Below are positions 1-64,000 of a stretch of 64,000 nucleotides of DNA, one piece after another. The stretch is taken from positions 14,808 through 78,807 of the forward strand of contig MGKQ01000001.1 of NCBI GenBank assembly GCA_001795735.1, given 5' to 3'. The DNA comes from Candidatus Yanofskybacteria bacterium RIFCSPLOWO2_02_FULL_41_13. Lineage in GTDB: Bacteria > Patescibacteriota > Minisyncoccia > 2-02-FULL-40-12 > GWA2-44-9. How positions within the stretch are numbered: position 1 is the stretch's first letter; each line of letters opens with the position of its first letter. Under the pieces are notes generated by a model. That model ran no database searches. It was not told the DNA's origin and worked only from the letters and a program-made list of their open reading frames with translations. The translations under genes were made by a program, and so were the position numbers.

Positions 1-315
1 GAACATCTGGAAAATTTTTCTCCCGCCCTAGATCACATCCTAGCAAGCACCAAGAAGATAATCATAGCCAGAACTTATCTCGGCGAAAAACAAGAACGGG
101 ATATTATGCTTAAAGAGCATAGCCAATATCCCTACCCTATGAATCAGTATTCTTTTTTGGATATCTTTAGAACATTCGCCAAATATAACTTTGAAGCGAA
201 GATAGTTCGCGATCGTTACACTGATTCCCTGCCCTATTATGTCCCTTTTGAAACCGTACCCGGACAGGGTTTGGTTAGAACTCAATATGTAATAGTAGGC
301 CGTAAAACAAAATGA
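1..315 (+). CDS. 3' end of an upstream gene (5'-truncated by the window edge), hypothetical protein
   Basis: Frame 1 is open from position 1 to TGA at 313-315. That stop overlaps the ATG of the next gene (ATGA coupling). Confidence 0.4.
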   Translation, partial: EHLENFSPALDHILASTKKIIIARTYLGEKQERDIMLKEHSQYPYPMNQYSFLDIFRTFAKYNFEAKIVRDRYTDSLPYYVPFETVPGQGLVRTQYVIVGRKTK

Positions 316-992
316 GACAAAGTTATACCTCAGTAGTTTATAACGAAACGAGAACACCAATAACCAAATACCCGGACCAACTGGCCGGTTACCTTATTCA
401 TAGGTTCGAATTAAAACCGGGTAATCGTCTTTTGGAACTAGGCTGTGGACGGGGCGATTTTATATCCGCCTTTAAACGAGCCGGCCTTAGCTGCGCCGGG
501 GTAGACAGAGAACCAGCAAGTATCCCCGGAATAGAAGTAAGAAAATGTGATCTATCCAAAGATCCCCTGCCATTTGAAGACGAAAGCTTTGATGTAGTTT
601 ATCACAAATCAGTTATTGAACACCTTTATCAGCCAGACCACATAATGGACGAAACCTACCGGATTCTAAAGAAAGGAGGAAAGTTAATTTTCCTAACCCC
701 CGACTGGGAAAGGCAACTAAAAACTTTTTATGAAGATATCACTCACTGCCGGCCGTATAACGTCACGGCCGTAAAAGACACTCTTTCTATGTGGGAAATG
801 CAAGATATATTGGCCGAAAAGTTTTATCAATACCCGCTATTTTGGCGCTGGCCCATCTTGAAATTTTTAGGCCTATTATTTAACCCCTTTATTTCCGTTA
901 AGCTGGCTCGCTGGTATACTCGTAAAACAAACAAGAAATTTTTTCAATTCTCCATAGAAACAATGGTTCTCGGATACGGTAAAAAGAAGTGA
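312..992 (+). CDS. class I SAM-dependent methyltransferase
   Basis: Motif I LELGCGRGDF followed by acidic motif II. ATGA overlap with the upstream ORF. Confidence 0.75.
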   Translation: MRQSYTSVVYNETRTPITKYPDQLAGYLIHRFELKPGNRLLELGCGRGDFISAFKRAGLSCAGVDREPASIPGIEVRKCDLSKDPLPFEDESFDVVYHKSVIEHLYQPDHIMDETYRILKKGGKLIFLTPDWERQLKTFYEDITHCRPYNVTAVKDTLSMWEMQDILAEKFYQYPLFWRWPILKFLGLLFNPFISVKLARWYTRKTNKKFFQFSIETMVLGYGKKK

Positions 993-1113
993 TATCAATA
1001 TGCAAATGAATTATGCCAATATGCAAATGTAATGCGAATGCCGCGAATATGCAAATACTACATTAATGTAATTCGCAATTCGTAGATTCGCATTAGATTC
1101 GTAGATTTGCATC
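992..1113. promoter_or_regulatory. iteron-like direct repeats (3x AATATGCAAAT[G/A]) plus an inverted ATTTGCAT and TTCGTAGATTCGCAT direct repeats upstream of the 1114 gene
   Basis: Repeats read directly from the sequence at 998-1009, 1018-1029 and 1047-1058. ATTTGCAT at 1105-1112 abuts the ATG. Confidence 0.45.
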
Positions 1114-2715
1114 ATGACTATTAACTTTAATTCTCCGAACTACCTACCAAATTCAGAACAACGACTAGAGCATCTCCGTCGTATTATTAATGGACGCCCG
1201 GTAGCTATTTTGGTCGCCGGCCCTTCGATTAGTGAACTGGAAGAAAGGATCGGCGAACTCTCCCAAGCGGATATTTGTTACTTCGGAATGAACAATTTTT
1301 TTGTTCAGGAAAATCACATTTTAAAAAAAATAGGCAAACATTTTTCCTTATTGGTTGAAGCTGTCGACAACACCAATAAATCATTCTCTTTGGTCTTCAA
1401 TAGAATTATAGACTTTCTGGACAGAAGTGAGGACAATATGCTTGTTTCTTCCTTTACGAACTTTAAAATATCAGGCCCGAATTTTGATTTCCAAAAATTT
1501 TTGCATAAATATAACAATAAACTTCTTTCCCCCTGCGGCGTTTACGACAGGACCGTACCGAATGATGCCCAGCCCCTGCATCTTATACATGGTAACTCAC
1601 TCTCGTGGCTGATATATTTAGCTATTATCGGCAAAGCCTCCAAAATTAGCCTGTTTGGGGCAGACGGTTACACTAAAAACGAGAATACAAAAAAGACGTA
1701 TTACCGCTCTGAAGAATATGGCACAATGCCCCAGAAACAGCTTATGAATAATACCGATAAAGGCTTCAATCCGGTTGTTCCACTTTCATTACAAAATATT
1801 TATAAAACCTACGATCTTAAACCAATACCAATTTTAAATTGTTCTGAAGTTAGCTTTTTAACTCCCTTTCCGAAGGTCTCATATGATGACGCTTTTAATT
1901 TCCTGCTGGGCATAAAGCACACGCAAGAGATTTCTGATCTGCGTATTCCAACCGCCTCAATTATCATCCCAACCCCGGTAGATGATGAAAAACTAAAGAA
2001 TACTTTGAAAAATATTGCCGAACAGTCTTATTCAAATTACGAGACGGTTATCGTCCAAAAGAGTTCAGATTTCTTGGACGCCATGAAAAAAGCCATATCT
2101 TCGGCCAAGGGAAAATATGTTTTCTACTGTCCGCCGGACAACAGCTATCCGGATATTCATTGGATTAATTCTTGCTTAGAAATACTAGAGAACAGGCCCC
2201 AGATTTCCTTAGTCTGCGGTCTGCCTAAAAATACTGAACGGCCTTGGCCAAAGAAAAAGTTTATATATTACTGGCTCAAGAAAAAAAACTTCTTCCCGCC
2301 GAACATGCTCTGCGTCCGAAAGCAAGTTCTGGAAAAGTTTCTGCTCGAGACTGATATCGTCCGTGCAAATACAGAGTTTGAGAATTGGCTGAACTTTAGC
2401 TTATTTTTTAATATGAGCGGGTACTTGCCGGCTTTTATTCCGACAACTATCGCCAAGCATGATCGGACAAGTGAAGACGATGAATCACTAGATAATTACA
2501 GGCGCCAAGTTAATGACTATAAGAATCGTCTCATCTTTAAAAAGACATCGCATCATTTCAGAGACGGCGACGGCAATATCCTACCGGGCAAATTCTATCT
2601 AAGCATATTTTTACTTTATGGTTTAGCCGAGAAAGTTAACAGTAGGTTGCCTCTTTCCTTGCACACTTACTTAAATATTGCTAAAAATATAGTTAGAAAA
2701 TTTTATCAAAAATAA
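1114..2715 (+). CDS. two-domain protein: N-terminal DUF115/Maf-like (MptE-like) domain fused to a degenerate GT2-like glycosyltransferase domain
   Basis: N-terminal GRPVAILVAGPSISE...YFGMNNF pattern as in motility-accessory-factor/DUF115 proteins. C-terminal IIIPTPVDD...YETVIV resembles GT-A fold family 2. Confidence 0.5.
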   Translation: MTINFNSPNYLPNSEQRLEHLRRIINGRPVAILVAGPSISELEERIGELSQADICYFGMNNFFVQENHILKKIGKHFSLLVEAVDNTNKSFSLVFNRIIDFLDRSEDNMLVSSFTNFKISGPNFDFQKFLHKYNNKLLSPCGVYDRTVPNDAQPLHLIHGNSLSWLIYLAIIGKASKISLFGADGYTKNENTKKTYYRSEEYGTMPQKQLMNNTDKGFNPVVPLSLQNIYKTYDLKPIPILNCSEVSFLTPFPKVSYDDAFNFLLGIKHTQEISDLRIPTASIIIPTPVDDEKLKNTLKNIAEQSYSNYETVIVQKSSDFLDAMKKAISSAKGKYVFYCPPDNSYPDIHWINSCLEILENRPQISLVCGLPKNTERPWPKKKFIYYWLKKKNFFPPNMLCVRKQVLEKFLLETDIVRANTEFENWLNFSLFFNMSGYLPAFIPTTIAKHDRTSEDDESLDNYRRQVNDYKNRLIFKKTSHHFRDGDGNILPGKFYLSIFLLYGLAEKVNSRLPLSLHTYLNIAKNIVRKFYQK

Positions 2716-2780
2716 ATTAAAAGTGAATTTTAAAACACGTCATAAAAAACTTGTCAATAATTTAATTATCCACTTTTTGC

Positions 2781-2809
2781 TTGACACCTTTTGACACCTT
2801 TTGATACTG
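2781..2809 (+). promoter_or_regulatory. promoter-like motif TTGACACC-TTTTGACACC-TTTTGATACT (duplicated -35-like TTGACA, -10-like GATACT)
   Basis: Perfect TTGACA at 2781 and 2791, and GATACT 16 nt after the first. The same composite motif recurs at 23616 and 24789. Confidence 0.5.
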
Positions 2810-2844
2810 TTAATCTGGGTAAGTTATTCTTTCTATTTTTATAT

Positions 2845-2888
2845 TTACCTGTACGGCCCGCTATCATATAAGCGGGCCGTACAGGTAA
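2845..2888. promoter_or_regulatory. perfect 18-bp-arm palindrome (TTACCTGTACGGCCCGCT / AGCGGGCCGTACAGGTAA) with an 8-nt loop in the leader of the HTH gene. Candidate operator or stable 5'-UTR hairpin.
   Basis: Arms checked base by base. GC-rich core. Ends 16 nt before the ATG at 2904. No T-run follows. Confidence 0.55.
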
Positions 2889-2903
2889 TAAACCTTTTAA
2901 ATT

Positions 2904-3149
2904 ATGGCTGAAATTAATCCAAACGAAGTCTACACAACAAGCGAGGCTCAATCGCTTCTTAAGATCAGCAACAGCACTATAAAGCGCCTTCTAAAAAGAG
3001 GTGCCATCAAGGCTAATAAAATAGGAGGACAATATCGCGTCATGGGCAAAGAACTTTTGAGACTCCTGTCCCCCACCATAGAAAGACGGGCAGTAGAAAC
3101 CTATCAACGCTTAAAGAAAAAAGTTAAAAGAAAAATTAAAACCTGGTAA
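2904..3149 (+). CDS. small helix-turn-helix DNA-binding protein (excisionase/MerR-like HTH_17 family)
   Basis: SEAQSLLKISNSTIKRLLKRGAIKANKIGGQYRV is the characteristic excisionase-family HTH. Confidence 0.65.
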   Translation: MAEINPNEVYTTSEAQSLLKISNSTIKRLLKRGAIKANKIGGQYRVMGKELLRLLSPTIERRAVETYQRLKKKVKRKIKTW

Positions 3150-3191
3150 GTATTTGTCCGAGAGTGAAATGATCGGTAACAAATACTTACC
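3145..3191. repeat. 13-bp perfect inverted repeat (GGTAAGTATTTGT / ACAAATACTTACC) hairpin overlapping the stop of the HTH gene
   Basis: Seen in sequence. 21-nt loop containing a CCGA/TCGG mini-stem. No T-run. Confidence 0.5.
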
Positions 3192-3479
3192 CCCTCACTC
3201 GAAATATGTATTATTTTTATGTGTTAAAATCAGAAAAAGACAACAATCTATACTTTGGGTATACGAATAATATAAAACAGAGATTTGAGGATCATAACAA
3301 GGGCAAGGTGAGCTCAACGAAGAACAGAAGACCGTTAACCTTGCCCTATTATGAAGCATACGAGTCAGAGAAAGATGCCAGGAACAGAGAACTACAAATT
3401 AAACGTAGAGCAAAAGCTTTTATTAGCTTAAAGCGAAGGATCATATATAGCATTATCTAATTTATTTCGAGTGAGGGGG
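3190..3479. repeat. perfect 16-bp inverted repeats (CCCCCTCACTCGAAAT / ATTTCGAGTGAGGGGG) precisely bracketing the GIY-YIG ORF
   Basis: IR-L at 3190-3205 abuts the ATG at 3206. IR-R at 3464-3479 starts 4 nt after the stop. Confidence 0.6.
3206..3460 (+). CDS. GIY-YIG domain small protein (UPF0213/YhbQ-like)
   Basis: YFYVLKS...LYFGYTNNIKQRFEDHN matches the GIY-YIG motif. About 84 aa. Confidence 0.75.
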   Translation: MYYFYVLKSEKDNNLYFGYTNNIKQRFEDHNKGKVSSTKNRRPLTLPYYEAYESEKDARNRELQIKRRAKAFISLKRRIIYSII

Positions 3480-3567
3480 TGCTGATAATTACAGCTACTC
3501 GCTTTCAAGGCGAAGATTCACGGGGGGAACTTCCTGGGAATCGCCTCCGCTCGTAGGTAATTATCGC

Positions 3568-4569
3568 ATGATCATAACCCGAACACCCTTTAGAATATCT
3601 TTCTTCGGCGGAGGAACTGACTATCCAACCTGGTACAAAGAAAACGGCGGATCGGTTCTGTCTGCCGCCATAAACAAGTATTGTTACATCACGTGCCGGT
3701 ATTTACCGCCATTTTTTAAATATAAACACAGAATCGTATACAGCCAGATTGAATCAGTAGATAAAATAGACCACATAGATCATCCGTCTGTCAGGGAGAC
3801 GATACGCTTTCTTAATATTGATAAAGGGCTGGAGATACACCACGACGGAGATTTGCCGGCTATGTCCGGGCTGGGATCTAGCTCTTCTTTTACTGTCGGC
3901 CTGATAAATGCTATAAGCGCATTAAATGGCACGCTAAAAACCAAGAGAGAGGTGGCCATGAATGCAATTCATATTGAGCAAAATATGATAAAGGAGAATG
4001 TCGGTTCTCAGGATCAGACAGCAGCGGCTTTTGGCGGACTAAACCGGATAGATTTTGGAGGGGCTAAGGAAATATCGATCAAGCCTCTAGTATTGAGCCC
4101 CAATCGGCTTGAGTCTCTTCAAGACCACCTAATGCTATTCTTTACCGGCTTATCACGAGATGCTTCAAAGATCGCAAAAGAACAGGTAACAAACATTAAA
4201 AATAGGGGCACTGAATTGAAATTGATGCACAGATTAGTTGATGAAGGAGAGGCAATTTTAGCAAACAGCAGAAAGGGATTAGATGAATTTGGAAAACTTC
4301 TGAATGAGGGGTGGAAAATAAAAAAATCATTGTCGTCAAAAATAACAAATCCCTATATTGATGACGTATATAAAGCCGGAATACGAGCCGGAGCGTTAGG
4401 GGGCAAACTGCTTGGTGCGGGAGGGGGAGGATTTATTCTATTCTTTGCAAAACCAGAGACGCATGAAAAAATAAAAAGCAAATTAAAAAATTTGCTTTTT
4501 GTCCCTTTCCGGTTTGACCATCTTGGCAGCCGGATTATATATACCGGGAATGACTTTGAAAAGTTCTAG
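3568..4569 (+). CDS. GHMP-family sugar kinase (HddA/heptose-7-phosphate-kinase-like or other sugar-1-kinase)
   Basis: GHMP motif GDLPAMSGLGSSSSFTVGL and C-terminal LLGAGGGGFILFFA. Confidence 0.75.
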   Translation: MIITRTPFRISFFGGGTDYPTWYKENGGSVLSAAINKYCYITCRYLPPFFKYKHRIVYSQIESVDKIDHIDHPSVRETIRFLNIDKGLEIHHDGDLPAMSGLGSSSSFTVGLINAISALNGTLKTKREVAMNAIHIEQNMIKENVGSQDQTAAAFGGLNRIDFGGAKEISIKPLVLSPNRLESLQDHLMLFFTGLSRDASKIAKEQVTNIKNRGTELKLMHRLVDEGEAILANSRKGLDEFGKLLNEGWKIKKSLSSKITNPYIDDVYKAGIRAGALGGKLLGAGGGGFILFFAKPETHEKIKSKLKNLLFVPFRFDHLGSRIIYTGNDFEKF

Positions 4570-5354
4570 AGACTCTTGCCCTGGCCTCCATCGATCACTA
4601 TTGAAGCGCCGTTTACTAGCCGTGCCTTGTCCGAGCAGATAAATGCTACGACATTCGCCACTTCTTCGGGTGAACCAAGTCGTCCCAAAGGAAAATTATC
4701 CATAACAAATTTATTGAACTCTTCTGGATTTTCTTTTTGTTTTTTATCCAGTCCCGTGTCAGGTATCATTATCTGTCCGGGAGCAACGCTGTTAAAAGTA
4801 ATTCCATCCCTCACTAAATCATGTTTAACAGCCAAGCTTTTCATGAAGCTTATCTGAGCACTCTTTGCCATACTATACCACGGTCTTCCCCCCGCTTCAC
4901 GCCCGCATATAGATGATATAGTAACTACCCTTCCCCATTTTTCCTTCCTCATAACAGGCAAGCATCGCATTGTAAACCCAATAGCTGCCGTAACATTTTT
5001 GTCATAAACTTCCTTCCACACATTTTCGGAAGTTTTTTCAACATCATCACTGCCCCAGCTTCCTCCTCCACCAACATTATTTATTAAAATATGTAACTTA
5101 CCCCACACACCAATTATCGTGCTCGTCACACGTTCAATATCCCGCGGTTTTGTGACATCCGCCACCAGACCAAGCCCAGTAACACCCTGACCGTTTATTT
5201 CCTCAACTACCTCAGCGACCCTCTCTACATTTCTTGCACAGATAGCTACATTACAGCCCTCTGCTGCCAGAGCAATAGCTATAGCTCGGCCTATCCCGTG
5301 ACTACCGCCGGTTACTAATGCATACTTACCACTTAATCCTAAGTTCATGTCCAC
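4566..5354 (-). CDS. short-chain dehydrogenase/reductase (classical SDR)
   Basis: TGGSHGIGRAIAIALAAEG Rossmann motif. Confidence 0.8.
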   Translation of the reverse strand: MDMNLGLSGKYALVTGGSHGIGRAIAIALAAEGCNVAICARNVERVAEVVEEINGQGVTGLGLVADVTKPRDIERVTSTIIGVWGKLHILINNVGGGGSWGSDDVEKTSENVWKEVYDKNVTAAIGFTMRCLPVMRKEKWGRVVTISSICGREAGGRPWYSMAKSAQISFMKSLAVKHDLVRDGITFNSVAPGQIMIPDTGLDKKQKENPEEFNKFVMDNFPLGRLGSPEEVANVVAFICSDKARLVNGASIVIDGGQGKSL

Positions 5355-5419
5355 CTCCTTAAATCGTAAGTTATCAAATAAACTGGCTACACAATAGAAT
5401 ACTATTCTGAGTTTGTCAA

Positions 5420-5447
5420 AAAAAATAGGCCGCTAGACCTATTTTAC
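5420..5447 (-). terminator. rho-independent terminator (minus strand) after the transketolase C-subunit
   Basis: AAATAGG / CCTATTT stem followed by a T-run on the minus strand. Confidence 0.45.
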
Positions 5448-5453
5448 TCCATA

Positions 5454-6398
5454 TTATCCAAGCCACTCATATATTCTTGCGACTAACGCATCTCTATCCA
5501 AACGAATCTGGGCATGGACATATTCACGCGTTCCATAAGTAAAACAATCTTCATCTTCAAGGGCAATCCTTTTTAGAGACACGGCTGATAACCCGTAATC
5601 GAATAAAAATTCGCTTATCAGCGAGCCAAGACCACCGATAGGACTATGCTCTTCTAGAGTAACAACTTTTTGACAACCGGTTAGAATTTCTGCCATTAGG
5701 CTAGAATTAAACGGCTTGATACGATACACGTCAACAACTCCGATATCAATTCCCCGAGAATTTAAAATATCTGCAACCGCTAAGGCCCTATGGACCATCA
5801 GCCCCGTTGAGATAATAATTACATCTTTTCCATTTCTGATTTTTGCTAAACCTGCATAAAAATTTTCTTCCCCGGTATAAATTGGCGGAGGATTATCCTT
5901 ATCGAATCGGATGTAAAGAGGTCCGTTAGTGTTTCGATGAGCAATCTCAGGAAAACGAGACAAGCTGACCGTATCAGATGCATTCAAGATCGTCATCCCA
6001 GAGATTGCCCGCAGAATTGATAAATCTTGAACAGCGTGATGTGTAGGTCCGGCATCACCATAAGAATACCCGGCTCCGACTCCCACCAAAGTAACAGGAA
6101 GACCCATTAAGCCTAAATCCACTTTTATTTGCTCATAACATCTCAGGGTAAGAAATGATGCGATTGCATGTACAAAAACTTTTTTACCACCCAAGGTCAA
6201 ACCGGCCGCAACACCTATTAAATTTTGTTCTGCAATCCCGCCATTGATTATCTGGCTGGGTATAGCTTGCTTAAATTTTTCGAAAGTATGAGCTTTCTGG
6301 TCGCCATGTATCAAAACGACACTGCTGTCGGCTAGAGCTAGAGTATATAGCTCCTCAAAAAAGGCATCCCGCATATCTGCGTAGTTTTTAACTTGCAT
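5454..6398 (-). CDS. transketolase, C-terminal (pyrimidine-binding) subunit of a split transketolase
   Basis: Transketolase C-terminal-section-like sequence. Start placed at the ATG with an AGGAG SD (11-nt overlap with the N-subunit gene). Confidence 0.8.
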   Translation of the reverse strand: MQVKNYADMRDAFFEELYTLALADSSVVLIHGDQKAHTFEKFKQAIPSQIINGGIAEQNLIGVAAGLTLGGKKVFVHAIASFLTLRCYEQIKVDLGLMGLPVTLVGVGAGYSYGDAGPTHHAVQDLSILRAISGMTILNASDTVSLSRFPEIAHRNTNGPLYIRFDKDNPPPIYTGEENFYAGLAKIRNGKDVIIISTGLMVHRALAVADILNSRGIDIGVVDVYRIKPFNSSLMAEILTGCQKVVTLEEHSPIGGLGSLISEFLFDYGLSAVSLKRIALEDEDCFTYGTREYVHAQIRLDRDALVARIYEWLG

Positions 6399-7221
6399 TT
6401 TCGTTCTCCTGATATGTAAGTTCCTGCCTAGCCTTAGCAGCAAATTCGCCCTTGGGTGCACCGTGATGCCAATTAGAGTTGTTCTCCATGAACGAAACCC
6501 CCTTGCCCTTTATGGTTTCGGCTATTATAGCCGTGGGCTTATCCGTTGGTTGTTTGGCTCTTTCAAAACCCGACAATATATCCTTAAAATTATGGCCGTC
6601 TACTTTTATCGTGCGCCAGCCAAATGCCTGCCATTTGTTTTCCATCAGAGCAGATCCTGAAAAATTCATGGTAAAATCGGAAGCGCCAATTTTATTATTA
6701 TCTATCACGGCAATCAGATTATTCAGTTGATGATTTTGACCAAACATGGCCGCCTCCCAGACAGAGCCCTCATTGCATTCAGCATCACCCAGAATCACTA
6801 CCGTAAGAAAATTACTTTTGTTCATTTTCGCGCTTAGGGCAAGGCCACAGGCAATACTTAATCCATGGCCCAGAGACCCTGAAGAGATTTCTATTCCCGG
6901 TATTAAATGGTCCGGGTGATCTCCAAGTATCGTTCCATTTTTACCACAATTTTCTAATTCCCCAACGTCGAAAAATCCTAAATCTCCTAAAATTGCATAA
7001 AGCCCAAGCATGGCATGGCCCTTACTAAATATCACCCTATCTCTGTTAGTATTATTTTTTAAGAGAGGAGATACGTTCAAAATACCACCATAGTAGAGGG
7101 CAACAAGGATCTCTACGCAAGAAAATGTACCACCTAGGTGGCCCCTGCCGGCACTAATGCACATTTCCAAAGCCTTCCTTCTAACCCAATTCGCCTTCCT
7201 ATCCAGTTCGTCTGTGTTCAT
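6388..7221 (-). CDS. transketolase, N-terminal (ThDP-binding) subunit of a split transketolase
   Basis: GDLGFFD...GDHPD...GSLGHGL...GDAECNEG are ThDP-binding motifs of the transketolase N-terminal section. Confidence 0.8.
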   Translation of the reverse strand: MNTDELDRKANWVRRKALEMCISAGRGHLGGTFSCVEILVALYYGGILNVSPLLKNNTNRDRVIFSKGHAMLGLYAILGDLGFFDVGELENCGKNGTILGDHPDHLIPGIEISSGSLGHGLSIACGLALSAKMNKSNFLTVVILGDAECNEGSVWEAAMFGQNHQLNNLIAVIDNNKIGASDFTMNFSGSALMENKWQAFGWRTIKVDGHNFKDILSGFERAKQPTDKPTAIIAETIKGKGVSFMENNSNWHHGAPKGEFAAKARQELTYQENENAS

Positions 7222-7362
7222 CTTTCCCTACCTATTTCTTTTTAAGGATCTTTCGTACAAAAAGCATACTATAGTTTTCAATTAAATCAAGCGGTTAGGT
7301 TGACAAGCATGATAAGATTATTTACTCTCCACTAATGCTTGGTACAAACGAGGGGCAGTAAG

Positions 7363-8481
7363 ATGACAAATAATACCAAAGCTCTTTACAAATCTAGGAC
7401 TGATTTCCAACCACAACTTGATACTTTTAAGCGTCGAACTTTACGGCAAATGGAGAATGTGCAAACACCCTATTACCCGATTTGTGTTAAGGATCTGATT
7501 AGCATAAAGGTATGCCCTTTGTGCCGTAATTCTCACATCGTTCCGATTGCCCAGGTATATTTAAAAGATAGGTTTACTTTTTTTTCTACCGGCGTATGCC
7601 AAAGTTGCGGATTTGTATTCCGAACAATATCGCCATCCTATGCCTGGTTTCAAAAACGCTGGCGACAAATAAGGACCGACTCCCTTGAACCATTTAATCC
7701 AGCAATAGAAAAAATCCGAAGGCGCCGTTACATGCAATACCTGCGTCTTATCCGAAAATATAAACCTTCCGGCAGCCTATTGGATATAGGCGCGGCAAAT
7801 GGAACCGGGTCTGCCTTACTTCACGAATACGGCTATGATGTTAACTGCATTGAACCGGAAGACAACAAAGCTCTAATCATTACAAACAAGCATGGGCTTC
7901 CCTTGGTTGCAAATGATATCGAAAAATTCTTGAACCGTACGAGTATAAAACAATACGACGTGGTTGTATTCGCTCACTGCCTAGAACACTTGGATAATCC
8001 AGTCAAGGTCATGCGTAAAATCAGACGTGCCATAAAGCCTGACGGCCTTCTGTATCTGGAAGTACCCATAATGAAAAATTTTGTCACCTGGAGCGATGCG
8101 CTGTATCTGACGCACAAAAGTAACTTCACAAAAGAGACACTTACATATCTGACTGAAACTTGCGGATTTGAAACTTTAGAAACAAGACGTTTCCGCCACA
8201 GCCGAAGCGAACCATTGGACTTCGGCATGGTGCTCCGGCCGATACAAAATACTTTCAAATCAATAAAATCAATAAAAAAAATTACTGCCAAAGACATCAT
8301 TACCATATGTAACCTGTATCGGCGCGGTCTGCCGCCGGCTTTCAGAAATTTTCCGGCTAAAATTCTGCGTTACGAAGTTAATGCAATTGAGCAATTTTAC
8401 TGCACACTCCGCCTCGATCATAAATCTCTAAAAGTACCCGCCGATCCGAATGGCGCTATTACCTTTGAACAGCACTCATAA
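7363..8481 (+). CDS. SAM-dependent methyltransferase with N-terminal Cys4 zinc-ribbon (sugar C-methyltransferase-like architecture)
   Basis: CPLCRNSH...CQSCGF zinc ribbon, then LLDIGAANGTG motif I. Start moved to the ATG preceded by GAGGGG SD (the ORF-track start is a TTG). Confidence 0.7.
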   Translation: MTNNTKALYKSRTDFQPQLDTFKRRTLRQMENVQTPYYPICVKDLISIKVCPLCRNSHIVPIAQVYLKDRFTFFSTGVCQSCGFVFRTISPSYAWFQKRWRQIRTDSLEPFNPAIEKIRRRRYMQYLRLIRKYKPSGSLLDIGAANGTGSALLHEYGYDVNCIEPEDNKALIITNKHGLPLVANDIEKFLNRTSIKQYDVVVFAHCLEHLDNPVKVMRKIRRAIKPDGLLYLEVPIMKNFVTWSDALYLTHKSNFTKETLTYLTETCGFETLETRRFRHSRSEPLDFGMVLRPIQNTFKSIKSIKKITAKDIITICNLYRRGLPPAFRNFPAKILRYEVNAIEQFYCTLRLDHKSLKVPADPNGAITFEQHS

Positions 8482-8484
8482 CAT

Positions 8485-8510
8485 ACCGCCATAATTATGG
8501 CGGTTTTTGA
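8485..8510 (+). terminator. rho-independent terminator
   Basis: ACCGCCAT / ATGGCGGT stem followed by TTTTT. Confidence 0.6.
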
Positions 8511-8568
8511 CATGCTATAAAAAATAGTTTATCTTAATGCCAAGCAAAAAACGAATTGGGAGGTTATC

Positions 8569-9528
8569 TTGCCTAAACTGCTATTGGACCTTTACAAAAA
8601 GATGTATTTGATTCGAGAAGCCGAAGCAGAAATACGCAGAGAATACAATAATGACGAAATGAAAACTCCAATGCATATGTCGTTGGGCAGTGAAGCTATT
8701 GTTGTGGGTGTATGCCATGCTCTACCTGAAAGTAATCACGTATACGGGACATACCGGAGCCACGCACTATATCTTGCTTTGACCGGCGAAACAGATAAAT
8801 TCTTTGCTGAAATGTACGGTAAGGCAACGGGCTGCGCCAAGGGTAAGGCCGGTTCGATGCACTTGTCATCACCGGAGCATGGCCTAATGGCCACATCGGC
8901 TGTTGTGGCGACAACTATCCCTTGGGCTTTGGGAGATGCTTTTCAGGCAGTTTATAGCAACATTAACCGAATTACCGCTGTTTTTTTTGGAGATGGCGCG
9001 ACCGATGAAGGCGTATTTTGGGAAACTTTAAATGCGGCCTGTCTAATGAAGCTGCCGATTCTATTTGTCTGTGAAGATAACGGACTGGCCATTCATACAT
9101 CAACTGAACAACGCCGAGGATACGATTCTTTAACGGATATAGTTAAGAAATTCAGATGCAACGTTTTGGAGGGTACCGGCAACGACGTCGTAGAAGTATA
9201 TGCTATGGCGAATAAGACAATTAATTATATTATAACAGATAAAAAACCGTCCTTCCTTTGTTTGAAATATTACAGATATCTTGAGCACGTCGGCGTCAAT
9301 GAAGATTTTAACGCCGGTTATAGGTCTAGAGAAGAGTTATTAAAATGGCTGGAGAAAGATCCGCTATACATACACCGCTTAAAGCTTACAGATCTCGGAT
9401 ACACTGACGAGGTGGAGGAGATTGAAAAACAAATCCGTGAACAGGTTCTTGCAAGCAGAATTAAAGCTCAGGAAGCGCCTTTTCCGGATAAAGATGAATT
9501 GATGAAGGGGGTTTTTTATGGAGAATAA
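8569..9528 (+). CDS. ThDP-dependent dehydrogenase E1 component, alpha subunit (PDH/acetoin-dehydrogenase E1-alpha-like)
   Basis: E1-alpha ThDP-binding region GDGATDEGVFWE..N. TTG start with GGGAGG SD. Confidence 0.8.
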   Translation: MPKLLLDLYKKMYLIREAEAEIRREYNNDEMKTPMHMSLGSEAIVVGVCHALPESNHVYGTYRSHALYLALTGETDKFFAEMYGKATGCAKGKAGSMHLSSPEHGLMATSAVVATTIPWALGDAFQAVYSNINRITAVFFGDGATDEGVFWETLNAACLMKLPILFVCEDNGLAIHTSTEQRRGYDSLTDIVKKFRCNVLEGTGNDVVEVYAMANKTINYIITDKKPSFLCLKYYRYLEHVGVNEDFNAGYRSREELLKWLEKDPLYIHRLKLTDLGYTDEVEEIEKQIREQVLASRIKAQEAPFPDKDELMKGVFYGE

Positions 9529-10567
9529 GAGGATCATTTCTTACTGCAAAGCGATCAACGAAGCGCTTTATCAGGAGATGGAGAGAGATGAGAGGATATT
9601 CGTTTACGGTTTGGACGTTGCGGATCACAAACGCACATTCGGCTCCGGTGAGGGCTTATTGGAACGTTTTGGGCCCAAGCGATATTTTTCCACCCCTCTT
9701 TCAGAAGATGCCATGATGGGTTTGGGCGGCGGCGGCGCTGTAGCCGGTTTACGCCCCATCAACGTACACATAAGAGTTGACTTTCTTTTGCTGTCCATGA
9801 ATCAGTTAGCAAACATGATTGCCCCCATACGCTACGGATCGGATGGAAAACTTTCTGTTCCATTGGTAATCCGCGCAATTATTGGGCGGGGCTGGGGCCA
9901 AGGATTCCAACATTCAAAAACTCTGCAAAGTGTTTTTGCCCACATTCCCGGATTAAAGGTAGTTATGCCAACTACGCCTTATGACGCTAAGGGATTGCTT
10001 ATATCCGCTATTCGCGACAATAATCCGGTTCTTATTCTGGAACATCGCCTACTTTACTGGCAGAAAGGCCGGGTTCCCGAAGAACCATTTACCGTTCCTC
10101 TCGGCCAAGCCAACGTTCTTAGACCGGGAACCGATATCACTATCGCCGCTACATCGTGGATGAACGTTGAAGCTTATACCGCCGCACGGATAATGGAAAA
10201 GCGCAGTGTAGATGTAGAGATAATTGACATCCGCTCAATCGCTCCGCTTGATGATAAGCTTGTAACTGAATCCGCCATTAAGACAGGTCATTTGATTGTA
10301 GCCGACTACGACTGGATTAATTGCGGCCTCTCAGCTGAAATTACCGCCAGAGTATATGAAAAATGTATGCATCAATTAAAATCACCGATTACAAGAATCG
10401 GTTTTGCGCCAACACCATGCCCAACCACGCGCCCGCTTGAAAATTTGTTCTATCCTGGCGCAGAAACGCTAGTTAGAGTTATCGAACAGAAACTTGGCCT
10501 TGAGAGAGCCGATCTATCTGAAGAAGAATTTTTTAGTTATGAGAATAAATTCCGCGGTCCGTTTTGA
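9518..10567 (+). CDS. ThDP-dependent dehydrogenase E1 component, beta subunit (transketolase-like)
   Basis: E1-beta-like sequence. SD AAGGGGG precedes the ATG. Overlaps the alpha gene. Confidence 0.8.
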   Translation: MENKRIISYCKAINEALYQEMERDERIFVYGLDVADHKRTFGSGEGLLERFGPKRYFSTPLSEDAMMGLGGGGAVAGLRPINVHIRVDFLLLSMNQLANMIAPIRYGSDGKLSVPLVIRAIIGRGWGQGFQHSKTLQSVFAHIPGLKVVMPTTPYDAKGLLISAIRDNNPVLILEHRLLYWQKGRVPEEPFTVPLGQANVLRPGTDITIAATSWMNVEAYTAARIMEKRSVDVEIIDIRSIAPLDDKLVTESAIKTGHLIVADYDWINCGLSAEITARVYEKCMHQLKSPITRIGFAPTPCPTTRPLENLFYPGAETLVRVIEQKLGLERADLSEEEFFSYENKFRGPF

Positions 10568-10593
10568 TCCAGCTTAGTTCCTTAAATTAACGC

Positions 10594-10626
10594 AAATCCC
10601 TGGCACAATGCCCGGGATTTTTATTT
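10594..10626 (+). terminator. rho-independent terminator after the E1-beta gene
   Basis: AAATCCC-TGGCA / TGCCCGGGATTT stem followed by a T-run. Confidence 0.55.
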
Positions 10627-10674
10627 AGAAAACTTGCTGGATTTTTAGTTTTTTTTAAGCTAAGTTAAGGTATT

Positions 10675-10959
10675 ATGAATCCCGAACGAGACAGCAAAAG
10701 CATATTTTATACATACGTACTAAGAAATGAGAATGGCCGTCTATATACAGGTTTTACTTATGACCTACGGAAACGCCTCAATGAACACAATGACAAAAAA
10801 TCAACATATACAAAATATCGAGGTCAATATGAGCTCATTTACTATGAAATGTGTCGAGATGAGAATGATGCTCGTCAAAGAAAAAAGTATCTTAAATCAG
10901 GCATGGGCAAACGCTACCTGAAAAACAGGTTGAGGCGTTTCCTGTCTCGTACGGGATGA
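10675..10959 (+). CDS. GIY-YIG domain small protein
   Basis: IFYTYVLRN...LYTGFTYDLRKRLNEHN. Confidence 0.75.
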   Translation: MNPERDSKSIFYTYVLRNENGRLYTGFTYDLRKRLNEHNDKKSTYTKYRGQYELIYYEMCRDENDARQRKKYLKSGMGKRYLKNRLRRFLSRTG

Positions 10960-11705
10960 AATTAATATCTTTAAATATCTGGGGTGGAAAGTTATATGAA
11001 CCGCTCATGGAATTTATCAGTGAAGCCAAAAAAGATACTGATATTTTTTGTTTTCAAGAACTCTTCTTCGGTAATAGGCCCGGATATGATGTAGGCGGAG
11101 CCAGAGCCAATATTGCCAAAGAGCTTGAAAGCGCCTTGCTGGAGTTCAATATTTATCCGTACTTTGCACCAAAAAACTCGTTCTTTATGGGAGAGATGGC
11201 TCTGTCGACAATAGGTCAAGCAATTTTCGTAAGAAAGAACTTGTCAGTTACCGATAAGGGAGGTTTTTATACTCATCATCCCGTTACAAACCATAGCGGG
11301 ATTTTTCAATACATTAAAATTAGGACTGATAAAGATGAATTTATTATTGGCAATATTCACGGCCTATGGCTGCCGACCGGAAAGCTAGATAACCCGGAGC
11401 GCATTAAACAATCCGAAATGATAATAGACCTTTATGCCACTCACAAGGGCAAGAAAATAATATGTGGCGACTTCAATCTCCGGCCTGAAACAGAAAGCAT
11501 CGCCATATTCAATAAAGATTTTAAAAACTTGATCAAAGATTTTGGGATAAACTCAACGCGCAGTTCTTTCTATAAAGATGCCGAGAGATATAAAGACTTC
11601 ATATCCGATTATGTTTTCGTTTCTAGGGATGTAAATGTAATGAATTTTAAGACGATAGATGCCTTCGTATCCGACCATCTACCGATTATGCTTGAGTTCT
11701 CGTAA
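10956..11705 (+). CDS. endonuclease/exonuclease/phosphatase (EEP) family protein
   Basis: N-terminal LNIWGG...DIFCFQE and C-terminal GDFN...SDHLPIMLEF are EEP signatures. ATGA overlap with the GIY-YIG ORF. Confidence 0.7.
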   Translation: MKLISLNIWGGKLYEPLMEFISEAKKDTDIFCFQELFFGNRPGYDVGGARANIAKELESALLEFNIYPYFAPKNSFFMGEMALSTIGQAIFVRKNLSVTDKGGFYTHHPVTNHSGIFQYIKIRTDKDEFIIGNIHGLWLPTGKLDNPERIKQSEMIIDLYATHKGKKIICGDFNLRPETESIAIFNKDFKNLIKDFGINSTRSSFYKDAERYKDFISDYVFVSRDVNVMNFKTIDAFVSDHLPIMLEFS

Positions 11706-11786
11706 AAGAACGAAACTGGGCCATATTGACTGGAGTATAAAAATATAACACTATTTAACCCAAAGTCCTTTAAAAAGAGGTGCTTA

Positions 11787-12989
11787 GTGAATTATAAATA
11801 TCCTCTTGCCACAGACACCGTGACCAAAGAAGACCTCCGTGCTTTGGCTGTCTGGCTGTTGAGTGATCCTGCGCCCCGCCTAACCATGGGGCCGTTAGTA
11901 AAAGAATACGAGCAAAGATGGTGCGACTGGCTTGGCAGAAATTTTGCTATCTCTTGCAGTACGGGTTCAGATGCCAATGAGTTAATGTATTACACCCTGC
12001 TCCGCTCAGGCCGGCTAAAGAACAAGAAAATTATCGTTCCAAGTGCCGCTTGGGTTACCAGTATTTCTCCGGCAATACATTACGGTTTTGAGCCGATTAT
12101 GTGCGATGCCGATTATGACACATGGGCTCTTAACAAGAGACATCTCAGAGCCTTACTCGAAGAGCACAATCCTTCTACGGTTTTTTTAGTTCAAGTACTT
12201 GGCATCCCTCACGATATGGATGACCTGATGAAACTAAAAAAGGAATACGGATTCTTCCTTCTTGAAGATACCTGTGCCGCAATCGGTTCCTCATATCATG
12301 GCCAAAAATTGGGAACATTCGGTGACATGTCTAGCATCTCAACCTATTACGGCCACCAGACACCGACCGTTGAGGGCGGAGTAGTATTTACAGATGATAA
12401 GGATCTCAATGATCTGCTTTTGATGTTAAGAAGTCATGGCTGGGTAGCACATGTTGATCCGGAGAAAAGAACCGAAATTTTAAAGAAATACGAAATCGAA
12501 GATATCGGAACCCATTTTCACTTCATTGAGCCCGGCTTTAATTCACGATTTACTGATATGCAGGCATTCCTCGGCCTGCGCCAGCTTGACCGAATAGAGT
12601 GGAACATCGAAAAAAGATCTTCTAACCACCGGCTCTACAAACAGATACTTGGTCACAGCGGTTTGTTTATGACCCAGGTTTATGACAAGGAGTCAGTTGT
12701 ATGCAGTATCCACTTTTGCGCCCTGGCCTTAAATTATGAGGAAAGAAATATAATTATTAAAGAGCTTCAGAACAACGGCATAGAAACCAGGCCGTTTACT
12801 TCGGGTAATCAGGGCCTTCAGCCATATTGGTTCAGAGAATATGGAAAGTTCTCCGCCTCCGTAGCCAATAAGCTTTATCACTGCGGGTTCTTCCTACCCA
12901 ATCACCCCTATCTTAAAACGGAAGACATCGAGTACATCTGTTCGGTAGCGATCAAGACAGCATTGGAATACAGAGAGGAGAATGGATAA
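11787..12989 (+). CDS. DegT/DnrJ/EryC1-family PLP/PMP enzyme with His at the canonical Lys position (sugar 3-dehydratase-like, E1/ColD-type)
   Basis: Family pattern D.CAAIG...SISTYYGHQTPTVEGG with H replacing the Schiff-base K. GTG start with GAGGTG SD. Confidence 0.7.
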   Translation: MNYKYPLATDTVTKEDLRALAVWLLSDPAPRLTMGPLVKEYEQRWCDWLGRNFAISCSTGSDANELMYYTLLRSGRLKNKKIIVPSAAWVTSISPAIHYGFEPIMCDADYDTWALNKRHLRALLEEHNPSTVFLVQVLGIPHDMDDLMKLKKEYGFFLLEDTCAAIGSSYHGQKLGTFGDMSSISTYYGHQTPTVEGGVVFTDDKDLNDLLLMLRSHGWVAHVDPEKRTEILKKYEIEDIGTHFHFIEPGFNSRFTDMQAFLGLRQLDRIEWNIEKRSSNHRLYKQILGHSGLFMTQVYDKESVVCSIHFCALALNYEERNIIIKELQNNGIETRPFTSGNQGLQPYWFREYGKFSASVANKLYHCGFFLPNHPYLKTEDIEYICSVAIKTALEYREENG

Positions 12990-13927
12990 TGCCCAGAGTT
13001 CTTGTCACCGGAGGCGCCGGGTATATCGGTTCGGTTCTGGTACCAATGCTTTTGAATGCCGGCCATGAGGTCATCGTACTTGATAACTTCATGTACAATC
13101 AGACTTCTCTACTTGACTGTTGTCACAACAAAAATCTGCTGATTATCAGAGGCGATTCCAGAGATGAAAAACGGATAGAAGATACTTTTAAAAACTACTG
13201 GCCTATAAGATATGTCATTCCCCTGGCTTGCATCGTCGGAGCTCCTGCTTGCGACAAAGACCCATGGTCTGCCAGAACGACCAACCTGGATGCGGTTAGA
13301 ATGATCGCCGACCGATGGAGACCAAGAATAATATTCCCCAACACTAACAGCGGTTACGGTATCGGCCAAGAAAGAAACTATTGCACTGAAGAGTCTTCGT
13401 TAAATCCAGTTTCTCTCTATGGCAAACTAAAAGTTGAAGCAGAAGAGGTATTATTAAAAAATGGAAATTCTGTGGTTCTCCGCCTGGCAACTGTTTTTGG
13501 AATCAGTCCGCGCATGCGTCTGGATTTGCTAGTTAATGACTTCGTTTACAGAGCCGTAAATGACCGCTATGTAGTACTCTTTGAGGGTAATTTTAAAAGA
13601 AACTACATCCACGTCCGAGATGTTGCAAGAGCATTTATGCATTGCATGGAAAACTTTAAGACGATGGATGGCCAAGTCTACAATGTCGGATTAAGTGATG
13701 CTAACCTTTCAAAATTGGAACTATGCGAGGAGATAAAGAAGCAAGTACCTGGCTTTTATTTTGCCGAAGCTAAAATAGGCGAAGATCCTGATAAACGCAA
13801 CTATATCGTCAGCAACGAAAAGATTGAGAAAACCGGATTTAAACCGGAGGTTTCTCTGCAAGAAGGAATTGCTGAGTTAATCAGAGGTTATCCGGTTATA
13901 AAAAATAACCATTTCTCAAATATTTAA
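12989..13927 (+). CDS. NAD-dependent epimerase/dehydratase (extended SDR)
   Basis: VLVTGGAGYIGS. Confidence 0.8.
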   Translation: MPRVLVTGGAGYIGSVLVPMLLNAGHEVIVLDNFMYNQTSLLDCCHNKNLLIIRGDSRDEKRIEDTFKNYWPIRYVIPLACIVGAPACDKDPWSARTTNLDAVRMIADRWRPRIIFPNTNSGYGIGQERNYCTEESSLNPVSLYGKLKVEAEEVLLKNGNSVVLRLATVFGISPRMRLDLLVNDFVYRAVNDRYVVLFEGNFKRNYIHVRDVARAFMHCMENFKTMDGQVYNVGLSDANLSKLELCEEIKKQVPGFYFAEAKIGEDPDKRNYIVSNEKIEKTGFKPEVSLQEGIAELIRGYPVIKNNHFSNI

Positions 13928-13932
13928 ATTTA

Positions 13933-13957
13933 AAAGGAGCCATATAGCTCCTTTTTT
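13933..13957. terminator. bidirectional rho-independent terminator between convergent genes
   Basis: AAAGGAGC / GCTCCTTT stem with TTTTTT. Confidence 0.6.
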
Positions 13958-13991
13958 GTTTACCTAAAACTTATTGCCCCGTAAGTCTGAT

Positions 13992-16067
13992 TTATACCGG
14001 TTCATTGGGCCGTATTGTATAAAGATAAGCACCGTTACGAAAACACCACCAGACGACTTTTCTCAGCCATTCTTCCAAAGAATCCCAGGATTCAGTTGTG
14101 CGATCAATGCAATACTCTGCTGGGCCTTCTTCGAGTATGGCCGGTTGTCCGGTAAAAATGTTTCTATAGAATTCCCAGACCCGGTAATTTAGTTTAATGG
14201 TGAGGTCGTGATCCTGGAACGGAAGCTTAAGAAGCGCCCGGTTAAGCCGAATTGCATCGTCAAGTATTATATCATTGACCGGGGCTGATCGGACGTTGCG
14301 CATAAGCCGAAGTGCCCGTTGAGCCTCTTCGTAAAAATCGGATAGCCGACCATTAACATATAATTTTATCATGGCGTATGCATCGGCCGGCCACCAAATA
14401 TCGAGCCATTCCCCGGAGTGACTGTACTCCTCTTGGCCCTGAGTTATTTTTGTCGCTTCGCTTAATAAGAATTGTCTTATGCTTGCTAGTACCGGGAATT
14501 CTTCTTCGGGAAGAAAGATTTTATGATTGCTGACGTCACGGTAATTTCCTTCTGAGAAAAGTTCTATCAGCTCCCGATAGCTTATGCCGCCAATCTGGTT
14601 CATGACTATTAAAGGAATCTGAAACATTTTATCAAAATGCAGAAAGGCAGACATCCAAGTGAACACCCTGGTACGAATCCAATCTTCCTTAGGCATAGTT
14701 TTTGTGGCAACTACCGCTTTCTGCCATTCATCTATGCCATCGGGAGTTTCTTCTTTCTTACCGTGAACGGTAAGTATTTTAATCGATACTGTTTTCATTC
14801 CGTACTCTTCCATATATTCAGGATTAGCCGCTTCGGCATTAGGCAAGATAGTAAATATATTAAAATGAATACGATTATGCTGGCCACCGGCAATAGTATT
14901 TGAGATGCCGTCAGCAAATGAGTCATATGTCTCATTGGGCATAGCCATAATCATATCAGTCACTATCATCGTACCCTTAGCGGCCATCTCATTCTGACGT
15001 GCCTGATAGGCTTCTACCTTCATATTGTCGCGGCGAATTGCCCTGAGAGTTTCCGCATTAGTTGACTGCAGTGACATAAGACCATCGGTCTTAAGTCCCG
15101 AGCGATCTAATATCGCTAACGCTTCAAATGAGTGGTCTTTCGGATTTTTTGCGTTTTGGGTTGCTATTGCCTTTGGAAATCCGTACTGCTCACGGATTTT
15201 CGCAAATTGTTCGGCAATCTTGACGTCCCGTTCTAAGATTCCAAAATTAGCATCCCCGATAAACGTATAGCCTATCTGATGCCGGCCGATCCATTCAATA
15301 TCACCACAGACCTGCTCCAAGGGAAACTTGGCCAGCTTATCTTCCGTCGCACCGCCCCAGTCACAAAATGTACATGCATATGGACAGCCTCGATTAGTCT
15401 CGAGAAGCACAATCCACTTTTGTTCCGGAAAAGATTTAATCAAATCGTCGAAAATCCCGGATTGGTAAGGTGACGGTACTACACCGAGATCAACAATACG
15501 AGGACGTCTAGGATTATGCACAAAGGTTCCGTCTTTACGTAAGTAACTTATCGATGGAATGTCTTCCCTCTCATAATTGCCGTCGAGCAACCGCTCAAGG
15601 ATATCTAGAAATACTGCTTCGCCCTCACCGTGACAGGCAATATCAATGAAGGGATAGTCCCGATGAAATGTTTCAGTAAAACTCTTGCGTAAACGTGTCA
15701 GCTGAATAAGACCGGCTGATTTTTTTTCACGGCCGAATCTTTTTAGTCCGTCTGGCACATGAGGACCACCGAAAACAATAATAATTTCCGGTTTTTGGCG
15801 CTTAAGCTCTCGGGCAATAGCACATGATAATTCAAAATTCCAAACGTAAACACTGAAAGCAACGATTTGAGCATCTATTAATTTAGCTACTGCAGATTCA
15901 ACGGTAAGCCGCTTATAGACCATCTGCAGAAATTCAAAACTGTTAGAATCGCGGGCGTACTTCTGGGCATAGGCCTTCAAATAACCGATAGATGGGGGCA
16001 GATAGCACTGACCATCCGAAAATTCGTTGCCGATCTGAGCCAAACCTATGGTTAGCTTTTTCATCAT
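13992..16067 (-). CDS. B12-binding-domain radical SAM protein (large, 691 aa; paralog of 18968..21133)
   Basis: N-terminal cobalamin-binding-like region, CPYACTFCDWG CxxxCxxC motif, conserved C-terminal roughly 250-aa extension shared with the paralog. Confidence 0.8.
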   Translation of the reverse strand: MMKKLTIGLAQIGNEFSDGQCYLPPSIGYLKAYAQKYARDSNSFEFLQMVYKRLTVESAVAKLIDAQIVAFSVYVWNFELSCAIARELKRQKPEIIIVFGGPHVPDGLKRFGREKKSAGLIQLTRLRKSFTETFHRDYPFIDIACHGEGEAVFLDILERLLDGNYEREDIPSISYLRKDGTFVHNPRRPRIVDLGVVPSPYQSGIFDDLIKSFPEQKWIVLLETNRGCPYACTFCDWGGATEDKLAKFPLEQVCGDIEWIGRHQIGYTFIGDANFGILERDVKIAEQFAKIREQYGFPKAIATQNAKNPKDHSFEALAILDRSGLKTDGLMSLQSTNAETLRAIRRDNMKVEAYQARQNEMAAKGTMIVTDMIMAMPNETYDSFADGISNTIAGGQHNRIHFNIFTILPNAEAANPEYMEEYGMKTVSIKILTVHGKKEETPDGIDEWQKAVVATKTMPKEDWIRTRVFTWMSAFLHFDKMFQIPLIVMNQIGGISYRELIELFSEGNYRDVSNHKIFLPEEEFPVLASIRQFLLSEATKITQGQEEYSHSGEWLDIWWPADAYAMIKLYVNGRLSDFYEEAQRALRLMRNVRSAPVNDIILDDAIRLNRALLKLPFQDHDLTIKLNYRVWEFYRNIFTGQPAILEEGPAEYCIDRTTESWDSLEEWLRKVVWWCFRNGAYLYTIRPNEPV

Positions 16068-16136
16068 TTACCCTTTAATATTGTAAATGTACATTTGCTG
16101 AATGATACTTAATGGCCGCTTCGTCGTCAACAGTAA

Positions 16137-16166
16137 AAAAGACCCTGTAGGGGGGTCTTTTTGTTG
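16137..16166 (-). terminator. rho-independent terminator (minus strand) after the RmlC-like gene
   Basis: AAAAGACCC / GGGTCTTTT stem with a T-run. Confidence 0.55.
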
Positions 16167-16700
16167 CTAGCTGTCTCTTCTTGAGAGGATAGGATTTCCG
16201 GTTGGCCAGGTGATATTGAATCGTGGATCGTTCCATTTAACGGTGAACTGATTCTTACCATCGGTATAATATTCCGATTGGTTATAGTGGAACACTGCCC
16301 AGTCGCTCAATATTAAGTGGCCGTTGGCATGCATGGGGGGAATAAGTATCTGAAGACAATTACGGGGAGTCAGGGTAAAGGCTTCCCATTTTCCAAAGGA
16401 CGGAGAAGTCTCATTGTAATTCATGACTACCAGGTATAGCTCTCCGTAGAGGCAGGAAATGAGCTTCCAGGTTTTAGGATCTCCATGCAAACCACGAAGA
16501 ACGTTTTTATGTGAAAGGGAGTAATCTTGTTCAACGAATTCAATTTTAATTCCGGCATCGAAGTATTCCTGTTTTTTATATACCTCGCCACAAACTCCAC
16601 GATAGTCTTCAAAAAAATAACGCTCTATCCGTAAAACTTCGGGTAAAGTTGTCTGCGAAACCTTAATCATATAGATACTATAGCATATAATTAAAACCAA
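16167..16700 (-). CDS. dTDP-4-dehydrorhamnose-3,5-epimerase-like cupin (RmlC family sugar 3,5-epimerase)
   Basis: FEDYRGV...VLRGLHGDP...KLISCLYGELYLVV matches the RmlC pattern. True start may be the internal MIKV (16670). Confidence 0.7.
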   Translation of the reverse strand: MVLIICYSIYMIKVSQTTLPEVLRIERYFFEDYRGVCGEVYKKQEYFDAGIKIEFVEQDYSLSHKNVLRGLHGDPKTWKLISCLYGELYLVVMNYNETSPSFGKWEAFTLTPRNCLQILIPPMHANGHLILSDWAVFHYNQSEYYTDGKNQFTVKWNDPRFNITWPTGNPILSRRDS

Positions 16701-16784
16701 ACTGTCAGTTGACTAAACATCATTCTCGGTATACTATTGATCATTGTTCATTCAAATTCAAACAAAGGTCTGGAGGCGGGTCTA

Positions 16785-17738
16785 ATGACAAAGAAAAGAG
16801 TTTTGGTTTGCGGAGCTAGCGGATTTATCGGAAGAAATATATTTGAACGGCTATCGGAACGCAAAGATATTGAACTTATAGGAACTTATCACAATAATCG
16901 TTTTAGCTCAGACCCGCGATTAGTTAAGGTTGACCTGACTGATAAACATGAAGTTAATGAATTACTAAAAGGCGTTGATATCTTAATTCAAGCCGCAGCA
17001 GTCACTTCCGGTTCAAAGCAAATAAAGGAGAGGCCCTTCATTCATATCACCGACAATGGAATTATGAATCTTCTTATGTATCAGGCATCCTTTGATCAGC
17101 GTATCGGAATGGTAATTTTCTTCAGTTGTTCAGTTATGTATCCCGGCGGCGACAAGCCGGCTAAAGAATCGGATCTTAATCTTAATGACGGCATGCATCC
17201 TACATATTTCGGGGCCGGTTGGACAAAAATCTATTTAGAAAAAATGTGTGACTTTTACTCGCGCCTGGGCCGGACTAAATTTCTTGTCATCCGACACTCA
17301 AACATATACGGTCCGTACGATAAATACGACCTTGAAAAATCTCATATGTTCGGCGCCAATGTTACTAAAGTTATGACGGCTAAAGATGGCGATGAAATTA
17401 CGGTCTGGGGAACGGGCCAGGAAAAACGAGATCTGGTATATGTGTCCGACCTGGTTGATTTTGTCGAGCTGGCTATGGCAAAGCAAGATCGGGATAGCTT
17501 TGACTTAGTTAATGTCGGCTGTGGTGAGGCCTTAAGCGTAAATGATATAATCTCAAAAATAATTACTGCTTCGGGTAAGAATCTATCTTTAGCACATAAC
17601 GTAACCGGACCGACCATTCCAGTTAGCATTACGCTTGATGCAACGAGAGCAAAAGATATATATGGCTGGCAGCCCAAAGTTTCACTTGATACCGGTATCG
17701 CCAGAACTATTGATTGGTATCGTAAAAATATTCTATAA
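16785..17738 (+). CDS. NAD-dependent epimerase/dehydratase (extended SDR; GDP-fucose-synthase/4-reductase-like)
   Basis: VLVCGASGFIGRN. Start set at the ATG preceded by GGAGG SD (the ORF-track start is 48 nt upstream). Confidence 0.75.
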   Translation: MTKKRVLVCGASGFIGRNIFERLSERKDIELIGTYHNNRFSSDPRLVKVDLTDKHEVNELLKGVDILIQAAAVTSGSKQIKERPFIHITDNGIMNLLMYQASFDQRIGMVIFFSCSVMYPGGDKPAKESDLNLNDGMHPTYFGAGWTKIYLEKMCDFYSRLGRTKFLVIRHSNIYGPYDKYDLEKSHMFGANVTKVMTAKDGDEITVWGTGQEKRDLVYVSDLVDFVELAMAKQDRDSFDLVNVGCGEALSVNDIISKIITASGKNLSLAHNVTGPTIPVSITLDATRAKDIYGWQPKVSLDTGIARTIDWYRKNIL

Positions 17739-17765
17739 AACCTCGAATTCTACGAGGTTTTTTAT
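17737..17765 (+). terminator. rho-independent terminator
   Basis: AACCTCG / CGAGGTT stem followed by TTTTT. Confidence 0.6.
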
Positions 17766-17771
17766 TGATTG

Positions 17772-17851
17772 ATCCCGTTAGAGGTCCGACTTGCCTAGAA
17801 GGCATGGTCAGCAGATGCACCACCAAGGGCGCATCTTACCTCTAACGGGAT
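17772..17851. mobile_element. divergent member of the CCCGTTAGA terminal-inverted-repeat element family (MITE-like or structured small RNA)
   Basis: 14-bp perfect IRs ATCCCGTTAGAGGT / ACCTCTAACGGGAT enclosing 52 nt with internal hairpins. TIR sequence is related to the elements at 51486 and 61162. Confidence 0.5.
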
Positions 17852-17914
17852 TGACACTCGCTATTAATTATGTAAAAATAACAATCAGCTATTTACCAAG
17901 ATAGGAGAAGATCG

Positions 17915-18883
17915 GTGAAGTATAGACCACTCGGAGCAAGCGGGATCATGGTATCTGAAATTGGATTTGGCGGCTGGGGCATCGGTGGAGTAACTCCAGG
18001 TCCAACCTCATATGGTCCGACTGACGACAATGAGTCTCGGAAAGCCCTGGAGGCAGCCTTTAATAACGGAATTAGTTACTATGATACTGCCGGTGTTTAC
18101 GGCAAAAGCGAAGAGTTGATCGGAAGAACTTTTAAGCACCGGCGGGGCCAAGTAGTTATCGGCACTAAGATAGGATTTCTGGAACACCATACTCCGCAAG
18201 ATTTTTCCAGAAAGAATATCTTCAGCACACTTGAAAAAAGTTTACGTAATCTGGGAACAGACTACGTTGATCTTTACCAGCTTCACAACCCAGATATTCA
18301 AAACCTGCGTATGGACGAAATTGTGAGCGCCCTGAAGGAATTAAAAATCAGAGGATTAGTCAGGGCCTTGGGTGTTTCCGTTAAACATCCTAACCATGGT
18401 TTATTAGCTCTTAAATACGGCGAATTTTGCTCTATACAAGTTAATCTCAGCATGATTGATCAGAGGGCAATTGATAACAGTCTCTTAGATCAAGCTAGGG
18501 AACAGGGCATTGGAATTATTGCACGCACACCTTTAAACTTTGGCTTTCTTACCGATAACGGAACAACAATGGATCTAAACTTCGGTCCTGAGGATCATAG
18601 GTCAGTTTGGCCAATGGAACAAAGGGTGGCCTGGCAAAAAGCGGCTCGTTTATTATCTGAAGTTCATCCCGAATATCCCCTAGCCACATTAGCGCTACGC
18701 TACTGTCTAAGCGTTACTGGAGTAAGTACTGTCATCCCCGGCCTACTTACGGTAAGTGACGTTTTGGAGAACACTACTACTTCAAACTTACCGCTATTGA
18801 GTCCCGAAACAATGGCTAAGATCAGAGAGATATACAACGACAATGACCAATTCTTTGTCCGACAGCCAAGTCCTCCTAAATAA
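17915..18883 (+). CDS. aldo/keto reductase
   Basis: AKR N-terminus GASGIMVSEIGFGGWGIGG. GTG start with AGGAGAAG SD. Confidence 0.8.
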   Translation: MKYRPLGASGIMVSEIGFGGWGIGGVTPGPTSYGPTDDNESRKALEAAFNNGISYYDTAGVYGKSEELIGRTFKHRRGQVVIGTKIGFLEHHTPQDFSRKNIFSTLEKSLRNLGTDYVDLYQLHNPDIQNLRMDEIVSALKELKIRGLVRALGVSVKHPNHGLLALKYGEFCSIQVNLSMIDQRAIDNSLLDQAREQGIGIIARTPLNFGFLTDNGTTMDLNFGPEDHRSVWPMEQRVAWQKAARLLSEVHPEYPLATLALRYCLSVTGVSTVIPGLLTVSDVLENTTTSNLPLLSPETMAKIREIYNDNDQFFVRQPSPPK

Positions 18884-18967
18884 GAGGGCTTTTTTATTCA
18901 ATGATTGCCAAAAGACCAACTTTAATGTATAAATACCGCTATGAACCTTAACAACTAGGGAGTTCTT

Positions 18968-21133
18968 GTGAGCTCAAAAATGATCCCGCTCAAGATAGCC
19001 GGAGAAAGTCCTCCTTACCCTACAGCGACGAAACCTCCATCAAAAATAATAAAAGTAGGGCAGATTCAGCTAAACACAAGTTTCTCTAATCAATACTATT
19101 TCCCACTCGCCGCCGGGATGAATCAGGCATATGCAAAAAAACATTTACGCTACTCGGATCATTACGAATTTAATGATACGATTTTCAGATTCCCTAAAAG
19201 CAGGAGGGAGATAGATGAAACGGCTGAAAAACTGAGTGAGAACCACCTGCTTCTGGTTGGAAACTACACATGGGGAGAACAGCACTCTTTGGCGTTAGCT
19301 CGTAGATACAAGCAGTACAATCCAAATGGAATTGTCGTCTTTGGAGGACCCCAGGTACCAGATAGCAAAAAACAATTCCGCAGAAACAGAACCATTGAGC
19401 TGACCGAGGAAGAGCAAAAGAGAAAAAGAGTAAGTTTTACGCCAAGCTATCATCACCTTAATCCGTTTATTGATATTTGCGTTCACGGCGAAGGTGAAAG
19501 ATCATTGCGATATGCTCTTGAACAAATGGCAATTGATGGTCTTCAAGACAAGACCGCAATTCCTTCTATCAGCTATATGGATGCGGATGGTAATTTCCGT
19601 TACAATGCCAAGCTTGAAAGAATGAATGATCGGGAGCTAGCCGAAACAGCATCACCATTTACAACTGGCATATTTGATACGCTCATACCGCTCTATCCTG
19701 AACTTGTATTTATAGCAATGTATGAAACGGATCGAGGCTGTCCATTTACTTGTACATATTGCGATTGGGGCGGCGCAACGGAAGACAAGATAAGCCGAAT
19801 GCCCATGGAAATGATCTATCAGGATATTATGTGGATGGGAGAGAGACGGATTCCATACGTATTTTTGTGCAATGCGAATTTCGGAATTCTCGAGCGCGAC
19901 ATACAAATTGCCGAATTTTTTGCCGAAGCGAAAGCTAAGTACGGATTTCCGGAAGCAATCAGCACTCAAAATTCAAAAAACCCCAAAAAGCACACGATTG
20001 AGGCTCTTAAAATTTTGCAGCGGGCCGGCATAAATAAAGCCACTGTGATGTCACAACAATCATTAAACCCTCCCACCCTGAAAGCAGTGAGACGCGATAA
20101 TATGCACCTTGATGAATACTACAAGATCCAGAAAGACTTGGCAGCCGAAGGAATTTATACAATGACTGATCTTATTCCCGGCATGCCGGAAGAGACGTAC
20201 GACACTTTATTTGACGGTATCGTGACGTTGATCACTAATGGCCAGCATAACCGCATCCAATTCAACATTCTTTCCAGACTAATTAATACCGAAATGGCTA
20301 ATGAAGAATATCAGGATTACTACGGATTCCAAACAGTAAAAACTCCGATCATTAATGCCCATGGAAGCAGAGGTGATACGGATACGGGAATCGAGGAACT
20401 GCAAGAGTTTGTTGTCGCAACCAATACTATGCCGCCCGAAGATTGGGTTAAAACATATGTCCTGTGTTGGACTATAAATCTAGTCTACTTCAGTAAACTT
20501 CTCCAGATTCCCATAATAGTTCTTAACAGAGTTTACGGTTTGGACTATCGCAAAATTTTTGAACTATTTCTTGCTGGACAATTCTCGCAATACGGAGATT
20601 TTCCGGTACTATCTGAAATTAATAAATTCCTGACTGAAGTTGGTTCCGGTATACAGAAAGGCGAACGGGGAGAATTTACTTACTCTAAAGAATATCTGAA
20701 TATTTACTGGATGTCAGATGAATATGTATTGATCAAAATGTGCAAAGAAGGAAAAATAGAACAATTTTATGAAGAAGCACATAGGCTGATATCACATCTT
20801 ATTGAACCTCACCAGGACAAGGGACCGCTTGATGAAGCCATTGAGTTAAATAAATCTTTACTGAAACTTCCATTCCAAACGAGCGACCTGGATCTAACTC
20901 TCACATACAGCATCTGGGAGATGTACAAGGCCGTACTTCGAGGCAGAGATGAAGATTTAAAACAGGGACATTATCGATATACGATCGACCGAACCACAAA
21001 AGACGAACGGGGTAGCAATTGGTGGGAATCGTGGGAAGATTGGTACAGACAGATGGTCTGGTACTGTAACCGCCGAGGTGCCTATCTTTATGGTAATGTA
21101 AATCCACATCAAGAGATCGCCGGTCATCATTAA
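18968..21133 (+). CDS. B12-binding-domain radical SAM protein (721 aa; paralog of 13992..16067)
   Basis: CPFTCTYCDWGGATEDK. Co-linear similarity with the other large radical SAM protein, including the C-terminal YxIDRTT...W..W...V.W.C.RRGAYLY region. Confidence 0.8.
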   Translation: MSSKMIPLKIAGESPPYPTATKPPSKIIKVGQIQLNTSFSNQYYFPLAAGMNQAYAKKHLRYSDHYEFNDTIFRFPKSRREIDETAEKLSENHLLLVGNYTWGEQHSLALARRYKQYNPNGIVVFGGPQVPDSKKQFRRNRTIELTEEEQKRKRVSFTPSYHHLNPFIDICVHGEGERSLRYALEQMAIDGLQDKTAIPSISYMDADGNFRYNAKLERMNDRELAETASPFTTGIFDTLIPLYPELVFIAMYETDRGCPFTCTYCDWGGATEDKISRMPMEMIYQDIMWMGERRIPYVFLCNANFGILERDIQIAEFFAEAKAKYGFPEAISTQNSKNPKKHTIEALKILQRAGINKATVMSQQSLNPPTLKAVRRDNMHLDEYYKIQKDLAAEGIYTMTDLIPGMPEETYDTLFDGIVTLITNGQHNRIQFNILSRLINTEMANEEYQDYYGFQTVKTPIINAHGSRGDTDTGIEELQEFVVATNTMPPEDWVKTYVLCWTINLVYFSKLLQIPIIVLNRVYGLDYRKIFELFLAGQFSQYGDFPVLSEINKFLTEVGSGIQKGERGEFTYSKEYLNIYWMSDEYVLIKMCKEGKIEQFYEEAHRLISHLIEPHQDKGPLDEAIELNKSLLKLPFQTSDLDLTLTYSIWEMYKAVLRGRDEDLKQGHYRYTIDRTTKDERGSNWWESWEDWYRQMVWYCNRRGAYLYGNVNPHQEIAGHH

Positions 21134-21139
21134 AAACAT

Positions 21140-21166
21140 AAATCCCGCAATTAGCGGGATTTTTAA
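21140..21166. terminator. bidirectional rho-independent terminator between convergent radical SAM genes
   Basis: AAATCCCGC / GCGGGATTT stem flanked by A- and T-runs. Confidence 0.65.
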
Positions 21167-21179
21167 TTTTATAAGGTTC

Positions 21180-22478
21180 TCAGTAAACCATTCCGTGGTC
21201 TCTAAGATATTGCTGAACCTGACGAATATTGTTTGCAATCTCTTCGCGGCTAAGTGACGGGCCCCAAGGAGTTTCCTTCTCATACTCAAACGGCAGACCG
21301 ACCTCTTCATCATCACCGAAACGAAACATTAGATGGGCATGCTTGGAGAGGTCTTTTTCAATACTCTTAATGCCTAAGGACTTTGCACTCTCATGAAAAA
21401 CAGAGCCGGGCACTACGTCTAGTCCCGAAAGAGCTACATAATCCGGCTTGACTTCTTCAAGGAACCGGATAGTCTTCTCAACTACTTGGTTTGTCTCACC
21501 CGGAAGACCGAAGATAATACAAACCTTTACTTTAATATCGTGCTTCTTTAACAATTCAATAAACCGGCGGTTTGCATCAACACTTTTCGACGGCTTATTT
21601 GATAACTCAAGCACTTTATCAGATTCAACGCTTTCAACTCCTATAGCTAACTCCAGACATCCGCTTTGCCGAGCGAGTTTTATAACTTCTTCCGATCCCA
21701 TTGGTATCGTCTGTCCTCTCCAGACGATGTTTTCGGAAGCAATAGCTTCAAACATGGCAACAGCTTCCTTGCGGTTAACGGGAATACACACCTCATCGCG
21801 CAGGTTAATCCCTTGCACTCCATAGCGCTCTTTCAGATATTTAATCTCGGCCGTAATCTGGTCGGGTCGCCTAAGCTCAAACCTATTCGGATTGTTATAT
21901 ACGCAAAAGCTACAGTGAAAAACACAACCGCGCGAGAAATAAACATTCGTTCCGGGAATCACACCATATTGAGAGAAATGCTTATCATTGACGATCTTGG
22001 AATCAGGGAGAAAATCCCGTTGCGGAAAAGGATATGAAGCAAAATGGAATATCTGATTACTTCTATACACAGGCTGTAAGCGATTAGCACGATAGTCTGC
22101 AAGCGCCTGTAATATCAACTCCTCGCCGCTGCCAACGATTGATGCATCAAAGACGCCGATGCATTCTTCCGTCAAGTGATCGACATGATTGCCACCGGCG
22201 ATATGTACACCGTTGATATGTTTTTGCTTTGTATCTCTGACGATGCCGTATATTTCAGGCGCATCAGCACTCTTCATAATCCAGTAGAAGTAAACGTCTC
22301 TTTCTGGCAGATCAACCCGTCGGCCCTTCGGCCAATCACGCAAATCTATGACATCAACGTTCAGATCCTTATCCCGCTCACGTAAGAAAGTCGCATAATA
22401 AAGTTCCCAAAGCGGCTGTAACTTTGCAGGGTCTTTCCAGTAATGCCAAGATGGCACAACAACAGCAACATTCAGCAT
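21180..22478 (-). CDS. B12-binding-domain radical SAM protein (432 aa)
   Basis: SRGCVFHCSFCVYN CxxxCxxC motif, preceded by a B12-binding-like N-terminal region. Confidence 0.75.
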   Translation of the reverse strand: MLNVAVVVPSWHYWKDPAKLQPLWELYYATFLRERDKDLNVDVIDLRDWPKGRRVDLPERDVYFYWIMKSADAPEIYGIVRDTKQKHINGVHIAGGNHVDHLTEECIGVFDASIVGSGEELILQALADYRANRLQPVYRSNQIFHFASYPFPQRDFLPDSKIVNDKHFSQYGVIPGTNVYFSRGCVFHCSFCVYNNPNRFELRRPDQITAEIKYLKERYGVQGINLRDEVCIPVNRKEAVAMFEAIASENIVWRGQTIPMGSEEVIKLARQSGCLELAIGVESVESDKVLELSNKPSKSVDANRRFIELLKKHDIKVKVCIIFGLPGETNQVVEKTIRFLEEVKPDYVALSGLDVVPGSVFHESAKSLGIKSIEKDLSKHAHLMFRFGDDEEVGLPFEYEKETPWGPSLSREEIANNIRQVQQYLRDHGMVY

Positions 22479-22615
22479 ACTATTTATCCTTTTTGTTTAA
22501 GAACTTTTCGACAAATGATACCATGCTCTAATGGTACAAGTCAACAAAGCTCGCTTGACACAGTAAAATCGCTTTAGTATAAAATCAAGTAGCACCTATA
22601 AAAGCTGGGGGGTTA

Positions 22616-23569
22616 GTGTTCAGAAATAGCAAAGTTTTAGTTACCGGTGGAACCGGCTTTATTGGCACAAACCTCATAAAAAGACTTCTCGAAACCGAGG
22701 CTATTGTCAGAGCCACTTTCCACCAACAAAAACCTACCGAATTTCTTGATCGAGTTAATTATGTAAAAGCTGAGCTCACGAAAGAAGAGGATTGTCGAAG
22801 GGTTGTCCAAGGATCTGATTACGTTTTTATGTGTTCAGCTTATGCTTTAGGCGCTGGAAAATCAGAAGAGGAAAAGGTTCGACATACAACCGCTGATATT
22901 GAAATGACTGCTCTTATGCTTGAAGCCGCCCATAGAGCAAGAGTTAAAAAATTTCTTTGGATAAGCAGTTGCACTATATACCCCCTGTCTGACGCTCCCC
23001 TGAAAGAAGAGCAGGGCCATGCCAACCCGCTTTTTGAAAAATATTTTATTGTGGGATCGACAAAAAGACGCGGAGAAAAACTCTGCCAGGAATATGCCGA
23101 AAAAACTACAAATCCAATGCCTGTTGTTATTGTCAGGCCAACCAGCGCTTACGGGCCTCATGAAAATTTAGCAACTTCTCATGTTATACCCGCTCTTATT
23201 CGAAAGGTTATCGAAAGACATGATCCGGTAGAGGTGTGGGGCGACGGTACAGCCATTAAAGACCTTATTTTTATAGATGATCTTACTAGAGGCATGCTTT
23301 TAGCGATGGAGAAGCTGGATAAATTTATGCCGATAAATCTCGGTTCCGGAGAACAGACAAGTATTAAAGAAATCATAGAAACTGTAATTCAAATCGACGG
23401 TTACAATAATGCCCGAATCGTTTTTGACACTTCTAAACCGACAATGCTCCCAAAAATGCTGGTTGATGTTACCAGAGCTAAAGAAGTTTTGGGCTTCAAA
23501 ACAACAACAAGCCTTGAAGATGGGTTGAGAATGACAATTGAGTGGTACAGACAGAATAAAAACAAGTAA
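22616..23569 (+). CDS. NAD-dependent epimerase/dehydratase (extended SDR; GDP-fucose-synthase-like 3,5-epimerase/4-reductase)
   Basis: VLVTGGTGFIGTNL. GTG start with GGGGGG SD. Confidence 0.75.
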   Translation: MFRNSKVLVTGGTGFIGTNLIKRLLETEAIVRATFHQQKPTEFLDRVNYVKAELTKEEDCRRVVQGSDYVFMCSAYALGAGKSEEEKVRHTTADIEMTALMLEAAHRARVKKFLWISSCTIYPLSDAPLKEEQGHANPLFEKYFIVGSTKRRGEKLCQEYAEKTTNPMPVVIVRPTSAYGPHENLATSHVIPALIRKVIERHDPVEVWGDGTAIKDLIFIDDLTRGMLLAMEKLDKFMPINLGSGEQTSIKEIIETVIQIDGYNNARIVFDTSKPTMLPKMLVDVTRAKEVLGFKTTTSLEDGLRMTIEWYRQNKNK

Positions 23570-23577
23570 TTTTTCGG

Positions 23578-23617
23578 AACCGCCCTGAGCTTATCGAATG
23601 GGCGGTTTTTATTTTTT
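23578..23617 (+). terminator. rho-independent terminator
   Basis: AACCGCCC / GGGCGGTT stem with a long T-run. Confidence 0.55.
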
Positions 23618-23645
23618 GACATAAACTGACACTTTTTGGTATCTT
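23616..23645 (+). promoter_or_regulatory. promoter-like motif TTGACATAAAC-TGACAC-TTTTTGGTATCT (third copy of the composite motif)
   Basis: Same architecture as 2781 and 24789. Sits immediately upstream of the 23670 gene. Confidence 0.45.
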
Positions 23646-23669
23646 TGCATAGTGGGTGTTTCTGCAATT

Positions 23670-24752
23670 ATGAATAACCATCCCTCGACAAATACAGGTA
23701 TTATAATTCCTACGATGGATAGGGCCGATTTTTTAATTCGACAACTTAGTTACTATGCATCGGTCAGATGCCCACACACTATTTATATTGGCGATTCAAG
23801 CTCCAAAGAAGAATCGGAAAAAATACAGAACGAAATCAAACGGCTCGGAAACATTATCAATGTAAGGTATCTTTATTTACCATCCCATAGTATTTGGCAG
23901 GCTCACTATCGTCTGACTACTGAGGTAAAGGAAAAATATACTTGCCTTAGTGGCGATGATGATTATCAGATCCCCAATTCAGTAACTAAATGTGCCGAAT
24001 TTCTGGAAGCTAATCAAGACTATACAACGGCGAGTGGTCATGCGGTGAGCTTCAGATTAAAACGGCATGGGGTATATGGGGAGCTTTTACGACTAGCTGA
24101 TTACCCAAGAGGACAGATAGAAAACGATACTGGGGCTGAAAGAATTATAAACTTTTTTAATAATTATTTTGTTACCTTTTTTTCAGTAAACAGGACTGAG
24201 CAGACTAGAGAATATTGGCGAAGCTCAGAAAAAATACCGGACAGATCATTTGGATCTGAAATCCTACCAAGTTCCTTGCCCTTAATCCATGGTAAATCTA
24301 AGATATTAGATTGCCTTAGCTTTGTGAGACAGATCCACAACCAACATCATACTCTAGCAAATACTTTTGATTGGATTACAAGCCCAGAGTGGCATCCATC
24401 CTACTTGATTGTTAAAGAAACACTTGCGAAAAATTTAGTTGCAAAAGATAATATTCCCGCTAAGAATGCTACTGAAGTTACGAGGCAATCTCTTTGGGCT
24501 CTTCTGAAGATACATCTTGCGAAAGATTATGAAATGAACTACCCCGCCAAAGAGATAAAGAGAATTGACAAACAAGGAGTAAAGTTCATAAAATCAAGGA
24601 TTGTCAGAATATTTCCGATCTCTAAGCCAATATACCGAATGCTGATAAAACCTCTTATAACCGGCAAGAAGGAGATGAATTTCGAAGTGCTTCAGCCTAA
24701 ATCAAAATACTATCAGGACTTTAAACCGGTGATGGATTCATTTACCGGATAG
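23670..24752 (+). CDS. GT-A fold glycosyltransferase-like protein (GT2-like, DxD present)
   Basis: IIIPTMDRADFL...IYIGDSSS...CLSGDDDY pattern of family-2-like transferases. Start set at the first ATG downstream of the promoter motif. Confidence 0.5.
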   Translation: MNNHPSTNTGIIIPTMDRADFLIRQLSYYASVRCPHTIYIGDSSSKEESEKIQNEIKRLGNIINVRYLYLPSHSIWQAHYRLTTEVKEKYTCLSGDDDYQIPNSVTKCAEFLEANQDYTTASGHAVSFRLKRHGVYGELLRLADYPRGQIENDTGAERIINFFNNYFVTFFSVNRTEQTREYWRSSEKIPDRSFGSEILPSSLPLIHGKSKILDCLSFVRQIHNQHHTLANTFDWITSPEWHPSYLIVKETLAKNLVAKDNIPAKNATEVTRQSLWALLKIHLAKDYEMNYPAKEIKRIDKQGVKFIKSRIVRIFPISKPIYRMLIKPLITGKKEMNFEVLQPKSKYYQDFKPVMDSFTG

Positions 24753-24788
24753 ACAAAAGTATAAACAATCTGTTGTTAATAACCTAAC

Positions 24789-24817
24789 TTGACACTTTTT
24801 GACACCTTTTGATACTA
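24789..24817 (+). promoter_or_regulatory. promoter-like motif TTGACACTTTTTGACACCTTTTGATACT upstream of the pseB-like operon
   Basis: Near-identical to the motif at 2781-2808. Confidence 0.5.
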
Positions 24818-24843
24818 TCAAATAGTTATTCTTCTGATCAACC

Positions 24844-25830
24844 ATGCTCGATAATAAGACAATTCTGATAACCGGGGGGACGGGTTCATTCGGCAAAAAT
24901 TTTGCCAAATTTTTACTCAAAAGTAGCGGGCTCAAAAAGCTCATTATTTTCAGCCGAGATGAGTTCAAGCAATACGAGATGCAGAAAGAAATAAGCGATC
25001 CGCGTATACGTTTTTTTATCGGTGATGTTCGGGATTTGCCACGTCTTCAGCGTGCCTTCCATGGTGTTGATATCGTTATCCATGCCGCCGCGCTTAAACA
25101 AGTTCCTACGCTGGAGTACAATCCCTTTGAAGCAGTAAAGACGAATATAATCGGGTCGCAGAATGTAATTGATGCTTCAATTGACCAGAGTGTTTCAAAA
25201 ACACTGCTCATTTCAAGCGACAAGGCTGTTCAGCCAATCAACCTTTATGGGGCGACTAAATTGGCCGCCGAAAAGCTTTTTGTGGCCGCAAACTCTTATA
25301 CATCGCTCACAAAACGTAGTATCTTCAGTGCGGTACGCTATGGTAATGTAATGGGAAGCCGAGGCAGTATCGTTGAGGCGCTTCTTAAAAAACCTGCCGC
25401 AGAAAAGGTATTTATAACCCATCCGGACATGACTCGTTTTTGGCTTACCCTGTCAGAGAGCTTCCACCTTGTTTTATTTGCTATTAAGCATATGGGTGGC
25501 GGAGAAATAATCGTGCCTAAAATTCCCAGCATGAAGATAACCGAACTTTTTGATGCCCTTGCTCCGCGGGCTAAAAAAGTAATCACCGGCATACGACCGG
25601 GAGAAAAAATTCATGAAACGCTTTTAACTGAGCATGAGGCGCGCAATACCATATTAGTAGGGAATCATTTCGTTATTCTTCCTGAATTTACTTCAAAACC
25701 AAAATTTTTCGAACATTACTATACGCTGGGAAGCAAGCTTGATAACCATACTCCCTTCGCCAGTGATAACAACACAGTATGGCTAACCAAAAAAGAACTA
25801 AAATCAAAAATAAAACCGACGCTACTCTAA
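24844..25830 (+). CDS. pseB: UDP-N-acetylglucosamine 4,6-dehydratase (PseB/FlaA1-like short CapD family)
   Basis: KTILITGGTGSFGKNF and overall PseB/FlaA1-type extended SDR of about 330 aa. Confidence 0.75.
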   Translation: MLDNKTILITGGTGSFGKNFAKFLLKSSGLKKLIIFSRDEFKQYEMQKEISDPRIRFFIGDVRDLPRLQRAFHGVDIVIHAAALKQVPTLEYNPFEAVKTNIIGSQNVIDASIDQSVSKTLLISSDKAVQPINLYGATKLAAEKLFVAANSYTSLTKRSIFSAVRYGNVMGSRGSIVEALLKKPAAEKVFITHPDMTRFWLTLSESFHLVLFAIKHMGGGEIIVPKIPSMKITELFDALAPRAKKVITGIRPGEKIHETLLTEHEARNTILVGNHFVILPEFTSKPKFFEHYYTLGSKLDNHTPFASDNNTVWLTKKELKSKIKPTLL

Positions 25831-26939
25831 AACGAAGTCCGATCCCCTATGGTCGACAGAGGATAGGCGCCGATGACATCAGAACAGTTATCAGTGTGCT
25901 CAAATCAGATTGGCTCACTCAGGGCCCTATGGTGAAAAGGTTTGAAGAATCATTAGCTCGTTACTGCGGAGCAAAATTTGCTGTTGCCGTATCCAGCGGT
26001 ACCGCCGCCCTTCATCTGGCGTATTTAGCCGCCGGACTTCAACCCGATGATGAAGTAATAACGACACCGAATACATTCGTTGCCACATCCAATATGCTTT
26101 TAGCCGTAAAAGCTAGGCCAGTTTTTTGCGATATCCGGCTGGATAATTACAACCTTGATGAAACTAAAATAGAATCGCTGATTACCTCCAAAACAAAAGC
26201 TATCGTACCGGTCCACTTCGCCGGACATCCCTGTGAAATGGATAGTATTCTGAGTCTGGCAAAAAAACATAATCTTCTCGTGATTGAAGATGCCTGTCAT
26301 GCATTGGGGGCATCGTATAAAAATACTAAAGTTGGTGGTATCGGAGATATGACTGTTTTTAGCTTTCATCCGGTCAAATCTATTACCACCGGCGAGGGAG
26401 GAGCAATACTAACAAACAATAAAAACTTTTATGAAAAATTATTATTATTAAGGTCTCACGGCATAACAAAGGATAAAAATGGATTCAATGTTATGGCCGA
26501 GCTGGGACATAATTACCGAGTTACGGATATTCAAGCAGCGCTTGGCTTAAGTCAGCTTAAGAAGCTAGATGGATTTATTAAAAAAAGAAGTGAGCTTATG
26601 TCCGGATATTATAGAGAGTTAAAAGATGTGAAGAATATCATACTCCCGAGAATAACTGAAAACATAATTTCCGCCGGTCATATTTTTATTATAAGAGTCA
26701 AAGACCGGGCAAAAAGGCTAAAATTGATGGAATTCCTAAAAAATAATGGCATCGGGGTTAACTTTCACTATCCGGCCGTTTACTCTCATCCTTATTACAG
26801 ACAGAATGGATATGACGGACTAACACTAGACAACGAGGAGATATATAGCAGTTCGTGCGTCACTCTCCCCCTCTACCCGAACTTAAAACTAGAAAGTATA
26901 GAGTATATCTGCGATAAAATAAAAACTTTTTTCAAATGA
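25779..26939 (+). CDS. pseC: DegT-family sugar aminotransferase with canonical Lys (PseC-like UDP-4-amino-4,6-dideoxy-sugar transaminase)
   Basis: IPYGRQ.I...D...WLTQG N-terminus and FSFHPVKSITTGEGG. Exact start uncertain (overlaps the pseB 3' end). Confidence 0.75.
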   Translation: MANQKRTKIKNKTDATLKRSPIPYGRQRIGADDIRTVISVLKSDWLTQGPMVKRFEESLARYCGAKFAVAVSSGTAALHLAYLAAGLQPDDEVITTPNTFVATSNMLLAVKARPVFCDIRLDNYNLDETKIESLITSKTKAIVPVHFAGHPCEMDSILSLAKKHNLLVIEDACHALGASYKNTKVGGIGDMTVFSFHPVKSITTGEGGAILTNNKNFYEKLLLLRSHGITKDKNGFNVMAELGHNYRVTDIQAALGLSQLKKLDGFIKKRSELMSGYYRELKDVKNIILPRITENIISAGHIFIIRVKDRAKRLKLMEFLKNNGIGVNFHYPAVYSHPYYRQNGYDGLTLDNEEIYSSSCVTLPLYPNLKLESIEYICDKIKTFFK

Positions 26940-27571
26940 TAAAATCAACTGCTCAGGAAAAATTTTGGTCATCGGAATTCGGCAAGGAATATATGGAAAG
27001 AAACACCCTTTCTCTGCAGGAGTTGAATAAACTTTATACAACGAACTTCGGCGTATCCCGTTCACGAATTAATAAAGATTTCCTGGGGAAATTAAAAATA
27101 GGAAACATTTTAGAGATTGGATGCAACGTCGGAAACCAATTAGCACTGCTCCAAGAAGAGGGTTTTAAGAATTTATATGGCATAGAAATATTTCCGAAGG
27201 CTGTAGAGCTGGCTAAAACCCACACCAAAAGTATCAATATAGTTCAGGGAAGCGGATTTGACCTCCCGTTTAAAGATAATAGCTTTGACCTTGTATTTAC
27301 TGCCGGGGTACTGATCCACATAAGTCCAAAAGATATAAAAAAAATCATGAAGGAAATACATCGGGTCAGTAAAAAGTACATCTGGGGATTTGAGTATTTT
27401 AGTCCAGACCACATTGCCATTCCCTATCGGGGCAATAAGGACCGGCTCTGGAAAGGTGACTTTGCTAAAATGTATACGAGCCAGTTCCCTGATCTAAAAT
27501 TAGTGAAGGAAAAAAGATATAAATACCTCCAAAACGACAACCTTGATTGTGGATTTCTATTAAAAAAATGA
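26936..27571 (+). CDS. class I SAM methyltransferase (pseudaminic-acid-biosynthesis-associated-methylase-like)
   Basis: ILEIGCNVGNQL motif I. ATGA overlap with the aminotransferase gene. Position inside the Pse-like module. Confidence 0.65.
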   Translation: MIKSTAQEKFWSSEFGKEYMERNTLSLQELNKLYTTNFGVSRSRINKDFLGKLKIGNILEIGCNVGNQLALLQEEGFKNLYGIEIFPKAVELAKTHTKSINIVQGSGFDLPFKDNSFDLVFTAGVLIHISPKDIKKIMKEIHRVSKKYIWGFEYFSPDHIAIPYRGNKDRLWKGDFAKMYTSQFPDLKLVKEKRYKYLQNDNLDCGFLLKK

Positions 27572-29388
27572 GAACATATTTACTGTTCGAGATAGCCAAC
27601 TCCCACGGAGGGTCGAAGGATTATGTATATAAGCTGATAGACGCCCTTCCGCAGGGAAAAAATACCCGCCTTCGCCAAGGCTTCGGCGGGCAAGCCGGGA
27701 TAAAGTTCCAGGTTTTTAAATATGACCAGCTCGCCCTAAAAGATTATGAATGGTACAAGGTTTACGTAAAATTATTTTTCGATAAGGCCAGCTGGAAGAA
27801 GATACTGTTATACACTAAAGGCAAGGGTTTTGATATTTGGATAGACGTTTTTGACTTATATAGTGTCGAAGTGCTTAAGGATAATTTAAATTTAGTTACC
27901 GGCATAAAACTTCAGTCTTCCGTACTGGATAATCTTAGGGTCCTAAAAGGTCTTTCGGAGGTCATAAGGGGCAAGAAGATTAAAGTTATTCTAAATGTTG
28001 CCGGAAGAGAGATAGATAACATAAAAGAAATCCTGACCGATATTAGAGCCGGCTACTTTAGTAACGAGATAATGCTTCAGTGCGGATTCCAGGCCTATCC
28101 GACCGACGCCGAAGACCTGACGATACACAAAATACATGTTTTAAAGTCGGAATTTCCGGACCTAGTCGTATCTTATGCTGACCATGTTGACGGCAAGTCT
28201 CCCCTAGCCTTTGATGTTCCCGTTTTTGCAGTTCTGGCCGGAGCGGGACACATTGAAAAGCATGTCTGCCTGGACAGAAAAAAAACTAAATATGATTTTC
28301 AATCTGCAGTAGAGCCTCATGAACTCACCCTATTGCTATACAAACTAAAGGAGTGCGAAAAAATATTAGGAACAAAACTTATATCCGAAAAAGAGGCAAA
28401 CTATCTTAAGACGACAATAGAAAAACCAATAACTTCCGTTGATATAAGGGCGAGAGATGTTATAAATCTCAAAAATTTCGATTTCAGACGAACTTCTCAG
28501 GAAGGGCTAACTGTCGGCGAGTTGAAAGAAATGATGAAGAAAAGATATGTATTCAGCAAAGACGTTAAGACAGGACAAACAATAAAAAAAAGTAGTTTGA
28601 AAAAGGCGAGGATAGGGGTGCTAATCGCTTGCCGGATGAAATCAACCAGACTAAAGCACAAGGCCGTACTTCCTATCGGTAAATTCAGCTCGATAGAAAG
28701 ATGCATAATAAATGCAAAGAAAATAAAATCAGCTGATGAAATAATCTTAGCCACATCTGCCTTAGCCGAAGACCAGATCCTTAAAAAATATGCCTTGAAG
28801 CACAAGATAAGATTTTTTGCCGGAGACCCGGAAGATGTAATCGCAAGATTTTTGGGGGCTACAGAAAAATACAACTTGGATATAGCTATCAGAGTTACCG
28901 GCGATTGTCCGATAGTTTCATACGAAATGGCTGAGTTTATACTTCAAAGACATTTTGAAAAAGGCAATGACTATACCGGACCAAAAGCGTTCGCCGTCGG
29001 CCAGAATAGCGAAATATACAGCGTAAACACCTTAAAGAGGGTGCTAGAATACTTGGGCGACGCCAGACATTCAGAATATATGACCTGGTACATGCTGACC
29101 AATAAAGACATATTTCAAGTGGATATGGCTGAATTACCGAAAGAATGGGTACGGAACTATCGCCTAACCCTTGATGTTCAGGAAGACCTTGATATGTTCA
29201 ACGCACTGTTTGAGAAGCTTGGAATCAAGGAACCAAGTATAAAAAATGTGTTTGATGTTATCGATAAGAATCCAAGGATACACGAACTCAATGACGCCAT
29301 CGGCTTAAAATACAAAACTGACCAGAAATTAATAGACTTATTAACTAGAGAAACTAAAATTAATCCCCCTAGACCCAAACGACTATGA
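27568..29388 (+). CDS. two-domain protein: N-terminal NeuB/PseI-like TIM-barrel domain fused to C-terminal acylneuraminate cytidylyltransferase-like (PseF/SpsF-like) domain
   Basis: N-terminal LLFEIANSHGG resembles the NeuB family. C-terminal IGVLIACRMKSTRLKHKAVLPIG resembles CMP-sugar synthetases. ATGA-coupled start at 27568. Confidence 0.6.
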   Translation: MRTYLLFEIANSHGGSKDYVYKLIDALPQGKNTRLRQGFGGQAGIKFQVFKYDQLALKDYEWYKVYVKLFFDKASWKKILLYTKGKGFDIWIDVFDLYSVEVLKDNLNLVTGIKLQSSVLDNLRVLKGLSEVIRGKKIKVILNVAGREIDNIKEILTDIRAGYFSNEIMLQCGFQAYPTDAEDLTIHKIHVLKSEFPDLVVSYADHVDGKSPLAFDVPVFAVLAGAGHIEKHVCLDRKKTKYDFQSAVEPHELTLLLYKLKECEKILGTKLISEKEANYLKTTIEKPITSVDIRARDVINLKNFDFRRTSQEGLTVGELKEMMKKRYVFSKDVKTGQTIKKSSLKKARIGVLIACRMKSTRLKHKAVLPIGKFSSIERCIINAKKIKSADEIILATSALAEDQILKKYALKHKIRFFAGDPEDVIARFLGATEKYNLDIAIRVTGDCPIVSYEMAEFILQRHFEKGNDYTGPKAFAVGQNSEIYSVNTLKRVLEYLGDARHSEYMTWYMLTNKDIFQVDMAELPKEWVRNYRLTLDVQEDLDMFNALFEKLGIKEPSIKNVFDVIDKNPRIHELNDAIGLKYKTDQKLIDLLTRETKINPPRPKRL

Positions 29389-30548
29389 AACTAAAATACT
29401 GCACAAAATGTGTAATGCCAGCCACAAAACCCGATCTTTTTTTTGATAAGGATGGGGTATGCGACGCATGCAGATCAGCAGAACTCAAATATGACAAAAT
29501 AAAGGGTATCGACTGGAATGCCCGACGCAAAGAATTTGAGCGCATTATCGAAAAGTACCGCTCCAAGGACGGAAAAAATTATGATTGCATCATTCCTGTC
29601 AGTGGCGGCAAAGATAGCCACTACCAAACTTATATCATGAAGGTGGTTTACAAAATGAATCCCCTTCTTGTTTGCTTTGAACAAACAAAAATCAGCGAAT
29701 TGGGCAAAAAGAATATGGAAAATATCAGGAAATTCGGGTGCGACATGATATATTTTAAGAAAAATCCGGAAGTATACCGAAAATTGGAGGTAGAAGGATT
29801 AAAACGAGTCGGCGACAACGACTGGCCGAATCATGTAGGCTGTTTTACTATTCCCGTAAGAGTAGCCGTTCAATTCAACATACCTTTGCTTATCTGGGGA
29901 GAAAATTCCCAGCTGGAATACGGCGGGCCGGCAACGGCCAGGGAGAAAAATTACCTTGATCGTAGATGGATGGAAGAATTCACCCTTTTAGGTAATCGTG
30001 TCGAGGACATGATAGGCGTAGATGGAATAACCAAAGAAGATATGCTCATCTACACTTATCCGGACGACAAAGACTTGAAGCGAGTCGGCGTTACGGGTCT
30101 TTTTTTAGGTTATTTTTTCTTGTGGGATCAGCGCAAGCAAGTAGAGCTCATAAGAAAGAAGTATGGATTCAATATAAAAGAAGATGGCCCCATAGAGGGA
30201 ACGTACACGAACTACGAGAATCTTGATGATGCAACCGTGGGACTGCATGATTACCTTAAATTCACTAAGTATGGTTTTGGCCGGGGAACAGATCATGCAT
30301 GTACCGATATCCGGAACGGCCGGATAACCAGAGAAGAGGGACTGGATCTTGTACGAAAATATGATGGCAAATATCCTTATTACGGAGTAAAAAGCTTCTG
30401 TGAAATGTCGGGCATGAGCAAGAAAGAGGTTGATAAATATATTGATTCTTTCACTAATAAGCAGATATTCAAAATGGATAAAAGAGGTAAGTTTTTACGT
30501 GATATGGCGGGTAATCTAATAAAAAATAACTATGACAACGAGCTTTAA
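29385..30548 (+). CDS. N-acetyl sugar amidotransferase (PP-loop ATPase; WbpG/WbuX/PseA-like)
   Basis: CTKCVMP zinc ribbon and PP-loop IIPVSGGKDS. Followed by HisH/HisF paralogs, as in acetamidino-sugar pathways. Confidence 0.8.
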   Translation: MKLKYCTKCVMPATKPDLFFDKDGVCDACRSAELKYDKIKGIDWNARRKEFERIIEKYRSKDGKNYDCIIPVSGGKDSHYQTYIMKVVYKMNPLLVCFEQTKISELGKKNMENIRKFGCDMIYFKKNPEVYRKLEVEGLKRVGDNDWPNHVGCFTIPVRVAVQFNIPLLIWGENSQLEYGGPATAREKNYLDRRWMEEFTLLGNRVEDMIGVDGITKEDMLIYTYPDDKDLKRVGVTGLFLGYFFLWDQRKQVELIRKKYGFNIKEDGPIEGTYTNYENLDDATVGLHDYLKFTKYGFGRGTDHACTDIRNGRITREEGLDLVRKYDGKYPYYGVKSFCEMSGMSKKEVDKYIDSFTNKQIFKMDKRGKFLRDMAGNLIKNNYDNEL

Positions 30549-31149
30549 AAAAGTTGTTATCATTGATTACCAGATGGGTAATGTAGCATCGGTTATTAAG
30601 GCATTCGAGAAGCTAGGAGCAAAGATTAAATTATCCCGAAATAAAAATGATATAGAAAAAGCTGAATATCTTGTCTTGCCCGGGGTAGGAGCTTTCGGAG
30701 ATGGAATGAAGAATCTCAAACAGTTTGGAATAATTGATGTTCTCTCACGGCAAGTAAAGAAAGGCGTGCCATTTCTAGGTATTTGCCTGGGGATGCAATT
30801 GTTAGCTGAGCGAGGTTATGAATTCGGAGAGTGCAAGGGTCTTGGCTGGATAAAAGGCAAGGTAATAAAACTCAAATCTCCCACCGTACCCCATATCGGC
30901 TGGAACGATGTGAGGGTAACTAAAAATAAAAAAATTCTAAGCAATCTGCCTGATAATAATTTTTACTTTATCCACAGTTATTTTTTAAAACCCAACAACA
31001 AGTCGATAATAGCAGCTACTTGCAAACATGGACATGAGTTTACCGCCGCCATAGAACAAGGAAATATTTGGGGCACCCAGTTCCATCCCGAAAAAAGCCA
31101 GTCAAGCGGACTGAAGGTCTTGGATAACTTCCTGAACTACCATGCTTAA
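30532..31149 (+). CDS. hisH: imidazole glycerol phosphate synthase HisH-like glutamine amidotransferase (WbuY-like)
   Basis: VIIDYQMGNVASV...GICLGMQ...HPE class I GATase. Confidence 0.8.
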   Translation: MTTSFKKVVIIDYQMGNVASVIKAFEKLGAKIKLSRNKNDIEKAEYLVLPGVGAFGDGMKNLKQFGIIDVLSRQVKKGVPFLGICLGMQLLAERGYEFGECKGLGWIKGKVIKLKSPTVPHIGWNDVRVTKNKKILSNLPDNNFYFIHSYFLKPNNKSIIAATCKHGHEFTAAIEQGNIWGTQFHPEKSQSSGLKVLDNFLNYHA

Positions 31150-31915
31150 AACCAGAGTGATGCCCTGCATGCTTTTCAATGGCCTGCATTTGATAAAGAC
31201 TATACAATTCGACCAGATCAGAAACCTTGGAAATCCGGTCCAAATGGCCAGAGTATACAATTCGCGCAACGTTGATGAACTTATATTTATAGACATGAAA
31301 GCGACTGAAGAAGACAGACCTCCAGCTTATGAAATTATAAAAGATATAATTGCCGAATGCTTTATGCCTTTAACCGTTGGAGGAGGAATTCATTCCATAG
31401 AAGTTATTCATAGATTACTAAAAATCGGAGCTGATAAAGTATGCATAAATTCCGAGGCCATAAATAATCCCGCCTTTGTGACTGCCGCCGCAAAAAAATT
31501 TGGAAGCCAATGCATCGTGATAAGTATTGACGTTAAACAAGTCCGTAAAGACCACTATGTTTTTAAATCGCGGGGACGAGAAAATACAAACATAACCGTA
31601 ATCGAATGGGTTAAACAGGTAGAGAAACTAGGCGCCGGAGAGATATTCCTTACTTCAATCGACAAAGATGGAACCATGGATGGATACGATTTGGACCTCA
31701 TAAAAAAAGTTAGCTCCGCCGTGTCAGTTCCTGTCATTGCCTGTGGTGGAGCAGGCAAAGTCCAGGATATAATTGATGCAGTAAAACTCGGTGGCGCTGA
31801 TGCCATATCGCTTGCCAGCATCTTCCATTATGGGGGTCACACGCCAAACAGCATAAAGCAAAGAATGTATAATGCCGGAATACCCGTAAGATTCATTGAC
31901 AAGAACCAAATATAA
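31142..31915 (+). CDS. hisF: imidazole glycerol phosphate synthase HisF-like cyclase subunit (WbuZ-like)
   Basis: RVMPCML...VGGGI...ADKV TIM-barrel HisF pattern. Confidence 0.8.
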   Translation: MLKTRVMPCMLFNGLHLIKTIQFDQIRNLGNPVQMARVYNSRNVDELIFIDMKATEEDRPPAYEIIKDIIAECFMPLTVGGGIHSIEVIHRLLKIGADKVCINSEAINNPAFVTAAAKKFGSQCIVISIDVKQVRKDHYVFKSRGRENTNITVIEWVKQVEKLGAGEIFLTSIDKDGTMDGYDLDLIKKVSSAVSVPVIACGGAGKVQDIIDAVKLGGADAISLASIFHYGGHTPNSIKQRMYNAGIPVRFIDKNQI

Positions 31916-31923
31916 AATATAAT

Positions 31924-32580
31924 ATGATTCAGTACTTTAATATCCGAGGGACTATGATTAAAAAAATTGACATCATAACCGTACTTGGCGGAAGTTTATT
32001 TAAAGAAGCTGACGGCAATTGGAGAACCACGAGCTTTGAGGATCTCCAACATAATGGCGCGGCGGGCATGGGTGACAATCTGCGAGTTATTGCCGGAAAT
32101 TTACTTTTTCAGACGCTACATCGAAAATTGCCTGGCTCAGTTCTGGTATCTGGAGGAAGAGGCAAAAATTGTAACGATTCGGCTAAACCAACGGTATCTT
32201 CTATTATGAAGAAAGAACTTATAGCACTTGGCCTTCCGGGAAAATTCATAGCCGAAGACCCTCATTCTAATTCTACTTATGCTCAACTTCTCTGGTTAAG
32301 CAAGTATATGAACAATAAAACTGGCATAGTCGGCATAGTATCAAATGAGTACCATTTGCCACGAATACAGGCATTTATTGACTGGCGGCCGGAATTAAAT
32401 CTGTTATGTGATAGGGCCGCCTTAATATCTGCCGAGCAAATCCTTACCGCTAAAGATCCTAAAAAATGGCGTGAGAAAATAAGCGATGCTTATAGAACCA
32501 GCGCGATGCAGGATATTATAGCCCGCGAAAAAAACGGAATTGAGAATATCAAGAAGGGGCAATACAAATTTTATGTCTAA
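31924..32580 (+). CDS. DUF218 (YdcF/SanA-like) domain protein
   Basis: VSGG...AEDPHSNSTYAQ...HLPR pattern of DUF218. Confidence 0.55.
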   Translation: MIQYFNIRGTMIKKIDIITVLGGSLFKEADGNWRTTSFEDLQHNGAAGMGDNLRVIAGNLLFQTLHRKLPGSVLVSGGRGKNCNDSAKPTVSSIMKKELIALGLPGKFIAEDPHSNSTYAQLLWLSKYMNNKTGIVGIVSNEYHLPRIQAFIDWRPELNLLCDRAALISAEQILTAKDPKKWREKISDAYRTSAMQDIIAREKNGIENIKKGQYKFYV

Positions 32581-33313
32581 GGCAAATAACTTATTTATAA
32601 TTTTCGGGACATCCAGGGGTCTGGGCTTTGCCTTGTGCAATTATATATTGCAATTCTCCCATAATGATATTCTGGCGATAGACAGGAGAAAGCTACCGGG
32701 CATTTCTTCTGGTCGCCTCCAAAGAACTATTATTGACTTATCTAAACCTCTCTCGCCAACTGCAATATCAGGTCTACTTCGTTCTTCACTCCTAAAAAAT
32801 TATAAGAACCTGTATCTCATAAATAACGCTTCCCTTCTGGAGCCGATAGGTCCCGCCGGTAAGGTTAATACAGTTGAACTAACACGGCTAGCCAGTGTTA
32901 ATTTTCTGAATTATGCCGTTATTATTAACGAGTTCATGAGACGAACTAAAAATCTGAGAGCGCGCAAAAGAATACTTAATGTCACTTCAGGCGCTTCTGT
33001 TCATCCCCAGTATGGCCTAGCGGGATACTGCAGTACAAAAGCTGCGCTTGAAATGTTTGGAAGCTGTATCTTTCTAGAGCAACAGGTGCTTAATCAGGTA
33101 GAGATTATGTCTTTTAGGCCGGGCGTTATAAATACGGATATGCAAAAAAAACTACGGGAAAGCTCGGGGGCAAATTTTCTGAATAATAAGGTTCATCAGG
33201 AATTGTATACAAAAAATGCCCTACTTACTCCCGAATACGTAGCAAAAATAATGTACGGTACTTTAACTGCCCGTAAAAAATGGGCTGAGCCAATTTTAGA
33301 TTTAAGTATATGA
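32573..33313 (+). CDS. short-chain dehydrogenase/reductase
   Basis: FIIFGTSRGLGFAL. Start set at the ATG overlapping the upstream stop. Confidence 0.7.
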   Translation: MSKANNLFIIFGTSRGLGFALCNYILQFSHNDILAIDRRKLPGISSGRLQRTIIDLSKPLSPTAISGLLRSSLLKNYKNLYLINNASLLEPIGPAGKVNTVELTRLASVNFLNYAVIINEFMRRTKNLRARKRILNVTSGASVHPQYGLAGYCSTKAALEMFGSCIFLEQQVLNQVEIMSFRPGVINTDMQKKLRESSGANFLNNKVHQELYTKNALLTPEYVAKIMYGTLTARKKWAEPILDLSI

Positions 33314-34344
33314 TCAAAGCTCTTGTTACTGCATGCGGCGGAGATATAGGGCAAGGGGTCATAAAATCCCTTCGAATGTCCGGTGAAAAAATAAGAGTCA
33401 TCGGCACCGAAATCACAGCTGACAATTGCGGATTATTTATGGCTGACAAAGGTTATATACTTGAACCGGTTCTTAAAAATGAGAAAAGATACCTGAAGCA
33501 GTTAGTTGCCATATGTAATGAGGAACGGGTCGATATCGTATTTGTATGTTTTGAAGCCGAACAATCTGCCATTGCCAGCGCGATAAATATACTAAATAAA
33601 AAAACAGGGGCTTACTTTGTAGTTCAGTCCAAAAAGACTTTAGATATCTGTCAGGAAGACAAATCGCTCACATACGCATTTCTGTCTAAGCGGGGCATCC
33701 GAGTACCCGAAACCTACACGACAAAGAAAATGGCTGAAATATTGATTAAAAAGTATGGTTGGCCTATTATTCTTAAGCCTAGACAGAGTTCCGGATCAAG
33801 AGATGTACACATAATCCGTACACGAAAAGAGCTTGATATCTTATGGGATAAGATAGACAAGCCCTTGATCCAAGAATACATCAACAACGGTCAGGATGAC
33901 GAATATACAGTCGGTGTCTTCTTAAATAAGGATTCCGAGGCCCTAGGAGCAATTGCTATGTTAAGAAAACTAAAACTGGGAATGACTTGGCATGCGATAG
34001 TCAATCATTACCCGGACATAGAGGAGATCGCCGGAAAGACCGCAGAGAGCGTAGGCGCAATAGGACCATGTAATATACAAATTCGAAGAGATAGAAACAA
34101 CAAGCCATGCGTCATAGAGATAAACGCCAGAATCTCAAGTACCACTGTATTCAGAGCAAAATTAGGATTTAACGAGGCCCTGGCATCTATAGACTATTTC
34201 TTAAAAGGTAAGATACCTAAGCTAAGTCACAGACCGGCCGTAATAATGCGTACATTTGGTGAGTATATAGTTCCATTAGATAAATATCTAAAAATTAAAT
34301 CGAAAAATATTACTAATGCAAATGAAAAGTATGAAACCAATTAG
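33310..34344 (+). CDS. ATP-grasp domain protein (carboxylate-amine ligase-like)
   Basis: Pre-ATP-grasp N-terminal domain, then WPIILKPRQSSGSRDV...EYIN and EINAR ATP-grasp motifs. ATGA-coupled. Confidence 0.65.
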   Translation: MIKALVTACGGDIGQGVIKSLRMSGEKIRVIGTEITADNCGLFMADKGYILEPVLKNEKRYLKQLVAICNEERVDIVFVCFEAEQSAIASAINILNKKTGAYFVVQSKKTLDICQEDKSLTYAFLSKRGIRVPETYTTKKMAEILIKKYGWPIILKPRQSSGSRDVHIIRTRKELDILWDKIDKPLIQEYINNGQDDEYTVGVFLNKDSEALGAIAMLRKLKLGMTWHAIVNHYPDIEEIAGKTAESVGAIGPCNIQIRRDRNNKPCVIEINARISSTTVFRAKLGFNEALASIDYFLKGKIPKLSHRPAVIMRTFGEYIVPLDKYLKIKSKNITNANEKYETN

Positions 34345-35398
34345 TATTGAAACAAGGGGGGGCATAAGGCACATAGGGCCAGGCTACCCCTCTTTTATTG
34401 TCGCCGAACTATCAGGAAACCATAGCCAATCATACAAAACTGCCTGCAAAATTATTGACGCGATAGCAGACACAGGCGCCGATGCCGTAAAACTCCAGAC
34501 TTACACCGCCGATACGATGACCATCGATTCGGATAAAAAATACTTTAAACTGACAGGGAGCAAGCTTTGGAAAGGAGAGACGCTCTATGGTCTATATAAA
34601 AAAGCATCTACTCCCTGGGACTGGCATCCGAGATTAAAAAGCTACGCCGAGAAGAGAGGCCTTGTATTTTTTTCCACTCCTTTTGACAATACCGCTGTTG
34701 ATTTTTTAAAAAAAATGAATGTTCCTCTTTACAAGGTCGCCTCATATGAACTGACCGACACTCCCTTGCTCCAAAAAATTGCCAGTACAAAAAAGCCTGT
34801 TATTTTGTCCAGGGGCATGGCTTCAATCAAAGAAATAGGCCTAGCTATAAATACATTAAGAAAATACGGAACGAGACAAATCGCAGTATTGCATTGCATA
34901 AGTTCATATCCTACAGACCCAAAGGATATGAATCTTAGAACTATTCCTGACATAATGAGTAGATTCCGGGTTATTTCTGGATTGTCGGACCACAGCATTA
35001 CCAACAATGCTGCTATCGCCTCCATAGCCCTGGGAGCAAGCATCATTGAAAAGCATATTACCCTGAACCGCCACGACAAAGGAGTCGATTCTAAATTTTC
35101 TTTGGAACCACATGAATTTAAAGATCTCGTTAAAGCAGTGAGGGAGACGGAGAATGCTTTGGGCAAAATACATTATGCTACAACGCTCTCAGAGATAAAT
35201 GACAAATTATATCGTCGGTCTTTATTCATAACCAAGAGCATTCGGAAGGGAGAAAAATTTACCAAAAATAACACCAGGATAATTAGACCCGGTTACGGCC
35301 TAGCACCAAGATACTTCAGTATGGTAATCGGGAAAAAAGCTAAGAAAAATATAGAGAGGGGGACTCCCCTGACCCGGAGACTCATCTTGTCAAAATAG
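34316..35398 (+). CDS. pseI: nonulosonic acid synthase (NeuB/PseI family) with C-terminal SAF domain
   Basis: AELSGNHSQSYKTACKIIDAIADTGADAVKLQTY...LHCISSYP plus C-terminal SAF-like region. Confidence 0.8.
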   Translation: MQMKSMKPISIETRGGIRHIGPGYPSFIVAELSGNHSQSYKTACKIIDAIADTGADAVKLQTYTADTMTIDSDKKYFKLTGSKLWKGETLYGLYKKASTPWDWHPRLKSYAEKRGLVFFSTPFDNTAVDFLKKMNVPLYKVASYELTDTPLLQKIASTKKPVILSRGMASIKEIGLAINTLRKYGTRQIAVLHCISSYPTDPKDMNLRTIPDIMSRFRVISGLSDHSITNNAAIASIALGASIIEKHITLNRHDKGVDSKFSLEPHEFKDLVKAVRETENALGKIHYATTLSEINDKLYRRSLFITKSIRKGEKFTKNNTRIIRPGYGLAPRYFSMVIGKKAKKNIERGTPLTRRLILSK

Positions 35399-35450
35399 GA
35401 TGGAATGGTATATTTTAATACGAGTTCTTTAATTTTTCCAAGGAGATAAG

Positions 35451-36362
35451 ATGTCTGATTTAACAGCATTTCGACAACCTCTTCCGGGCGTATTACGCAT
35501 AGAGCCTGCATCAGCCTGCAATTTTAAATGCATCCACTGCCCAACCGGCCTAGGTATGAATCCGGATACGGGGATCATGACTGAAGAGACTTTTTCCGGT
35601 ATTCTTAGCCGAATTAAGCATTTACAATTCCGCGTTATTGTTCTCTACCATGGAGGCGAACCTTTGCTGAATCCCAGGTTTGCTGAAATGATCAAACGTG
35701 TCAGGCCTTACACTAAATTCATAAAAACGGTTACTAATGGTTCCATTTTGACTCAACGTCGTATAGATGAGATACTGGCAAGCGATCTTGATCTGATTGA
35801 GGTATCTATTGATGGCGATTCGCCGGAAGAGAACGATCAAATACGCAAGAACGCAAAATGTGAAAAAATCATTACTGCCGTTAAAGCAATTATTGATACT
35901 AAAAGGCGCCTAGGCCTGGACAGGCCCAAGGTGAATATTGGCAATGTGCGTATTCCGGGTTCAAATACCAATACCAACCTACCTCCAGACGTACCAGAGT
36001 TTTTAAAAAAAGCTTTTGTAGGTTACGAACAGGACATCATGTTTCGTATGTATTATGCTTTAGTCTGGGCAAATATGATAGGCAGTGAAAATAAAATTCC
36101 TGAAAATAACTATTGTGACAACGTGGTGAATACCATCACTGTTCGCCATAATGGAGACGTGGTGCCATGCTGTTACGATTTGACCAGCTCCATGGTCATG
36201 GGCAACCTCCTTACTGAATCCCTTGAGAGTATCTGGAACAATGACCGCTATTTAAAACTTAGGGCGGCTATCGCAAATTTTCAGCCGCCAGCCCCGTGCC
36301 AAAACTGCCTAGTTCTATATCCTTCCCGCCACTTAAAATCCAGTGAAATCAGCCTGGTATGA
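35451..36362 (+). CDS. radical SAM protein with C-terminal Cys-rich SPASM-like region
   Basis: ASACNFKCIHCP motif, C-terminal CCYDL...C..CQNC. AAGGAG SD. Confidence 0.7.
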   Translation: MSDLTAFRQPLPGVLRIEPASACNFKCIHCPTGLGMNPDTGIMTEETFSGILSRIKHLQFRVIVLYHGGEPLLNPRFAEMIKRVRPYTKFIKTVTNGSILTQRRIDEILASDLDLIEVSIDGDSPEENDQIRKNAKCEKIITAVKAIIDTKRRLGLDRPKVNIGNVRIPGSNTNTNLPPDVPEFLKKAFVGYEQDIMFRMYYALVWANMIGSENKIPENNYCDNVVNTITVRHNGDVVPCCYDLTSSMVMGNLLTESLESIWNNDRYLKLRAAIANFQPPAPCQNCLVLYPSRHLKSSEISLV

Positions 36363-36365
36363 TCT

Positions 36366-37259
36366 ATGCAGCGCGCACTATGCGCGCTTTTAATTCTAAA
36401 TAAAAAGATTCCGATGAATCCGATACGATCGATTAAAAAAATAGCTTTGCAGTATCAACTATATTTTAAATATCGTGATATGCTAGCAAAGAATAAAAAG
36501 CTTAAAAATACCGAGAGCAAGCGGTGTTTTATTATAGGTACCGGACCCTCTGTTAAAGACCAGGACTTATTGCGCTTAAAAGATGAGGATACATTTGTAG
36601 TAAACTCTTTTTGGAATCACCCGCAATATAAAGAAATAAACCCTAAGTACTACGTGATGATAGATTGGGATATATTCCCTGTCGGTGATCAAAAAGGTAA
36701 TTTCGTATCAGATGAAGTTATACAAAAGCAAGAACTGTTGAATTCTTGCTCAACTAAATTCTTCTTTCACTCATTCGGCAAAGAATTTATAGAAAAAAAC
36801 GGGCTCCTGCAGAATAACAGAATCTACTACCTAATGAACCATGGGGTAATGGATGAAAAATTAAAATTCAACATTGATATAGAAAAGGTTATTCCATACA
36901 CAAAAAACGTAATTGTAGCTTCAATAATGATTGCTGCCTACATGGGCTTTGAGGAAATATACCTTCTCGGCTGTGAACATGACTACCTGGCATATCCGGC
37001 ACAGAAGTACTACGAGAAGTTTCCCCATTTTTTTAAAAATCCCTACGAGCTTAGCAATAAAAAATCATCGAGTTATTATATTATGGCCGTTATGCCGTAT
37101 GAAAAACATATTTACAACTCTCTTATTTTATTTAGGAACTACCGCCTGCTGAAAGAGAAGCTGAGCAGAGAAAAACCTAATCTTAAGATTTATAATGCCA
37201 CACCCAATAGTTATTTAGACGTATTTCCGATGGTTAAATATGAGGACATTATTCTCTAA
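36366..37259 (+). CDS. DUF115 (Maf / motility-accessory-factor-like, MptE-like) protein
   Basis: CFIIGTGPSV...FVVNSF pattern as in the DUF115 domain of Maf proteins. Confidence 0.5.
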   Translation: MQRALCALLILNKKIPMNPIRSIKKIALQYQLYFKYRDMLAKNKKLKNTESKRCFIIGTGPSVKDQDLLRLKDEDTFVVNSFWNHPQYKEINPKYYVMIDWDIFPVGDQKGNFVSDEVIQKQELLNSCSTKFFFHSFGKEFIEKNGLLQNNRIYYLMNHGVMDEKLKFNIDIEKVIPYTKNVIVASIMIAAYMGFEEIYLLGCEHDYLAYPAQKYYEKFPHFFKNPYELSNKKSSSYYIMAVMPYEKHIYNSLILFRNYRLLKEKLSREKPNLKIYNATPNSYLDVFPMVKYEDIIL

Positions 37260-37280
37260 GAAGCTCTGCCCTAAAAGTCT

Positions 37281-38087
37281 CTAGATTTTACGATACACAT
37301 GCTCAGGCACAACGGTCTTGCATGATTTTTTAATAAAATCAAAAGTGGCATCTCTTTGCTCCTGCGCTTGTCTAATATGAGTCCAGCTAAAATCGCTTTC
37401 TTTCGGAAATTTTATAATTAATATCCCGCCTTCTCGCATAGACTCAATCAGGCCCTGAGCAATTTTAAGAGGTTCTGTTGTATGCTCGAGACAATCAATA
37501 GCTACCACGCCGGCATAGTGATTTTTAGGTAATTGCTCCTTGCCAAGATTTATTATTTTACAAGCATAGGGAAACATCCATTTTGATATAAAATCTAATG
37601 CACATGACGGAATATCGGCAGCATCAACCGCTTTAAAGCCCTTGGAGAAAAGATAATGGAAAAAAACGCCCGAACCACAGCCAAAATCCAGTATTGGCTC
37701 ATTTTTTTTCACCGAACTTTTAAGAATATGGTATGTCTGAACCATTTTCTTCTTACAGCCATAATCGTACTTGCTGTAATAAGCCTGTCTCCAAATATCC
37801 ATATCGTGTTCCTGATAAAAGTGCTCTATCGAAGCCTGGTCATTTCTGGAGCGCGAATTCCATAATTCTTCAGCCCCTATTCTTGAAAAGTAGTAGCGAG
37901 CCCTAAGCTCTTCGTCTGAATCAAGATTATACGCTTTCTTAACAAATGGAATTATGCTCATGGCCGAGAATGAAGACTTGGAAAACATTCTCAGTAGAAA
38001 GTAATCCCATATTAAAAACTTACCCGATAAAGTAGTATATGGAAACTGACTGAAGGCTTTCATTAGATTTTTTAACTGCATAGACAT
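37281..38087 (-). CDS. class I SAM methyltransferase with a roughly 140-aa N-terminal extension
   Basis: ILDFGCGSGVFFHYL. Start uncertain: the ORF-track start is TTG at 38120, and 38087 is the first internal ATG. Confidence 0.65.
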   Translation of the reverse strand: MSMQLKNLMKAFSQFPYTTLSGKFLIWDYFLLRMFSKSSFSAMSIIPFVKKAYNLDSDEELRARYYFSRIGAEELWNSRSRNDQASIEHFYQEHDMDIWRQAYYSKYDYGCKKKMVQTYHILKSSVKKNEPILDFGCGSGVFFHYLFSKGFKAVDAADIPSCALDFISKWMFPYACKIINLGKEQLPKNHYAGVVAIDCLEHTTEPLKIAQGLIESMREGGILIIKFPKESDFSWTHIRQAQEQRDATFDFIKKSCKTVVPEHVYRKI

Positions 38088-38167
38088 GACAAATATTACA
38101 TTTTTTAGATCGTTTTGCAACCAGACATTAAGTTGTCAGATCATCTAATTTATGACAAAATGCATGG

Positions 38168-38920
38168 ATGATTTCCCTAGATACTCATTATACCGACAAA
38201 AAATTCTGGAACAGCTACTTTAAAGGACGAGTCATGCGTCCTATTGAGCACACTCCTTTCGCCGATATTTTTATTAAATATTTAACCCCCGACCCGACCA
38301 AACACGTATTTGAGGTCGGCTGTGCTGGAGGAATCTATCTCGCCTACTTAGCTAAGACCTTCGGATATCATGCTTCGGGTATAGATTATTCCGACGAGAT
38401 TGAGCGAACACGAGCACTGTTCGAATTCTATAAACTACCGGAACCAATATTATATAAAGAGGATTTTTTTTATTTTCGCCCTCCGCATCTGTATGATGTC
38501 GTCTGTTCGGTCGGTTTTGTAGAGCACTTTGAAGATTTCCAAGACATTGTCCGTCGCCATGCCGCCCTAGTGGCTGATGGTGGAACTCTCATCATCACCA
38601 TGCCCCATTTTGGCGGACTACAATATGCTTTTCACTGGCTCCTGGACCGTGAAAATCTACGGAAGCATAATACTAGAATCATGAGTCCAAATTCGCTTAG
38701 GGATGCGTTCGCCGAACTACCTTTTAAACTGAAATACCTTGATTACTATAAAACATTCGGATTTTGGACCGAAAGGAAAAACCTGGCTTCATGGGAAAAA
38801 GCAGTCTTCTGGAGCATTCATAAATTCGGTAAAATACTGCAAGTTGCCTTAGGATACGAACGTCCTAACCGTTGGGTTTCACCGCATATAGTTTGCGTTG
38901 CAAAAAAAATTAAAATTTAA
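38168..38920 (+). CDS. class I SAM methyltransferase
   Basis: VFEVGCAGGIYLAYLA. Confidence 0.7.
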   Translation: MISLDTHYTDKKFWNSYFKGRVMRPIEHTPFADIFIKYLTPDPTKHVFEVGCAGGIYLAYLAKTFGYHASGIDYSDEIERTRALFEFYKLPEPILYKEDFFYFRPPHLYDVVCSVGFVEHFEDFQDIVRRHAALVADGGTLIITMPHFGGLQYAFHWLLDRENLRKHNTRIMSPNSLRDAFAELPFKLKYLDYYKTFGFWTERKNLASWEKAVFWSIHKFGKILQVALGYERPNRWVSPHIVCVAKKIKI

Positions 38921-38923
38921 TCA

Positions 38924-40138
38924 ATGAGAGTCCTCCAAATTAATACGGTTGATACCAGAGGCGGGGCGGCTAAAGTCGCCTATCGACTTAAAAATGGATT
39001 GCTCAAGCTTGGACATAAGGCAGATATGATCGTTGCCCGAAAATATTCTCAGGATAAGGATGTTCATCTTTTGAGGCCCTATAACCGACTGCGAGAGAGG
39101 GCTGTTCGTAAATTAACCTACTGGCTGGCTGATGATCTGGACTTTTCTCCGTCCAGACATATTAGGAAAATAGAGTCATACCGCAACGCTGACGTAGTTA
39201 ACCTTCATAATATACACTCAAACTATTTCAACCTCGGCACACTTCCCGCTATTACTAAGGATAAACCCACCGTCTGGACTTTACACGACATGTGGGCACT
39301 GACGGCCCACTGTGCCTATACCATGGACGGTCCGGTTTCTAATGGTTTTTTTCAATGCTCAGATCTTGATTCTTATCCACCTATCGGTTGGCATAACGAG
39401 AAGTATCTAGAATGGAAGAAGAGGAGAGTTTACAGCCGATCTAATTTTCATATCGTAGTCCCCTCGCGCTGGCTTCTTGGTAAAGTAAAGCAAACTGTAC
39501 TGGCCGAAAAACCGGCATCAGTTATTTACAATGGCATTGACGTCAATATTTTTAATCCTAAGTCCCAGCAAAAAATCCGCGAAGAATTGGGTCTGCCGAA
39601 AGATAAGTTCATAATTCTATTTGCCTCAAAAGGCGGCCTCGACCAGCAACGTAAAGGCTACGACTTTGTACAATCTGTTTCACAATCATTAAAAGATAAT
39701 CCTAATGTCCTTTCCCTTATCATTGGCGGCGACCAAACCGTTAAAACCTCAAACCTAATAAAGACAGGCTACATCGGCGATGAGTCTCTCTTGGCAAGAT
39801 ACTTCTCTGCAGCAGACATATTCCTATTCCCCTCCACTGCGGATAACTGTCCCCTGGTGGTTCTTGAAGCCCTAGCCTGCGGCCTACCGGTCGTTTCATT
39901 CGCCACAGGAGGCATTCCTGAGCTTGTTGAACATCAAAAAACAGGCTATATTGCCCGTTATAAAGATTCTGAAGATCTCACTGCCGGCGTTCGCTGGATG
40001 CTGACACTTTCACCGGCTGAACGAGACGCAATGAGAGAATCTGCAGTTTCCAAGATTCTCTCTGGATTTACTCTGGATCACATGACTAGACAGTATCTGG
40101 AGTTATATAAGTCGATGCTGGGACAGAAGAAGTCTTAA
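38924..40138 (+). CDS. glycosyltransferase family 4 (GT-B, group 1)
   Basis: C-terminal FPSTADNCPLVVLEALACGLPVVSFATGGIPE. Confidence 0.8.
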   Translation: MRVLQINTVDTRGGAAKVAYRLKNGLLKLGHKADMIVARKYSQDKDVHLLRPYNRLRERAVRKLTYWLADDLDFSPSRHIRKIESYRNADVVNLHNIHSNYFNLGTLPAITKDKPTVWTLHDMWALTAHCAYTMDGPVSNGFFQCSDLDSYPPIGWHNEKYLEWKKRRVYSRSNFHIVVPSRWLLGKVKQTVLAEKPASVIYNGIDVNIFNPKSQQKIREELGLPKDKFIILFASKGGLDQQRKGYDFVQSVSQSLKDNPNVLSLIIGGDQTVKTSNLIKTGYIGDESLLARYFSAADIFLFPSTADNCPLVVLEALACGLPVVSFATGGIPELVEHQKTGYIARYKDSEDLTAGVRWMLTLSPAERDAMRESAVSKILSGFTLDHMTRQYLELYKSMLGQKKS

Positions 40139-40818
40139 TATTCTATAGCATCTTTGCCCACAATTAAGTCCGTCAGCTTAATACTATTGTTTCTGTTCAT
40201 ATCCCTGACCAGATCTTCCGGTCTGGTTTTGTCCTTGAAAGAAACCGAGAAATAAAACTCTCCATCGCCCTCAGTGTTAGTTTTGTGCTGTAAAAGCTTA
40301 TAAGAATTGAGGTGTTTATCAAATAATTCCTCATAAAACTCGCTTTTAAAATTTTTGTCAGCTATAAATGTCAGCAAAAATCCGTCTTGAGCCACAGACC
40401 CGAAATTATATTTATCTAGAAAGTAGATTACCGCCAGTAAGGCTCCTGTTCCTATAACAGAAATTATATAGTTAGCCGTTCCAACTCCCATACCGACAGC
40501 TAAACTAAAAAACAGATAGGTGGCATCTTTTGTGTCTTTTATAATGGTCCTAAATCTTATCAAAGTAAACACACCCAAGATACCTAGAGCTCTAACAATA
40601 TTATTTCCTAAAATCATCATTGCGATAGCCGCTAAAACAGACATCATTACCAGAGATTCCACGTAAGAACGGGAATAGGACAATCCGCGATGGGTCTTTT
40701 TGTAAATAACAGCTATCAGCAAACTCAGACCGAAAGAAAGCAGAATATTAAAAATAATAATGGCCGCGCTAAGCTCGGTAAGCGCCAAGTCAGTTGTGTT
40801 TAAAAAATTTGTGTTCAT
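40135..40818 (-). CDS. DUF4956-like integral membrane protein
   Basis: Multi-TM small protein immediately downstream of a VTC-domain gene (a conserved neighbourhood). Confidence 0.5.
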   Translation of the reverse strand: MNTNFLNTTDLALTELSAAIIIFNILLSFGLSLLIAVIYKKTHRGLSYSRSYVESLVMMSVLAAIAMMILGNNIVRALGILGVFTLIRFRTIIKDTKDATYLFFSLAVGMGVGTANYIISVIGTGALLAVIYFLDKYNFGSVAQDGFLLTFIADKNFKSEFYEELFDKHLNSYKLLQHKTNTEGDGEFYFSVSFKDKTRPEDLVRDMNRNNSIKLTDLIVGKDAIEY

Positions 40819-40829
40819 TAAATGCTGGA

Positions 40830-41558
40830 TTACCTTAATAACGGATTAAACCGGTGCAGTGCTTCGACCGATTTCTCGTATTTAGAATAGGTGTCGGCCC
40901 TTAGGTTATGCTTGGATATAATCTTTTTAAGCCAGAAAGGAAGCATATACTTAAATTTAATCTCCATAACCATCTTGCCCCTATTGACCGGTTTCATGAA
41001 AGAATTATACATAAAGTTATGGCCCTTGCAAGCTTCCAGGCTGGAATCAAAAGTAAGTCTTAAGTTCTTAAGCTCGTTAAGATAAGCTCTTCGCTTATAA
41101 CGTACCGCGACTGCCGGTTTGATTGAGTTACTGACCGCATTCCATAAAATCTCATTTTTCTTACCTATTTCTTTCTCAGCCCATTTTTTCTCAAGCAAAG
41201 ACACATTTCCGCGCATAAAAAAATCTTCGAACTCACTGTTGGTCAGTAGCATCCTGGTTTTGAAATTTTCCTGCTGATGCTTGTTCTTTATCTCGAGCCA
41301 TACTGTTTGGGATTCACCAATCGTCGGTTTATAAACACGTAATCTGAACTTTTTCCTCCTTATCAGACCGTCGATTTTATCTCTGTAGTCGGAAAGATCA
41401 TAGGAATCGTAATACAAGCTGGTTACAAAGTACTCGCCGTTAAGTGAGCTTATATTAGAATCCGGCTTCATCCCATACTTAACAATGTCCTTTTCTATCA
41501 GATATGCAGTATTAGGATCAATCTCATATTTGAATTCAAATCTAAATTTTTTACTCAT
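40830..41558 (-). CDS. VTC-domain (polyphosphate-polymerase-like / CYTH-like) protein
   Basis: FEFKYEI...RYKRRAYL pattern of bacterial VTC domain proteins. Confidence 0.55.
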   Translation of the reverse strand: MSKKFRFEFKYEIDPNTAYLIEKDIVKYGMKPDSNISSLNGEYFVTSLYYDSYDLSDYRDKIDGLIRRKKFRLRVYKPTIGESQTVWLEIKNKHQQENFKTRMLLTNSEFEDFFMRGNVSLLEKKWAEKEIGKKNEILWNAVSNSIKPAVAVRYKRRAYLNELKNLRLTFDSSLEACKGHNFMYNSFMKPVNRGKMVMEIKFKYMLPFWLKKIISKHNLRADTYSKYEKSVEALHRFNPLLR

Positions 41559-43977
41559 TTTTGTTTCTGTTAAAAACTAGATTATAAATATTAGCCGGCA
41601 AGATCTTACTCAATTCCGGCTCTATTTGACTTATGGCCGTACCGCCCTCATATCCTCCTTCTACGATGCTGTCATTTACGATTAAGCTTGAGAATTCATC
41701 TTTCTCAATTTCTACCGGATTCCCCCAGATCACGGATCTGCTGACCTGGGCCTTCCCGCCGTTAATAAAGCTTGGTTTCTTTCTGTATAGATAGAGGCCG
41801 TGGCTTTTATTCCCTATTATTTTGTTATTATCGATAACCGCATCGGAAAAATCCTTAACCGCAATGCCGGTATTGCATCCGGCTATAATATTACCCGAGA
41901 TTACGAGACTTGATTTCTCTCCTACGCTTATGCACTTATCTCCATAGCCGGCTATCTGGTTATTAACAATCTCAATCCGAGTTCCGGAAAGATCGATGGC
42001 ATCGCCATTATTTCCTCCAAGAATATTATTTATAAACCTGCTGTTTTCTACTTTTCCATTAGAAATAAAATCCAAATCCATACCATCAGAGCTGTTATTC
42101 TCAAATAAACTATTCCTAATGACGATCGATCCCAAAATCGCATGAAAACCATCATCTGATTTTCCATTCTTAAATACTGAATTTTCAACTAAAGATTCCG
42201 CATTATGTAATGAAAACTGAGAAAGAAAATTTACTCCGTTTATCAGGTCTGACGATCCTCCGCTTACTATTATATTACTGAAATAATTTTTATCAGAACC
42301 GGTATTAACGACGGCAAAAACACCCCAGGGTTTGTCCGAGCTAGGATATGAAGGAGCCATTAAAATCTGGTTTCGGCTATCACCGTCAGCGGTTACCGAA
42401 CCGTAGGAAACCAGAGAAACTCCCGGGTTAAAGAGTAGTTGAGCTCCCGGTTCAATTACCAGCCTCAGACCGCTCGGGACTACAACGGTTTTATAAAAGA
42501 TGTGACTTCCGGCACTAATGACTACCGTCTTTTCATTAACTTTTTTAAATTGAGGATTTTCAGCAATGAACTGATTGACGCTTTTTATCACATCCGGCAA
42601 ATACTTAAAACTACCGCTAAAATTAAGCTTACTAGAATAAGACAAACTTTCAGGAACATGGGATTCTTTGATCGCCCTTAAGGTTACGAGCTCTCCGGCT
42701 TTTTGGAAGTTTTTTACTATTAATTCACGGCTCTTGCTATTAGCCCTATTAAAGGAGAAGTTATTCTCATTTTTGGCCTGATCGCTATAAAATTCGTTTT
42801 TTGTAGACGCGACTATACTGTCGTAATAATTTAGATCGTTAGTTAGGTTGTCTTCATTCTGAACATAATTTTTTAAAATATCCAGAAACTTATCGGAATA
42901 AACTTTATTTTTAAATATTCTCTTTACTAGCAGAGGCTGATTGCTGTTATAAACTTTATCTTTTAACTCTTCCAGCTCTATATCCCAGACTATTGGTTCA
43001 AATTTGCCCGTTTCGCGTCTAAACAGCAAGACCAAGTTGCTTGAATCACTCTGATGGGCAGAACCCGAAAGCACAGTCACCAACTGCCATTTATAAATTT
43101 TTTCCAGATCAACAAGCTTGTCTATATATTTATAAAAAACTTCATCCGGAGCTTTAGCGACCAGTTCTCTTAGGGCATCGAGCTCCTCAAATGGCCCATT
43201 TTCATTTTTAACGCCGGCAGTATAACTCTTCCAATAAGAAAATGGGAGCTTATTTCCATCTGGCGACATAGCTTCACTAGTATCATTATTGGATAATATG
43301 TTGTCGGTATCAGCTATTCCGTTCTTATCTAAGAATTCAGTTGACCAGGCTTCTGAGGCAAGATAAACCCCGAAGTCTCTTTTATTGATATTCAACCTCA
43401 CAAATTTAATATCCGGAGCAAGTACGCCCATTTTTTCGGCCCGATATGAATTAAGGGCTGAAACAAAATAACCGCGGTCTAAGGGGATAATTAAATTCAA
43501 TTCCCGCATTCCTTGGAAAAGATTATCTGAAGGAAATTTAATTTTAAGTGATTTTTGTTCAGCCTGCCAATGATTCTGCATCAATCCCCGATATCGTATT
43601 TTGATTTTTGACTGATAACCGTCGTCACCGGCAAAATAGGCATTAACATAGTTTTTATTACTATCAGATAAAAATCCGTAATCCATTTTTTCTAAATCAA
43701 CCGGAACACTGTTATTCAGCTTCTCAACATTCTGAATATCTATAAAAACATGATACAGGGGCAAGTCGCTTTGTTTGAACCAGAAAGATAGAAATGCAAT
43801 ATTAGGAAGCTTTTTGATGGATCTCCAGCTATGGGAGAAGTAATTCTTTAATGGGGTTTTTATATTTTTAAAACTTGGATATGTTAAAAAAGCAAAAATT
43901 ATAAATAAAATAAGCCCATAAATTGCGGGTTTTTTTCTTAATAAGAAACGGCTCTTTTTAATATGTCTTGATGGCAT
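41551..43977 (-). CDS. CotH-like kinase-fold protein with N-terminal TM segment and C-terminal right-handed parallel beta-helix repeats
   Basis: KIRYRGLMQNHW...LKIKF...RELNLIIPLDRGYF...GVLAPDIKFVRLNINKRDFGVYL matches the CotH pattern. C-terminal NNxxDGxDL / ISGNIIAG repeats are pectate-lyase-like. Confidence 0.55.
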   Translation of the reverse strand: MPSRHIKKSRFLLRKKPAIYGLILFIIFAFLTYPSFKNIKTPLKNYFSHSWRSIKKLPNIAFLSFWFKQSDLPLYHVFIDIQNVEKLNNSVPVDLEKMDYGFLSDSNKNYVNAYFAGDDGYQSKIKIRYRGLMQNHWQAEQKSLKIKFPSDNLFQGMRELNLIIPLDRGYFVSALNSYRAEKMGVLAPDIKFVRLNINKRDFGVYLASEAWSTEFLDKNGIADTDNILSNNDTSEAMSPDGNKLPFSYWKSYTAGVKNENGPFEELDALRELVAKAPDEVFYKYIDKLVDLEKIYKWQLVTVLSGSAHQSDSSNLVLLFRRETGKFEPIVWDIELEELKDKVYNSNQPLLVKRIFKNKVYSDKFLDILKNYVQNEDNLTNDLNYYDSIVASTKNEFYSDQAKNENNFSFNRANSKSRELIVKNFQKAGELVTLRAIKESHVPESLSYSSKLNFSGSFKYLPDVIKSVNQFIAENPQFKKVNEKTVVISAGSHIFYKTVVVPSGLRLVIEPGAQLLFNPGVSLVSYGSVTADGDSRNQILMAPSYPSSDKPWGVFAVVNTGSDKNYFSNIIVSGGSSDLINGVNFLSQFSLHNAESLVENSVFKNGKSDDGFHAILGSIVIRNSLFENNSSDGMDLDFISNGKVENSRFINNILGGNNGDAIDLSGTRIEIVNNQIAGYGDKCISVGEKSSLVISGNIIAGCNTGIAVKDFSDAVIDNNKIIGNKSHGLYLYRKKPSFINGGKAQVSRSVIWGNPVEIEKDEFSSLIVNDSIVEGGYEGGTAISQIEPELSKILPANIYNLVFNRNKNE

Positions 43978-44098
43978 AGAGCGAAAGAGTAGCGGTAAAT
44001 TTATTAGCTAGACTAAGACAATTCTGGATAAAAGGATATACTAAAAAAGACCTAGAGTCAATCCCCGATCCCAAGAGTAAAATGCGAAAAAATTGTAA

Positions 44099-44134
44099 AT
44101 AAAAACCCCTTCTGTCTCATAGGGGTTGTTTTTT
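44099..44134 (-). terminator. bidirectional rho-independent terminator downstream of the 44136 radical SAM gene
   Basis: AACCCCT / AGGGGTT stem flanked by A- and T-runs. Confidence 0.55.
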
Positions 44135-44135
44135 A

Positions 44136-45710
44136 TCATTGCTTCGGTGCCATTGAGCGGACATTTGCAATTCTTTCAGGCTTATTAATAAACTCCCAGG
44201 CTTTCCTTGAAATAAATTCCAGATACCAAGGATCAATTAAAGTTTTTACAGTCGGCCTCATCCAGTCCAGGTCAGCTATGTCTATTCCAGGCAATAACAG
44301 ATTATTCGCCATTACATAATCATATAATTCCGTACCCGGAAAAGGGGTAACTATGGTCAGATTAACATAGGCCGAACCGGCATCCAGATGCTTTTTAGCG
44401 GCAAGAATTGTCTCGGCCAGTTCTTCGTAGGTCTCATCCGGATAACCGATAAGATAGCAACTGGAAACGGTGATACCGACGGAATTGGCTTTCTTTATCA
44501 AAGCTGATATGTCGTATGTTTCGTGACGTATCTTTCCAGAAACCCACTTATCAATAATTCTCTGGGAACCGGATTCTACTGGGAATGATAGCCGGTCGAA
44601 ACCAGCCTCAGCCATTGTTTCAAGCATCTCGTCATCTACTACAATCTTTTCGCCTTCATTTTTGTGAAGATGAGAAAGATTAACTCCGTTAACATCGCCT
44701 AATTTAAAGCCGTATTTAATCAGCATCTTAAAGATAGCTAAAGCCCTCTTCTTTTTTGCCAGCAACGAATCATCCTCTATATAAATATACTGGGCTCCGA
44801 GCTCTTTTATCACAAGGGCTTCTCTCTCAACACGCTCTTCGGATTGGAATCTGAACTTGCCTATATTGCCGGTGATTGATCCTTTCTGCTCCCCAGAAAT
44901 ATGGCAAAACGTGCAAACATAAGGACAACCCCTTGAAGTCATCATTGATACATAGATGTTGGGTTTTTCCAGATCCCCCTGCTTTCTGAGCGAACCACCA
45001 TGGGGCCGGTTAATAAGTCCTATCCTCTTTAGAGGAAGCTTATGCCTGGCGGGAATCGGCAGATTATCTAAATTCATCTCTATCTCGCCGACCGGATTTA
45101 TCTGAATTTTTCCATCATTTAAGAAAGCGGCTCCGTTTACACCGGAAAAATCACGGTTTCCCCGACGCAAAACATTACCTATCTGAACAATCGTCTGTTC
45201 GGCCTCTGAAGTGCAGATAAGATGCGCTCCTGCATCAAAGAATCTTTTCATCTGGGTGCGTGCATTGATTCCGCCCATAATGATTAACTTTTCAGGATAA
45301 GCCCGCGATATTAGCTGGACAGTTTCCTCAACCATATAGGTTTGAGGCGTAAATATTGAGCTAATGCCGATAACATCGTAGCTCGCACATTCTTTAATAA
45401 TAGCTTCCGGTGAAAGACCGACCCTGACCATTCCATTAGAAAGCGGCGTTTCTCTTTCAAATGATTCTTTCATGCTATGCCTATTTTCGTTCCCGACACA
45501 GCAGTCCAGAATATCGGCTTCGAAATTATTTTGCTCAAGAGCGGCGGCAAGATATAGATTACCCAAAGATACTTCAGGCTTTACCGTACCGAATGTCTTA
45601 TCATGACGCTGAGGCGAGTACATCAACAAAAATTTGGGATCCCTAATATTTTTTAGTAAAGGCGGGGAACTATCATTACTTTGCACCTGAGCTCCTGTCT
45701 GTATTTTCAT
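44136..45710 (-). CDS. B12-binding-domain radical SAM protein (524 aa)
   Basis: N-terminal B12-binding-like region, SRGCPYVCTFCHISGE. Confidence 0.75.
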   Translation of the reverse strand: MKIQTGAQVQSNDSSPPLLKNIRDPKFLLMYSPQRHDKTFGTVKPEVSLGNLYLAAALEQNNFEADILDCCVGNENRHSMKESFERETPLSNGMVRVGLSPEAIIKECASYDVIGISSIFTPQTYMVEETVQLISRAYPEKLIIMGGINARTQMKRFFDAGAHLICTSEAEQTIVQIGNVLRRGNRDFSGVNGAAFLNDGKIQINPVGEIEMNLDNLPIPARHKLPLKRIGLINRPHGGSLRKQGDLEKPNIYVSMMTSRGCPYVCTFCHISGEQKGSITGNIGKFRFQSEERVEREALVIKELGAQYIYIEDDSLLAKKKRALAIFKMLIKYGFKLGDVNGVNLSHLHKNEGEKIVVDDEMLETMAEAGFDRLSFPVESGSQRIIDKWVSGKIRHETYDISALIKKANSVGITVSSCYLIGYPDETYEELAETILAAKKHLDAGSAYVNLTIVTPFPGTELYDYVMANNLLLPGIDIADLDWMRPTVKTLIDPWYLEFISRKAWEFINKPERIANVRSMAPKQ

Positions 45711-45803
45711 TTTTAAGGTACCCTCGACTACAAATTAGCGCTTGAGACAAAATAACAAAAAAGTATTTAGATAACAACTGCCTCTGTGAATAAGAATACC
45801 GCG

Positions 45804-46862
45804 TTATAATTCCTTAATCCTATCTAGTAAATTTTTAGCTAAAATTTCTGATTTTAGTTCTTCTTGATACAGTCTATAACCATTCTCAGCTATCCTTTCC
45901 AGCTCTTGAGGATTGTTCTTTGCCCACAGTATTTTTTGAGCTAAAGACTGGGCATTAGCCGGTTCACAAGTGATACAGGTCTTCCCCGGCTCAAGAAGCT
46001 CAAGGATTCCCCTATTAGACGCGGTCAGATACGGTAAGCGCATGACCAATGACTCATAAACCTTATGGGGAATGGTTCTCTCCAGGCGCTCATGATCTGA
46101 TAATTGACCTATACTTAAGTGGCATTTCTGCATAAGACCCCTTAACTCCTCTACGGGGACAAAATTAGATGTAAGCTTAAGATTGACTAGCCTAAGCCCG
46201 TCTATCATTTTTTTTATTTTATCCAAAAGTTGACCGCCACCGCCATGCACAATAAACTCAATGTCATTATTTTCTAAGATTTTAGCCGCCCGAACTAAAT
46301 ATTCTACTCCCGTTTCTGGCAAAAAGGCCCCCCTAAATAAGACAGCGAATGTTGATAATTTTCCGGTTGAAGAGTCATAAAAAAATTTATCCTCATCAAC
46401 GCCAATCCAATTTCTAAATACTTTTTCTCTATTAACTTTAAATAGTTTTTTAAAATAATCTGCCTGGCTATCTGACTCAACAACGATTAGGTCAGAAATA
46501 TGTACGGCTATAAAATCAAGCAACCAATAATATCCGGCCTTAACCGAAAATCTGGAAGCCAAAGCCCTTGAGACTATCATTCTCTCATATACCGATAGAA
46601 CGGCGTTATAAATAATTTTTTTTCGGCAAAAAAAACGCAGAAATATAACTAAACCAGGACTATCATATCCAACGATAACTGTATCCGTATTTTTTGAGTT
46701 GCGTCTATAAAAAGACCAAAGAGCTAAAAAGCTGAAAGCTCCCCCGCCCTTAAGACCAAACTCCAGAACTTCTACCCCGTTCTCCCTTAGTCCTTTTATA
46801 CAGACCGAGTTAAGTGCATATTCCAGCCGCGAATTGCTTAAGTATATTATTTTTTTAATCAT
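45804..46862 (-). CDS. GT-B fold glycosyltransferase-like protein (GT4-like, or PseG-like UDP-sugar hydrolase)
   Basis: C-terminal domain FIVHGGGG...VYESLVMRLPYLTASNRGILELL resembles the GT-B nucleotide-binding domain. Confidence 0.45.
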   Translation of the reverse strand: MIKKIIYLSNSRLEYALNSVCIKGLRENGVEVLEFGLKGGGAFSFLALWSFYRRNSKNTDTVIVGYDSPGLVIFLRFFCRKKIIYNAVLSVYERMIVSRALASRFSVKAGYYWLLDFIAVHISDLIVVESDSQADYFKKLFKVNREKVFRNWIGVDEDKFFYDSSTGKLSTFAVLFRGAFLPETGVEYLVRAAKILENNDIEFIVHGGGGQLLDKIKKMIDGLRLVNLKLTSNFVPVEELRGLMQKCHLSIGQLSDHERLERTIPHKVYESLVMRLPYLTASNRGILELLEPGKTCITCEPANAQSLAQKILWAKNNPQELERIAENGYRLYQEELKSEILAKNLLDRIKEL

Positions 46863-46871
46863 CCCAGTATA

Positions 46872-47183
46872 TCAACTTCCAGAGCCAAACGCTTTGGTGC
46901 GTCTGTACTCTTTAAGCCTTAGACTTAAAAATATCCTACCCCTTGTCGTTTTAAGATAACCTTCTCTGCGTTTGGCATCTTGCTCATTAGTACAGCCTTC
47001 AAAATATATTAGCTTGAATGGTAACCTGAACTTTGTACTGAAATTGAAGCCTTTATTATGTTCATCTATTCTTCTGCGCAGGTTATTTGTGTAACCAATG
47101 TATAACCTATCGTCCTTGATACTTTGTAGCACATAGATATAGAAGAACATGCTGGAAGCTGTATTACTGGGCATGTGATTCAT
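46872..47183 (-). CDS. GIY-YIG domain small protein
   Basis: FFYIYVLQS...LYIGYTNNLRRRIDEHNKG. Confidence 0.75.
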   Translation of the reverse strand: MNHMPSNTASSMFFYIYVLQSIKDDRLYIGYTNNLRRRIDEHNKGFNFSTKFRLPFKLIYFEGCTNEQDAKRREGYLKTTRGRIFLSLRLKEYRRTKAFGSGS

Positions 47184-48033
47184 TTAGTAAAGTTAGTTCT
47201 TCCTCCCAATTATAATTTCCCCAATTTTTATATTTTTTTCTTAGTTCATCGTTCTCATGTCCGGGATGACAACCAAGTTCTATAATTTTATCTGGATATT
47301 TTTTCAATAACTCTTTTGCTGACTTGATGTCTCTATCGCTCAAATTTCCGGCATTAACAAAACCGACGGAAAAATCGTTGCAAACAAGGCCAGCCTTTCT
47401 TACTTTTCTTTTTGCTATCGCCGACAAAAAGTTTAGAAACAACAGTTGAAGTTTTCTAAATAATTTGCCACCCAAAAAGCTAAACGGTTCATTTACGATA
47501 CGAATGTATGGAATCTGGCGTTCCTTGGCCAGCTTAACAACAATTTCTGTAATTCCCGGTAGCAGATGTAAATGCTGATGGCTATTTATGAAAGATAGTT
47601 TGATACCGGCTTGAATGCACTTATTTAACTGAGCCCTTAGTTCCGCCTCCACTTTTTTGAGACTAATTAATCCTAAAATATATTTGATGAAAAATATCCT
47701 GTGGTTTTTAGGAAAAACGGTCTGAGTAATGGGTCTCTCCTCAACCAAAACCAGATGTATCCCGTACGAAGTCTCGCTCGCGCTAAGAGCACGAGTCCTT
47801 TGGACCTCGGCGAGGCTACTTCGTACGGGATGAACCCCGATGTTTGGAAGTTCAACTTCCAAACATCGGTGGACGGCATCATCAAAAGCCGGACCATTAG
47901 CCATCAGAGAGGCACCGTCTATCTTGGCTCCTTTTAATAAAAAAATGATTCCATCGTTAATGGATTTGTTAAGACCGAGATCGTCAGCAATAATCCTCAA
48001 GTTACCAATTCCCAAGTTACGACTTACAATCAA
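47164..48033 (-). CDS. YdjC/ChbG-family carbohydrate deacetylase (NaxD/HpnK-like)
   Basis: N-terminal IIADDLGLNKSINDGI and overall YdjC-like pattern. TTG start. Confidence 0.65.
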   Translation of the reverse strand: MIVSRNLGIGNLRIIADDLGLNKSINDGIIFLLKGAKIDGASLMANGPAFDDAVHRCLEVELPNIGVHPVRSSLAEVQRTRALSASETSYGIHLVLVEERPITQTVFPKNHRIFFIKYILGLISLKKVEAELRAQLNKCIQAGIKLSFINSHQHLHLLPGITEIVVKLAKERQIPYIRIVNEPFSFLGGKLFRKLQLLFLNFLSAIAKRKVRKAGLVCNDFSVGFVNAGNLSDRDIKSAKELLKKYPDKIIELGCHPGHENDELRKKYKNWGNYNWEEELTLLNESHAQ

Positions 48034-48061
48034 TTCCAGATTTACAATGTTTCAAAAGTTT

Positions 48062-48089
48062 GAAAATTGAAAATTGAAAATTGAAAATT
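48062..48089. repeat. heptanucleotide tandem repeat (GAAAATT)x4 in the spacer between the GT2 stop and the deacetylase start
   Basis: Seen in sequence. The last unit overlaps the GT2 stop codon. Confidence 0.8.
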
Positions 48090-49083
48090 ATAAAGCATGT
48101 ACTCCATATGGCGTTTCCTTTATACTCTCACCTTCAATATTGCATGTTTCCGAGACAATATACAAAGGCCGCCCCTTAACCTCATTGAACATTTTATACA
48201 AGTACTCCCCTACTATACCGAGAACCATCAGCTGAATACTGCCCAAGAACAAAACCAATATAACTAAAGTTGCCCAACCGGCGATCAAAGGATTAGGATT
48301 AACGTAATGATCAATAACGACATAACCGGAGAAGATTATACTTACAAACAGAACAAAGAGTCCCGCCCAGAAAGCCATCCTTAAAGGAAAGGCTGAAAAA
48401 GAGGTAACTCCGCTCAATACCAGTTTGATTAATCTTTTAATATTATATTTCGGCTTGCCGGCTATTCTTGATTCAGCAACATAGGGCACATACTTCTTCT
48501 TGAAACCAATCCACTGAATCATACCCCGCAGATATCTTTCTCTTTCCGGCAGTTTTTTCAAAGCATTAACCACTCTCCTCTTGTATAAAGCGAAGTCGGA
48601 AACATTTCTAAACTCCAGATTCGTGATCATGCTCATTAGCTTGTAAAAACCCTTTCCCCCGGCCTCCCTTAATTTAGAGTTCTGCTTGTTATCTAATCTT
48701 TCGCCTATAACAATATCGGCCCCTTCTTCGGCATGCTTAATAAATGTAGGTATCAGATGAGGCGGGTGCTGAAGATCTCCATCCATAGTCAGAACCATTG
48801 AACCCCTTGAGAAGTCCAGGCCAACATTAAAGGCAGCCTGATGGCCGAAGTTCCTTGATAGCTTAATTACCTTAAACTTAGAGTCCCTGTCGGCAGTTTC
48901 TTTTATCAATTCAAAAGTTCTATCGGTTGAACCATCGTCAACAAAAATAACCTCACAGCTTTTGGCGACGCTCTTGCAAACGCCGTTTATAGCTTCTATA
49001 AGAAAGGGTATTGCCTCCTCCTCATTAAAAAGCGGGATAACTATAGATAAATAAGTGCTTTTTGACATTCCATTATAATACAA
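48088..49083 (-). CDS. GT2 polyprenyl-phosphate glycosyltransferase (ArnC/GtrB/DPM1-like)
   Basis: LSIVIPLFNEEEAI...VDDGSTDRT...DGDLQHPP and two C-terminal TM helices. Confidence 0.8.
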   Translation of the reverse strand: MYYNGMSKSTYLSIVIPLFNEEEAIPFLIEAINGVCKSVAKSCEVIFVDDGSTDRTFELIKETADRDSKFKVIKLSRNFGHQAAFNVGLDFSRGSMVLTMDGDLQHPPHLIPTFIKHAEEGADIVIGERLDNKQNSKLREAGGKGFYKLMSMITNLEFRNVSDFALYKRRVVNALKKLPERERYLRGMIQWIGFKKKYVPYVAESRIAGKPKYNIKRLIKLVLSGVTSFSAFPLRMAFWAGLFVLFVSIIFSGYVVIDHYVNPNPLIAGWATLVILVLFLGSIQLMVLGIVGEYLYKMFNEVKGRPLYIVSETCNIEGESIKETPYGVHAL

Positions 49084-49107
49084 TCAAAACTTACTTTTGT
49101 AAATAAA

Positions 49108-50760
49108 TCATATTCTTGAACAGTCAAAAATATAAGACTCTATTTTTTTATCCTGAAACTTTTTTAATAGAGGGCACTTCGAAATCACCGGCCAGTAGCG
49201 TCCGTTTTTATCTATGGCCGGAAAATCAACAATCATATACTGACCCTGATAGGCATTTATCCTCTCACTATAATCGCGCGTCGGAGCAGTATAAAATCTA
49301 GCATTATATTTGCCGTTTAATTTTAAATAGTAAGCCCCGATATCGTAATAAGTTATAACTTCCTTAACGGAATTACTGGAATTAACATATTGGATCGTTT
49401 CTTTCGCCACCTTGTCTACGCTGCCGTTTAGAGGGCCGGATAAATATTCAGCCGAAAAAAGGATGTTATATACGACTCCAAAAACAATGAATGCAGCTAA
49501 AAATAAACTTCTCCTATTCTTCACGAATAGTGCTCCGGCCAAAGATACAACGGAAATTAACCAAGTCAAAATTATAAAAATAGCCGAAAAGTAAAATCCT
49601 GAAGGGCCGGAACCGCCAGTAAAAGGAATTAGAAAACTGAGATCTAAAGACTTAACTCTGTCTAAGTAGGCCGTCTTCGGATTCAGAGGCAAGACATCAT
49701 GGGGCAAAGACAGGATAAAATAAGAGATGAGAATAAAAGCAGCCGCAACTACAATGTAAATATTTCTACTAATTGCCTGTTTTTTTAGAAGATCGGTTAT
49801 TACCTGAGCACTTATAAGAACCGAGGGAACTATCCAAAACATGAAATATCTCTCTATCGTAAGAGTGGCAAAATCAAATAAAATGAGATAAAAAATTAAG
49901 TTAATAAATAAATATATAAACCATATCCTATATCTTCTTAATACATCCCTCATAAAGACTCCGCACAAAACGGGCAGAAGCAAAAATGGCGAAAGCCAGA
50001 CTAAAGATTTGAAAATTTTAAAGACTAAGTCGAAATAGGCTCTTGATCCGAAATTAAAGCTTTTAAAGTGGCCGGCATACTCAACGACCATTTCCATGCG
50101 AGTGGCATAAAAATAATAGAATGCCGCGAAAACGGCTAAAAGTACCGCCAGCCACGGCCATAATTTGTGAACAGTCTTTCTAAGCCCGCCGCCATCTTTG
50201 GAACCGTAAAATTTTATTGCCTGATCAACGATCAGCGCTCCGATAAATAATAAGAAGCTCAGCTTGGTCAGAAATCCACCAATTATAGCTAGTCCGAATA
50301 AAACGAACCACCGTTTTTCTCTTCGTCCCTTTTCTGAAATATGCAGAAAAGAATAATAGGCAAGTAATATAAAAAATGGCAAAAAAGCACCATCTATGTC
50401 TATCTGTAAATTAGCTATCAGGCTATAAATATTAACTGTGAAAAGTCCGGCCGCAATCAATGCAACCCCTTTACTCTGCGTAGCCTTCAGAGAAATTATA
50501 TAAATTAAAATTAAATTAAAAAAGCTAAACAAAAATGGAACAATTCTCAAATAATCTAATCCGAAGATGCGTCCGGCAAATTTATAAGCAAACTCCGATA
50601 AGGGCGGGTGCGGACTTTCCAGGTTGCCAAAAAAAGGATTGGCAATACTTGCCCATCTATATTCGTCTTGATGATAGATCTGATCAAAACCCAGAAACCT
50701 GGAGACAACAAAAAAAACAACCAAACCCACAAGCAATAAAGTATATTTATCAAATCTCAT
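49108..50760 (-). CDS. ArnT/PMT-like (GT39/GT83-type) polytopic membrane glycosyltransferase
   Basis: More than 10 predicted TM helices. First-loop YHQDEYRWASIA motif (DE) typical of PMT_2/ArnT. Confidence 0.65.
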   Translation of the reverse strand: MRFDKYTLLLVGLVVFFVVSRFLGFDQIYHQDEYRWASIANPFFGNLESPHPPLSEFAYKFAGRIFGLDYLRIVPFLFSFFNLILIYIISLKATQSKGVALIAAGLFTVNIYSLIANLQIDIDGAFLPFFILLAYYSFLHISEKGRREKRWFVLFGLAIIGGFLTKLSFLLFIGALIVDQAIKFYGSKDGGGLRKTVHKLWPWLAVLLAVFAAFYYFYATRMEMVVEYAGHFKSFNFGSRAYFDLVFKIFKSLVWLSPFLLLPVLCGVFMRDVLRRYRIWFIYLFINLIFYLILFDFATLTIERYFMFWIVPSVLISAQVITDLLKKQAISRNIYIVVAAAFILISYFILSLPHDVLPLNPKTAYLDRVKSLDLSFLIPFTGGSGPSGFYFSAIFIILTWLISVVSLAGALFVKNRRSLFLAAFIVFGVVYNILFSAEYLSGPLNGSVDKVAKETIQYVNSSNSVKEVITYYDIGAYYLKLNGKYNARFYTAPTRDYSERINAYQGQYMIVDFPAIDKNGRYWPVISKCPLLKKFQDKKIESYIFDCSRI

Positions 50761-51490
50761 TTTTCTGAATTACCATTAATATAGAGATGCCAAAAGAAAA
50801 ATTCATGAACTTTAGAAAATAGGTTTCTAGGTTAAAGATGGCATAAAATAAACTGTTTAGAGAAGGGTTATTAATTTCAAAATCAGATTCTCTGGCCTTC
50901 AGTTTAAGCAGTCTAGATAATAGCCTGACTGCAACAATTGGCAAAAATAAAAAGGTGTTAAAGTAGGTTTTTCTTAATATTTTAAGGTTGGGATTTTTAT
51001 TTATAACTGCCGACAATGACTCGGCCGTATACCGCCTGAAGTGGTGGGCAACCTCATCCTGAACCCCCCAAAGCCACTGATATGCCGGAACAGCTATAAT
51101 CAGTCTGCCACCCGGCTTTAAGGCCCTTTCTATGGCCCTAATTGCCCCCAAATCGTCCTCTATATGCTCAATAACATCCAAGGTCATTATGAGGTCAAAA
51201 CCGCCCTCTGGAGCCCTAATTTCGCTATTATTAACGACCTCTAAATTACGGATGCCCCGAGATCTGCCAAACTCAATAGCCTCAGCCGAGATATCGGCTC
51301 CGGATGCATTGAAGCCAAGCCTTTGCAAGAAACCAACGTTATATCCTGAGCCACAGCCAAAATCAAAAATTTTTGCCGTTTTCGGTATTTTATACTTTTT
51401 TATTAATGCCAGAATAACTTTTCTCCTGACCCTAAACCACCAGTGACTACCCTCTGTCTCAAAATATGTTTTATAAAAATTCTTATCCAT
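50750..51490 (-). CDS. class I SAM methyltransferase
   Basis: IFDFGCGSGYN. Start codon ATG (MDKNF) lies at the junction with the repeat element. The ORF-track start 51514 is a GTG inside the element. Confidence 0.7.
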   Translation of the reverse strand: MDKNFYKTYFETEGSHWWFRVRRKVILALIKKYKIPKTAKIFDFGCGSGYNVGFLQRLGFNASGADISAEAIEFGRSRGIRNLEVVNNSEIRAPEGGFDLIMTLDVIEHIEDDLGAIRAIERALKPGGRLIIAVPAYQWLWGVQDEVAHHFRRYTAESLSAVINKNPNLKILRKTYFNTFLFLPIVAVRLLSRLLKLKARESDFEINNPSLNSLFYAIFNLETYFLKFMNFSFGISILMVIQKNEI

Positions 51491-51610
51491 CCCGCTTAGA
51501 AGTAGTGCAAGCACCCACTACCACCATATGATGCCGCACACTATTAATTATTGACTGATATTCATATCATTTAACCCGTTTAGAGTACTTCTAACGGGAT
51601 TCATTTATTC
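51486..51610. mobile_element. roughly 125-bp terminal-inverted-repeat element, copy A (MITE-like)
   Basis: Ends CATCCCGCTTAGAAGTAG ... GTACTTCTAACGGGATTCAT. Near-identical to copy B at 61162. Overlaps the last codons of gene 51591..52541 and the start of the MTase gene. Confidence 0.65.
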
Positions 51611-52541
51611 TTTTTCTTGCCATATCAATCCCGTAAGCAAACATTTCATGGCGGCGAGGGCTGGTATAATGTTTCATAACCATATTATCACCGAGAAAAC
51701 CTTTAATTGCATACCTCTCCGTTGATAGGAATTTATAATTTACTTGGGCAAAAAGACAAGTCCATCCCTCCATCTCAATAAAATAATCGTTAAGGGGTCT
51801 TTTTGTATGTTCTAAATACTCCGAAAACTGACTGACAGTAAATTTATCTTTATTGATTACTATGTAACCGCCATTTAGCAAAGCCGCTTTATTTTCTTTG
51901 AGATTATACTTCTGAGTATAAAAGTCATCCATTTGCAGAAAAAAGTCCAGCTCATCGCCAATATGACGCTGAACCATGGCGTCATAATCGGTTTTTCCTG
52001 AAATAAAATCTACTACTTCTGTCGGTTCCTTATAATAAAGTATGTCTGAATCGCTGGCTATTACTTTTTTTGCCTTGCTAAAAACAATTATATTGGTCAG
52101 CTTATCGAAAAAAAAGTGGCATTCCAGTCTTGATTTTTTGATAATCTCGGGAATGCCGGGCATTTCTAAAATACGTTTAGTGGTCTCGTCTCGAAACATT
52201 ACTTTAACATTCGGGAACTTGCTTAGAATTAATTTTTCTGTGGCCTTGTCTATCGTCCCATCATCGTGAATAACCACAACCGGTTTTAGTTTTGAGTGAA
52301 AAAGGAAAGACCTAAGCATCCAAGCGAACATCCAAAGACCCTGGCCGTGCCTTGAGCAAATAGTGTGGAGCTCAAAATCAGGATCGGGAACATAATCAAA
52401 ACAAGGCAAGCGGGAAAATAAATAATTGCCGAAAAATCTGTTTTTAAAATACGGCCACCAATAGCGCGGACCGTATCCTCTCTCAATTAGATGCTTAAGA
52501 TAAAACAGTTCTACTTTTATTCTTTTAAAGTTTTTAACCAT
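51591..52541 (-). CDS. hypothetical protein, possibly GT-A-like glycosyltransferase (DxD)
   Basis: VVVIHDDGTID...SDSD. No family recognised with confidence. Confidence 0.35.
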   Translation of the reverse strand: MVKNFKRIKVELFYLKHLIERGYGPRYWWPYFKNRFFGNYLFSRLPCFDYVPDPDFELHTICSRHGQGLWMFAWMLRSFLFHSKLKPVVVIHDDGTIDKATEKLILSKFPNVKVMFRDETTKRILEMPGIPEIIKKSRLECHFFFDKLTNIIVFSKAKKVIASDSDILYYKEPTEVVDFISGKTDYDAMVQRHIGDELDFFLQMDDFYTQKYNLKENKAALLNGGYIVINKDKFTVSQFSEYLEHTKRPLNDYFIEMEGWTCLFAQVNYKFLSTERYAIKGFLGDNMVMKHYTSPRRHEMFAYGIDMARKRINESR

Positions 52542-52545
52542 TGGA

Positions 52546-53001
52546 TTAACTTTTCATAATATATCCCCACTTAGATTCGAGAAAATGACGCTGTTCTTCA
52601 ATGATATTGTCGGGTAAAGATTTGAATATCTTTATTTCTGACGAATCCTCATTCGGTTTCATTAAAGTAGCTTCTGCCAAGCACAAAAAGACCAAACCCA
52701 CGCTAAAGCCGAATCCTCTTTCTTTCTCTTCACTATCATAATCAATATACCCAAGCAGTTCTCGGATGCTAACCTCAATTCCAAGCTCTTCAGCCGCCAC
52801 CCTTTTTACTGCATCCGTAACTTTCTCTTTGTAAAAAACAGTTCCGCCAGGAATATGCCATTTGCCGCGATATGAAGGTAATTTTCTCAATGAAAGAATA
52901 ACGCCTTCAGGAGTTTTCACGACTAGCTCAACGCAAAGACGAGGTACTCTGGAATAAATATTTTTAAACTCCTCGTGCGAAAACGGCTTATTATTGCCCA
53001 T
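52546..53001 (-). CDS. NUDIX hydrolase
   Basis: Nudix box GGTVFYKEKVTDAVKRVAAEELGIEV. Confidence 0.8.
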   Translation of the reverse strand: MGNNKPFSHEEFKNIYSRVPRLCVELVVKTPEGVILSLRKLPSYRGKWHIPGGTVFYKEKVTDAVKRVAAEELGIEVSIRELLGYIDYDSEEKERGFGFSVGLVFLCLAEATLMKPNEDSSEIKIFKSLPDNIIEEQRHFLESKWGYIMKS

Positions 53002-53057
53002 GGTTATTAGAATTTAGACTTATTAATACTAGGATATTCGGCTAAATTTGGCAATAA

Positions 53058-53082
53058 AAAACGCCCTTGTGGCGTTTTAAAA
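53058..53082 (-). terminator. rho-independent terminator (minus strand) after the DegT-like gene
   Basis: AAAACGCC / GGCGTTTT stem. Confidence 0.5.
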
Positions 53083-53084
53083 AG

Positions 53085-54305
53085 TTAAACTTTTCGTAAA
53101 TAATCCGTTACGACATCCATAACGTAGCCTAAGTGTTCTTGGCGCAATCCGTGATGACAACCGATAAGAAGTCCCTGAGCCATAATCATATCAGAATTAA
53201 CCAAATCACCATAAACACGGTGGTTAATATTCTTATAGGGCGGATGTCGCAGAATGTTTCCCGCAAACAGCACCCTCGTCTGAATGTTTTTTCCTTCCAT
53301 ATAGAGCATCAATTCGGTTCGTTTTATCGATGAATCTTCGCGGATAGTAAACGGGAATGCCAGCCAGCGAACATCACTTTTAGTGACGGCCTGACGAGGT
53401 AATACAAAGTGTTCCGGAAAGCCGGCAAAAAAATCGTATAGAACCTTGAAATTTCTCTTACGAATCTGATCGAACTCGCTCAAGCGTGATAGCTGGACAA
53501 GTCCAAACGCAGCTTGAGGATCCAGGGCCTTGAAATTAAAACCAAGCTCACGAAAAACAAACTTACCATCATACTGAATATCATTCAAAAAGAAATTAAA
53601 GCGAATATCGGGATGCTCATCATAATATTCCGCCGAGGCTCTACCCCAGTCTCTAACGATCTGGGTAAAATCAGCATCGGCCTTATTCTTGAACATTACC
53701 ATCCCCCCGCCGCCCATTGCTGTAATTATGTGAGAGGCATAGAAACTGGTCGTACTGGCATCTGCATATTTACCTGTCGGCTCGCCTCTAATCGTACCGC
53801 CGATCGAATCACAGCTGTCCTCTATCAGCACCAAATTATGATCGTCGGCCATCCGACGCAATTCAGCCATATCATTAAGATTGCCTATCAGGTGGGGTAT
53901 CATCAAACCAACCGTATCGGAATCAATCGCCCCCTCAACAAGATTCAAATCCACATTATATGTATCCGGCTCAACATCAACAAAAACCGGGATGAGTCCC
54001 GATTCAATCAGGGGATTAACAGTTGTGGCAAAAGTGCAAGCCGGAGTTATTACCTTACCGCCCCGAACCTTGCCCAAGAGCGCTCTTATGGCAAGTAGAT
54101 TTGCCGAAGAACCTGAATTGACGAATAGCGCAAAGTTCTGGCCAAAAATTTCAGCCACCTGTTTTTCAAACGTTTTGGTATATCTGCCGATGCCCAGCCA
54201 ATCGTTGTTTAAGCACTCCAGAACGGAGGCTATCTCTCTCTCTCCGAAGATTGCTCGACTGTAATAAACCTTGTCTTTTCCGGGTACAAATGGATGGTTT
54301 TCCAA
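53085..54305 (-). CDS. DegT/DnrJ/EryC1-family PLP/PMP enzyme with His at the canonical Lys position (second 3-dehydratase-like protein)
   Basis: TTSFYASHIITAMGGGG, where aminotransferases have SF..K...GEGG. Confidence 0.7.
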   Translation of the reverse strand: MENHPFVPGKDKVYYSRAIFGEREIASVLECLNNDWLGIGRYTKTFEKQVAEIFGQNFALFVNSGSSANLLAIRALLGKVRGGKVITPACTFATTVNPLIESGLIPVFVDVEPDTYNVDLNLVEGAIDSDTVGLMIPHLIGNLNDMAELRRMADDHNLVLIEDSCDSIGGTIRGEPTGKYADASTTSFYASHIITAMGGGGMVMFKNKADADFTQIVRDWGRASAEYYDEHPDIRFNFFLNDIQYDGKFVFRELGFNFKALDPQAAFGLVQLSRLSEFDQIRKRNFKVLYDFFAGFPEHFVLPRQAVTKSDVRWLAFPFTIREDSSIKRTELMLYMEGKNIQTRVLFAGNILRHPPYKNINHRVYGDLVNSDMIMAQGLLIGCHHGLRQEHLGYVMDVVTDYLRKV

Positions 54306-54437
54306 GATACTCCTTATTTTTTATATGTGCTAGTTAATAGTGTTACAATGTCTTCGGCAACTTTGCAATATTGACTCATAGCTTTTTTTATAGTACAGAT
54401 ATGAGCAAGCTGTTCCTTTATAACTCAAGGGGCGAGA

Positions 54438-56294
54438 ATGAAACTGACAGACTATCTAGCTCAGTATTTAGCTGATTTGGGTATTAAAAAAGTTTTCCTT
54501 ATCACCGGTGGAGCTTGCGCTCATATTGTAGATTCGCTTGGAAAAAATCCAAATATCGACTACGTCTGCATGCAACATGAACAGGCTGCCGCAATGGCCG
54601 CGGATGCCTATGCTCGAGTAACCAAAAATATAGGAGTTGCCGTCGCAACTTCCGGTCCGGGAGCAACTAATCTCATAACCGGTGTTTGCTGTTCTTATTT
54701 TGATTCAATTCCAACGCTGATGATAACCGGTCAGGTAAACTTGTGGGAAACTAAGGGTGAAAGAAAAATACGACAATTCGGATTCCAAGAAACCGATATC
54801 GTTGATATCGTCCAGCCGATAACTAAATTTGCCGAAATAGTTAAAGATCCTGATAATATAAAATATTTGCTTGATAAGGCTGTTTATATTGCCAAATCAG
54901 AAAGACCGGGTCCTGTCTGGCTGGATATTCCGATGAATGTTCAGCATGCCGAGATTGAGCCGGATCGGCTTATAGGTTTTGATCCTGAAATTTATCACGA
55001 ACATGATGAGCCGCCGTTACAGAAATACACGGACTTAACTTCATACGATATGTGGGGTATTTTAGGCAAGCTAAAAAAATCAAAAAGACCCATAATTATC
55101 GCCGGCTCTGGAATAAAATTAGGTCGAGCCGAAAATGAATTTCTAAAAACGCTGAGTGTGCTAAAAATCCCTGTCGTATCAACTTGGAGCGGAATTGATA
55201 TTCTGCCCCACGATCATGAACTATATATCGGTCAATTTGGCGTCTATGGAAACAGGGCGGCTAACTTTGCTGTTCAAAATTCAGATTTACTTCTGAGCCT
55301 GGGCTCACGTCTTGATACGCGTCAAACTGGCGGTCAGCCTAAAACATTTGCCAGAGAAGCATTTAAGATCGTAGTCGATATTGACAAAACAGAGCTAGAC
55401 AAGCAATGGGTAATAGCCGATATGCCGATAAATGCTGATGTAAATGATTTTCTTACGAAACTAAATATTTTTGTTTCTTATTCTGATGACCACCTTCCAA
55501 ATTTTTCAGATTGGCATTCAATCTGTCTAAACTGGAAACAAAAATATCCGGCCGTTCTTCCCGAATACTATCAGCAGGAAGGATCAGTTAACTCTTATGT
55601 TTTTATTAAAGCATTGTCGGAAAAACTTCCCCCGAACTCGATAATTATCCCTGATCAGGGTGGTAACCTAACTTGGACAATCCAAGGATTTAAAGTAAAA
55701 AGTGGCCATCGATTATTCTCGGCTTTCGGCAACTCGCCGATGGGCTATGCCATGCCGGCATCAATCGGAGCCGCTTTCGCCGATCCTACAGCAAATATAA
55801 TTTGTATCGACGGAGACGGTGGGTTCCAGATGAACATCCAAGACCTTCAGACGATCAGACACTATAACCTGCCAATAAAAATGTTCATTCTTAATAATAA
55901 TTCTTACGGAATTATTAAACAATTCCAGGAAGTTTATTTTGAGGGACGCTATGAAGCTACTGTCAAAGAAACTGGCTATACTGCTCCCGATTTTGTAAAA
56001 GTTGCTCAAGCCTATGGAATTGTAGCAGAAACTATTAGAGATCACTCTGGGATTGATCAAAAACTAGATAGAGTGCTCGCATTCGAAGGACCTATTATAT
56101 GCGACGTAAGATTAGATGAATCACAGAAACTAGTACCCAAACTTGTGGCCATAAAAACGGCTGACGGGAAATATATCAGTAAGCCGATTGAAGATATGAT
56201 TCCCCTGTTGCCCAGAGATGAGTTCAAAGAAAACATGATTGTAAAACCGCTTGAAGAGAATGACGGCACCAAAAAACCGTCGGAGATAAACTAA
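54438..56294 (+). CDS. ThDP-dependent acetolactate-synthase-like enzyme (IlvB/YerE-like large subunit)
   Basis: N-terminal ThDP-pyrimidine domain, central domain, C-terminal GDGGFQMNIQDLQT...NN ThDP motif. Confidence 0.8.
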   Translation: MKLTDYLAQYLADLGIKKVFLITGGACAHIVDSLGKNPNIDYVCMQHEQAAAMAADAYARVTKNIGVAVATSGPGATNLITGVCCSYFDSIPTLMITGQVNLWETKGERKIRQFGFQETDIVDIVQPITKFAEIVKDPDNIKYLLDKAVYIAKSERPGPVWLDIPMNVQHAEIEPDRLIGFDPEIYHEHDEPPLQKYTDLTSYDMWGILGKLKKSKRPIIIAGSGIKLGRAENEFLKTLSVLKIPVVSTWSGIDILPHDHELYIGQFGVYGNRAANFAVQNSDLLLSLGSRLDTRQTGGQPKTFAREAFKIVVDIDKTELDKQWVIADMPINADVNDFLTKLNIFVSYSDDHLPNFSDWHSICLNWKQKYPAVLPEYYQQEGSVNSYVFIKALSEKLPPNSIIIPDQGGNLTWTIQGFKVKSGHRLFSAFGNSPMGYAMPASIGAAFADPTANIICIDGDGGFQMNIQDLQTIRHYNLPIKMFILNNNSYGIIKQFQEVYFEGRYEATVKETGYTAPDFVKVAQAYGIVAETIRDHSGIDQKLDRVLAFEGPIICDVRLDESQKLVPKLVAIKTADGKYISKPIEDMIPLLPRDEFKENMIVKPLEENDGTKKPSEIN

Positions 56295-57298
56295 TGGAAT
56301 ATATGTATGGACTGCATAGTCACACTTGGGATTCGATAGAAATTGAAGACGCCAAGAAATTAATTGGCCCTATTCTGATACTTGGCGCATCTGGATTTAT
56401 TGGCGCCAAACTTTTTTTCAATTTAAGCCAGTGTCGCAATGATATCTTCGGATGTTCTAGAGACATTAAGAACAGCTGGAGATTCAAGTATCATAATTGG
56501 CAGAATCTGGAGAGTCTTGATATCACGAACTATAAAGAAGTTGAGCGTTTATCTAAGAGAATCAGGCCGAAAACCATTTTTAATTTATCTTCTTACGGAG
56601 GACATAGCCATCAGACGGATATCGAACAAATCCATCAGGTTAACTATATCGGAGCAACTAACATACTGAGGGCCATAGCCGATATAGAGTACGGTGCTTT
56701 TATACAGGCGGGCAGTTCATCTGAATACGGTTTGAATTCTGCCGGTCCAAAGGAAGATGCTAAACTGGTACCAAATAGTGCTTACGCCGAATCTAAGGTT
56801 AAGTCATATTACATGGTAAATTACTATGGCCAAGCCATGTTTCCGGTAATGCACTTGAGGCTATATTCTATTTACGGACCCTGGCAGGAAAGAAAAACAC
56901 TAATGCCCGTACTGATATCCCACTGTCTAGAAAATAAATGGCCTCCGCTTGTGGACAAAGAAGCTTCACATGACTTTGTCTATGTAGACGATTGTGCCTA
57001 TGCTTTCGTAAAAGCCGCCCTGGCTCTGTACGAAAAGAAGGGCTTCGGAAAAGCCGTAAATATAGCTACTGGAGTAAAAACAAAGACAGAAGATTTAGTA
57101 AAAATATCCCAAAGAATATTTGGTGTTACTTCAGAACCGATATTCGGCTCCATGCTAAATGAGGGACGGGACCTTGTGAACTGGTATGGGAATCCTGAAT
57201 TGGCTCTAAAAGAGCTCAGCTGGTATCCCAGAGTCGGACTGAACCAAGGCATTGAATTAACAAGCCGATGGGAACAAGAATTTAAAAAGACCGCATGA
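56294..57298 (+). CDS. NAD-dependent epimerase/dehydratase (extended SDR)
   Basis: ILILGASGFIGAKLF. Confidence 0.7.
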   Translation: MEYMYGLHSHTWDSIEIEDAKKLIGPILILGASGFIGAKLFFNLSQCRNDIFGCSRDIKNSWRFKYHNWQNLESLDITNYKEVERLSKRIRPKTIFNLSSYGGHSHQTDIEQIHQVNYIGATNILRAIADIEYGAFIQAGSSSEYGLNSAGPKEDAKLVPNSAYAESKVKSYYMVNYYGQAMFPVMHLRLYSIYGPWQERKTLMPVLISHCLENKWPPLVDKEASHDFVYVDDCAYAFVKAALALYEKKGFGKAVNIATGVKTKTEDLVKISQRIFGVTSEPIFGSMLNEGRDLVNWYGNPELALKELSWYPRVGLNQGIELTSRWEQEFKKTA

Positions 57299-57312
57299 GC
57301 GGTTTTTTATTT
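57288..57312 (+). terminator. weak rho-independent terminator
   Basis: ACCGC / GCGGT short stem with TTTTTTATTTTT. Confidence 0.35.
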
Positions 57313-57356
57313 TTGAATTGATTTATGCAAAAATATATGACAGGATATAAAAATAT

Positions 57357-58226
57357 ATGACTGAATTTGAAAAACTTATTCACGAATATTCATTTTTTTA
57401 CGACAAGGGTTTATTCTCCCAAAAAACCTCAAAGCTAGAACAGCGCTACCGGGAATACTTGAACTTGGAAAATCTTGCTTCAACCAAAGAAACAGCCCAG
57501 CTTATAGCTAAAGTGGCTAACCGACACCTTAAGAAAACCGGTCCCATAGATGCACTCGAGATTGGCTCCGGCATCGGCGGCCTGGCAGTCGCCATGGCAC
57601 GCCTTGGAAATCGCCATGTTACCGGCATTGAACCTGAAGCGCCGGCAGTCAAAGCTTCATCGCTTCGCGCTCAAAAGTACAAAAATATTAAGGCAGAATT
57701 TATACAAGGATACGGAGAAAAAATACCATTGCCGGATAGATCGTTTGATCTAGCCTATACTCAATCCGTCCTCGAACATGTAACAGACATTCAAAAAGTT
57801 ATATCCGAAGCATACCGTGTTTTACGGCCCGGAGGAGTAATTTACATTGAAACGCCAAATTATCTTTGGCCGGTGGAACAGCATTACAAAACTTTCTTCC
57901 CCCCCCTTCTCCTAAAACCGCTGGCACGCCTTTACCTAAGACTGCGAAAGAAGAATCCCGATGGCATTAACACCCTCAACTACGTCACGCCGATAAATAT
58001 CCGCCGATATCTCAAAAAGGCCGGTTTTATAAACATTACCGATAACACCTTGGAAGAATACGCCGGAAAGCTGAATGACCTTTCACGCATTAAACACAGG
58101 AGATACCTGCGGGTCCTTCTTAAAATCCCCCTCGCCTCTTCTATAATCAGCGGCGTAATTCATTCATTACTCAAACTTGGATTGTATCCGGGACTAAAAA
58201 TGAGTGCGCAGAAGAACATCATTTAA
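57357..58226 (+). CDS. class I SAM methyltransferase
   Basis: ALEIGSGIGGLAVAMA. Confidence 0.7.
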   Translation: MTEFEKLIHEYSFFYDKGLFSQKTSKLEQRYREYLNLENLASTKETAQLIAKVANRHLKKTGPIDALEIGSGIGGLAVAMARLGNRHVTGIEPEAPAVKASSLRAQKYKNIKAEFIQGYGEKIPLPDRSFDLAYTQSVLEHVTDIQKVISEAYRVLRPGGVIYIETPNYLWPVEQHYKTFFPPLLLKPLARLYLRLRKKNPDGINTLNYVTPINIRRYLKKAGFINITDNTLEEYAGKLNDLSRIKHRRYLRVLLKIPLASSIISGVIHSLLKLGLYPGLKMSAQKNII

Positions 58227-59371
58227 ACAAAAGACAATATATTCTTGACTCTGCGCTCCCAGGTATAATTCTTAACATCCTCCATGGCTTTTTTGGAAAG
58301 TTGAAAGCCCAAGTCGGGTTCACTTAATATTCTGCCTATCCCCCGGTCTAAATCGCCAGGTTTATTCGGGTTAACTAAAATTGAGTTTTGATCATTAAGG
58401 ACTTCTGCGATCGATGGTAAATTGCTCGCGACAATCGGACAGCCTGACGCCATGTATTCAAAAAGCTTAACCGGCGAAGTATTTAGATAAACCTTATCTT
58501 TAGCCGAATTAGGCAATGTCAGAACATCGGCCGCTTTTAGATAAACCGGAATTTCTTTATGCGATTTGTGACCTAAGATCAAAACGTTTTTCAACCCCCT
58601 CGCTTTTTCCCTAAATTTCTTGATATCATAGTCCATCCCCCCGACAAAAATAAATAACACAGCATCTCTTTCTTGGAAATTGGAAACTAGAAATTGGAAA
58701 TTCCTTGCTGTTTCCAACAAGGAATAAACTCCCTTCCACTCGAATAAGTGACCTGTGTACATGACTATCTTTGAATCTTGGGACAGACTTAACTTCTTTC
58801 GTGCTTCCTCCTTTGATATCTGTATATCAAATTCGTTCATATCAACACCGTCATGAGCAACTAAAACGTTATCAGCCGAAAAGCCGATATTTAAAAACTT
58901 GCCCCTGAGGCTTTCCGAAATAGTAACTACTTTTAAATTCCTGGCCAGAAATCTTCTGTAAAAAAATATTCTGGCATCAGAAAAATTATGAGCCTCAAAA
59001 ACAATTTTTTTATTGAAGAAGCTTAGAAAATATAACGGCCACTCGTCGCGGGAATAAATAATATCGGCTTTTTGGACAACGGCGTAAAAAGAAAGAAGCA
59101 GGGCAGATATAACTCCCTTAATGTTGACTGCAATTTTATCAAGCCGACCGGAAAAATAAAAATCCGGTGCCCATATTCTTTTTATCTTAAAATTTGTTCT
59201 GACGGAATAGTATGAGCAGAGCTCATCTCTGATGTGATTGTCTCTGAAAGGATACAGTAGAGTCACCTCAAGACCCTGCAATGCAAAAGTTTCGCACATC
59301 TTAGCAATTTGGACACCATATGCTTTTTCTGTCGGCAACCTTAAATTAGCAATAAATAAAAGTTCTCTCAC
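58223..59371 (-). CDS. GT4 glycosyltransferase containing an in-frame heptamer repeat tract
   Basis: GT4 C-terminal EYMASGCPIVASN. Tract TTGGAAA-TTGGAAA-CTAGAAA-TTGGAAA at 58673-58700 encodes NFQFLVSNFQ. Confidence 0.75.
   Translation of the reverse strand: MRELLFIANLRLPTEKAYGVQIAKMCETFALQGLEVTLLYPFRDNHIRDELCSYYSVRTNFKIKRIWAPDFYFSGRLDKIAVNIKGVISALLLSFYAVVQKADIIYSRDEWPLYFLSFFNKKIVFEAHNFSDARIFFYRRFLARNLKVVTISESLRGKFLNIGFSADNVLVAHDGVDMNEFDIQISKEEARKKLSLSQDSKIVMYTGHLFEWKGVYSLLETARNFQFLVSNFQERDAVLFIFVGGMDYDIKKFREKARGLKNVLILGHKSHKEIPVYLKAADVLTLPNSAKDKVYLNTSPVKLFEYMASGCPIVASNLPSIAEVLNDQNSILVNPNKPGDLDRGIGRILSEPDLGFQLSKKAMEDVKNYTWERRVKNILSFV
58673..58702. repeat. imperfect heptanucleotide tandem repeat (TTGGAAA family, 4 units) inside the GT4 coding sequence
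   Basis: Seen in sequence. Confidence 0.8.
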
Positions 59372-60067
59372 TTATTTGTAGTTAGACCTGGAAAACTTCC
59401 TAACTAACGGCTTGACTAGCTCTTTAATAAACCGAGGCGGTTTTATGTATATTGAAGATGTGACCATATTTTTAAGAGACAAAGTATACAAACTTTCAAC
59501 TGCATCTTTCAAGGAGCTTCTCCTGCATTTTGTGGCAAAGAGTATGTTATCTATAAAGCCTGCGTTTCTAAATTTCCTGGATCTAAGTATGTATCTTGAG
59601 ACGACTTTCCTTACATCGGGATAATTAAACGTTGCATCATGATATGCAATAATTCCGCCTTCTCTCAAATAAGGCTCCCAAAGCAGAAAATCAGTTTCGG
59701 CCATTTTATAAGTATGATCGCCGTCAATCCAGAGAAAATCAACCGGTTTATTCCAGTTCTTGCTGGCCTCCTCTGATGTTGCAACCACAACCTCAACAAA
59801 CCCATCAACATTATGTTTATTCAGGTTGCTCTTAAGCTGACCTAGGGCCAAATCGTCAAAATATTGAGGATCTATAGCGTAAACCCTTCCTTTTTTATCT
59901 GAATTCTTCAGAGCATCGGCCAATACCACGGTTGAGCGGCCATAAAGACTGCCTATTTCTACTATCGTGCCGCCGTTTTTACGAACAACATCATACAAAA
60001 AATCAGCCTCTCTCTTAGAAAGAAAGCCTGGGATATCATTTAAAATACGGTCCAGATCTTTTGCCAT
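59372..60067 (-). CDS. class I SAM methyltransferase (CmcI/O-MT family-3-like)
   Basis: TIVEIGSLYGRST...WIDGDH pattern. Confidence 0.6.
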   Translation of the reverse strand: MAKDLDRILNDIPGFLSKREADFLYDVVRKNGGTIVEIGSLYGRSTVVLADALKNSDKKGRVYAIDPQYFDDLALGQLKSNLNKHNVDGFVEVVVATSEEASKNWNKPVDFLWIDGDHTYKMAETDFLLWEPYLREGGIIAYHDATFNYPDVRKVVSRYILRSRKFRNAGFIDNILFATKCRRSSLKDAVESLYTLSLKNMVTSSIYIKPPRFIKELVKPLVRKFSRSNYK

Positions 60068-60122
60068 ACTTTTTAGGTTATACCATTTCCGCTAAAAAAC
60101 AAACCGGCAGTATATAACAAAT

Positions 60123-60932
60123 TTATATTTTTTGAGCCACGACTAATATCTCAAAGCCAAAATGCTTTGAGATATATCTGTTTGATATAGAATCTAATAA
60201 TCTAACACTCACGTCTAGTATCTTTGCCGCAAACTTCATAAATTTAGGGTGATACCGAGAAAGACAATATGCAACGAAAAATCCGTCAGTAGCCAAAACT
60301 TTACAATTAGATGCCTTCGCAAGATCTTTTAATTCTTTGATCTTGAAAGATTTTTCAAAACCATATTCATAGTTTTTGCCCTTGATCATCTTAAATAATT
60401 TATGCGGGTTCCAGTAATTATTTACTGATACAATTAAAATTCCGTTTTTCCTCAACATTTGTGCCATAACTGCAAAAGCCCTTCTATAATCTTTTAGGTG
60501 CTGTATCGTTGCATCGGAAAAAACTATATCAAATTGTCCATCCTGAAATGGTAGATTAAAAACATCCGCTTGTTTAAATTCAACATTAGCTATATTTAAA
60601 TGAGCGGCAAGCCCTTTTGCCACTGCAAGTGACTCCTCCAGAATATCCGTTAGCACAAACTTGGATTCCGGAAAATCTCGAGCCAGTGCGATGCCATATC
60701 TCCCCGTACCTGTTCCGATATCAAGGAAACTAAACTTTTTAGAAGGTACATATTTCTTTATTATCGGATATCCTCTGACGAATAGCTGATTTTTAAGAAT
60801 TTTATCAACCTTGCTAAGACGAGCCTGTTTATCCCAGACATTGCTCCAGATAGTATTAATTGATTTTTGAGGTTTTGTATTTTCCATCTCAGTCATTAAT
60901 AAGAGAAGCATAGATCTCAATCTGCTTATCAA
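60123..60932 (-). CDS. class I SAM methyltransferase
   Basis: FLDIGTGTGRYGIALA...DIVFS. Confidence 0.7.
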   Translation of the reverse strand: MISRLRSMLLLLMTEMENTKPQKSINTIWSNVWDKQARLSKVDKILKNQLFVRGYPIIKKYVPSKKFSFLDIGTGTGRYGIALARDFPESKFVLTDILEESLAVAKGLAAHLNIANVEFKQADVFNLPFQDGQFDIVFSDATIQHLKDYRRAFAVMAQMLRKNGILIVSVNNYWNPHKLFKMIKGKNYEYGFEKSFKIKELKDLAKASNCKVLATDGFFVAYCLSRYHPKFMKFAAKILDVSVRLLDSISNRYISKHFGFEILVVAQKI

Positions 60933-62252
60933 TTAAAACTTTAGAATTATACTTTTCTTCCACCAATTTCCTGCCGTTTGCCCCTAATTCAGTTAAAAGC
61001 TCTGGATGGTCTATTAAGTATAATATCTTTTCGGCCAGCGCTCTAAAATCGCCCTCGTTTACAAGGAATCCGTTATAGCCATCCCCCACCTGATCAGGAA
61101 GACCGCTGTGTCTTGTAGTAATGACAGGCAACCCGGTAGCTAAAGCTTGTGAAATAATTACATTCATCCCGTTAGAAGTAGTGCAAGGCACCCACTACCA
61201 CCGTACGGTGCCATACATTACTAATTATTGTTTGATTGACATTCATGTTATTTAACCCGCTTAGAGTACTTCTAACGGGATTCATATTATTCAGTATCTC
61301 CATCCTTGGCCGTTTTTGACGGCTGAACAAAGAAGCTCATATTCTGGAAAAAATCTAATATCCGTTCTATTGCCATAAATCCTTTAAACTCCACAACGTC
61401 ATTCAAGCCCAATGTTCCCGCTAAAGAATGGATTTTTTCTCTCAACGGCCCGTCTCCAATCATATAGCACCTGAATTTTTTTGAGGTCTTTTCTTTGACA
61501 ATGGCCAGAGCGCGCAAGAGGTCGTCAAAACCTTTTTTCTCCACAAATCTGCCGACCGAAACAATATTTATTTCTTTATTCTCGGATATCGCCCTCTCCT
61601 TAAAATTATAGTTATCCAAGTTTATGCCAATGGGATGAACCAGTACTTTTTCTGAAGAAAATCCGTGTCCTACTACCCTTCGCTTCATGTCCTCAGACAT
61701 AACGAAGAACAAAGCTGATTCTTCTATTAATCCCCGATAGATAGCAATCCCTTTTTCTTTTATTCTTTTACTGACATCCTGGCCGTAAAGTGAAGTGATA
61801 AATTTTTCCTTAATACCCAAAACTTTTTTTATCATGACAAAGTTAGACCCGACATTGCCAAAGTGACAATGATACAAATCGTATTTTTTACCGAAAAAAG
61901 GCTTTAAATCCCAGAACAAAACTTTAAAATTAGATGCAATTTTAAAAATAGATGCCGGCCTATAGAGTAACAGTCTGACTAACCGAGGTCCAGCCATAAT
62001 AATTCTCAGTATTTTGTTAGCCGGAACGCTAAGATACATTGTCTTTTTGTCTAACCCGTATTGAAAATACCTCTTGGATATATGGTCCTTGTTCGCCCCG
62101 CCTCGATTAAAGGCGTAAATCTCAACCCCGACCCCCCGGTCGATCAGATCACAAGCCTGATCAATAATAAAAGTTTCGGATATTTCCGGAAAACTGCCTA
62201 CAATAAAGGCGACTCTTAAGTTTTGCTTTTTATTTATATTAACTGAACTCAT
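60889..62252 (-). pseudogene. GT4 glycosyltransferase split into an N-terminal fragment (61287..62252) and a C-terminal fragment (60889..61167) by insertion of the roughly 125-bp repeat element
   Basis: N-fragment ends ...FVQPSKTAKDGDTE-stop. C-fragment resumes GMNVIISQALATGLPVITT. Together they rebuild the conserved GT4 E-G-x-G...EAMA-G-PVI core. Confidence 0.55.
61162..61292. mobile_element. roughly 125-bp terminal-inverted-repeat element, copy B (MITE-like), inserted in a GT4 gene
   Basis: Aligns end to end with copy A (TCATCCCGTTAGAAGTAGTGCAAGGCACCCACTACCACC ... TTTAACCCGCTTAGAGTACTTCTAACGGGATTCAT). Contains the 12-bp perfect palindrome CACCGTACGGTG. Confidence 0.65.
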
Positions 62253-63424
62253 AGACTGTGAAAAAAATTATAAAACTTGGTGGACACGACCTGATAGCCA
62301 TAAGCATTGTGAACAAACTCCCGGCCTGCCCTGCCCATAGATATTCTTTTTTGTTCATCGTTAGCTAATAACGCCATGGCCTCTTTCAATTCCTTGTGGT
62401 CATCATAGGATTTAATAAGAATGCCAGTTTTGCCGTCTAATACAATTTCAGTTATCGAACCAGAAGTAGTGCTGATAACCGGCAATTCCATAGACGACGC
62501 TTCCTGAATGGAATACGGCAATTGGTCTTCCCATCCGCCATAGGGAATACTCGGATACAAAAAAATATCAGAACTATTGTAGAGCTCCCAGACTCCGTCC
62601 CGCTCAAGCCACGGTACTCTAATAATAAAATCTTTTAGTTTCAGCTCTTCAATCATCGACTCTATCATCAGGCCATATTCCCCCTCACCAAGACCGGCGA
62701 GAATTAAACGGACGTTTGGTATGGTTTCTGAAATTTCCTTAAAAGCCCTGATAATCAGATGGACCCCCTTGCGGTGAGCAACCATTCCGGCAAATCCAAA
62801 AACTACGTAATCTTTCAGGTCTATACCCTTAAAAGATTTTTTTGAATAATCTCGCTTAAAGAAATCTGTATCAAGACCCATCGCCGGTATAACAACCATC
62901 GGTTTATCCGTAATAGATTTCATCACTTTCTCTGCCCGGATACTTCCGCACACAACTCCGTCACATAATGCCATATTCAAGTTAATAACAAACTTTTGGA
63001 TAGCGCCCCTCAATCCTTTAAATTTACTCTCATAAGAAACATTCTCCCAAGTAAAAACGATGAACTTAGCTCCAAACAGTTTGGCAAAAATACACTCATA
63101 TAAAGTAGTCAGAAGATTCGGCTCACTGATACTAAGAATTATATCCGGCTTCTGCTCACGAAGAATAAATGGAAACATCGGCATCCAGCCCTTTAAGATT
63201 CCGCCGATAAGAGGATAATTTGAGTGGTGAAAAAAAGCCTTGGTAGTATGGACATTTTTGCCGGGAGTAGGTTTGAATACATACCTTCCGCCCTTTATCG
63301 GCCACCTCTCAGGTACAAGAAAATGAATATCATCTGTACGGGGATAACCGCTGAATGTTTTCATATAACTCTCATTCGCAAATGTATAGCCGGATATTAA
63401 AATTTTTAGATTACCGGGTGTCAT
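62249..63424 (-). CDS. GT4 glycosyltransferase
   Basis: C-terminal EDQLPYSIQEASSMELPVISTTSGSITE (E..EA...PVI.T). Confidence 0.75.
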   Translation of the reverse strand: MTPGNLKILISGYTFANESYMKTFSGYPRTDDIHFLVPERWPIKGGRYVFKPTPGKNVHTTKAFFHHSNYPLIGGILKGWMPMFPFILREQKPDIILSISEPNLLTTLYECIFAKLFGAKFIVFTWENVSYESKFKGLRGAIQKFVINLNMALCDGVVCGSIRAEKVMKSITDKPMVVIPAMGLDTDFFKRDYSKKSFKGIDLKDYVVFGFAGMVAHRKGVHLIIRAFKEISETIPNVRLILAGLGEGEYGLMIESMIEELKLKDFIIRVPWLERDGVWELYNSSDIFLYPSIPYGGWEDQLPYSIQEASSMELPVISTTSGSITEIVLDGKTGILIKSYDDHKELKEAMALLANDEQKRISMGRAGREFVHNAYGYQVVSTKFYNFFHSL

Positions 63425-64000
63425 TGTCTGATTATATTGCTTATTTTATTTATCAAATTATCAAGATTATGGTTATGGATGACATAATCCCTTAAATCTG
63501 CCGTATTCTGTTTTTTGCCGGAAATCTCAATTTTTTCGGCTAACTGAGTTGGGTCATTCTCGTTAAATATTAGCTCTTTCGGTAAAAAAGAGCGAGATGA
63601 ATCGTTTGAACTTAGGACTTTTATCCCGCAAGCCATCGCCTCAAGAAGCACCTTGTCCACGCTTCCGGTTTTTGAAAGGTGAATAAAAATGTCGTGTGAT
63701 TGGTAGTATACCGGCAAATCTTTGTGATTCACTTTTCCAACAAAATTAAATTGATCTTGTAACTTGTAACTTGTAACTTGTAACTTTATTTTTTTTTCAT
63801 ATTCTTTGTCGCTCTCCAGCGCCGCTTCTCCTGCTATAGTTACGGAAAAATCAACCCCCTTACTCTTTAGTAACCTTGCCGCATCGATCAATACTTCATA
63901 ATTCTTCACCAGTGCAATTCTCCCCACGCTCAATATCTTAAATTGGAAATTGGAAATTGGAAATTGGAAATTGGGCTTGAAAAGCCCGGTGTCTATTCCA
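63421..64000 (-). CDS. GT4 glycosyltransferase, 5' end beyond the window; contains two heptamer repeat tracts in frame
   Basis: LLEAMACGIKVLSS C-domain motif. The frame stays open upstream through (TTGGAAA)n to the window edge. Confidence 0.65.
   Translation of the reverse strand, partial: GIDTGLFKPNFQFPISNFQFKILSVGRIALVKNYEVLIDAARLLKSKGVDFSVTIAGEAALESDKEYEKKIKLQVTSYKLQDQFNFVGKVNHKDLPVYYQSHDIFIHLSKTGSVDKVLLEAMACGIKVLSSNDSSRSFLPKELIFNENDPTQLAEKIEISGKKQNTADLRDYVIHNHNLDNLINKISNIIRQ
63756..63783. repeat. heptanucleotide tandem repeat (CTTGTAA)x4 inside the GT4 coding sequence (encodes KLQVTSYKLQ)
   Basis: Seen in sequence. Confidence 0.85.
63941..63975. repeat. heptanucleotide tandem repeat (AATTGGA / TTGGAAA) x4.7 inside the same GT4 coding sequence (encodes PNFQFPISNFQF)
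   Basis: Seen in sequence. Followed by a GGGCTTGAAAAGCCC hairpin. Confidence 0.85.

Follow-up and report, generated by a model that had tools for sequence, protein, structure and literature searches.

We identified two class B (cobalamin-type) radical SAM proteins, RS-A (691 aa) and RS-B (721 aa), which lie among nucleotide-sugar genes, as a sequence-only reading of this DNA had proposed, and which belong to a large, unnamed and uncharacterised clade within the TokK/ThnK/CysS branch. Sequence and predicted fold establish this membership, and the catalytic residues and the gene neighbourhood proved to be conserved. C-methylation is the most likely chemistry for the pair. Our model, in which we place slightly better than even confidence, is that the clade is a class B methylase branch recruited to nucleotide-sugar biosynthesis, where it methylates a GDP-sugar intermediate or a two-carbon branch. 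If true, this would be radical methylation of a sugar operating within surface-glycan cassettes.

Sequence and predicted fold of RS-A and RS-B

RS-A and RS-B were confirmed as paralogs, with 43% identity from end to end (BLASTP). The signature motifs of the pair are CPYACTFCDWGGATEDK and CPFTCTYCDWGGATEDK, and both proteins have the Cys-DW signature and, in their C-terminal part, the IDRTT...GAYLY motif that had been reported for them. They are an old pair out of different subclades, with no local duplication. The best relatives of RS-A (P0002-P0005) are 65-77% identical to it and every other one is at 51% or less; RS-B shares 88% identity with its ortholog at the Yanofskybacteria locus L015 and 55-62% with many others. 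RS-B matched 1114 cluster representatives (E <= 1e-30), and the family is spread over at least 596 species genomes from many bacterial phyla and some archaea. Among 47 family members, the CxxxCxxC cysteines (C228, C232 and C235 in RS-A numbering), W76 and W237 are invariant. Our literature search found no paper placing this clade in glycan loci, in keeping with the earlier impression that it was undescribed.

Among PDB sequences, RS-A matched TokK (E = 8.8e-82) and CysS (E = 3.8e-53) by phmmer. Its full-length AF2 model (pLDDT 87.3) aligned with TokK in Foldseek at a TM of 0.80-0.85 over about 700 columns, and its TM against CysS was 0.70-0.76. The C-terminal extension had been considered novel and unassignable. 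That claim fell, as both the full-length and the isolated-domain models identify the extension as the substrate-binding (third) domain of the TokK/CysS clade, diverged to about 14% identity with TokK by structural alignment; for the isolated-domain model, the PDB gave no matches other than TokK (E = 2.9e-5) and CysS (E = 3e-3).

Pfam detected Radical_SAM in both proteins (46.9 bits in RS-B). For B12-binding, which the sequence-only reading had attributed to both, Pfam agreed for RS-A, whose 32.1 bits lie exactly at threshold, but not for RS-B, which at 16.7 bits is sub-threshold. The main support for the predicted cobalamin domain is the structural match of the full-length model to TokK. The top NCBIfam match of RS-A and RS-B was the KedN5 family NF033712, at 254 and 206 bits; these scores are far under its cutoff of 700, which places both proteins outside that curated family. 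No characterised non-sugar family in NCBIfam scored above its cutoff for either protein.

TokK/ThnK (7KDX, 7KDY) are carbapenem C6 sequential methylases. RS-A and RS-B have in common with them a three-domain architecture (Rossmann cobalamin domain, radical SAM partial barrel and clade-specific C-terminal domain) and the CxxxCxxC-DW motif, and with TokK the Trp beneath the cobalt (W76) and the active-site Trp (TokK W215, equivalent to W237 in RS-A). In contrast, overall identity with TokK is about 26%, the final ~185 residues have no detectable sequence similarity to it, and a family-specific insertion of ~25 residues interrupts the cobalamin domain (residues 107-133). In addition, both the TokK alignment and the family consensus have Ala or Ser in place of Arg280, the carboxylate- and carbapenam-anchoring residue of TokK, and the substrate is therefore not readable from homology. 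The genes around RS-A and RS-B are nucleotide-sugar and glycan genes, whereas TokK lies in a beta-lactam cluster. CysS (9N1B-9N1D), of the same clade, is the iterative O-methyl to O-alkyl methylase of cystobactamid, and its substrate is a pantetheinylated aminobenzoate. Both characterised structural relatives, TokK and CysS, act on pantetheine-linked, non-sugar substrates.

The glycan module and its conserved neighbourhood

The window, that is, the whole stretch of 64,000 nucleotides analysed, is a large glycan locus (Table 1). The six ORFs from RS-A to the 432-aa radical SAM protein were located where they had been placed before, and the cupin, SDR and reductase that the paralogs bracket have the identities claimed for them. 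The cupin gene lies directly upstream of RS-A on the common strand, while the aldo-keto reductase (AKR) gene lies 84 bp upstream of RS-B. The true module reaches leftward to about 3568 and includes the GHMP kinase, the split transketolase and E1 alpha/beta. This leftward extent, the AKR as a conserved partner and the origin of the paralogs in different subclades are observations that go beyond the sequence-only reading. The window contains neither a Gmd (GDP-mannose 4,6-dehydratase) ortholog nor a PF00483 nucleotidyltransferase.

Table 1. Genes of the module and further radical SAM genes, in window coordinates.
Feature	Coordinates	Strand	Basis
GHMP kinase, HddA-like or fucokinase-like sugar kinase	3568..4569	+	Pfam GHMP_kinases_N and GHMP_kinases_C; top NCBIfam match HddA, 150.7 bits, under cutoff
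Classical short-chain dehydrogenase	4566..5354	-	Pfam adh_short and adh_short_C2
Split transketolase (N-terminal subunit 6388..7221, C-terminal subunit 5454..6461)	5454..7221	-	Pfam Transketolase_N (one subunit); Transket_pyr and Transketolase_C (other)
Class I SAM-dependent methyltransferase	7339..8481	+	Pfam Methyltransf_23 and Methyltransf_11
Pyruvate-dehydrogenase-type E1 alpha (8569..9528) and E1 beta (9518..10567), TPP-dependent	8569..10567	+	Pfam E1_dh; Transket_pyr and Transketolase_C; NCBIfam PDH E1 alpha and beta, under cutoffs
DegT/PseC-type sugar aminotransferase	11787..12989	+	Pfam DegT_DnrJ_EryC1, 228.6 bits; NCBIfam PseC and RfbH-like, under cutoffs
Extended SDR, NDP-sugar epimerase/dehydratase family	12989..13927	+	Pfam Epimerase and GDP_Man_Dehyd
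RS-A, 691 aa, TokK/CysS-type B12-binding radical SAM, divergent subclade	13992..16067	-	
RmlC-like 3,5-epimerase cupin	16167..16700	-	Pfam dTDP_sugar_isom, 142 bits; NCBIfam rmlC, 127 bits, under cutoff of 155.75
Extended SDR, GDP-L-fucose-synthase-like	16737..17738	+	Pfam Epimerase; top NCBIfam match Fcl, 134 bits, under cutoff
Aldo-keto reductase (AKR)	17915..18883	+	Pfam Aldo_ket_red, 195 bits
RS-B, 721 aa, TokK/CysS-type B12-binding radical SAM, mainstream subclade	18968..21133	+	
Third radical SAM protein, 432 aa, class-B-like architecture, putative cobalamin user	21180..22478	-	
Extended SDR, GDP-L-fucose-synthase-like	22616..23569	+	Pfam Epimerase, 156 bits; NCBIfam Fcl, 155 bits, under cutoff
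TIGR04440-type glycosyltransferase	23652..24752	+	NCBIfam TIGR04440, 165.5 bits, above cutoff of 70
Radical SAM protein	35451..36362		Radical_SAM and SPASM
Radical SAM protein	44136..45710		NCBIfam matches, class-B-like

The count of five radical SAM proteins in one glycan locus held. The 432-aa protein had been grouped with RS-A and RS-B as a third cobalamin-type enzyme. All three have Radical_SAM, but the 432-aa protein has no Pfam B12-binding match and its top solved relative is AprD4 (6fd2, E = 6.1e-11), so the label is only putative in its case. AprD4 dehydrates diols as a radical SAM enzyme and works without cobalamin. The NCBIfam matches of the 432-aa protein, to PhpK, BchE, HpnJ and AprD4, are partial and score far under the cutoffs.

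The comparison of genome neighbourhoods revealed a strongly conserved sugar-gene context; frequencies refer to the 42 loci with full 10-kb flanks around the radical SAM gene. The AKR is the conserved partner of the mainstream paralog's radical SAM gene: it occurs in 31 of these loci (74%), and in 40 of the 47 AKR-containing loci it directly follows the radical SAM gene on the common strand. An Fcl-like SDR is present in 69%, frequently beside the radical SAM gene, and a GHMP kinase in 28 of 42 (67%); of 80 loci, 44 have a homolog of the kinase (median 53% identity) beside the radical SAM gene. An NTP transferase (62%), a Gmd ortholog (22 of 42), an RmlC-like cupin (29%), a classical short-chain dehydrogenase of the 4566..5354 type (26%) and the 432-aa type of radical SAM protein (14%) also recur. 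Aminotransferases are frequent among the loci, and homologs of the SDR at 12989..13927 (median 61% identity) were found in 14 loci.

E1 alpha/beta occurs in 25 of the 42 loci (60%), and a split transketolase substitutes for it in related loci, for example L006, L028, L035, L047, L071 and the Azospirillum locus L086. Some TPP system is present in 31 of 42 loci, 26 of which also have the AKR. No recognisable sugar partner was found in 3 of the 42. In the cultured Azospirillum sp. TSA2s the cassette is plasmid-borne, in the order Gmd, oxidoreductase, transketolase, methyltransferase, glycosyltransferase, SDR, NUDIX, radical SAM and AKR. The radical SAM ortholog of this strain is E6C67_RS04265. 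Overall, the widespread gene set seems to make side-branched sugars that go into glycans of the cell surface.

Proposed chemistry and alternatives

The kinship with TokK and CysS, together with the conserved branched-sugar gene set, suggests that RS-A and RS-B probably add methyl groups to a sugar. The sequence-only reading had anticipated unusual sugar chemistry, and C-methylation is the form of it that we favour, but among PDB sequences the nearest relatives were TokK and CysS, not GenK, Fom3 or OxsB.

That the enzymes use cobalamin and transfer a methyl group, and which substrate carbon they modify and where it sits, is inferred; the mechanism that follows is modelled on TokK and CysS. A first SAM would methylate cob(I)alamin, held base-off above the conserved Trp, and cleavage of a second at the [4Fe-4S] cluster would yield a 5'-deoxyadenosyl radical. 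An unactivated sp3 carbon of the substrate would lose a hydrogen to this radical, and the methyl group of methylcobalamin would then pass to the substrate radical, possibly repeatedly. Our model suggests as substrate a 4-keto-6-deoxy sugar intermediate, linked to an NDP (probably GDP), that the conserved cassette produces. Methylation would most plausibly occur on an acetyl or glycolyl two-carbon branch, which E1 alpha/beta or the split transketolase would attach as TPP enzymes, and the adjacent AKR would then reduce the carbonyl of that branch. The nucleotide-sugar may be held by the diverged C-terminal domain where TokK and CysS hold the pantetheine arm, and RS-A and RS-B may methylate at two different sites or steps. 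The pantetheine-linked substrates of TokK and CysS, the lack of Gmd and PF00483 genes in the window and the loci in which no TPP system or sugar partner was found count against this model. So does the fact that we know of no sugar with a branch of more than two carbons made by this route, and bacteria of this candidate phylum are not known to make cobalamin themselves.

It is possible, though unlikely, that methylation instead acts on a sugar already in a glycan or glycoconjugate, or on a ring or terminal carbon, such as C6 of a 6-deoxy sugar to yield a chain-extended deoxyheptose; this judgement covers both variants jointly. GenK-type C6' methylation takes place on the assembled pseudo-oligosaccharide. 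In 11 of the 42 loci no TPP system was found within 10 kb, and SDRs or the AKR are still kept there. At L085, the RS-A ortholog adjoins NeuB in a nonulosonic-acid block that has neither E1 nor AKR, which suggests that RS-A may have a different target. In paulomycin and avilamycin, moreover, the two-carbon branch is proposed to join after glycosyl transfer (PMC4425429). Against this, the genes closely linked to the radical SAM gene encode soluble NDP-sugar enzymes and not glycosyltransferases, the SDR, radical SAM and AKR genes overlap or are separated by short spacers, and the joint presence of TPP system and AKR fits branch formation followed by branch reduction.

We consider a non-sugar substrate improbable. 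It could be a pantetheine-, CoA- or carrier-bound acyl or aryl group that later decorates an amino sugar, and TokK and CysS do bind pantetheinylated substrates, partly via the C-terminal domain; the common aminotransferases would suit this. It could also be a nucleotide-diester small alcohol made by a Fom3-like route, from TPP decarboxylase through reductase and nucleotidyl transfer to B12 radical SAM methylation; the TPP enzyme, AKR, kinase and nucleotidyltransferase of the cassette form a formal parallel to this fosfomycin logic. However, the dominant partners (Gmd, Fcl-like SDRs and RmlC-like epimerases) act on NDP-hexoses, and the carbapenam-anchoring Arg280 is replaced. Furthermore, carrier proteins, CoA ligases and conserved acyltransferases are all missing from the recurrent neighbours, which were clustered from ORFs of at least 100 aa, a size that small carrier proteins could escape.

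AprD3 reduces the carbonyl product of AprD4, and the neighbouring reductase could likewise act on a carbonyl from radical chemistry. Non-methylation chemistry on a sugar (ring contraction, C-C rearrangement, epimerisation or oxidation) by a class B scaffold, of which OxsB, BchE and ThnL are non-methylase examples (PMC12931638), is nonetheless very improbable here, as the nearest relatives are by a wide margin true iterative methylases, the OxsB match is very weak (E = 4e-5, TM 0.47), and the cobalt and active-site Trp residues specific to TokK/ThnK/CysS are invariant. C-C rearrangement and epimerisation were the more exotic options in the sequence-only reading.

Comparison with branched-sugar and sugar-methylating systems

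The cassette in which we propose C-methylation of a nucleotide-sugar has in common with the paulomycose/eurekanate pathway a PDH-type E1 alpha/beta, an AKR and NDP-sugar SDRs, the shown or proposed makers of C-4 acetyl and hydroxyethyl branched octoses. Pau11/Pau12 and AviB1/AviB2 are the E1 alpha/beta precedent for installing the C-4 acetyl branch (PMC4425429), which the AKR Pau7 reduces (PMC4425429; PMC4753412). As far as these two papers describe them, the paulomycose and eurekanate pathways have no B12 radical SAM enzyme. In our loci, by contrast, the radical SAM gene is the AKR's most tightly linked neighbour, which points to an extra step.

GenK, GenD1, Fms7 and MoeK5 are C-methylases acting on aminoglycoside or moenomycin sugars, and Fom3 acts on a CMP-linked alcohol. 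These enzymes, all listed in class B (PMC12931638), are a precedent for methylation at sp3 carbons of sugars or nucleotide-linked substrates. The four sugar-acting ones were absent from the PDB and NCBIfam matches of RS-A and RS-B. They belong to secondary-metabolite clusters, whereas the clade described here lies in surface-glycan cassettes with E1 alpha/beta and an AKR.

Structural relatives of RS-A and RS-B

The two large radical SAM proteins of the window, RS-A (691 aa) and RS-B (721 aa), align over their full length at 43% identity (BLASTP), which bears out the paralogy claimed in the sequence-only reading. The pair bears the motifs CPYACTFCDWGGATEDK and CPFTCTYCDWGGATEDK, together with the C-terminal IDRTT...GAYLY signature, and a protein on record from a metagenome-assembled genome of Candidatus Yanofskybacteria (Patescibacteria) matches RS-A at 100% identity. 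Pfam Radical_SAM matched both proteins above its cutoff. The Pfam B12-binding profile gave 32.1 bits for RS-A, at the cutoff, and 16.7 bits for RS-B, below it.

We then compared RS-A with solved structures. Among PDB sequences, phmmer matched it to TokK (7KDX, E = 8.8e-82) and CysS (9N1B, E = 3.8e-53), and to OxsB at just 4e-5. An AlphaFold2 model of RS-A, built from 47 homologs (pLDDT 87.3), superposed on TokK with a TM score of 0.80-0.85 over ~700 columns and on CysS with 0.70-0.76; for OxsB and TsrM the query-normalised TM was below 0.5. The N-terminal domain is included in the superposition on TokK, and a Rossmann-type cobalamin-binding domain is predicted to be present there. Thus, the cobalamin domain proposed from sequence is supported by the predicted fold of RS-A, but in RS-B the profile match stays sub-threshold.

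In an alignment of 47 family members that includes RS-B, the CxxxCxxC [4Fe-4S] ligands C228, C232 and C235 (RS-A numbering) are invariant, as are W76 and W237. These two tryptophans align by phmmer to W76 and W215 of TokK. In the TokK and CysS papers, TokK W76 and CysS W75 are the tryptophan beneath the cobalt, TokK W215 is an active-site tryptophan following the third cysteine, and both positions are described as specific to TokK, ThnK and CysS. The matches to TokK and CysS, combined with the invariant Trp and Cys residues, place RS-A and RS-B in the TokK/ThnK/CysS branch of the class B radical SAM methylases. The carbapenam-binding residues of TokK are Arg280 and, in the C-terminal domain, Tyr652 and Asn515; Arg280 is absent, being Ala in RS-A and Ala or Ser in the consensus of the 47 sequences, and the sequence alignment did not extend to Tyr652 and Asn515. 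Neither protein belongs to the curated KedN5 family (NCBIfam NF033712; 253.8 and 206.4 bits against a 700-bit cutoff). Assignment as a bacteriochlorophyll, hopanoid or lipid methylase was also rejected, as the BchE, HpnJ, HpnR and ladderane-lipid models scored 15-60 bits against cutoffs of 360-650.

The cobalamin-binding domain also contains an insertion of ~25 residues (RS-A ~107-133; RS-B ~137-165). It is predicted as a helix of lower confidence in the AlphaFold2 model, and is missing both from TokK (a gap in the phmmer alignment) and from P0128, a more distant relative. This insertion may mark the subclade found in sugar cassettes.

The sequence-only reading could not assign the C-terminal extension because ~185 of its residues match nothing by sequence. 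Indeed, when the C-terminal 252 residues were searched as a sequence profile against PDB sequences, the first 63 positions matched TokK 419-481 (E = 0.0017) and the remaining ~185 had no match. Modelled alone, however, the same 252 residues (pLDDT 85.4) matched TokK at E = 2.9e-5 (TMq 0.56, 223-225 columns, 14% identity) and CysS at E = 3e-3, corresponding to the third domain of both enzymes; no other structure in the whole PDB matched, all having E > 0.1. A novel domain, which the sequence profile alone had suggested, is ruled out by this comparison. Since TokK and CysS are the only structural matches, the extension is a known clade-specific substrate-binding domain, strongly diverged, and not a new fold. 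Its IDRT arginine (Arg656) and the tyrosines of GAYLY are invariant; with the strand bearing Q304, N305, K307 and N308, they are candidates for contacting a nucleotide diphosphate. According to the TokK and CysS papers, the substrate cavity of those two enzymes is lined by this domain, which also touches the pantetheine arm. The strong divergence of the domain in RS-A fits a different substrate. The strongest argument for novelty in the sequence-only reading, an unassignable domain, consequently falls.

Gene content of the locus and the third radical SAM protein

Translation of the window's ORFs recovered the six ORFs named in the sequence-only reading at their positions. Pfam confirmed the RmlC-type cupin, extended SDR and aldo-keto reductase (AKR) between RS-A and RS-B, and profile matches showed that the two further radical SAM proteins it had listed are real. 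Conserved partners also lie beyond the interval it had delimited, 13992-22478, and the functional module therefore spans ~3568-24752. To its right is a block of pseudaminic/legionaminic-acid type; beyond that come a YerE-like TPP enzyme and additional genes for glycosyltransferases and methyltransferases.

Features of the window, with positions in the window
Feature	Position	Strand	Remarks
Two small ORFs	2904..3460	+	flanked by a glycosyltransferase-like gene and the GHMP kinase
GHMP kinase	from 3568		outside 13992-22478; Pfam/NCBIfam
Short-chain SDR	from 4566		outside 13992-22478; Pfam/NCBIfam
Split transketolase	5454..7221	-	outside 13992-22478; Pfam/NCBIfam
E1 alpha/beta, PDH-type	8569..10567	+	outside 13992-22478; Pfam/NCBIfam
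Aminotransferase	from 11787		outside 13992-22478; Pfam/NCBIfam
SDR	from 12989		outside 13992-22478; Pfam/NCBIfam
RS-A	13992..16067	-	691 aa
AKR	17915..18883		Pfam
RS-B	18968..21133	+	721 aa
Third radical SAM protein	21180..22478	-	432 aa
Pseudaminic/legionaminic-acid-like block	24844..36362	+	likeness from gene content: PseB-like dehydratase, PseC-like aminotransferase, methyltransferase; 387-aa protein without Pfam match; HisH/HisF-like amidotransferase pair, DUF218, SDR, ATP-grasp protein; second NeuB, SPASM radical SAM protein
NeuB-cytidylyltransferase fusion	27547..29388		within the 24844..36362 block
CotH-kinase protein with beta-helix domain (808 aa), VTC-domain protein, DUF4956 protein	40135..43977	-	trio inside the glycan locus
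Aminotransferase	53085..54305		adjoins YerE/acetolactate-synthase-like enzyme
YerE/acetolactate-synthase-like enzyme	54438..56294	+	TPP-dependent
SDR	56294..57298		adjoins YerE/acetolactate-synthase-like enzyme

The window contains three different TPP-dependent systems that are candidates for branch formation: the split transketolase, the E1 alpha/beta pair and the YerE/acetolactate-synthase-like enzyme. This is an unusually high number for a single glycan locus, particularly in this lineage, which is generally known for small genomes. We also noted that DUF4956 flanks L085, a related locus in which the block equivalent to the pseudaminic/legionaminic-acid-like one contains an RS-A ortholog. 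Of the two small ORFs beside the GHMP kinase, the 81-aa product resembles by eye an excisionase-type HTH protein and the 84-aa product a GIY-YIG nuclease; an HTH_17 gene also adjoins the GHMP kinase in the related locus L084.

The third protein of the module, of 432 aa, had been read as another cobalamin-type enzyme. It is a radical SAM protein, but has no Pfam B12-binding match, and the solved protein closest to it by sequence is AprD4 (residues 136-369, E = 6.1e-11), which leaves "cobalamin-type" unproven. Membership of the AprD4 family itself (NCBIfam NF033070) was rejected at 57.1 bits against a 500-bit cutoff. AprD4 reportedly acts on sugars as a 1,2-diol dehydratase and has a reductase as its partner. 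The 432-aa protein is encoded divergently beside an Fcl-like SDR, and the two could form a radical deoxygenation pair, instead of the former being a third methylase.

Distribution of the family and its conserved neighbourhood

A word-indexed search returned 1944 proteins at E <= 1e-5, hardly any of which have a name; many are full-length matches with 45-50% identity. With proteins clustered at 50% identity, an exhaustive phmmer search at E <= 1e-30 gave 1114 cluster representatives. Scanning one genome per GTDB species confirmed at least 596 loci. The bacterial hosts include Patescibacteria, Planctomycetes, Omnitrophota, Nitrospirae, Acidobacteria, Verrucomicrobia, Gemmatimonadetes, Chloroflexota, Elusimicrobia, Spirochaetes and Actinobacteria, and many are Alphaproteobacteria (for example Reyranella, Tagaea, Bradyrhizobium iriomotense, Pelagibacteraceae and SAR116); among the archaea are Methanoperedens and Woesearchaeota. 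No homolog was found in the phage collection. Single-cell genomes of streamlined marine Alphaproteobacteria, namely L072 (Pelagibacteraceae AG-414-M23), L067 (SAR116) and L063, also carry the radical SAM, AKR and E1 cassette, which implies a cobalamin-dependent enzyme in the surface-glycan synthesis of these lineages.

The two paralogs fall into different subclades. RS-B is mainstream: a further Yanofskybacteria ortholog shares 88% identity with it, and many other members share 55-62%. RS-A belongs to a small divergent subclade, at 65-77% identity to four proteins and <=51% to the rest. A recent local duplication is rejected as the origin of the pair, because RS-B is far closer to the other Yanofskybacteria ortholog (88%) than to RS-A (43%); the pair is old. 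An RS-A-type and RS-B-type pair occurs again in L084, and two tandem copies are present in a Saccharibacteria locus. Two homologs, P0149 (1283 aa) and P0157 (1271 aa), each have two B12-binding and two Radical_SAM matches on one polypeptide. In its sequence, P0149 comprises two TokK-like modules, both of them complete and both with a cysteine motif, making it a natural fusion that parallels the unfused pair of the window. We observed inteins (LAGLIDADG or HINT domains) in the RS-B relatives P0128, P0129, P0135, P0138, P0151 and P0201 (~800-1090 aa), and that of P0128 sits inside the CxxxCxxC motif (...RGCPFSC / CFSSS...intein...KQ / SFCDWG). When the long relatives were searched for fusions of radical SAM and sugar enzymes, the extra length proved to be inteins or tandem radical SAM modules, giving no substrate clue.

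Next, we translated all ORFs of 80 related loci and compared them with the window proteins, taking frequencies from the 42 loci with full 10-kb flanks. The most frequent neighbours were an AKR (74%), an Fcl-like SDR (69%), an HddA-like GHMP kinase (67%), an NTP transferase (62%) and PDH-type E1 alpha and beta (60%), followed by an RmlC-like cupin (29%) and the commonest type of sugar aminotransferase (26%). A GDP-mannose 4,6-dehydratase (Gmd) ortholog (>=45% identity) was found in 22 of the 42. In several loci a split transketolase takes the place of E1 alpha/beta; counting either as a TPP system, 31/42 have one and 26/42 have one together with the AKR, and three have no recognisable partner. 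The AKR directly follows the radical SAM gene, in the same orientation, in 40 of 47 AKR-bearing loci, adjacency being counted from stop positions since stop-to-stop ORFs overrun true gene starts. Several "conserved neighbour" clusters without Pfam match were discarded as probable shadow ORFs in high-GC genomes. Contigs of other metagenomes, annotated with Pfam, showed the same neighbourhood. A cultured strain, Azospirillum sp. TSA2s, carries a compact cassette on a mobilisable plasmid (p2, NZ_CP039644.1 280153..310117), with the RefSeq gene order Gmd, oxidoreductase, transketolase (N and C subunits), methyltransferase, GT61, SDR, NUDIX, radical SAM, AKR. The radical SAM ortholog of this strain is WP_136701551.1 (E6C67_RS04265), and the AKR is E6C67_RS04260.

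Candidate substrates and comparison with known pathways

The cassette thus combines Gmd or SDRs, a TPP enzyme and an AKR, with the TokK-type methylase directly against the AKR. From homology and gene context, we infer that RS-A and RS-B would transfer a methyl group from methylcobalamin to an sp3 carbon, releasing 5'-deoxyadenosine and SAH alongside. The most economical reading of the same evidence is that RS-B would methylate an sp3 carbon of a GDP-sugar intermediate. In our model, Gmd or SDRs would supply a GDP-4-keto-6-deoxy sugar, and the target of RS-B would most plausibly be the methyl or methylene of a two-carbon branch, before or after reduction by the AKR. RS-A is predicted on this basis to be co-transcribed with the RmlC-like gene and has an ortholog in a nonulosonic-acid context; its probable target is a second site or another intermediate.

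For the clade as a whole, we tentatively propose that it might iteratively methylate an acetyl or glycolyl branch, installed by the TPP enzyme on the GDP-4-keto-6-deoxy sugar, after which the AKR would reduce the branch to give a monosaccharide with a three- or four-carbon C-branch. To our knowledge, this class of monosaccharide has not yet been reported. That methylation instead follows glycosyl transfer, or falls on a ring or terminal carbon, seems doubtful. That the substrate is not a sugar, but a pantetheine-linked compound or, as in the Fom3 route, a small alcohol linked to a nucleotide, is unlikely, given that NDP-hexose enzymes dominate the neighbours and the TokK-specific tryptophans are kept. 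The same two observations make class B chemistry other than methylation quite improbable.

The proposed formation and reduction of the branch have a precedent. PDH-type E1 alpha/beta and an AKR, here among NDP-sugar enzymes, are common to the window and to the paulomycose/eurekanate-type pathway, a likeness of gene content. There, AviB1/B2 and Pau11/12, which are PDH-type E1 alpha/beta proteins, are proposed to add an acetyl branch, derived from pyruvate, at C-4 of 4-keto sugars (PMC4425429), and in vitro the aldo-keto reductase Pau7 has been shown to convert this branch to hydroxyethyl (PMC4753412).

We found no description of the clade in glycan loci (O-antigen, capsule, heptose or Patescibacteria contexts) in the literature searched, which, with its incomplete coverage, is weak negative evidence. 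The sp3-carbon methylases listed in a 2026 review include GenK, GenD1, Fms7, MoeK5 and Fom3; none is a polysaccharide enzyme (PMC12931638). Fold, cofactor logic and probable chemistry are already known; the proposed substrate class, the conserved cassette and its broad phylogenetic spread are new. The broader idea of the sequence-only reading, an undescribed radical methylation on a sugar, stands, and the compact Azospirillum cassette makes it sharper and testable now, as TSA2s is a practical system for genetics.

If sugar methylation is true, cobalamin radical SAM chemistry would gain a new class of substrate, branched or chain-extended monosaccharides still to be discovered would be expected in cell-surface glycans, and hosts unable to make the cofactor would face an unexpected demand for cobalamin in glycan synthesis. 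If the methylation is on the branch, such sugars would be made by the surface-glycan loci of hundreds of species, from many bacterial phyla and some archaea, and genome-reduced Patescibacteria would need to scavenge cobalamin.

Characterised TokK-type iterative methylases come from antibiotic pathways only, with pantetheine-linked substrates; most of their nearest relatives sit in the conserved nucleotide-sugar cassette, in at least 596 species genomes that range from Patescibacteria and SAR11/SAR116 to Azospirillum, Bradyrhizobium, Methanoperedens and Woesearchaeota. Carbapenam C6 lies beside the beta-lactam carbonyl. At this carbon TokK builds ethyl and isopropyl groups, according to the TokK paper, and CysS extends a methoxy carbon stepwise (CysS paper). 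The proposed methylation of the sugar branch would be analogous to the building of these groups by TokK next to a carbonyl.

Follow-up and report, generated by a model that had tools for sequence, protein, structure and literature searches.

A NeuB-like module fused to an SpsF-type cytidylyltransferase: the probable CMP-pseudaminic acid synthetase of a Candidatus Yanofskybacteria sugar cluster

Described relatives of the two modules

Pseudaminic acid (Pse) decorates flagella, pili, S-layers, and capsules, and its pathway is an anti-virulence drug target that is also used for chemoenzymatic CMP-Pse synthesis. The textbook pathway ends with the NeuA-like PseF. Among other enzymes of this type, vertebrate CMAS carries a degenerate phosphatase-like C domain that is catalytically inactive and serves oligomerization, and NeuA from E. 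coli K1 and group B Streptococcus is a CMP-sialic acid synthetase with an esterase domain. As proposed here for a 606-aa protein, they combine a CMP-nonulosonate synthetase with a domain that descends from an enzyme of a neighboring pathway step. The accessory folds differ, however, and lie on the opposite flank of the catalytic domain, so the parallel concerns function alone. Searches of the literature for a NeuB–cytidylyltransferase fusion returned nothing relevant.

The nonulosonate synthases NeuB, PseI, and LegI (PF03102; 1XUZ, 8H2C) combine a TIM barrel with a SAF domain. Phosphoenolpyruvate (PEP) is bound through its phosphate by S132, S154, S213, and N184 and through its carboxylate by K53 and K129, while Mn is bound by H215 and H236 and the sugar by Q55, Y186, D247, and R314 (PMC11339185, quoting Gunawan 2005). 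The three serines S132, S154, and S213 are fully conserved in working synthases (PMC11339185). In B. subtilis, the same two families occur side by side as the legionaminic acid synthase SpsE and the putative CMP-Leg synthetase SpsF. SpsE stands alone, has an entirely canonical active site, and is the only synthase of its pathway, whereas the NeuB-like part of the protein described here is fused, shows remodeling at the PEP site, and occurs alongside a canonical PseI. The spsF mutant makes legionaminic acid that is not transferred, as expected for the loss of a CMP-activating enzyme (PMC7439481). Clostridium pseF genes have been recognized via sps homology, and a methyltransferase gene lies directly upstream of them, as it does here (PMC13317340).

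The fusion gene and its cluster

The window, a 64-kb stretch of contig MGKQ01000001.1 from Candidatus Yanofskybacteria, contains a Pse cluster that includes the fusion gene (Table 1). The gene is real, and the initial annotation was right that the locus has two NeuB-family modules of which the second is divergent and fused to an SpsF-like cytidylyltransferase, as confirmed by Pfam, TIGRFAM, and fold comparisons. The mechanical ORF begins at TTG 27547, but homolog alignments begin at the ATG at 27568, which is taken as the start codon. ATGA start/stop overlaps couple the start of the fusion to the upstream Pse-associated methylase gene and its stop to the downstream WbuX-type amidotransferase gene.

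Table 1. Coordinates of the fusion gene, its domains and motifs, and the surrounding Pse genes in the window
Feature	Position	Strand	Basis
PseB, UDP-GlcNAc 4,6-dehydratase, inverting	24844..25830	+	TIGR03589, 423 bits vs cutoff 408
PseC aminotransferase	25779..26939	+	TIGR03588, 448 bits vs cutoff 423.5
Pseudaminic-acid-associated methyltransferase, stop overlaps fusion start (ATGA)	26936..27571	+	TIGR03587, 200 bits vs 112
Fusion gene, 606 aa, NeuB-like module + SpsF-type cytidylyltransferase	27568..29388	+	Pfam, NCBIfam, homologs
NeuB-type TIM barrel, residues 1-270, remodeled PEP subsite	27568..28377	+	Pfam NeuB, residue table, codons verified
SAF/antifreeze-like domain, residues 285-345, invariant R308 (equivalent of NeuB R314)	28420..28602	+	TIGR03569, Foldseek
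SpsF/6OEW-type cytidylyltransferase domain, residues 348-606	28609..29388	+	Pfam CTP_transf_3, 6OEW
CTP-binding P-loop ACRMKSTRLKHK	28627..28662	+	alignment with PARYGSSRLPGK from 1GQ9 (E. coli CMP-Kdo synthetase), codons verified
RVTGDCP motif, counterpart of QGDEP in CMP-Kdo synthetases	28891..28911	+	alignment, codons verified
LTLDVQED motif, second acidic motif	29164..29187	+	conservation, codons verified
WbuX/PseA-type N-acetyl-sugar amidotransferase, HisH-like, and WbuZ/HisF-like genes (acetamidino modification set), first start overlaps fusion stop	29385..31915	+	
DUF218 protein, SDR, and ATP-grasp ligase, variable tailoring genes between fusion and PseI	31924..34344	+	
Canonical PseI (NeuB + SAF), all catalytic residues canonical	34316..35398	+	TIGR03586, 465 bits vs 340; Pfam

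The chance that adjacent spsE-like and spsF-like genes were misread as one, through gene calling or assembly, is negligible. The reading frame is unbroken in the window, and the 606-aa sequence is identical to a protein from Candidatus Yanofskybacteria MAGs that is found on 18 contigs. Both halves lie within one stop-free ORF in 83 of 83 related loci from independent genomes, which excludes a gene-calling artifact, and almost no linker (approximately three residues) separates the SAF domain from the P-loop strand. Two observations point the other way, namely the presence of N-like proteins of 330-345 aa in protein databases and a marine lineage in which the N-like and SpsF-like genes are truly separate. 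In this lineage, the stand-alone N-like gene is clustered with a canonical-type synthase, an SpsF-like cytidylyltransferase, and a PseG-like gene; the modules are therefore separable, but the fusion in the window is not undone. The sole apparently split ortholog that was checked (P0236, locus L087) was rejected as such, being a fusion with a 1-nt frameshift on a contig of 0.66× coverage. The two-gene arrangement that the initial annotation had named as its refutation was thus seen in one marine lineage, and the fusion stands.

Hundreds of bacteria and some archaea encode this two-part protein. More than 850 protein clusters (at 90% identity) and 163 species genomes contain the fused architecture, family members are also found in methanogen genomes, and both chance and artifact are excluded as its origin. 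The initial annotation had overlooked this wide distribution, as well as the standing of the fusion as the sole cytidylyltransferase of the window, in the pseF slot. Public names such as “N-acetylneuraminate synthase family protein” and “N,N'-diacetyllegionaminate synthase” are misleading for these proteins. Related architectures place a GNAT domain or a canonical NeuB in front of the N-like module and the cytidylyltransferase, or a GT2 domain behind them, by which the N-like module is physically tied to the synthase, the cytidylyltransferase, and the transfer step.

Conservation and replacement in the two halves

The AlphaFold model of the fusion (pLDDT 93.5) resembles 6OEW in its C half and NeuB/PseI chains in its N half, so the structure prediction suggested earlier as a check bears out the two-module assignment. 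The earlier comparison with SpsE and SpsF, merged into a single polypeptide, also holds at the level of solved structures: by sequence, the N half matches SpsE (1VLI) best, and the C half the SpsF-like 6OEW.

The C half passes the Pfam threshold for CTP_transf_3 (PF02348; residues 351-544, E 9e-22, 78.3 bits vs 22.6). It carries the superfamily signature of an R-x-x-S-x-R-L-x-x-K P-loop and a G-D-x-P acidic motif, which align to 1GQ9. Across 107 sequences spanning 40-83% identity, the P-loop residues A354, R356, K358, S359, R361, L362, and K365 are invariant, as are R442, T444, and D446 of RVTGDCP. In LTLDVQED, L535, D536, and D540 are invariant, and L533, T534, and E539 are kept in at least 90% of the sequences; by analogy with KdsB and NeuA, we take this to be the second of the acidic motifs that characterize CMP-sugar-acid synthetases. 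The closest solved relative is a cytidylyltransferase from Leptospira borgpetersenii (6OEW; E 6e-24, target-normalized TM-score (TMt) 0.88, residues 348-573), a stand-alone 250-aa structural-genomics protein without a NeuB-like domain, for which we know of no function test. Judged by its invariant motifs, the 1GQ9 alignment, and the 6OEW-like fold, the C domain looks catalytically competent.

By comparison with 6OEW and with the homolog P0101, which JGI names “SpsF ... / sialic acid synthase”, the C half falls in an SpsF/COG1861-like branch. In the NCBIfam search, the PseF equivalog TIGR03584 gave no match to the C half at E ≤ 0.01; the highest-scoring cytidylyltransferase models were those of KdsB subfamilies (37 bits), and with an HMM made from NeuA-like neighbors the fusion was reached at E ~0.01 only.

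The N half passes the Pfam threshold for NeuB (PF03102; residues 45-270, E 4e-24, 85.7 bits vs a gathering cutoff of 22.1). TIGR03569 aligns residues 5-338 of the fusion to model positions 3-328 of 329, which shows that the N half also contains a SAF-like domain. Accordingly, Foldseek superposes it on whole NeuB/PseI chains over approximately 355 aligned columns (TMt 0.69-0.84), and Pfam SAF matches the corresponding region in the relatives P0358, P0349, and P0255. The initial annotation had correctly described the stand-alone synthase as canonical with a SAF domain, but had credited this domain to the stand-alone protein alone. The N half is ~19-25% identical to NeuB, PseI, and LegI, and 25% identical to the NeuB module of the window's own PseI. 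Its scores lie four to five times below the equivalog cutoffs of the nonulosonate synthases (TIGR03569, NeuB_NnaB, 99.4 vs 399.65; TIGR03586, PseI, 67 vs 340.25). The best fold match, 3G8R, was considered as a member of the same subfamily and rejected, since T110, S132, S154, and S213 are all kept in this protein, which marks a different subfamily.

The active-site alignment proposed in the initial annotation gave a divided picture: the metal ligands are retained, while the PEP-phosphate serines and E134 are replaced. The N domains of 107 homologs were compared with 67 PseI and N. meningitidis NeuB (Nm numbering). E25, H30, K53, Q55, F112, K129, Y186, D214, H215, E234, H236, D247, and R314 are retained across the 107 N domains, among them the Mn-binding pair H215 and H236 (H206 and H232 of the fusion; 107/107) and the SAF arginine (R308 of the fusion). 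In the barrel of the fusion itself, E8, H13, K46, Q48, K114, Y177, H206, E230, H232, and D243 are retained, and D93, V119, N143, G173, Q175, and A204 are altered. These alterations run through the family. T/S110 is replaced by D, S154 by N, C182 by G, and S/N184 by Q in all 107 N domains; E134 is replaced by V or I and S213 by A in 106 each; and S132 is replaced by A in 73 and remains S in 23. By comparison, PseI from the same loci keeps S132 in 66 of 67 and S154, S213, and E134 in 67 of 67, and E134 is also present in NmNeuB, CjPseI, and SpsE. Within the same genomes, the mean pairwise identity of the N domain (0.42) is lower than that of the C domain (0.55), PseI (0.54), PseC (0.52), and PseB (0.63). 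The N domain thus evolves faster than the other cluster proteins, a rate that suits an accessory role better than one at the catalytic core.

The initial annotation had offered two options for the N half, the channeling of nonulosonate synthesis into CMP activation or catalytic degeneracy, and the evidence favors neither in its pure form. A second working Pse synthase, and with it pure channeling, is unlikely because the PEP-phosphate serines and E134 are lost and a canonical PseI is present in nearly all related loci (see below). Pure degeneracy is contradicted by a strongly conserved pocket with family-specific invariant replacements, which indicates that the N half has not simply decayed.

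Position and probable role in the Pse pathway

The gene context was surveyed in 62 well-flanked loci with 10-kb flanks, which span CPR, Bacteroidota, Proteobacteria, Firmicutes, Acidobacteria, and others. The genes follow one another as pseB-pseC-[fusion]-(pseG/acyl genes)-pseI. Of the 62 loci, 59 encode PseI, 50 PseB, 50 PseC, and 41 PseG, and in 32 the PseC gene immediately precedes the fusion. Just two loci encode a NeuA-like cytidylyltransferase, each time adjoining a second NeuB-type synthase; the other 60 are without an alternative candidate, and none of the 62 has a further SpsF-like gene. Because this Pse gene order comes with PseI in 59 loci and another cytidylyltransferase in only two, the fusion fills the pseF slot. 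The Geosporobacter locus illustrates this, as it encodes a PseB-like protein, PseC, the fusion, a PseH-like GNAT, PseI (468 bits), and PseG (236 bits), and PseF is the one pathway step without its own gene. In the 64-kb window, a Pfam search of all large ORFs found no other CTP_transf_3 domain and no PseF model match was obtained; PseG and PseH were likewise not found there with NCBIfam and HMMs built from 42 PseG and 34 GNAT of related loci. Two further roles of the NeuB-like half were considered and rejected: PseG stands beside the fusion in the 41 loci mentioned, including that of Geosporobacter, and the prevalence of PseI speaks against a replacement of this enzyme.

The fusion is most likely the sugar cluster's only CMP-pseudaminic acid synthetase. 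The reading that we hold to be probable is that the protein catalyzes the PseF step in a non-canonical form and carries a ligand-binding, probably non-condensing NeuB paralog. It shares with PseF (H. pylori HP0326, C. jejuni Cj1311; TIGR03584) the operon slot pseB-pseC-pseF-...-pseI, the predicted reaction, the status of sole cytidylyltransferase in the cluster, the CTP_transf_3 fold, the P-loop, and the acidic motifs. It differs in that it is not a TIGR03584 sequence member and adds a 345-aa NeuB-like N-terminal module that is absent from canonical PseF. As suggested by motifs and gene context, the C half would convert free Pse, or the N-acyl variant made here, and CTP into CMP-Pse and pyrophosphate. 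A canonical PseF could be encoded elsewhere, outside the window or, in the relatives, beyond the 10-kb flanks.

On this reading, the N half is an ancient paralog of the nonulosonate synthases. Its TIM barrel is kept, as are the SAF domain, which mediates domain swapping, the arginine that this domain supplies, the metal-binding histidine pair, both carboxylate lysines, and the residues that contact the sugar. As the PEP-phosphate ligands and E134 are swapped for family-invariant residues, it is expected no longer to condense PEP with a hexose, which would be the task of PseI. More likely, it binds the keto-acid sugar or a precursor beside the cytidylyltransferase. Speculatively, it might capture the substrate and take it over from PseI, serve the SpsF-type domain as a platform for sugar binding or dimerization, or act as a sensor.

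How much chemistry the N half retains is the point on which the alternatives diverge. An active nonulosonate synthase, which would make Pse or a differently acylated precursor and feed it directly to the fused cytidylyltransferase, is improbable, even though a complete NeuB fold is predicted with high confidence and the metal histidines, both PEP-carboxylate lysines, E25, E234, D247, Y186, Q55, and the SAF arginine are invariant. With every metal, carboxylate, and sugar ligand kept, there is still room for catalysis in the N domain, whether PEP-dependent or of another kind: the amides of N143 and Q175 at former Ser positions could still hold the phosphate, and D93 (T110 to D) could be a relocated acid that compensates for the loss of E134. 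Such a synthase is hard to reconcile with the replacement of the PEP-phosphate serines (S154 and S213 essentially always, S132 mostly), with V or I at a glutamate that is invariant in 67 PseI, NmNeuB, CjPseI, and SpsE, with equivalog scores far under the cutoffs (99 vs 400 and 67 vs 340), and with the weaker constraint on the N half than on PseI. It also conflicts with the canonical PseI that accompanies the fusion in 59 of 62 loci, among which none was seen with the fusion in place of PseI while the rest of the pathway remains.

The family-invariant D93, N143, G173, Q175, and A204 surround the retained metal site, which is not the pattern of random decay, and the module also persists on its own and as part of several further fusions, each time in a nonulosonate context. 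Both observations would suit an enzyme that performs a non-condensing reaction on Pse or a precursor just before CMP activation, such as a metal-dependent isomerization, epimerization, ring-opening, or pyruvate-type aldol step. The putative T. forsythia PseF (Tanf_01200) is inactive on plain Pse5Ac7Ac in vitro (PMC5378307), which fits an extra requirement only if this protein belongs to the fusion family; if so, the simple assignment of “Pse + CTP” may be incomplete. Tanf_01200 was not among the best 120 matches listed in a homology search seeded with a Bacteroidales member. New chemistry of this kind is nevertheless unlikely, as the six enzymes of the Pse pathway suffice in vitro with no such step (PMC5378307, PMC7910423), the tailoring genes beside the module vary so widely (acetamidino, formyl, ATP-grasp, plain acetyl) that no specific modification correlates with it, and the module is under weaker constraint than the cluster's true enzymes.

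A further proposal, less likely than the PseF assignment above, is that the NeuB-like module is no relic but a functional partner needed by SpsF-type cytidylyltransferases, either as a presenter of the nonulosonate to the CTP site or through an unrecognized metal-dependent step on Pse before activation. In the former version, the nonulosonate would be held by the retained pocket of metal, lysines, and arginine and presented to the CTP site. The module might also dock on PseI via NeuB-type domain swapping, which would yield a synthase-adaptor-activator channeling complex. If true, this would constitute a second, widespread route of CMP-pseudaminic acid formation, and it could explain the in vitro inactivity of the putative T. 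forsythia PseF.

The data indicate that a large, phylogenetically broad set of Pse clusters has a different two-module protein at the PseF position. If this is correct, pathway prediction would improve because the “missing pseF” and the “second neuB” are the same gene, and caution would be needed against scoring two synthases in such clusters. The family would also offer a clean test case of a synthase paralog recruited to the next enzyme of its own pathway. Should the N module prove necessary for activity, the reconstitution of CMP-Pse derivatives from these organisms would be affected.

Two further observations concern the C domain. It fails the PseF model, and the support for SpsF-type enzymes is genetic, not enzymological; both count against the PseF role. 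The spiro-SPASM model TIGR04321, which joins an SpsF-like part to a radical SAM/SPASM part, matches both the fusion and a gene nearby at scores far below its cutoff of 250 bits, and the fusion is not a member of that family. Its fusion partner differs, as the fusion protein described here is without a radical SAM domain: the N part of the model matches residues 360-572 of the C half (32.5 bits), and the radical-SAM part matches the neighboring gene at 35451..36362 (64.9 bits).

The fused gene and its two domains

The ORF of the fusion is unbroken from its ATG to its TGA and encodes 606 aa. Alignments with homologues begin at this ATG and not at the TTG upstream of it. ATGA overlaps join both ends to the flanking genes (the preceding stop with the ATG of the fusion, and its own stop with the next start), which is typical of a translationally coupled operon. 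Two Pfam domains are matched well over their gathering scores: NeuB at residues 45-270 (E 4e-24) and CTP_transf_3 at residues 351-544 (E 9e-22). The latter is the sole CTP_transf_3 domain among all large ORFs of the 64 kb window. Positions 3-328 of the 329 in the NeuB model TIGR03569 correspond to residues 5-338. In an AlphaFold model computed from 107 homologues (pLDDT 93.5, pTM 0.77), the predicted N half superposes on whole NeuB, PseI, and "SpsE" chains over ~355 columns with target-normalised TM-scores (TMt) of 0.69-0.84, and the predicted C half matches the fold of 6OEW, a 250-aa Leptospira cytidylyltransferase, with a TMt of 0.88. By sequence and model, the N half is a complete NeuB-type protein, more than the barrel alone.

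The second NeuB gene encodes a canonical PseI (NeuB and SAF domains; TIGR03586 465 bits, cut-off 340) that is 25% identical to the NeuB module of the fusion. The continuous ORF, its two Pfam domains, and this PseI bear out the initial annotation, which had described a second, divergent NeuB-like domain fused to a CMP-sugar-synthetase-like domain beside a standalone PseI/NeuB. A gene-calling artefact does not account for the arrangement, as both halves lie in a single stop-free ORF in 83/83 loci.

Features of the window and of related loci (L0xx)
Feature	Location	Strand	Remark
PseB	starts 24844
PseC	starts 25779
Pse-associated methylase	starts 26936		directly before the fusion
Fusion	27568 (ATG) to 29386-29388 (TGA)	+	606 aa
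WbuX/PseA-type amidotransferase	starts 29385
HisH-like	starts 30532
WbuZ/HisF-like	starts 31142
DUF218 protein	31924..32580
SDR	starts 32540
ATP-grasp ligase	starts 33310
PseI	34316..35398		NeuB and SAF
Radical SAM/SPASM protein	35451..36362	+
MptE/Maf-like (DUF115) protein	36366..37259	+
Radical-SAM gene	13992..16067	-
Radical-SAM gene	18968..21133	+
Radical-SAM gene	21180..22478	-
Radical-SAM gene	44136..45710	-
CotH-kinase/beta-helix, VTC-domain, and DUF4956 genes	40135..43977	-
NUDIX hydrolase	52546..53001	-
Transketolase, E1-dehydrogenase, and TPP-enzyme genes	5454..7221; 8569..10567; 54438..56294	-; +; +
Second nonulosonate pathway	L003 626..1324; L030 1713..2501; L037 20947..21660
Frameshifted fusion P0236	L087 6001..7781
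Radical SAM/SPASM and N-like genes	L088 38..2045

Intact cytidylyltransferase motifs and a remodelled synthase paralogue

The C half is not matched by the PseF equivalog TIGR03584. Its best named models are KdsB subfamilies (~37 bits), an HMM made from NeuA-like neighbours reaches E ~0.01, and it is closely related to 6OEW and, going by annotation, to SpsF/COG1861. Across 107 sequences (40-83% identity), three motifs carry invariant residues: the P-loop (A354, R356, K358, S359, R361, L362, K365), RVTGDCP (R442, T444, D446), and LTLDxxED (L535, D536, D540). In E. coli CMP-Kdo synthetase, the first two correspond to PARYGSSRLPGK and QGDEP in the alignment. The catalytic equipment of the superfamily is intact. 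A CMP-activating role of the SpsF branch fits the B. subtilis spsF mutant, in which legionaminic acid builds up without transfer (PMC7439481). We infer that the C half makes CMP-pseudaminic acid (CMP-Pse).

The N part of the spirochaete spiro-SPASM model TIGR04321 matches fusion residues 360-572, and its middle part matches the radical SAM/SPASM gene nearby at 35451..36362. In L088, a short metagenome contig, a radical SAM/SPASM gene is directly followed by a distant stand-alone relative of the N half (N-like). A functional link among the SpsF-like, N-like, and radical SAM/SPASM modules is hinted at.

The 107 N halves were aligned with 67 PseI proteins from the same loci and with N. meningitidis (Nm) NeuB, C. 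jejuni PseI, and B. subtilis SpsE; residue roles follow PMC11339185, which quotes Gunawan et al. 2005. Much of the pocket is retained in the fusion (Nm numbering, each followed by its fusion counterpart): E25 (E8), H30 (H13), the PEP-carboxylate lysines K53 and K129 (K46, K114), the sugar ligands Q55, Y186, and D247 (Q48, Y177, D243), the Mn ligands H215 and H236 (H206, H232), E234 (E230), and the SAF arginine R314 (R308). Replaced are T/S110 by D93, S154 by N143, C182 by G173, and S/N184 by Q175 (107/107 each), S213 by A204 and E134 by V/I (106/107 each), and S132 by A (73/107; S in 23/107). The new residues are mostly invariant. The PEP-phosphate ligands S132, S154, and S213 are reportedly fully conserved in working synthases (PMC11339185), and E134 is invariant across every canonical sequence aligned. 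The pocket is thus kept, with a rebuilt phosphate corner.

On the simplest reading, the N half has kept its binding of a metal and of a carboxylated sugar and no longer carries out PEP condensation. The N half is also under less constraint than the neighbouring proteins, with a mean pairwise identity in 36 genomes of 0.42 versus 0.55 for the C half, 0.54 for PseI, 0.52 for PseC, and 0.63 for PseB. Alternatively, the N half could still be catalytic: Asn and Gln are able to bind phosphate, and D93 might supply the acid from a new position. If the N-like module were needed for activity or had its own chemistry, the fusion would be of greater interest.

Gene context and a probable PseF role

PseB, PseC, and PseI of the window are canonical, PseG (UDP-sugar hydrolase) and PseH (N-acetyltransferase) are unrecognised, and the PseF, PseG, and PseH models have zero matches in the window. 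For comparison, ORFs were called in all loci and searched with the proteins of the window and with PseG, GNAT, and NeuA-like references from related loci. Counts were taken over the 62 non-redundant loci whose flanks reach 3 kb or more upstream and 7 kb or more downstream. A PseI-type synthase lies near the fusion in 59, PseB and PseC in 50 each (PseC immediately upstream in 32), and PseG in 41. A NeuA-like cytidylyltransferase is found near the fusion in two (L030, L037), each time adjoining a second, non-PseI NeuB-type synthase, and an SpsF-like gene other than the fusion in 0/62. The clearest case is Geosporobacter ferrireducens, where two PseB-family dehydratases, PseC, the fusion, a PseH-like GNAT, PseI (468 bits), and PseG (236 bits) leave PseF as the only missing step. 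An Akkermansiaceae locus follows the same logic; its tailoring genes encode a formyltransferase and an ATP-grasp enzyme. This comparative context places the fusion in the pseF slot of the classical pseB-pseC-pseF-pseG-pseH-pseI order.

The fusion is most likely the CMP-Pse synthetase of the cluster, of a non-canonical type and joined to a remodelled synthase paralogue with a putative accessory role. The initial interpretation was right in part. The nearest described arrangement is the SpsE/SpsF pair of B. subtilis, where the two are separate proteins and SpsE, with its canonical active site, is the sole synthase of the pathway. By its predicted function, the fusion is best described as an analogue of PseF. 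By sequence, its C half lies outside the PseF family and its N half outside the synthase equivalogs. Vertebrate CMP-sialic acid synthetase carries an extra degenerate phosphatase-like module that serves oligomerisation, which is a conceptual parallel only. The T. forsythia "PseF" Tanf_01200, encoded in the order pseB-pseC-(hypothetical)-pseF, scores just 37 bits against Cj1311 and is inactive in vitro on Pse5Ac7Ac (PMC5378307, PMC6120980). As a lead only, it may belong to the fusion family.

In about 12 Flavobacteriales/Crocinitomicaceae loci (L040, L046-L048, L054-L057, L061, L063, L069, L073), PseB immediately precedes the fusion, and PseC is undetected between them or in the flanks; L063 differs in part, as a weaker PseC-type gene follows PseI there. 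A few loci (L003, L030, L037) encode, alongside the Pse cluster of the fusion, a further nonulosonate pathway that includes a NeuA-like cytidylyltransferase and a second NeuB-type synthase. In the CPR loci L005, L007, and L008, PseG is likewise absent, and the genes separating the fusion from PseI include one for a DUF218 protein, which might replace PseG in these organisms. A NUDIX hydrolase gene inside the glycan locus, adjoining a DegT aminotransferase, is a further candidate for the missing nucleotide-sugar hydrolase. An MptE/Maf-like (DUF115) gene, of the family of flagellin nonulosonate glycosyltransferases, lies beside the Pse genes in the window and in L005, L007, and L008, and upstream of PseB in many Flavobacteriales loci.

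Distribution, the N-like family, and other genes

Records from Candidatus Yanofskybacteria (CPR) MAGs include an identical protein. The fused architecture occurs in at least 856 protein clusters (90% identity, E<=1e-30) and in 163 species-representative genomes among those scanned, and loci were retrieved from 80 of this set. These hosts belong to CPR, Bacteroidota, Alpha-, Beta-, Gamma-, and Epsilonproteobacteria, Firmicutes, Acidobacteria, Omnitrophota, Brocadia, and Margulisbacteria; the architecture is further present in Methanospirillum, Methanococcus voltae, and Mariprofundus. Database names are generic and at times wrong (for example, "N-acetylneuraminate synthase family protein," "cytidylyltransferase domain-containing protein," "PseI/NeuA/B-like domain-containing protein," "N,N'-diacetyllegionaminate synthase"), and literature searches found no paper describing a NeuB-cytidylyltransferase fusion. 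Widespread and misannotated, the fusion has apparently gone unstudied.

An exhaustive search with the N half, counting one representative for each 50%-identity cluster, gave 734 at E<=1e-10, of which 81 reached E<=1e-30. Every representative inspected has retained the metal, lysine, and arginine residues and bears an acidic residue in place of T110; a nearer clade carries V/I119 and N143, a farther one D119 and S/G143. Among the best 81, 42 have fusion length (560-640 aa), 18 have ~335 aa, and the rest are fragments or larger. Two shorter proteins were looked at. P0236 is really a fusion with a 1-nt frameshift at a GGCCGGCCG run, on a contig of 0.66x coverage where PseI is fragmented as well. 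P0234, found on 12 contigs, is genuinely separate, and the gene cluster around it also encodes a canonical-type synthase, an SpsF-like cytidylyltransferase, and a PseG-like protein. Larger natural fusions (P0245, P0255, P0282, P0358, P0373) extend the N-like-cytidylyltransferase unit by an N-terminal GNAT (747 aa in all), an N-terminal canonical NeuB (963 aa in all), a further N-terminal CTP_transf_3 match (842 aa in all), or a C-terminal GT2 glycosyltransferase (~1045 aa in all). Through these architectures and the P0234 cluster, the N-like module is tied to synthase, cytidylyltransferase, and transfer step alike, and this domain co-occurrence suggests a physical hand-off or complex.

Four large radical-SAM genes are spread through the sugar-biosynthesis region of the window. 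All four match B12-dependent radical-SAM methyltransferase-type models, and two have a Pfam B12-binding domain, which suggests unusual C-methylated sugars. Right after the glycan genes lie a CotH-kinase/beta-helix protein (808 aa) and then VTC-domain and DUF4956 genes. A split transketolase, E1-dehydrogenase alpha/beta subunits, and an acetolactate-synthase-like TPP enzyme are encoded among the nucleotide-sugar genes and may attach two-carbon branches to a sugar.

Follow-up and report, generated by a model that had tools for sequence, protein, structure and literature searches.

What does a perfect run of identical heptamers do in the spacer between two genes of a glycosylation island? In the 64-kb stretch of DNA analysed here (64,000 nt, hereafter referred to as the window), such a run separates the gene for a polyprenyl-phosphate-type glycosyltransferase (GT2) from the downstream gene for a YdjC/ChbG-family deacetylase. 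The original prediction, made from the letters of the window, held that a change in copy number would alter the spacing or the translation-initiation context of the deacetylase gene rather than its frame, as part of a repeat-based variation mechanism acting at several points of the glycosylation pathway. Is the tract a switch, a selected leader, the leftover of an inserted cassette, or a by-product of slippage? The organism is a member of a Candidatus Yanofskybacteria population of the Rifle aquifer, and the exact GT2 protein is found in many Rifle assemblies and in NCBI genomes so named (30 blocks of the sequence collection).

A perfect heptamer array in the GT2-YdjC spacer

The forward strand reads GAAAATT x4 at positions 48062-48089, and TRF extends the tract to 48060-48089 as a period-7 repeat of 4.3 copies with 100% matches. 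On the gene strand, the spacer starts as TAA-TTTTCAA-TTTTCAA-TTTTCAA-TTTTCAA-ACTTTTGAAAC..., that is, the GT2 stop sits within the first unit, and the overlap of stop and repeat that had been proposed holds. When perfect tandem arrays were counted in the window (periods 2-15, three or more copies, 18 nt or longer), only three were found, all of them heptamers (at 48060, 63756 and 63940; Table 1), and 50 shuffles of the window gave none. Hence, the claimed four-unit tract is real, perfect and beyond chance, and we conclude that it is a genuine heptanucleotide microsatellite of the slippage type, a member of a lineage-wide family. Since the array is perfect, it is also young or homogenised. Its unit is related to those of its neighbours, as had been suggested, with the arrays at 58673 and 63940 carrying TTGGAAA, one base off TTGAAAA.

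Table 1. Features of the GT2-YdjC junction and sister arrays, in window coordinates.
Feature	Position	Strand	Basis
Heptanucleotide array (AATTTTC)x4.3, perfect	48060..48089	-	TRF and sequence; identical in 11 other contigs
Inverted repeat TTTCAAA-AG-TTTGAAA, 7-nt arms, 2-nt centre, overlapping the array end	48051..48066	.	
GT2 polyprenyl-phosphate-type glycosyltransferase gene, 326 aa, ATG at 49068	48088..49068	-	Pfam PF00535
GT2 TAA stop, inside the first repeat unit, part of the seed heptamer TAATTTY	48088..48090	-	
YdjC/ChbG-family deacetylase gene, intact, with a 25-aa in-frame insert	47164..48033	-	PF04794, E = 8e-46; alignment
TTG, first possible YdjC start, 289 aa	48031..48033	-	NCBI and JGI gene calls
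TTG, alternative YdjC start, 278 aa	47998..48000	-	ENA gene calls; Pfam match from residue 12
Relic ORF, 21 codons, MEYMLYNFQFSIFNFQTFETL, from the ancestral YdjC ATG through the tract	48042..48107	-	
Lineage-specific insert of ~86 nt, from the new GT2 stop (48090-48088) to the relic junction TAAC-TTG (48004-47998)	48004..48090	-	Junction alignment, distances, tree
Rest of the insert: short tandem duplications, now diverged (15 nt x2-3; 10 nt at 18-nt spacing)	47991..48048	-	
Sister array, TTTCCAA-type, 4.3 units, 82% matches, in a 382-aa GT4 gene	58673..58702	-	
Sister array (AAGTTAC)x4.4 in a 343-aa GT gene	63756..63786	-	
Sister array (CCAATTT)x5.0 in the same 343-aa GT gene as the 63756 array	63940..63974	-	

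The anatomy of the junction was also borne out with respect to the operon-internal position of the tract and to a TTG start of the deacetylase gene that lacks a Shine-Dalgarno (SD) site, although the latter is ordinary here, with an SD-like 4-mer at ~15 of the 57 ORF starts in the window. The description of the tract as occupying almost the whole 54-nt spacer did not hold, given that it covers 30 of the 54 nt if YdjC starts at TTG 48033, and 30 of 87 nt if YdjC starts at TTG 48000. Gene calls differ between these two codons (Table 1); the N-terminus read from TTG 48033 (MIVSRN) resembles the MIEHPN/MESTHSN of homologues, and TTG 48000 is aligned with the M of MLKIIADD in homologues. The YdjC frame is closed by a TGA at 48054-48052, which rules out a longer protein, and TTG 48033 is the earliest start codon of that frame downstream of it. 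From the end of the array, it is 26 nt to TTG 48033 and 59 nt to TTG 48000.

No sigma-70-like promoter was found on the gene strand, either within the spacer or upstream of it, and no terminator in the spacer. The RNA fold of the spacer is not significant (z = -1.06), and no Rfam family matched it at gathering thresholds (the only hit being a chance-level Histone3, E = 0.17); a structured RNA or a known RNA family was rejected on these grounds. Likewise discarded were an intrinsic terminator or known cis-regulatory RNA, for which a GC-rich stem with a U-tract or an Rfam match was sought, and an hmw-type repeat of a promoter or 5'-UTR, with no promoter found and the gene pair tightly linked and co-directional in ~60 loci. 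The palindrome TTCAAAAGTTTGAA, said to sit next to the tract, does exist as an inverted repeat and forms a small hairpin in the (non-significant) spacer fold, but 7+7 inverted repeats of its kind are equally common in shuffles (28 in the window vs. 11-32), and it was ruled out as a significant feature.

Other elements were noted in the region. A 75-nt hairpin element lies in frame in ydjC (window 47757-47831), beside the conserved G-x-H-L motif, and contributes 25 aa (VHPVRSSLAEVQRTRALSASETSYG), which none of 11 aligned homologues has. Its relatives are found at 17772-17851 and 61166-61281, with one arm near 51587, and have the termini ATCCCGT[TA][AC]GA[AG]GT ... ACGGGAT; the family is REP/MITE-like and reminiscent of Rickettsia palindromic elements, and a Y1_Tnp (PF01797) gene is nearby (L184 3453-4127). 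Also within ydjC is a perfect 33-nt palindrome (window 47837-47869, coding RCLEVELPNIG), which is kept in orthologues by compensatory substitutions (CCGATG..CATCGG, CCAATG..CATTGG, CCTATG..CATAGG); these substitutions change the amino acid, a pattern that suggests a nucleic-acid hairpin under selection. A small GIY-YIG nuclease gene (103 aa, window 46872-47183) overlaps the last 20 nt of ydjC; it is wedged between ydjC and the next glycosyltransferase gene and omitted by some gene callers. Further away, promoter-like direct repeats TTGACACYTT-TTGACACCTT-TTGATACT occur at 2781-2804 and 24789-24816, the latter copy just upstream of a PseB-like operon that starts at 24844, and window positions 1000-1110 hold dense ATGCAAAT/ATGCGAAT motifs and inverted ATTCGCA heptamer/octamer repeats, ending 7 nt before the ATG at 1114.

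Remodelling of the junction by a lineage-specific insert

The GT2-YdjC pair is syntenic in ~60 metagenomic or genomic loci; at 48 of 60, the genes overlap or the GT2 stop is at most 20 nt away from the codon aligned with YdjC residue 1, vs. 87 nt in the window. Three sister lineages (L097, L099 and L101) are without the insert; YdjC starts there at an ATG in CCATATGGA, and the two genes overlap because this ATG is embedded in the P-Y-G codons of GT2. One of them, L097, is among the closest relatives of the window, at 91% identity for GT2 and 69% for YdjC. Measured relative to L099, the insert of the window amounts to ~86 nt of nested short duplications and is composed of the heptamer array, a short inverted repeat and diverged 18- and 15-nt duplications, which include a second copy of the YdjC N-terminal codons (RNLGI/GNLRI). 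The window keeps the ancestral YdjC ATG, again within the GT2 P-Y-G codons; owing to the insert, this ATG is out of frame with YdjC, and only TTG starts are left.

The ancestral ATG opens a relic ORF whose stop lies 8 nt before TTG 48033. In a simulation of 1-7 units, the copy number modulo 3 set the stop of the relic ORF to one of three positions, that is, 8 nt before TTG 48033, 18 nt before TTG 48033, or 1 nt before TTG 48015. The gain or loss of a unit would thus alter neither the GT2 nor the YdjC protein, and would shift the relic-ORF stop relative to the TTG starts of YdjC. An in-frame fusion of the ancestral ATG to YdjC by an added unit was rejected in the simulation, being blocked by the TGA at 48054-48052.

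Arrays are found at the GT2/YdjC junction not only in the window but also in L108, L127, L098, L111 and L114/L165. In L108, TTTTAAA/TTTTCAA x4 is followed by the ATG; in L127, TAATTTC x4.6 overlaps the ATG; and in three of these loci (L108, L127 and L098) the array spans the gap from stop to start, exactly at the place of an SD site. The array-bearing loci are scattered in the YdjC neighbour-joining tree, each paired with a tract-less sister, and we therefore count at least five independent expansions at this junction. Tract-less junctions often bear the seed TAATTTA or TAATTTG, and across the orthologous junctions the seed is present as TAATTTA, TAATTTG or TAATTTC. Hence, whether orthologous spacers lack the repeat, a check that accompanied the original prediction, has a divided answer: the closest relatives do lack it, but similar arrays arose independently in at least five other lineages. 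The end of L179 (6966-6999), a contig that matches the window exactly as far as 48103 and has the L097-type tract-less junction in its last ~30 nt, was not counted as a variant of the tract, being probably a chimeric contig end at the shared CCATATGGA; a probable chimera at this shared 21-mer implies that both lineages co-occur in the same samples.

In L108, L127 and L098, AU-rich arrays take up the space from the GT2 stop to the YdjC ATG, which favors the reading of the tract as a fixed, selected AU-rich leader (an unstructured, SD-independent ribosome standby or S1-type platform, or the site of a heptamer-binding protein) that would have replaced translational coupling once the genes were apart. 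Consistent with such a role, the genome is SD-poor, arrays also stand upstream of other starts (L117; window 1070-1107), several lineages have independently arrived at about four copies, the units belong to a single sequence family, and an analogous proposal has been made for the TAACTGA repeats of Beggiatoaceae, which overlap the ribosome-binding region (PMC4679880). In the window, however, the array ends 26 or 59 nt upstream of the TTG starts and is, for this reason, not at a ribosome-binding position; 48 of 60 orthologues do without an array; and the spacer is without a structural or motif signal. The same array family also occurs within coding regions, where a leader function is, by that very location, impossible. 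We consider a selected leader quite unlikely.

The junction of some relatives also raises the possibility that the tract is what remains of one arm of an IVS-like hairpin cassette (heptamer-periodic stems, sometimes with a PF05635 gene) that was inserted and then decayed. A PF05635 cassette does sit at the GT2/YdjC junction in L009 and L130, with gene-less hairpin remnants in L124 and L120, and the genome of the window has one cassette and two gene-less 125-nt hairpin modules, the arms of which are of the same unit family and align with the tract at scores of 25-32 (vs. 16-17 +/- 2.5 when shuffled). This similarity is confined to the array, however, given that the rest of the spacer scores 14-16 against the modules vs. 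14-15 +/- 2.5, and homology of the whole spacer to the modules was rejected. Further, the inverted partner array is absent, with one direct array only and a fold that is not significant; the tract is perfect, while the remaining insert is built of local duplications of the YdjC start region; and the arrays of L108 and L127 are without any trace of a cassette. A decayed cassette is, therefore, a very improbable source of the tract. As for the elements themselves, PF05635 ('23S rRNA intervening-sequence protein') cassettes flanked by inverted heptamer-periodic arrays were seen in L009 (5497-6000) and L130, and other sites of this cassette/hairpin type in L124 (7827-8000) and L120, both gene-less remnants, and in L089 (4677-5170, 6333-6457 and 8835-8959); the two gene-less modules of this genome lie upstream of GT genes.

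Invariance of the tract and natural one-unit losses in sister arrays

Sixteen contigs from around GT2 and around a GT gene downstream share 99.9-100% identity with the window, with no indels. The length heterogeneity that had been proposed as a population-level check was not seen at the tract: all 11 contigs that span it (L001-L008, L177, L181 and L182; 99.9-100% identity) carry 4.3 units, as does the window, these being consensus assemblies of one near-clonal population, which give the comparison low power. Apparent deletions in scaffolds L004 and L092 proved to be N10 scaffold gaps, not polymorphisms; the contig of a 99.2% strain (L180) ends inside the tract, and that of a 92%-identity relative (L178) stops short of it. 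Lack of heterogeneity together with conservation as a fixed spacer in distant relatives had been named as the outcome that would speak against the original prediction; the former is what we found, yet the tract is not a conserved fixed spacer.

Two sister arrays do vary. Truncated GT members were found by cluster look-ups of GT proteins, and their contigs were then aligned. At 2304-2327 of L183, the equivalent of window 63756-63786, AAGTTAC is present in 3.4 vs. 4.4 units, and the 7-nt loss splits the GT gene into 238 + 103 aa. At 10634-10656 of L184 (a 50-kb contig), AGGTACA is present in 3.3 vs. 4.3 units, and the 7-nt loss splits the GT gene into 220 + 143 aa; the full-length counterpart of this array lies just past the window end (L089 5870-5899). 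These exact 7-nt deletions are the only indels in their alignments (3.7 kb and 15.9 kb, respectively) and the only true indels among near-identical population contigs. That is, this repeat class is demonstrably unstable in this organism. By contig count, the variant alleles amount to ~1/23 and ~1/26 for the two arrays, and because the sister arrays vary in so few contigs, 0/11 variants at the tract is unremarkable; equal mutability would give this result ~64% of the time. Variation across the glycosylation pathway, as originally envisaged, is thus seen in coding arrays (63756-63786 and the L184 array, both with frameshift alleles), but none was seen at 48060-48089.

In GT4-type genes, in-frame arrays recur at two positions of the C-terminal domain. 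Among orthologues of the 382-aa GT4 gene, some contain the seed AATTTTG only once (protein NFEKKE), and the others have it extended by 21-24 nt into a 4-unit array, with AATTTTC (x4.3), AATTTCC or AGTTTCC (x4.1) as the unit. Between strains at 92% ANI (L134/L152), array lengths are equal and the units differ in concert (GAATTAC x4 vs. CAATTAC x3); no 7-nt indels were found between this pair. In the reference loci, 20 coding arrays were counted, and the ORF is intact in every case.

Heptamers as the dominant microsatellite class of the lineage

Among the arrays of 717 kb of related CPR loci, those with period 7 number 12 of 15 (perfect arrays) and 27 of 107 (TRF arrays), compared with 2 of 4 and 6 of 117, respectively, in Acidobacteria control loci, all the loci compared being glycosylation regions. 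Among microsatellites, heptamers dominate these genomes. The lengths of perfect period-7 runs fall into two groups, a chance-like tail and a separate mode at 3.7-5.1 units (26-36 nt), with none between 3.0 and 3.6 units in 708 kb of Yanofskybacteria-type loci plus the window; no second mode was found for the other periods from 5 to 10. Sense-strand units cluster around AATTTCC, with a mean medoid distance of 1.92 vs. 3.10 +/- 0.14 for random 7-mer sets. This genome has eight period-7 arrays, and every one of them falls within window 48-64 kb or the 9 kb that follow, where the island carries its glycosyltransferase genes; the 48 kb that hold the genes for NeuB, aminotransferases, radical-SAM proteins and further sugar-nucleotide functions contain none. 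The bimodal length, the one unit family and the concerted change of units are not accounted for by simple slippage.

These patterns bear on the reading closest to the original prediction, namely that the tract is a working contingency element for YdjC, where copy number modulo 3 would tune termination-reinitiation coupling, and with it the deacetylase dosage, in step with ON/OFF switching of the GT genes. In its favor, arrays of the same family in the same population have lost single units in nature, which split GT genes and are the only indels seen; the period-7 arrays are confined to the glycosyltransferase part of the island (8/8, with 0 in the sugar-nucleotide genes); the units of orthologous arrays change in concert while length is kept, which implies ongoing turnover of the arrays; in the simulation, the relic ORF terminates at three different sites, depending on copy number modulo 3; and the heptanucleotide repeats in the 5' region of H. 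influenzae hmw1A/hmw2A do tune expression (PMC8262952, PMC12721329). On the other hand, the 11 contigs and the window show no length variant, four units is short compared with characterised switches, and OFF alleles are rare, with 20/20 coding arrays in the reference loci within intact ORFs. A unit change at this junction, moreover, is without consequence at the protein level, and translation of the relic ORF with subsequent reinitiation is purely inferential. We regard a working switch at this tract as unlikely.

Origin of the tract and its wider meaning

We lean, with modest confidence, toward the hypothesis that the tract is a microsatellite which arose by slipped-strand amplification of a seed and is probably a passive spacer. 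The seed would be the heptamer TAATTTY that contains the GT2 stop codon, amplified by slipped-strand events and probably grown from one to four units after the split from the closest sampled relatives, with the stop codon kept. Together with the neighbouring 15- and 18-nt duplications, the array would have opened the ~86-nt insert between GT2 and YdjC, and a gene pair that was ancestrally overlapping, and probably translationally coupled, would now be split. The ancestral ATG now opens the 21-codon relic ORF, and YdjC must use a TTG without an SD site. On this scheme, the array at 48060-48089 may be a passive AU-rich spacer, able to gain or lose units and currently fixed at four, and would represent a class of ~30-nt, ~4-unit arrays of the AATTTCC family that occupy permissive sites of GT genes, and gene junctions, in Yanofskybacteria-type CPR genomes.

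It is important to note, however, that several observations stand against a slippage origin with a passive outcome. Slippage from random seeds does not explain why coding and non-coding arrays share a single unit family, nor does slippage explain the clustering at 4-5 units even in intergenic DNA, which is free of frame constraint. The recurrence at the same junction in at least five other lineages could reflect selection rather than a shared seed, and the arrays of L108, L127 and L098, by their location at the SD position, resemble in an analogous way the translational role proposed for TAACTGA repeats (PMC4679880). Finally, the invariance in 11 contigs is weak evidence.

The tract documents the remodelling of a junction, in which an overlapping, probably coupled gene pair was split and the start codon changed. 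More broadly, one Yanofskybacteria population has a heptanucleotide microsatellite family concentrated in glycosyltransferase genes, with at least two wild one-unit frameshift alleles, and of this family the intergenic tract alone could affect translation instead of the reading frame. CPR/Patescibacteria are thought to be host-attached, and the glycans on their surface probably help to determine how they interact with hosts and phages. A far-reaching hypothesis, which we hold to be rather doubtful at present, is that the AATTTCC-family arrays form a dedicated contingency system of Yanofskybacteria and related CPR, in which ~4-unit arrays, placed at fixed positions of GT genes, would turn these genes off and on at random through one-unit slippage and the array at 48060-48089, as the non-coding member, would retune YdjC translation, diversifying the surface glycan of the episymbiont against hosts or phages. 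No published link between CPR bacteria and phase-variable or contingency loci emerged from full-text searches of a literature library. If a dedicated system were true, the shared unit family and the discrete length would point to active, sequence-specific making or maintenance of repeats, not plain slippage; and if variability were confirmed in sequencing reads, the locus would offer a directly testable case of bet-hedging in an uncultured, ultra-small bacterium.

Comparison with known heptanucleotide repeat systems

The H. influenzae genes hmw1A and hmw2A have an (ATCTTTC)n heptanucleotide repeat in their promoter/5'-UTR region (PMC8262952, PMC12721329). The tract is alike in that its unit is 7 nt, it is non-coding and upstream of a gene in a surface glycoprotein/glycan system, and a change in length would alter expression and not protein. 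The hmw repeats differ, however, in being long and variable within hosts, in lying downstream of mapped promoters and in acting through transcription and 5'-UTR processing, whereas the tract has four units and is operon-internal, with no promoter found and no variation seen. The heptanucleotide repeat of E. coli K1 neuO, in turn, is in the coding sequence (PMC13001214) and resembles the coding sister arrays (63756 and L089 5870), not the intergenic tract: in both, the gene of a glycan-modifying enzyme holds the repeat, only some copy numbers allow in-frame translation, and a one-unit change causes a frameshift. The neuO array is at the 5' end of a phage-borne gene, as opposed to the two internal loop positions of the GT4-type genes here.

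The intergenic TAACTGA direct repeats of marine Beggiatoaceae, cyanobacteria and Bacteroidetes, for which a translational role has been proposed (PMC4679880), are similar in their 2-6 direct copies, in one dominant unit family per genome, with some repeats inside ORFs, and in standing mostly just upstream of start codons without an SD site. When the tract is compared with this type, its copy number and the missing SD site fit, and the arrays of L108, L127 and L098 abut the start as well, but the array of the window is 26 or 59 nt from the TTG codons. The unit also differs, being TAACTGA there vs. the AATTTYC family here (AATTTTC in the tract, AATTTCC as the medoid), and the arrays described here are concentrated in glycosyltransferase genes and junctions, with frameshifting length polymorphism documented for sister arrays.

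Finally, the cyanobacterial STRR heptanucleotides and the excess of heptameric repeats in bacteria are attributed to polymerase slippage in the passages of PMC4692102 that deal with them, which cite Mrazek et al. 2007 and work on Calothrix. As portrayed in those passages, they share with our arrays a lineage-specific excess of 7-nt repeats, slippage as the proposed origin and the lack of an established function. Set against that account, the arrays reported here differ in belonging to CPR bacteria, in having other units and a discrete length of ~4 units, and in occupying conserved positions of glycosyltransferase genes.
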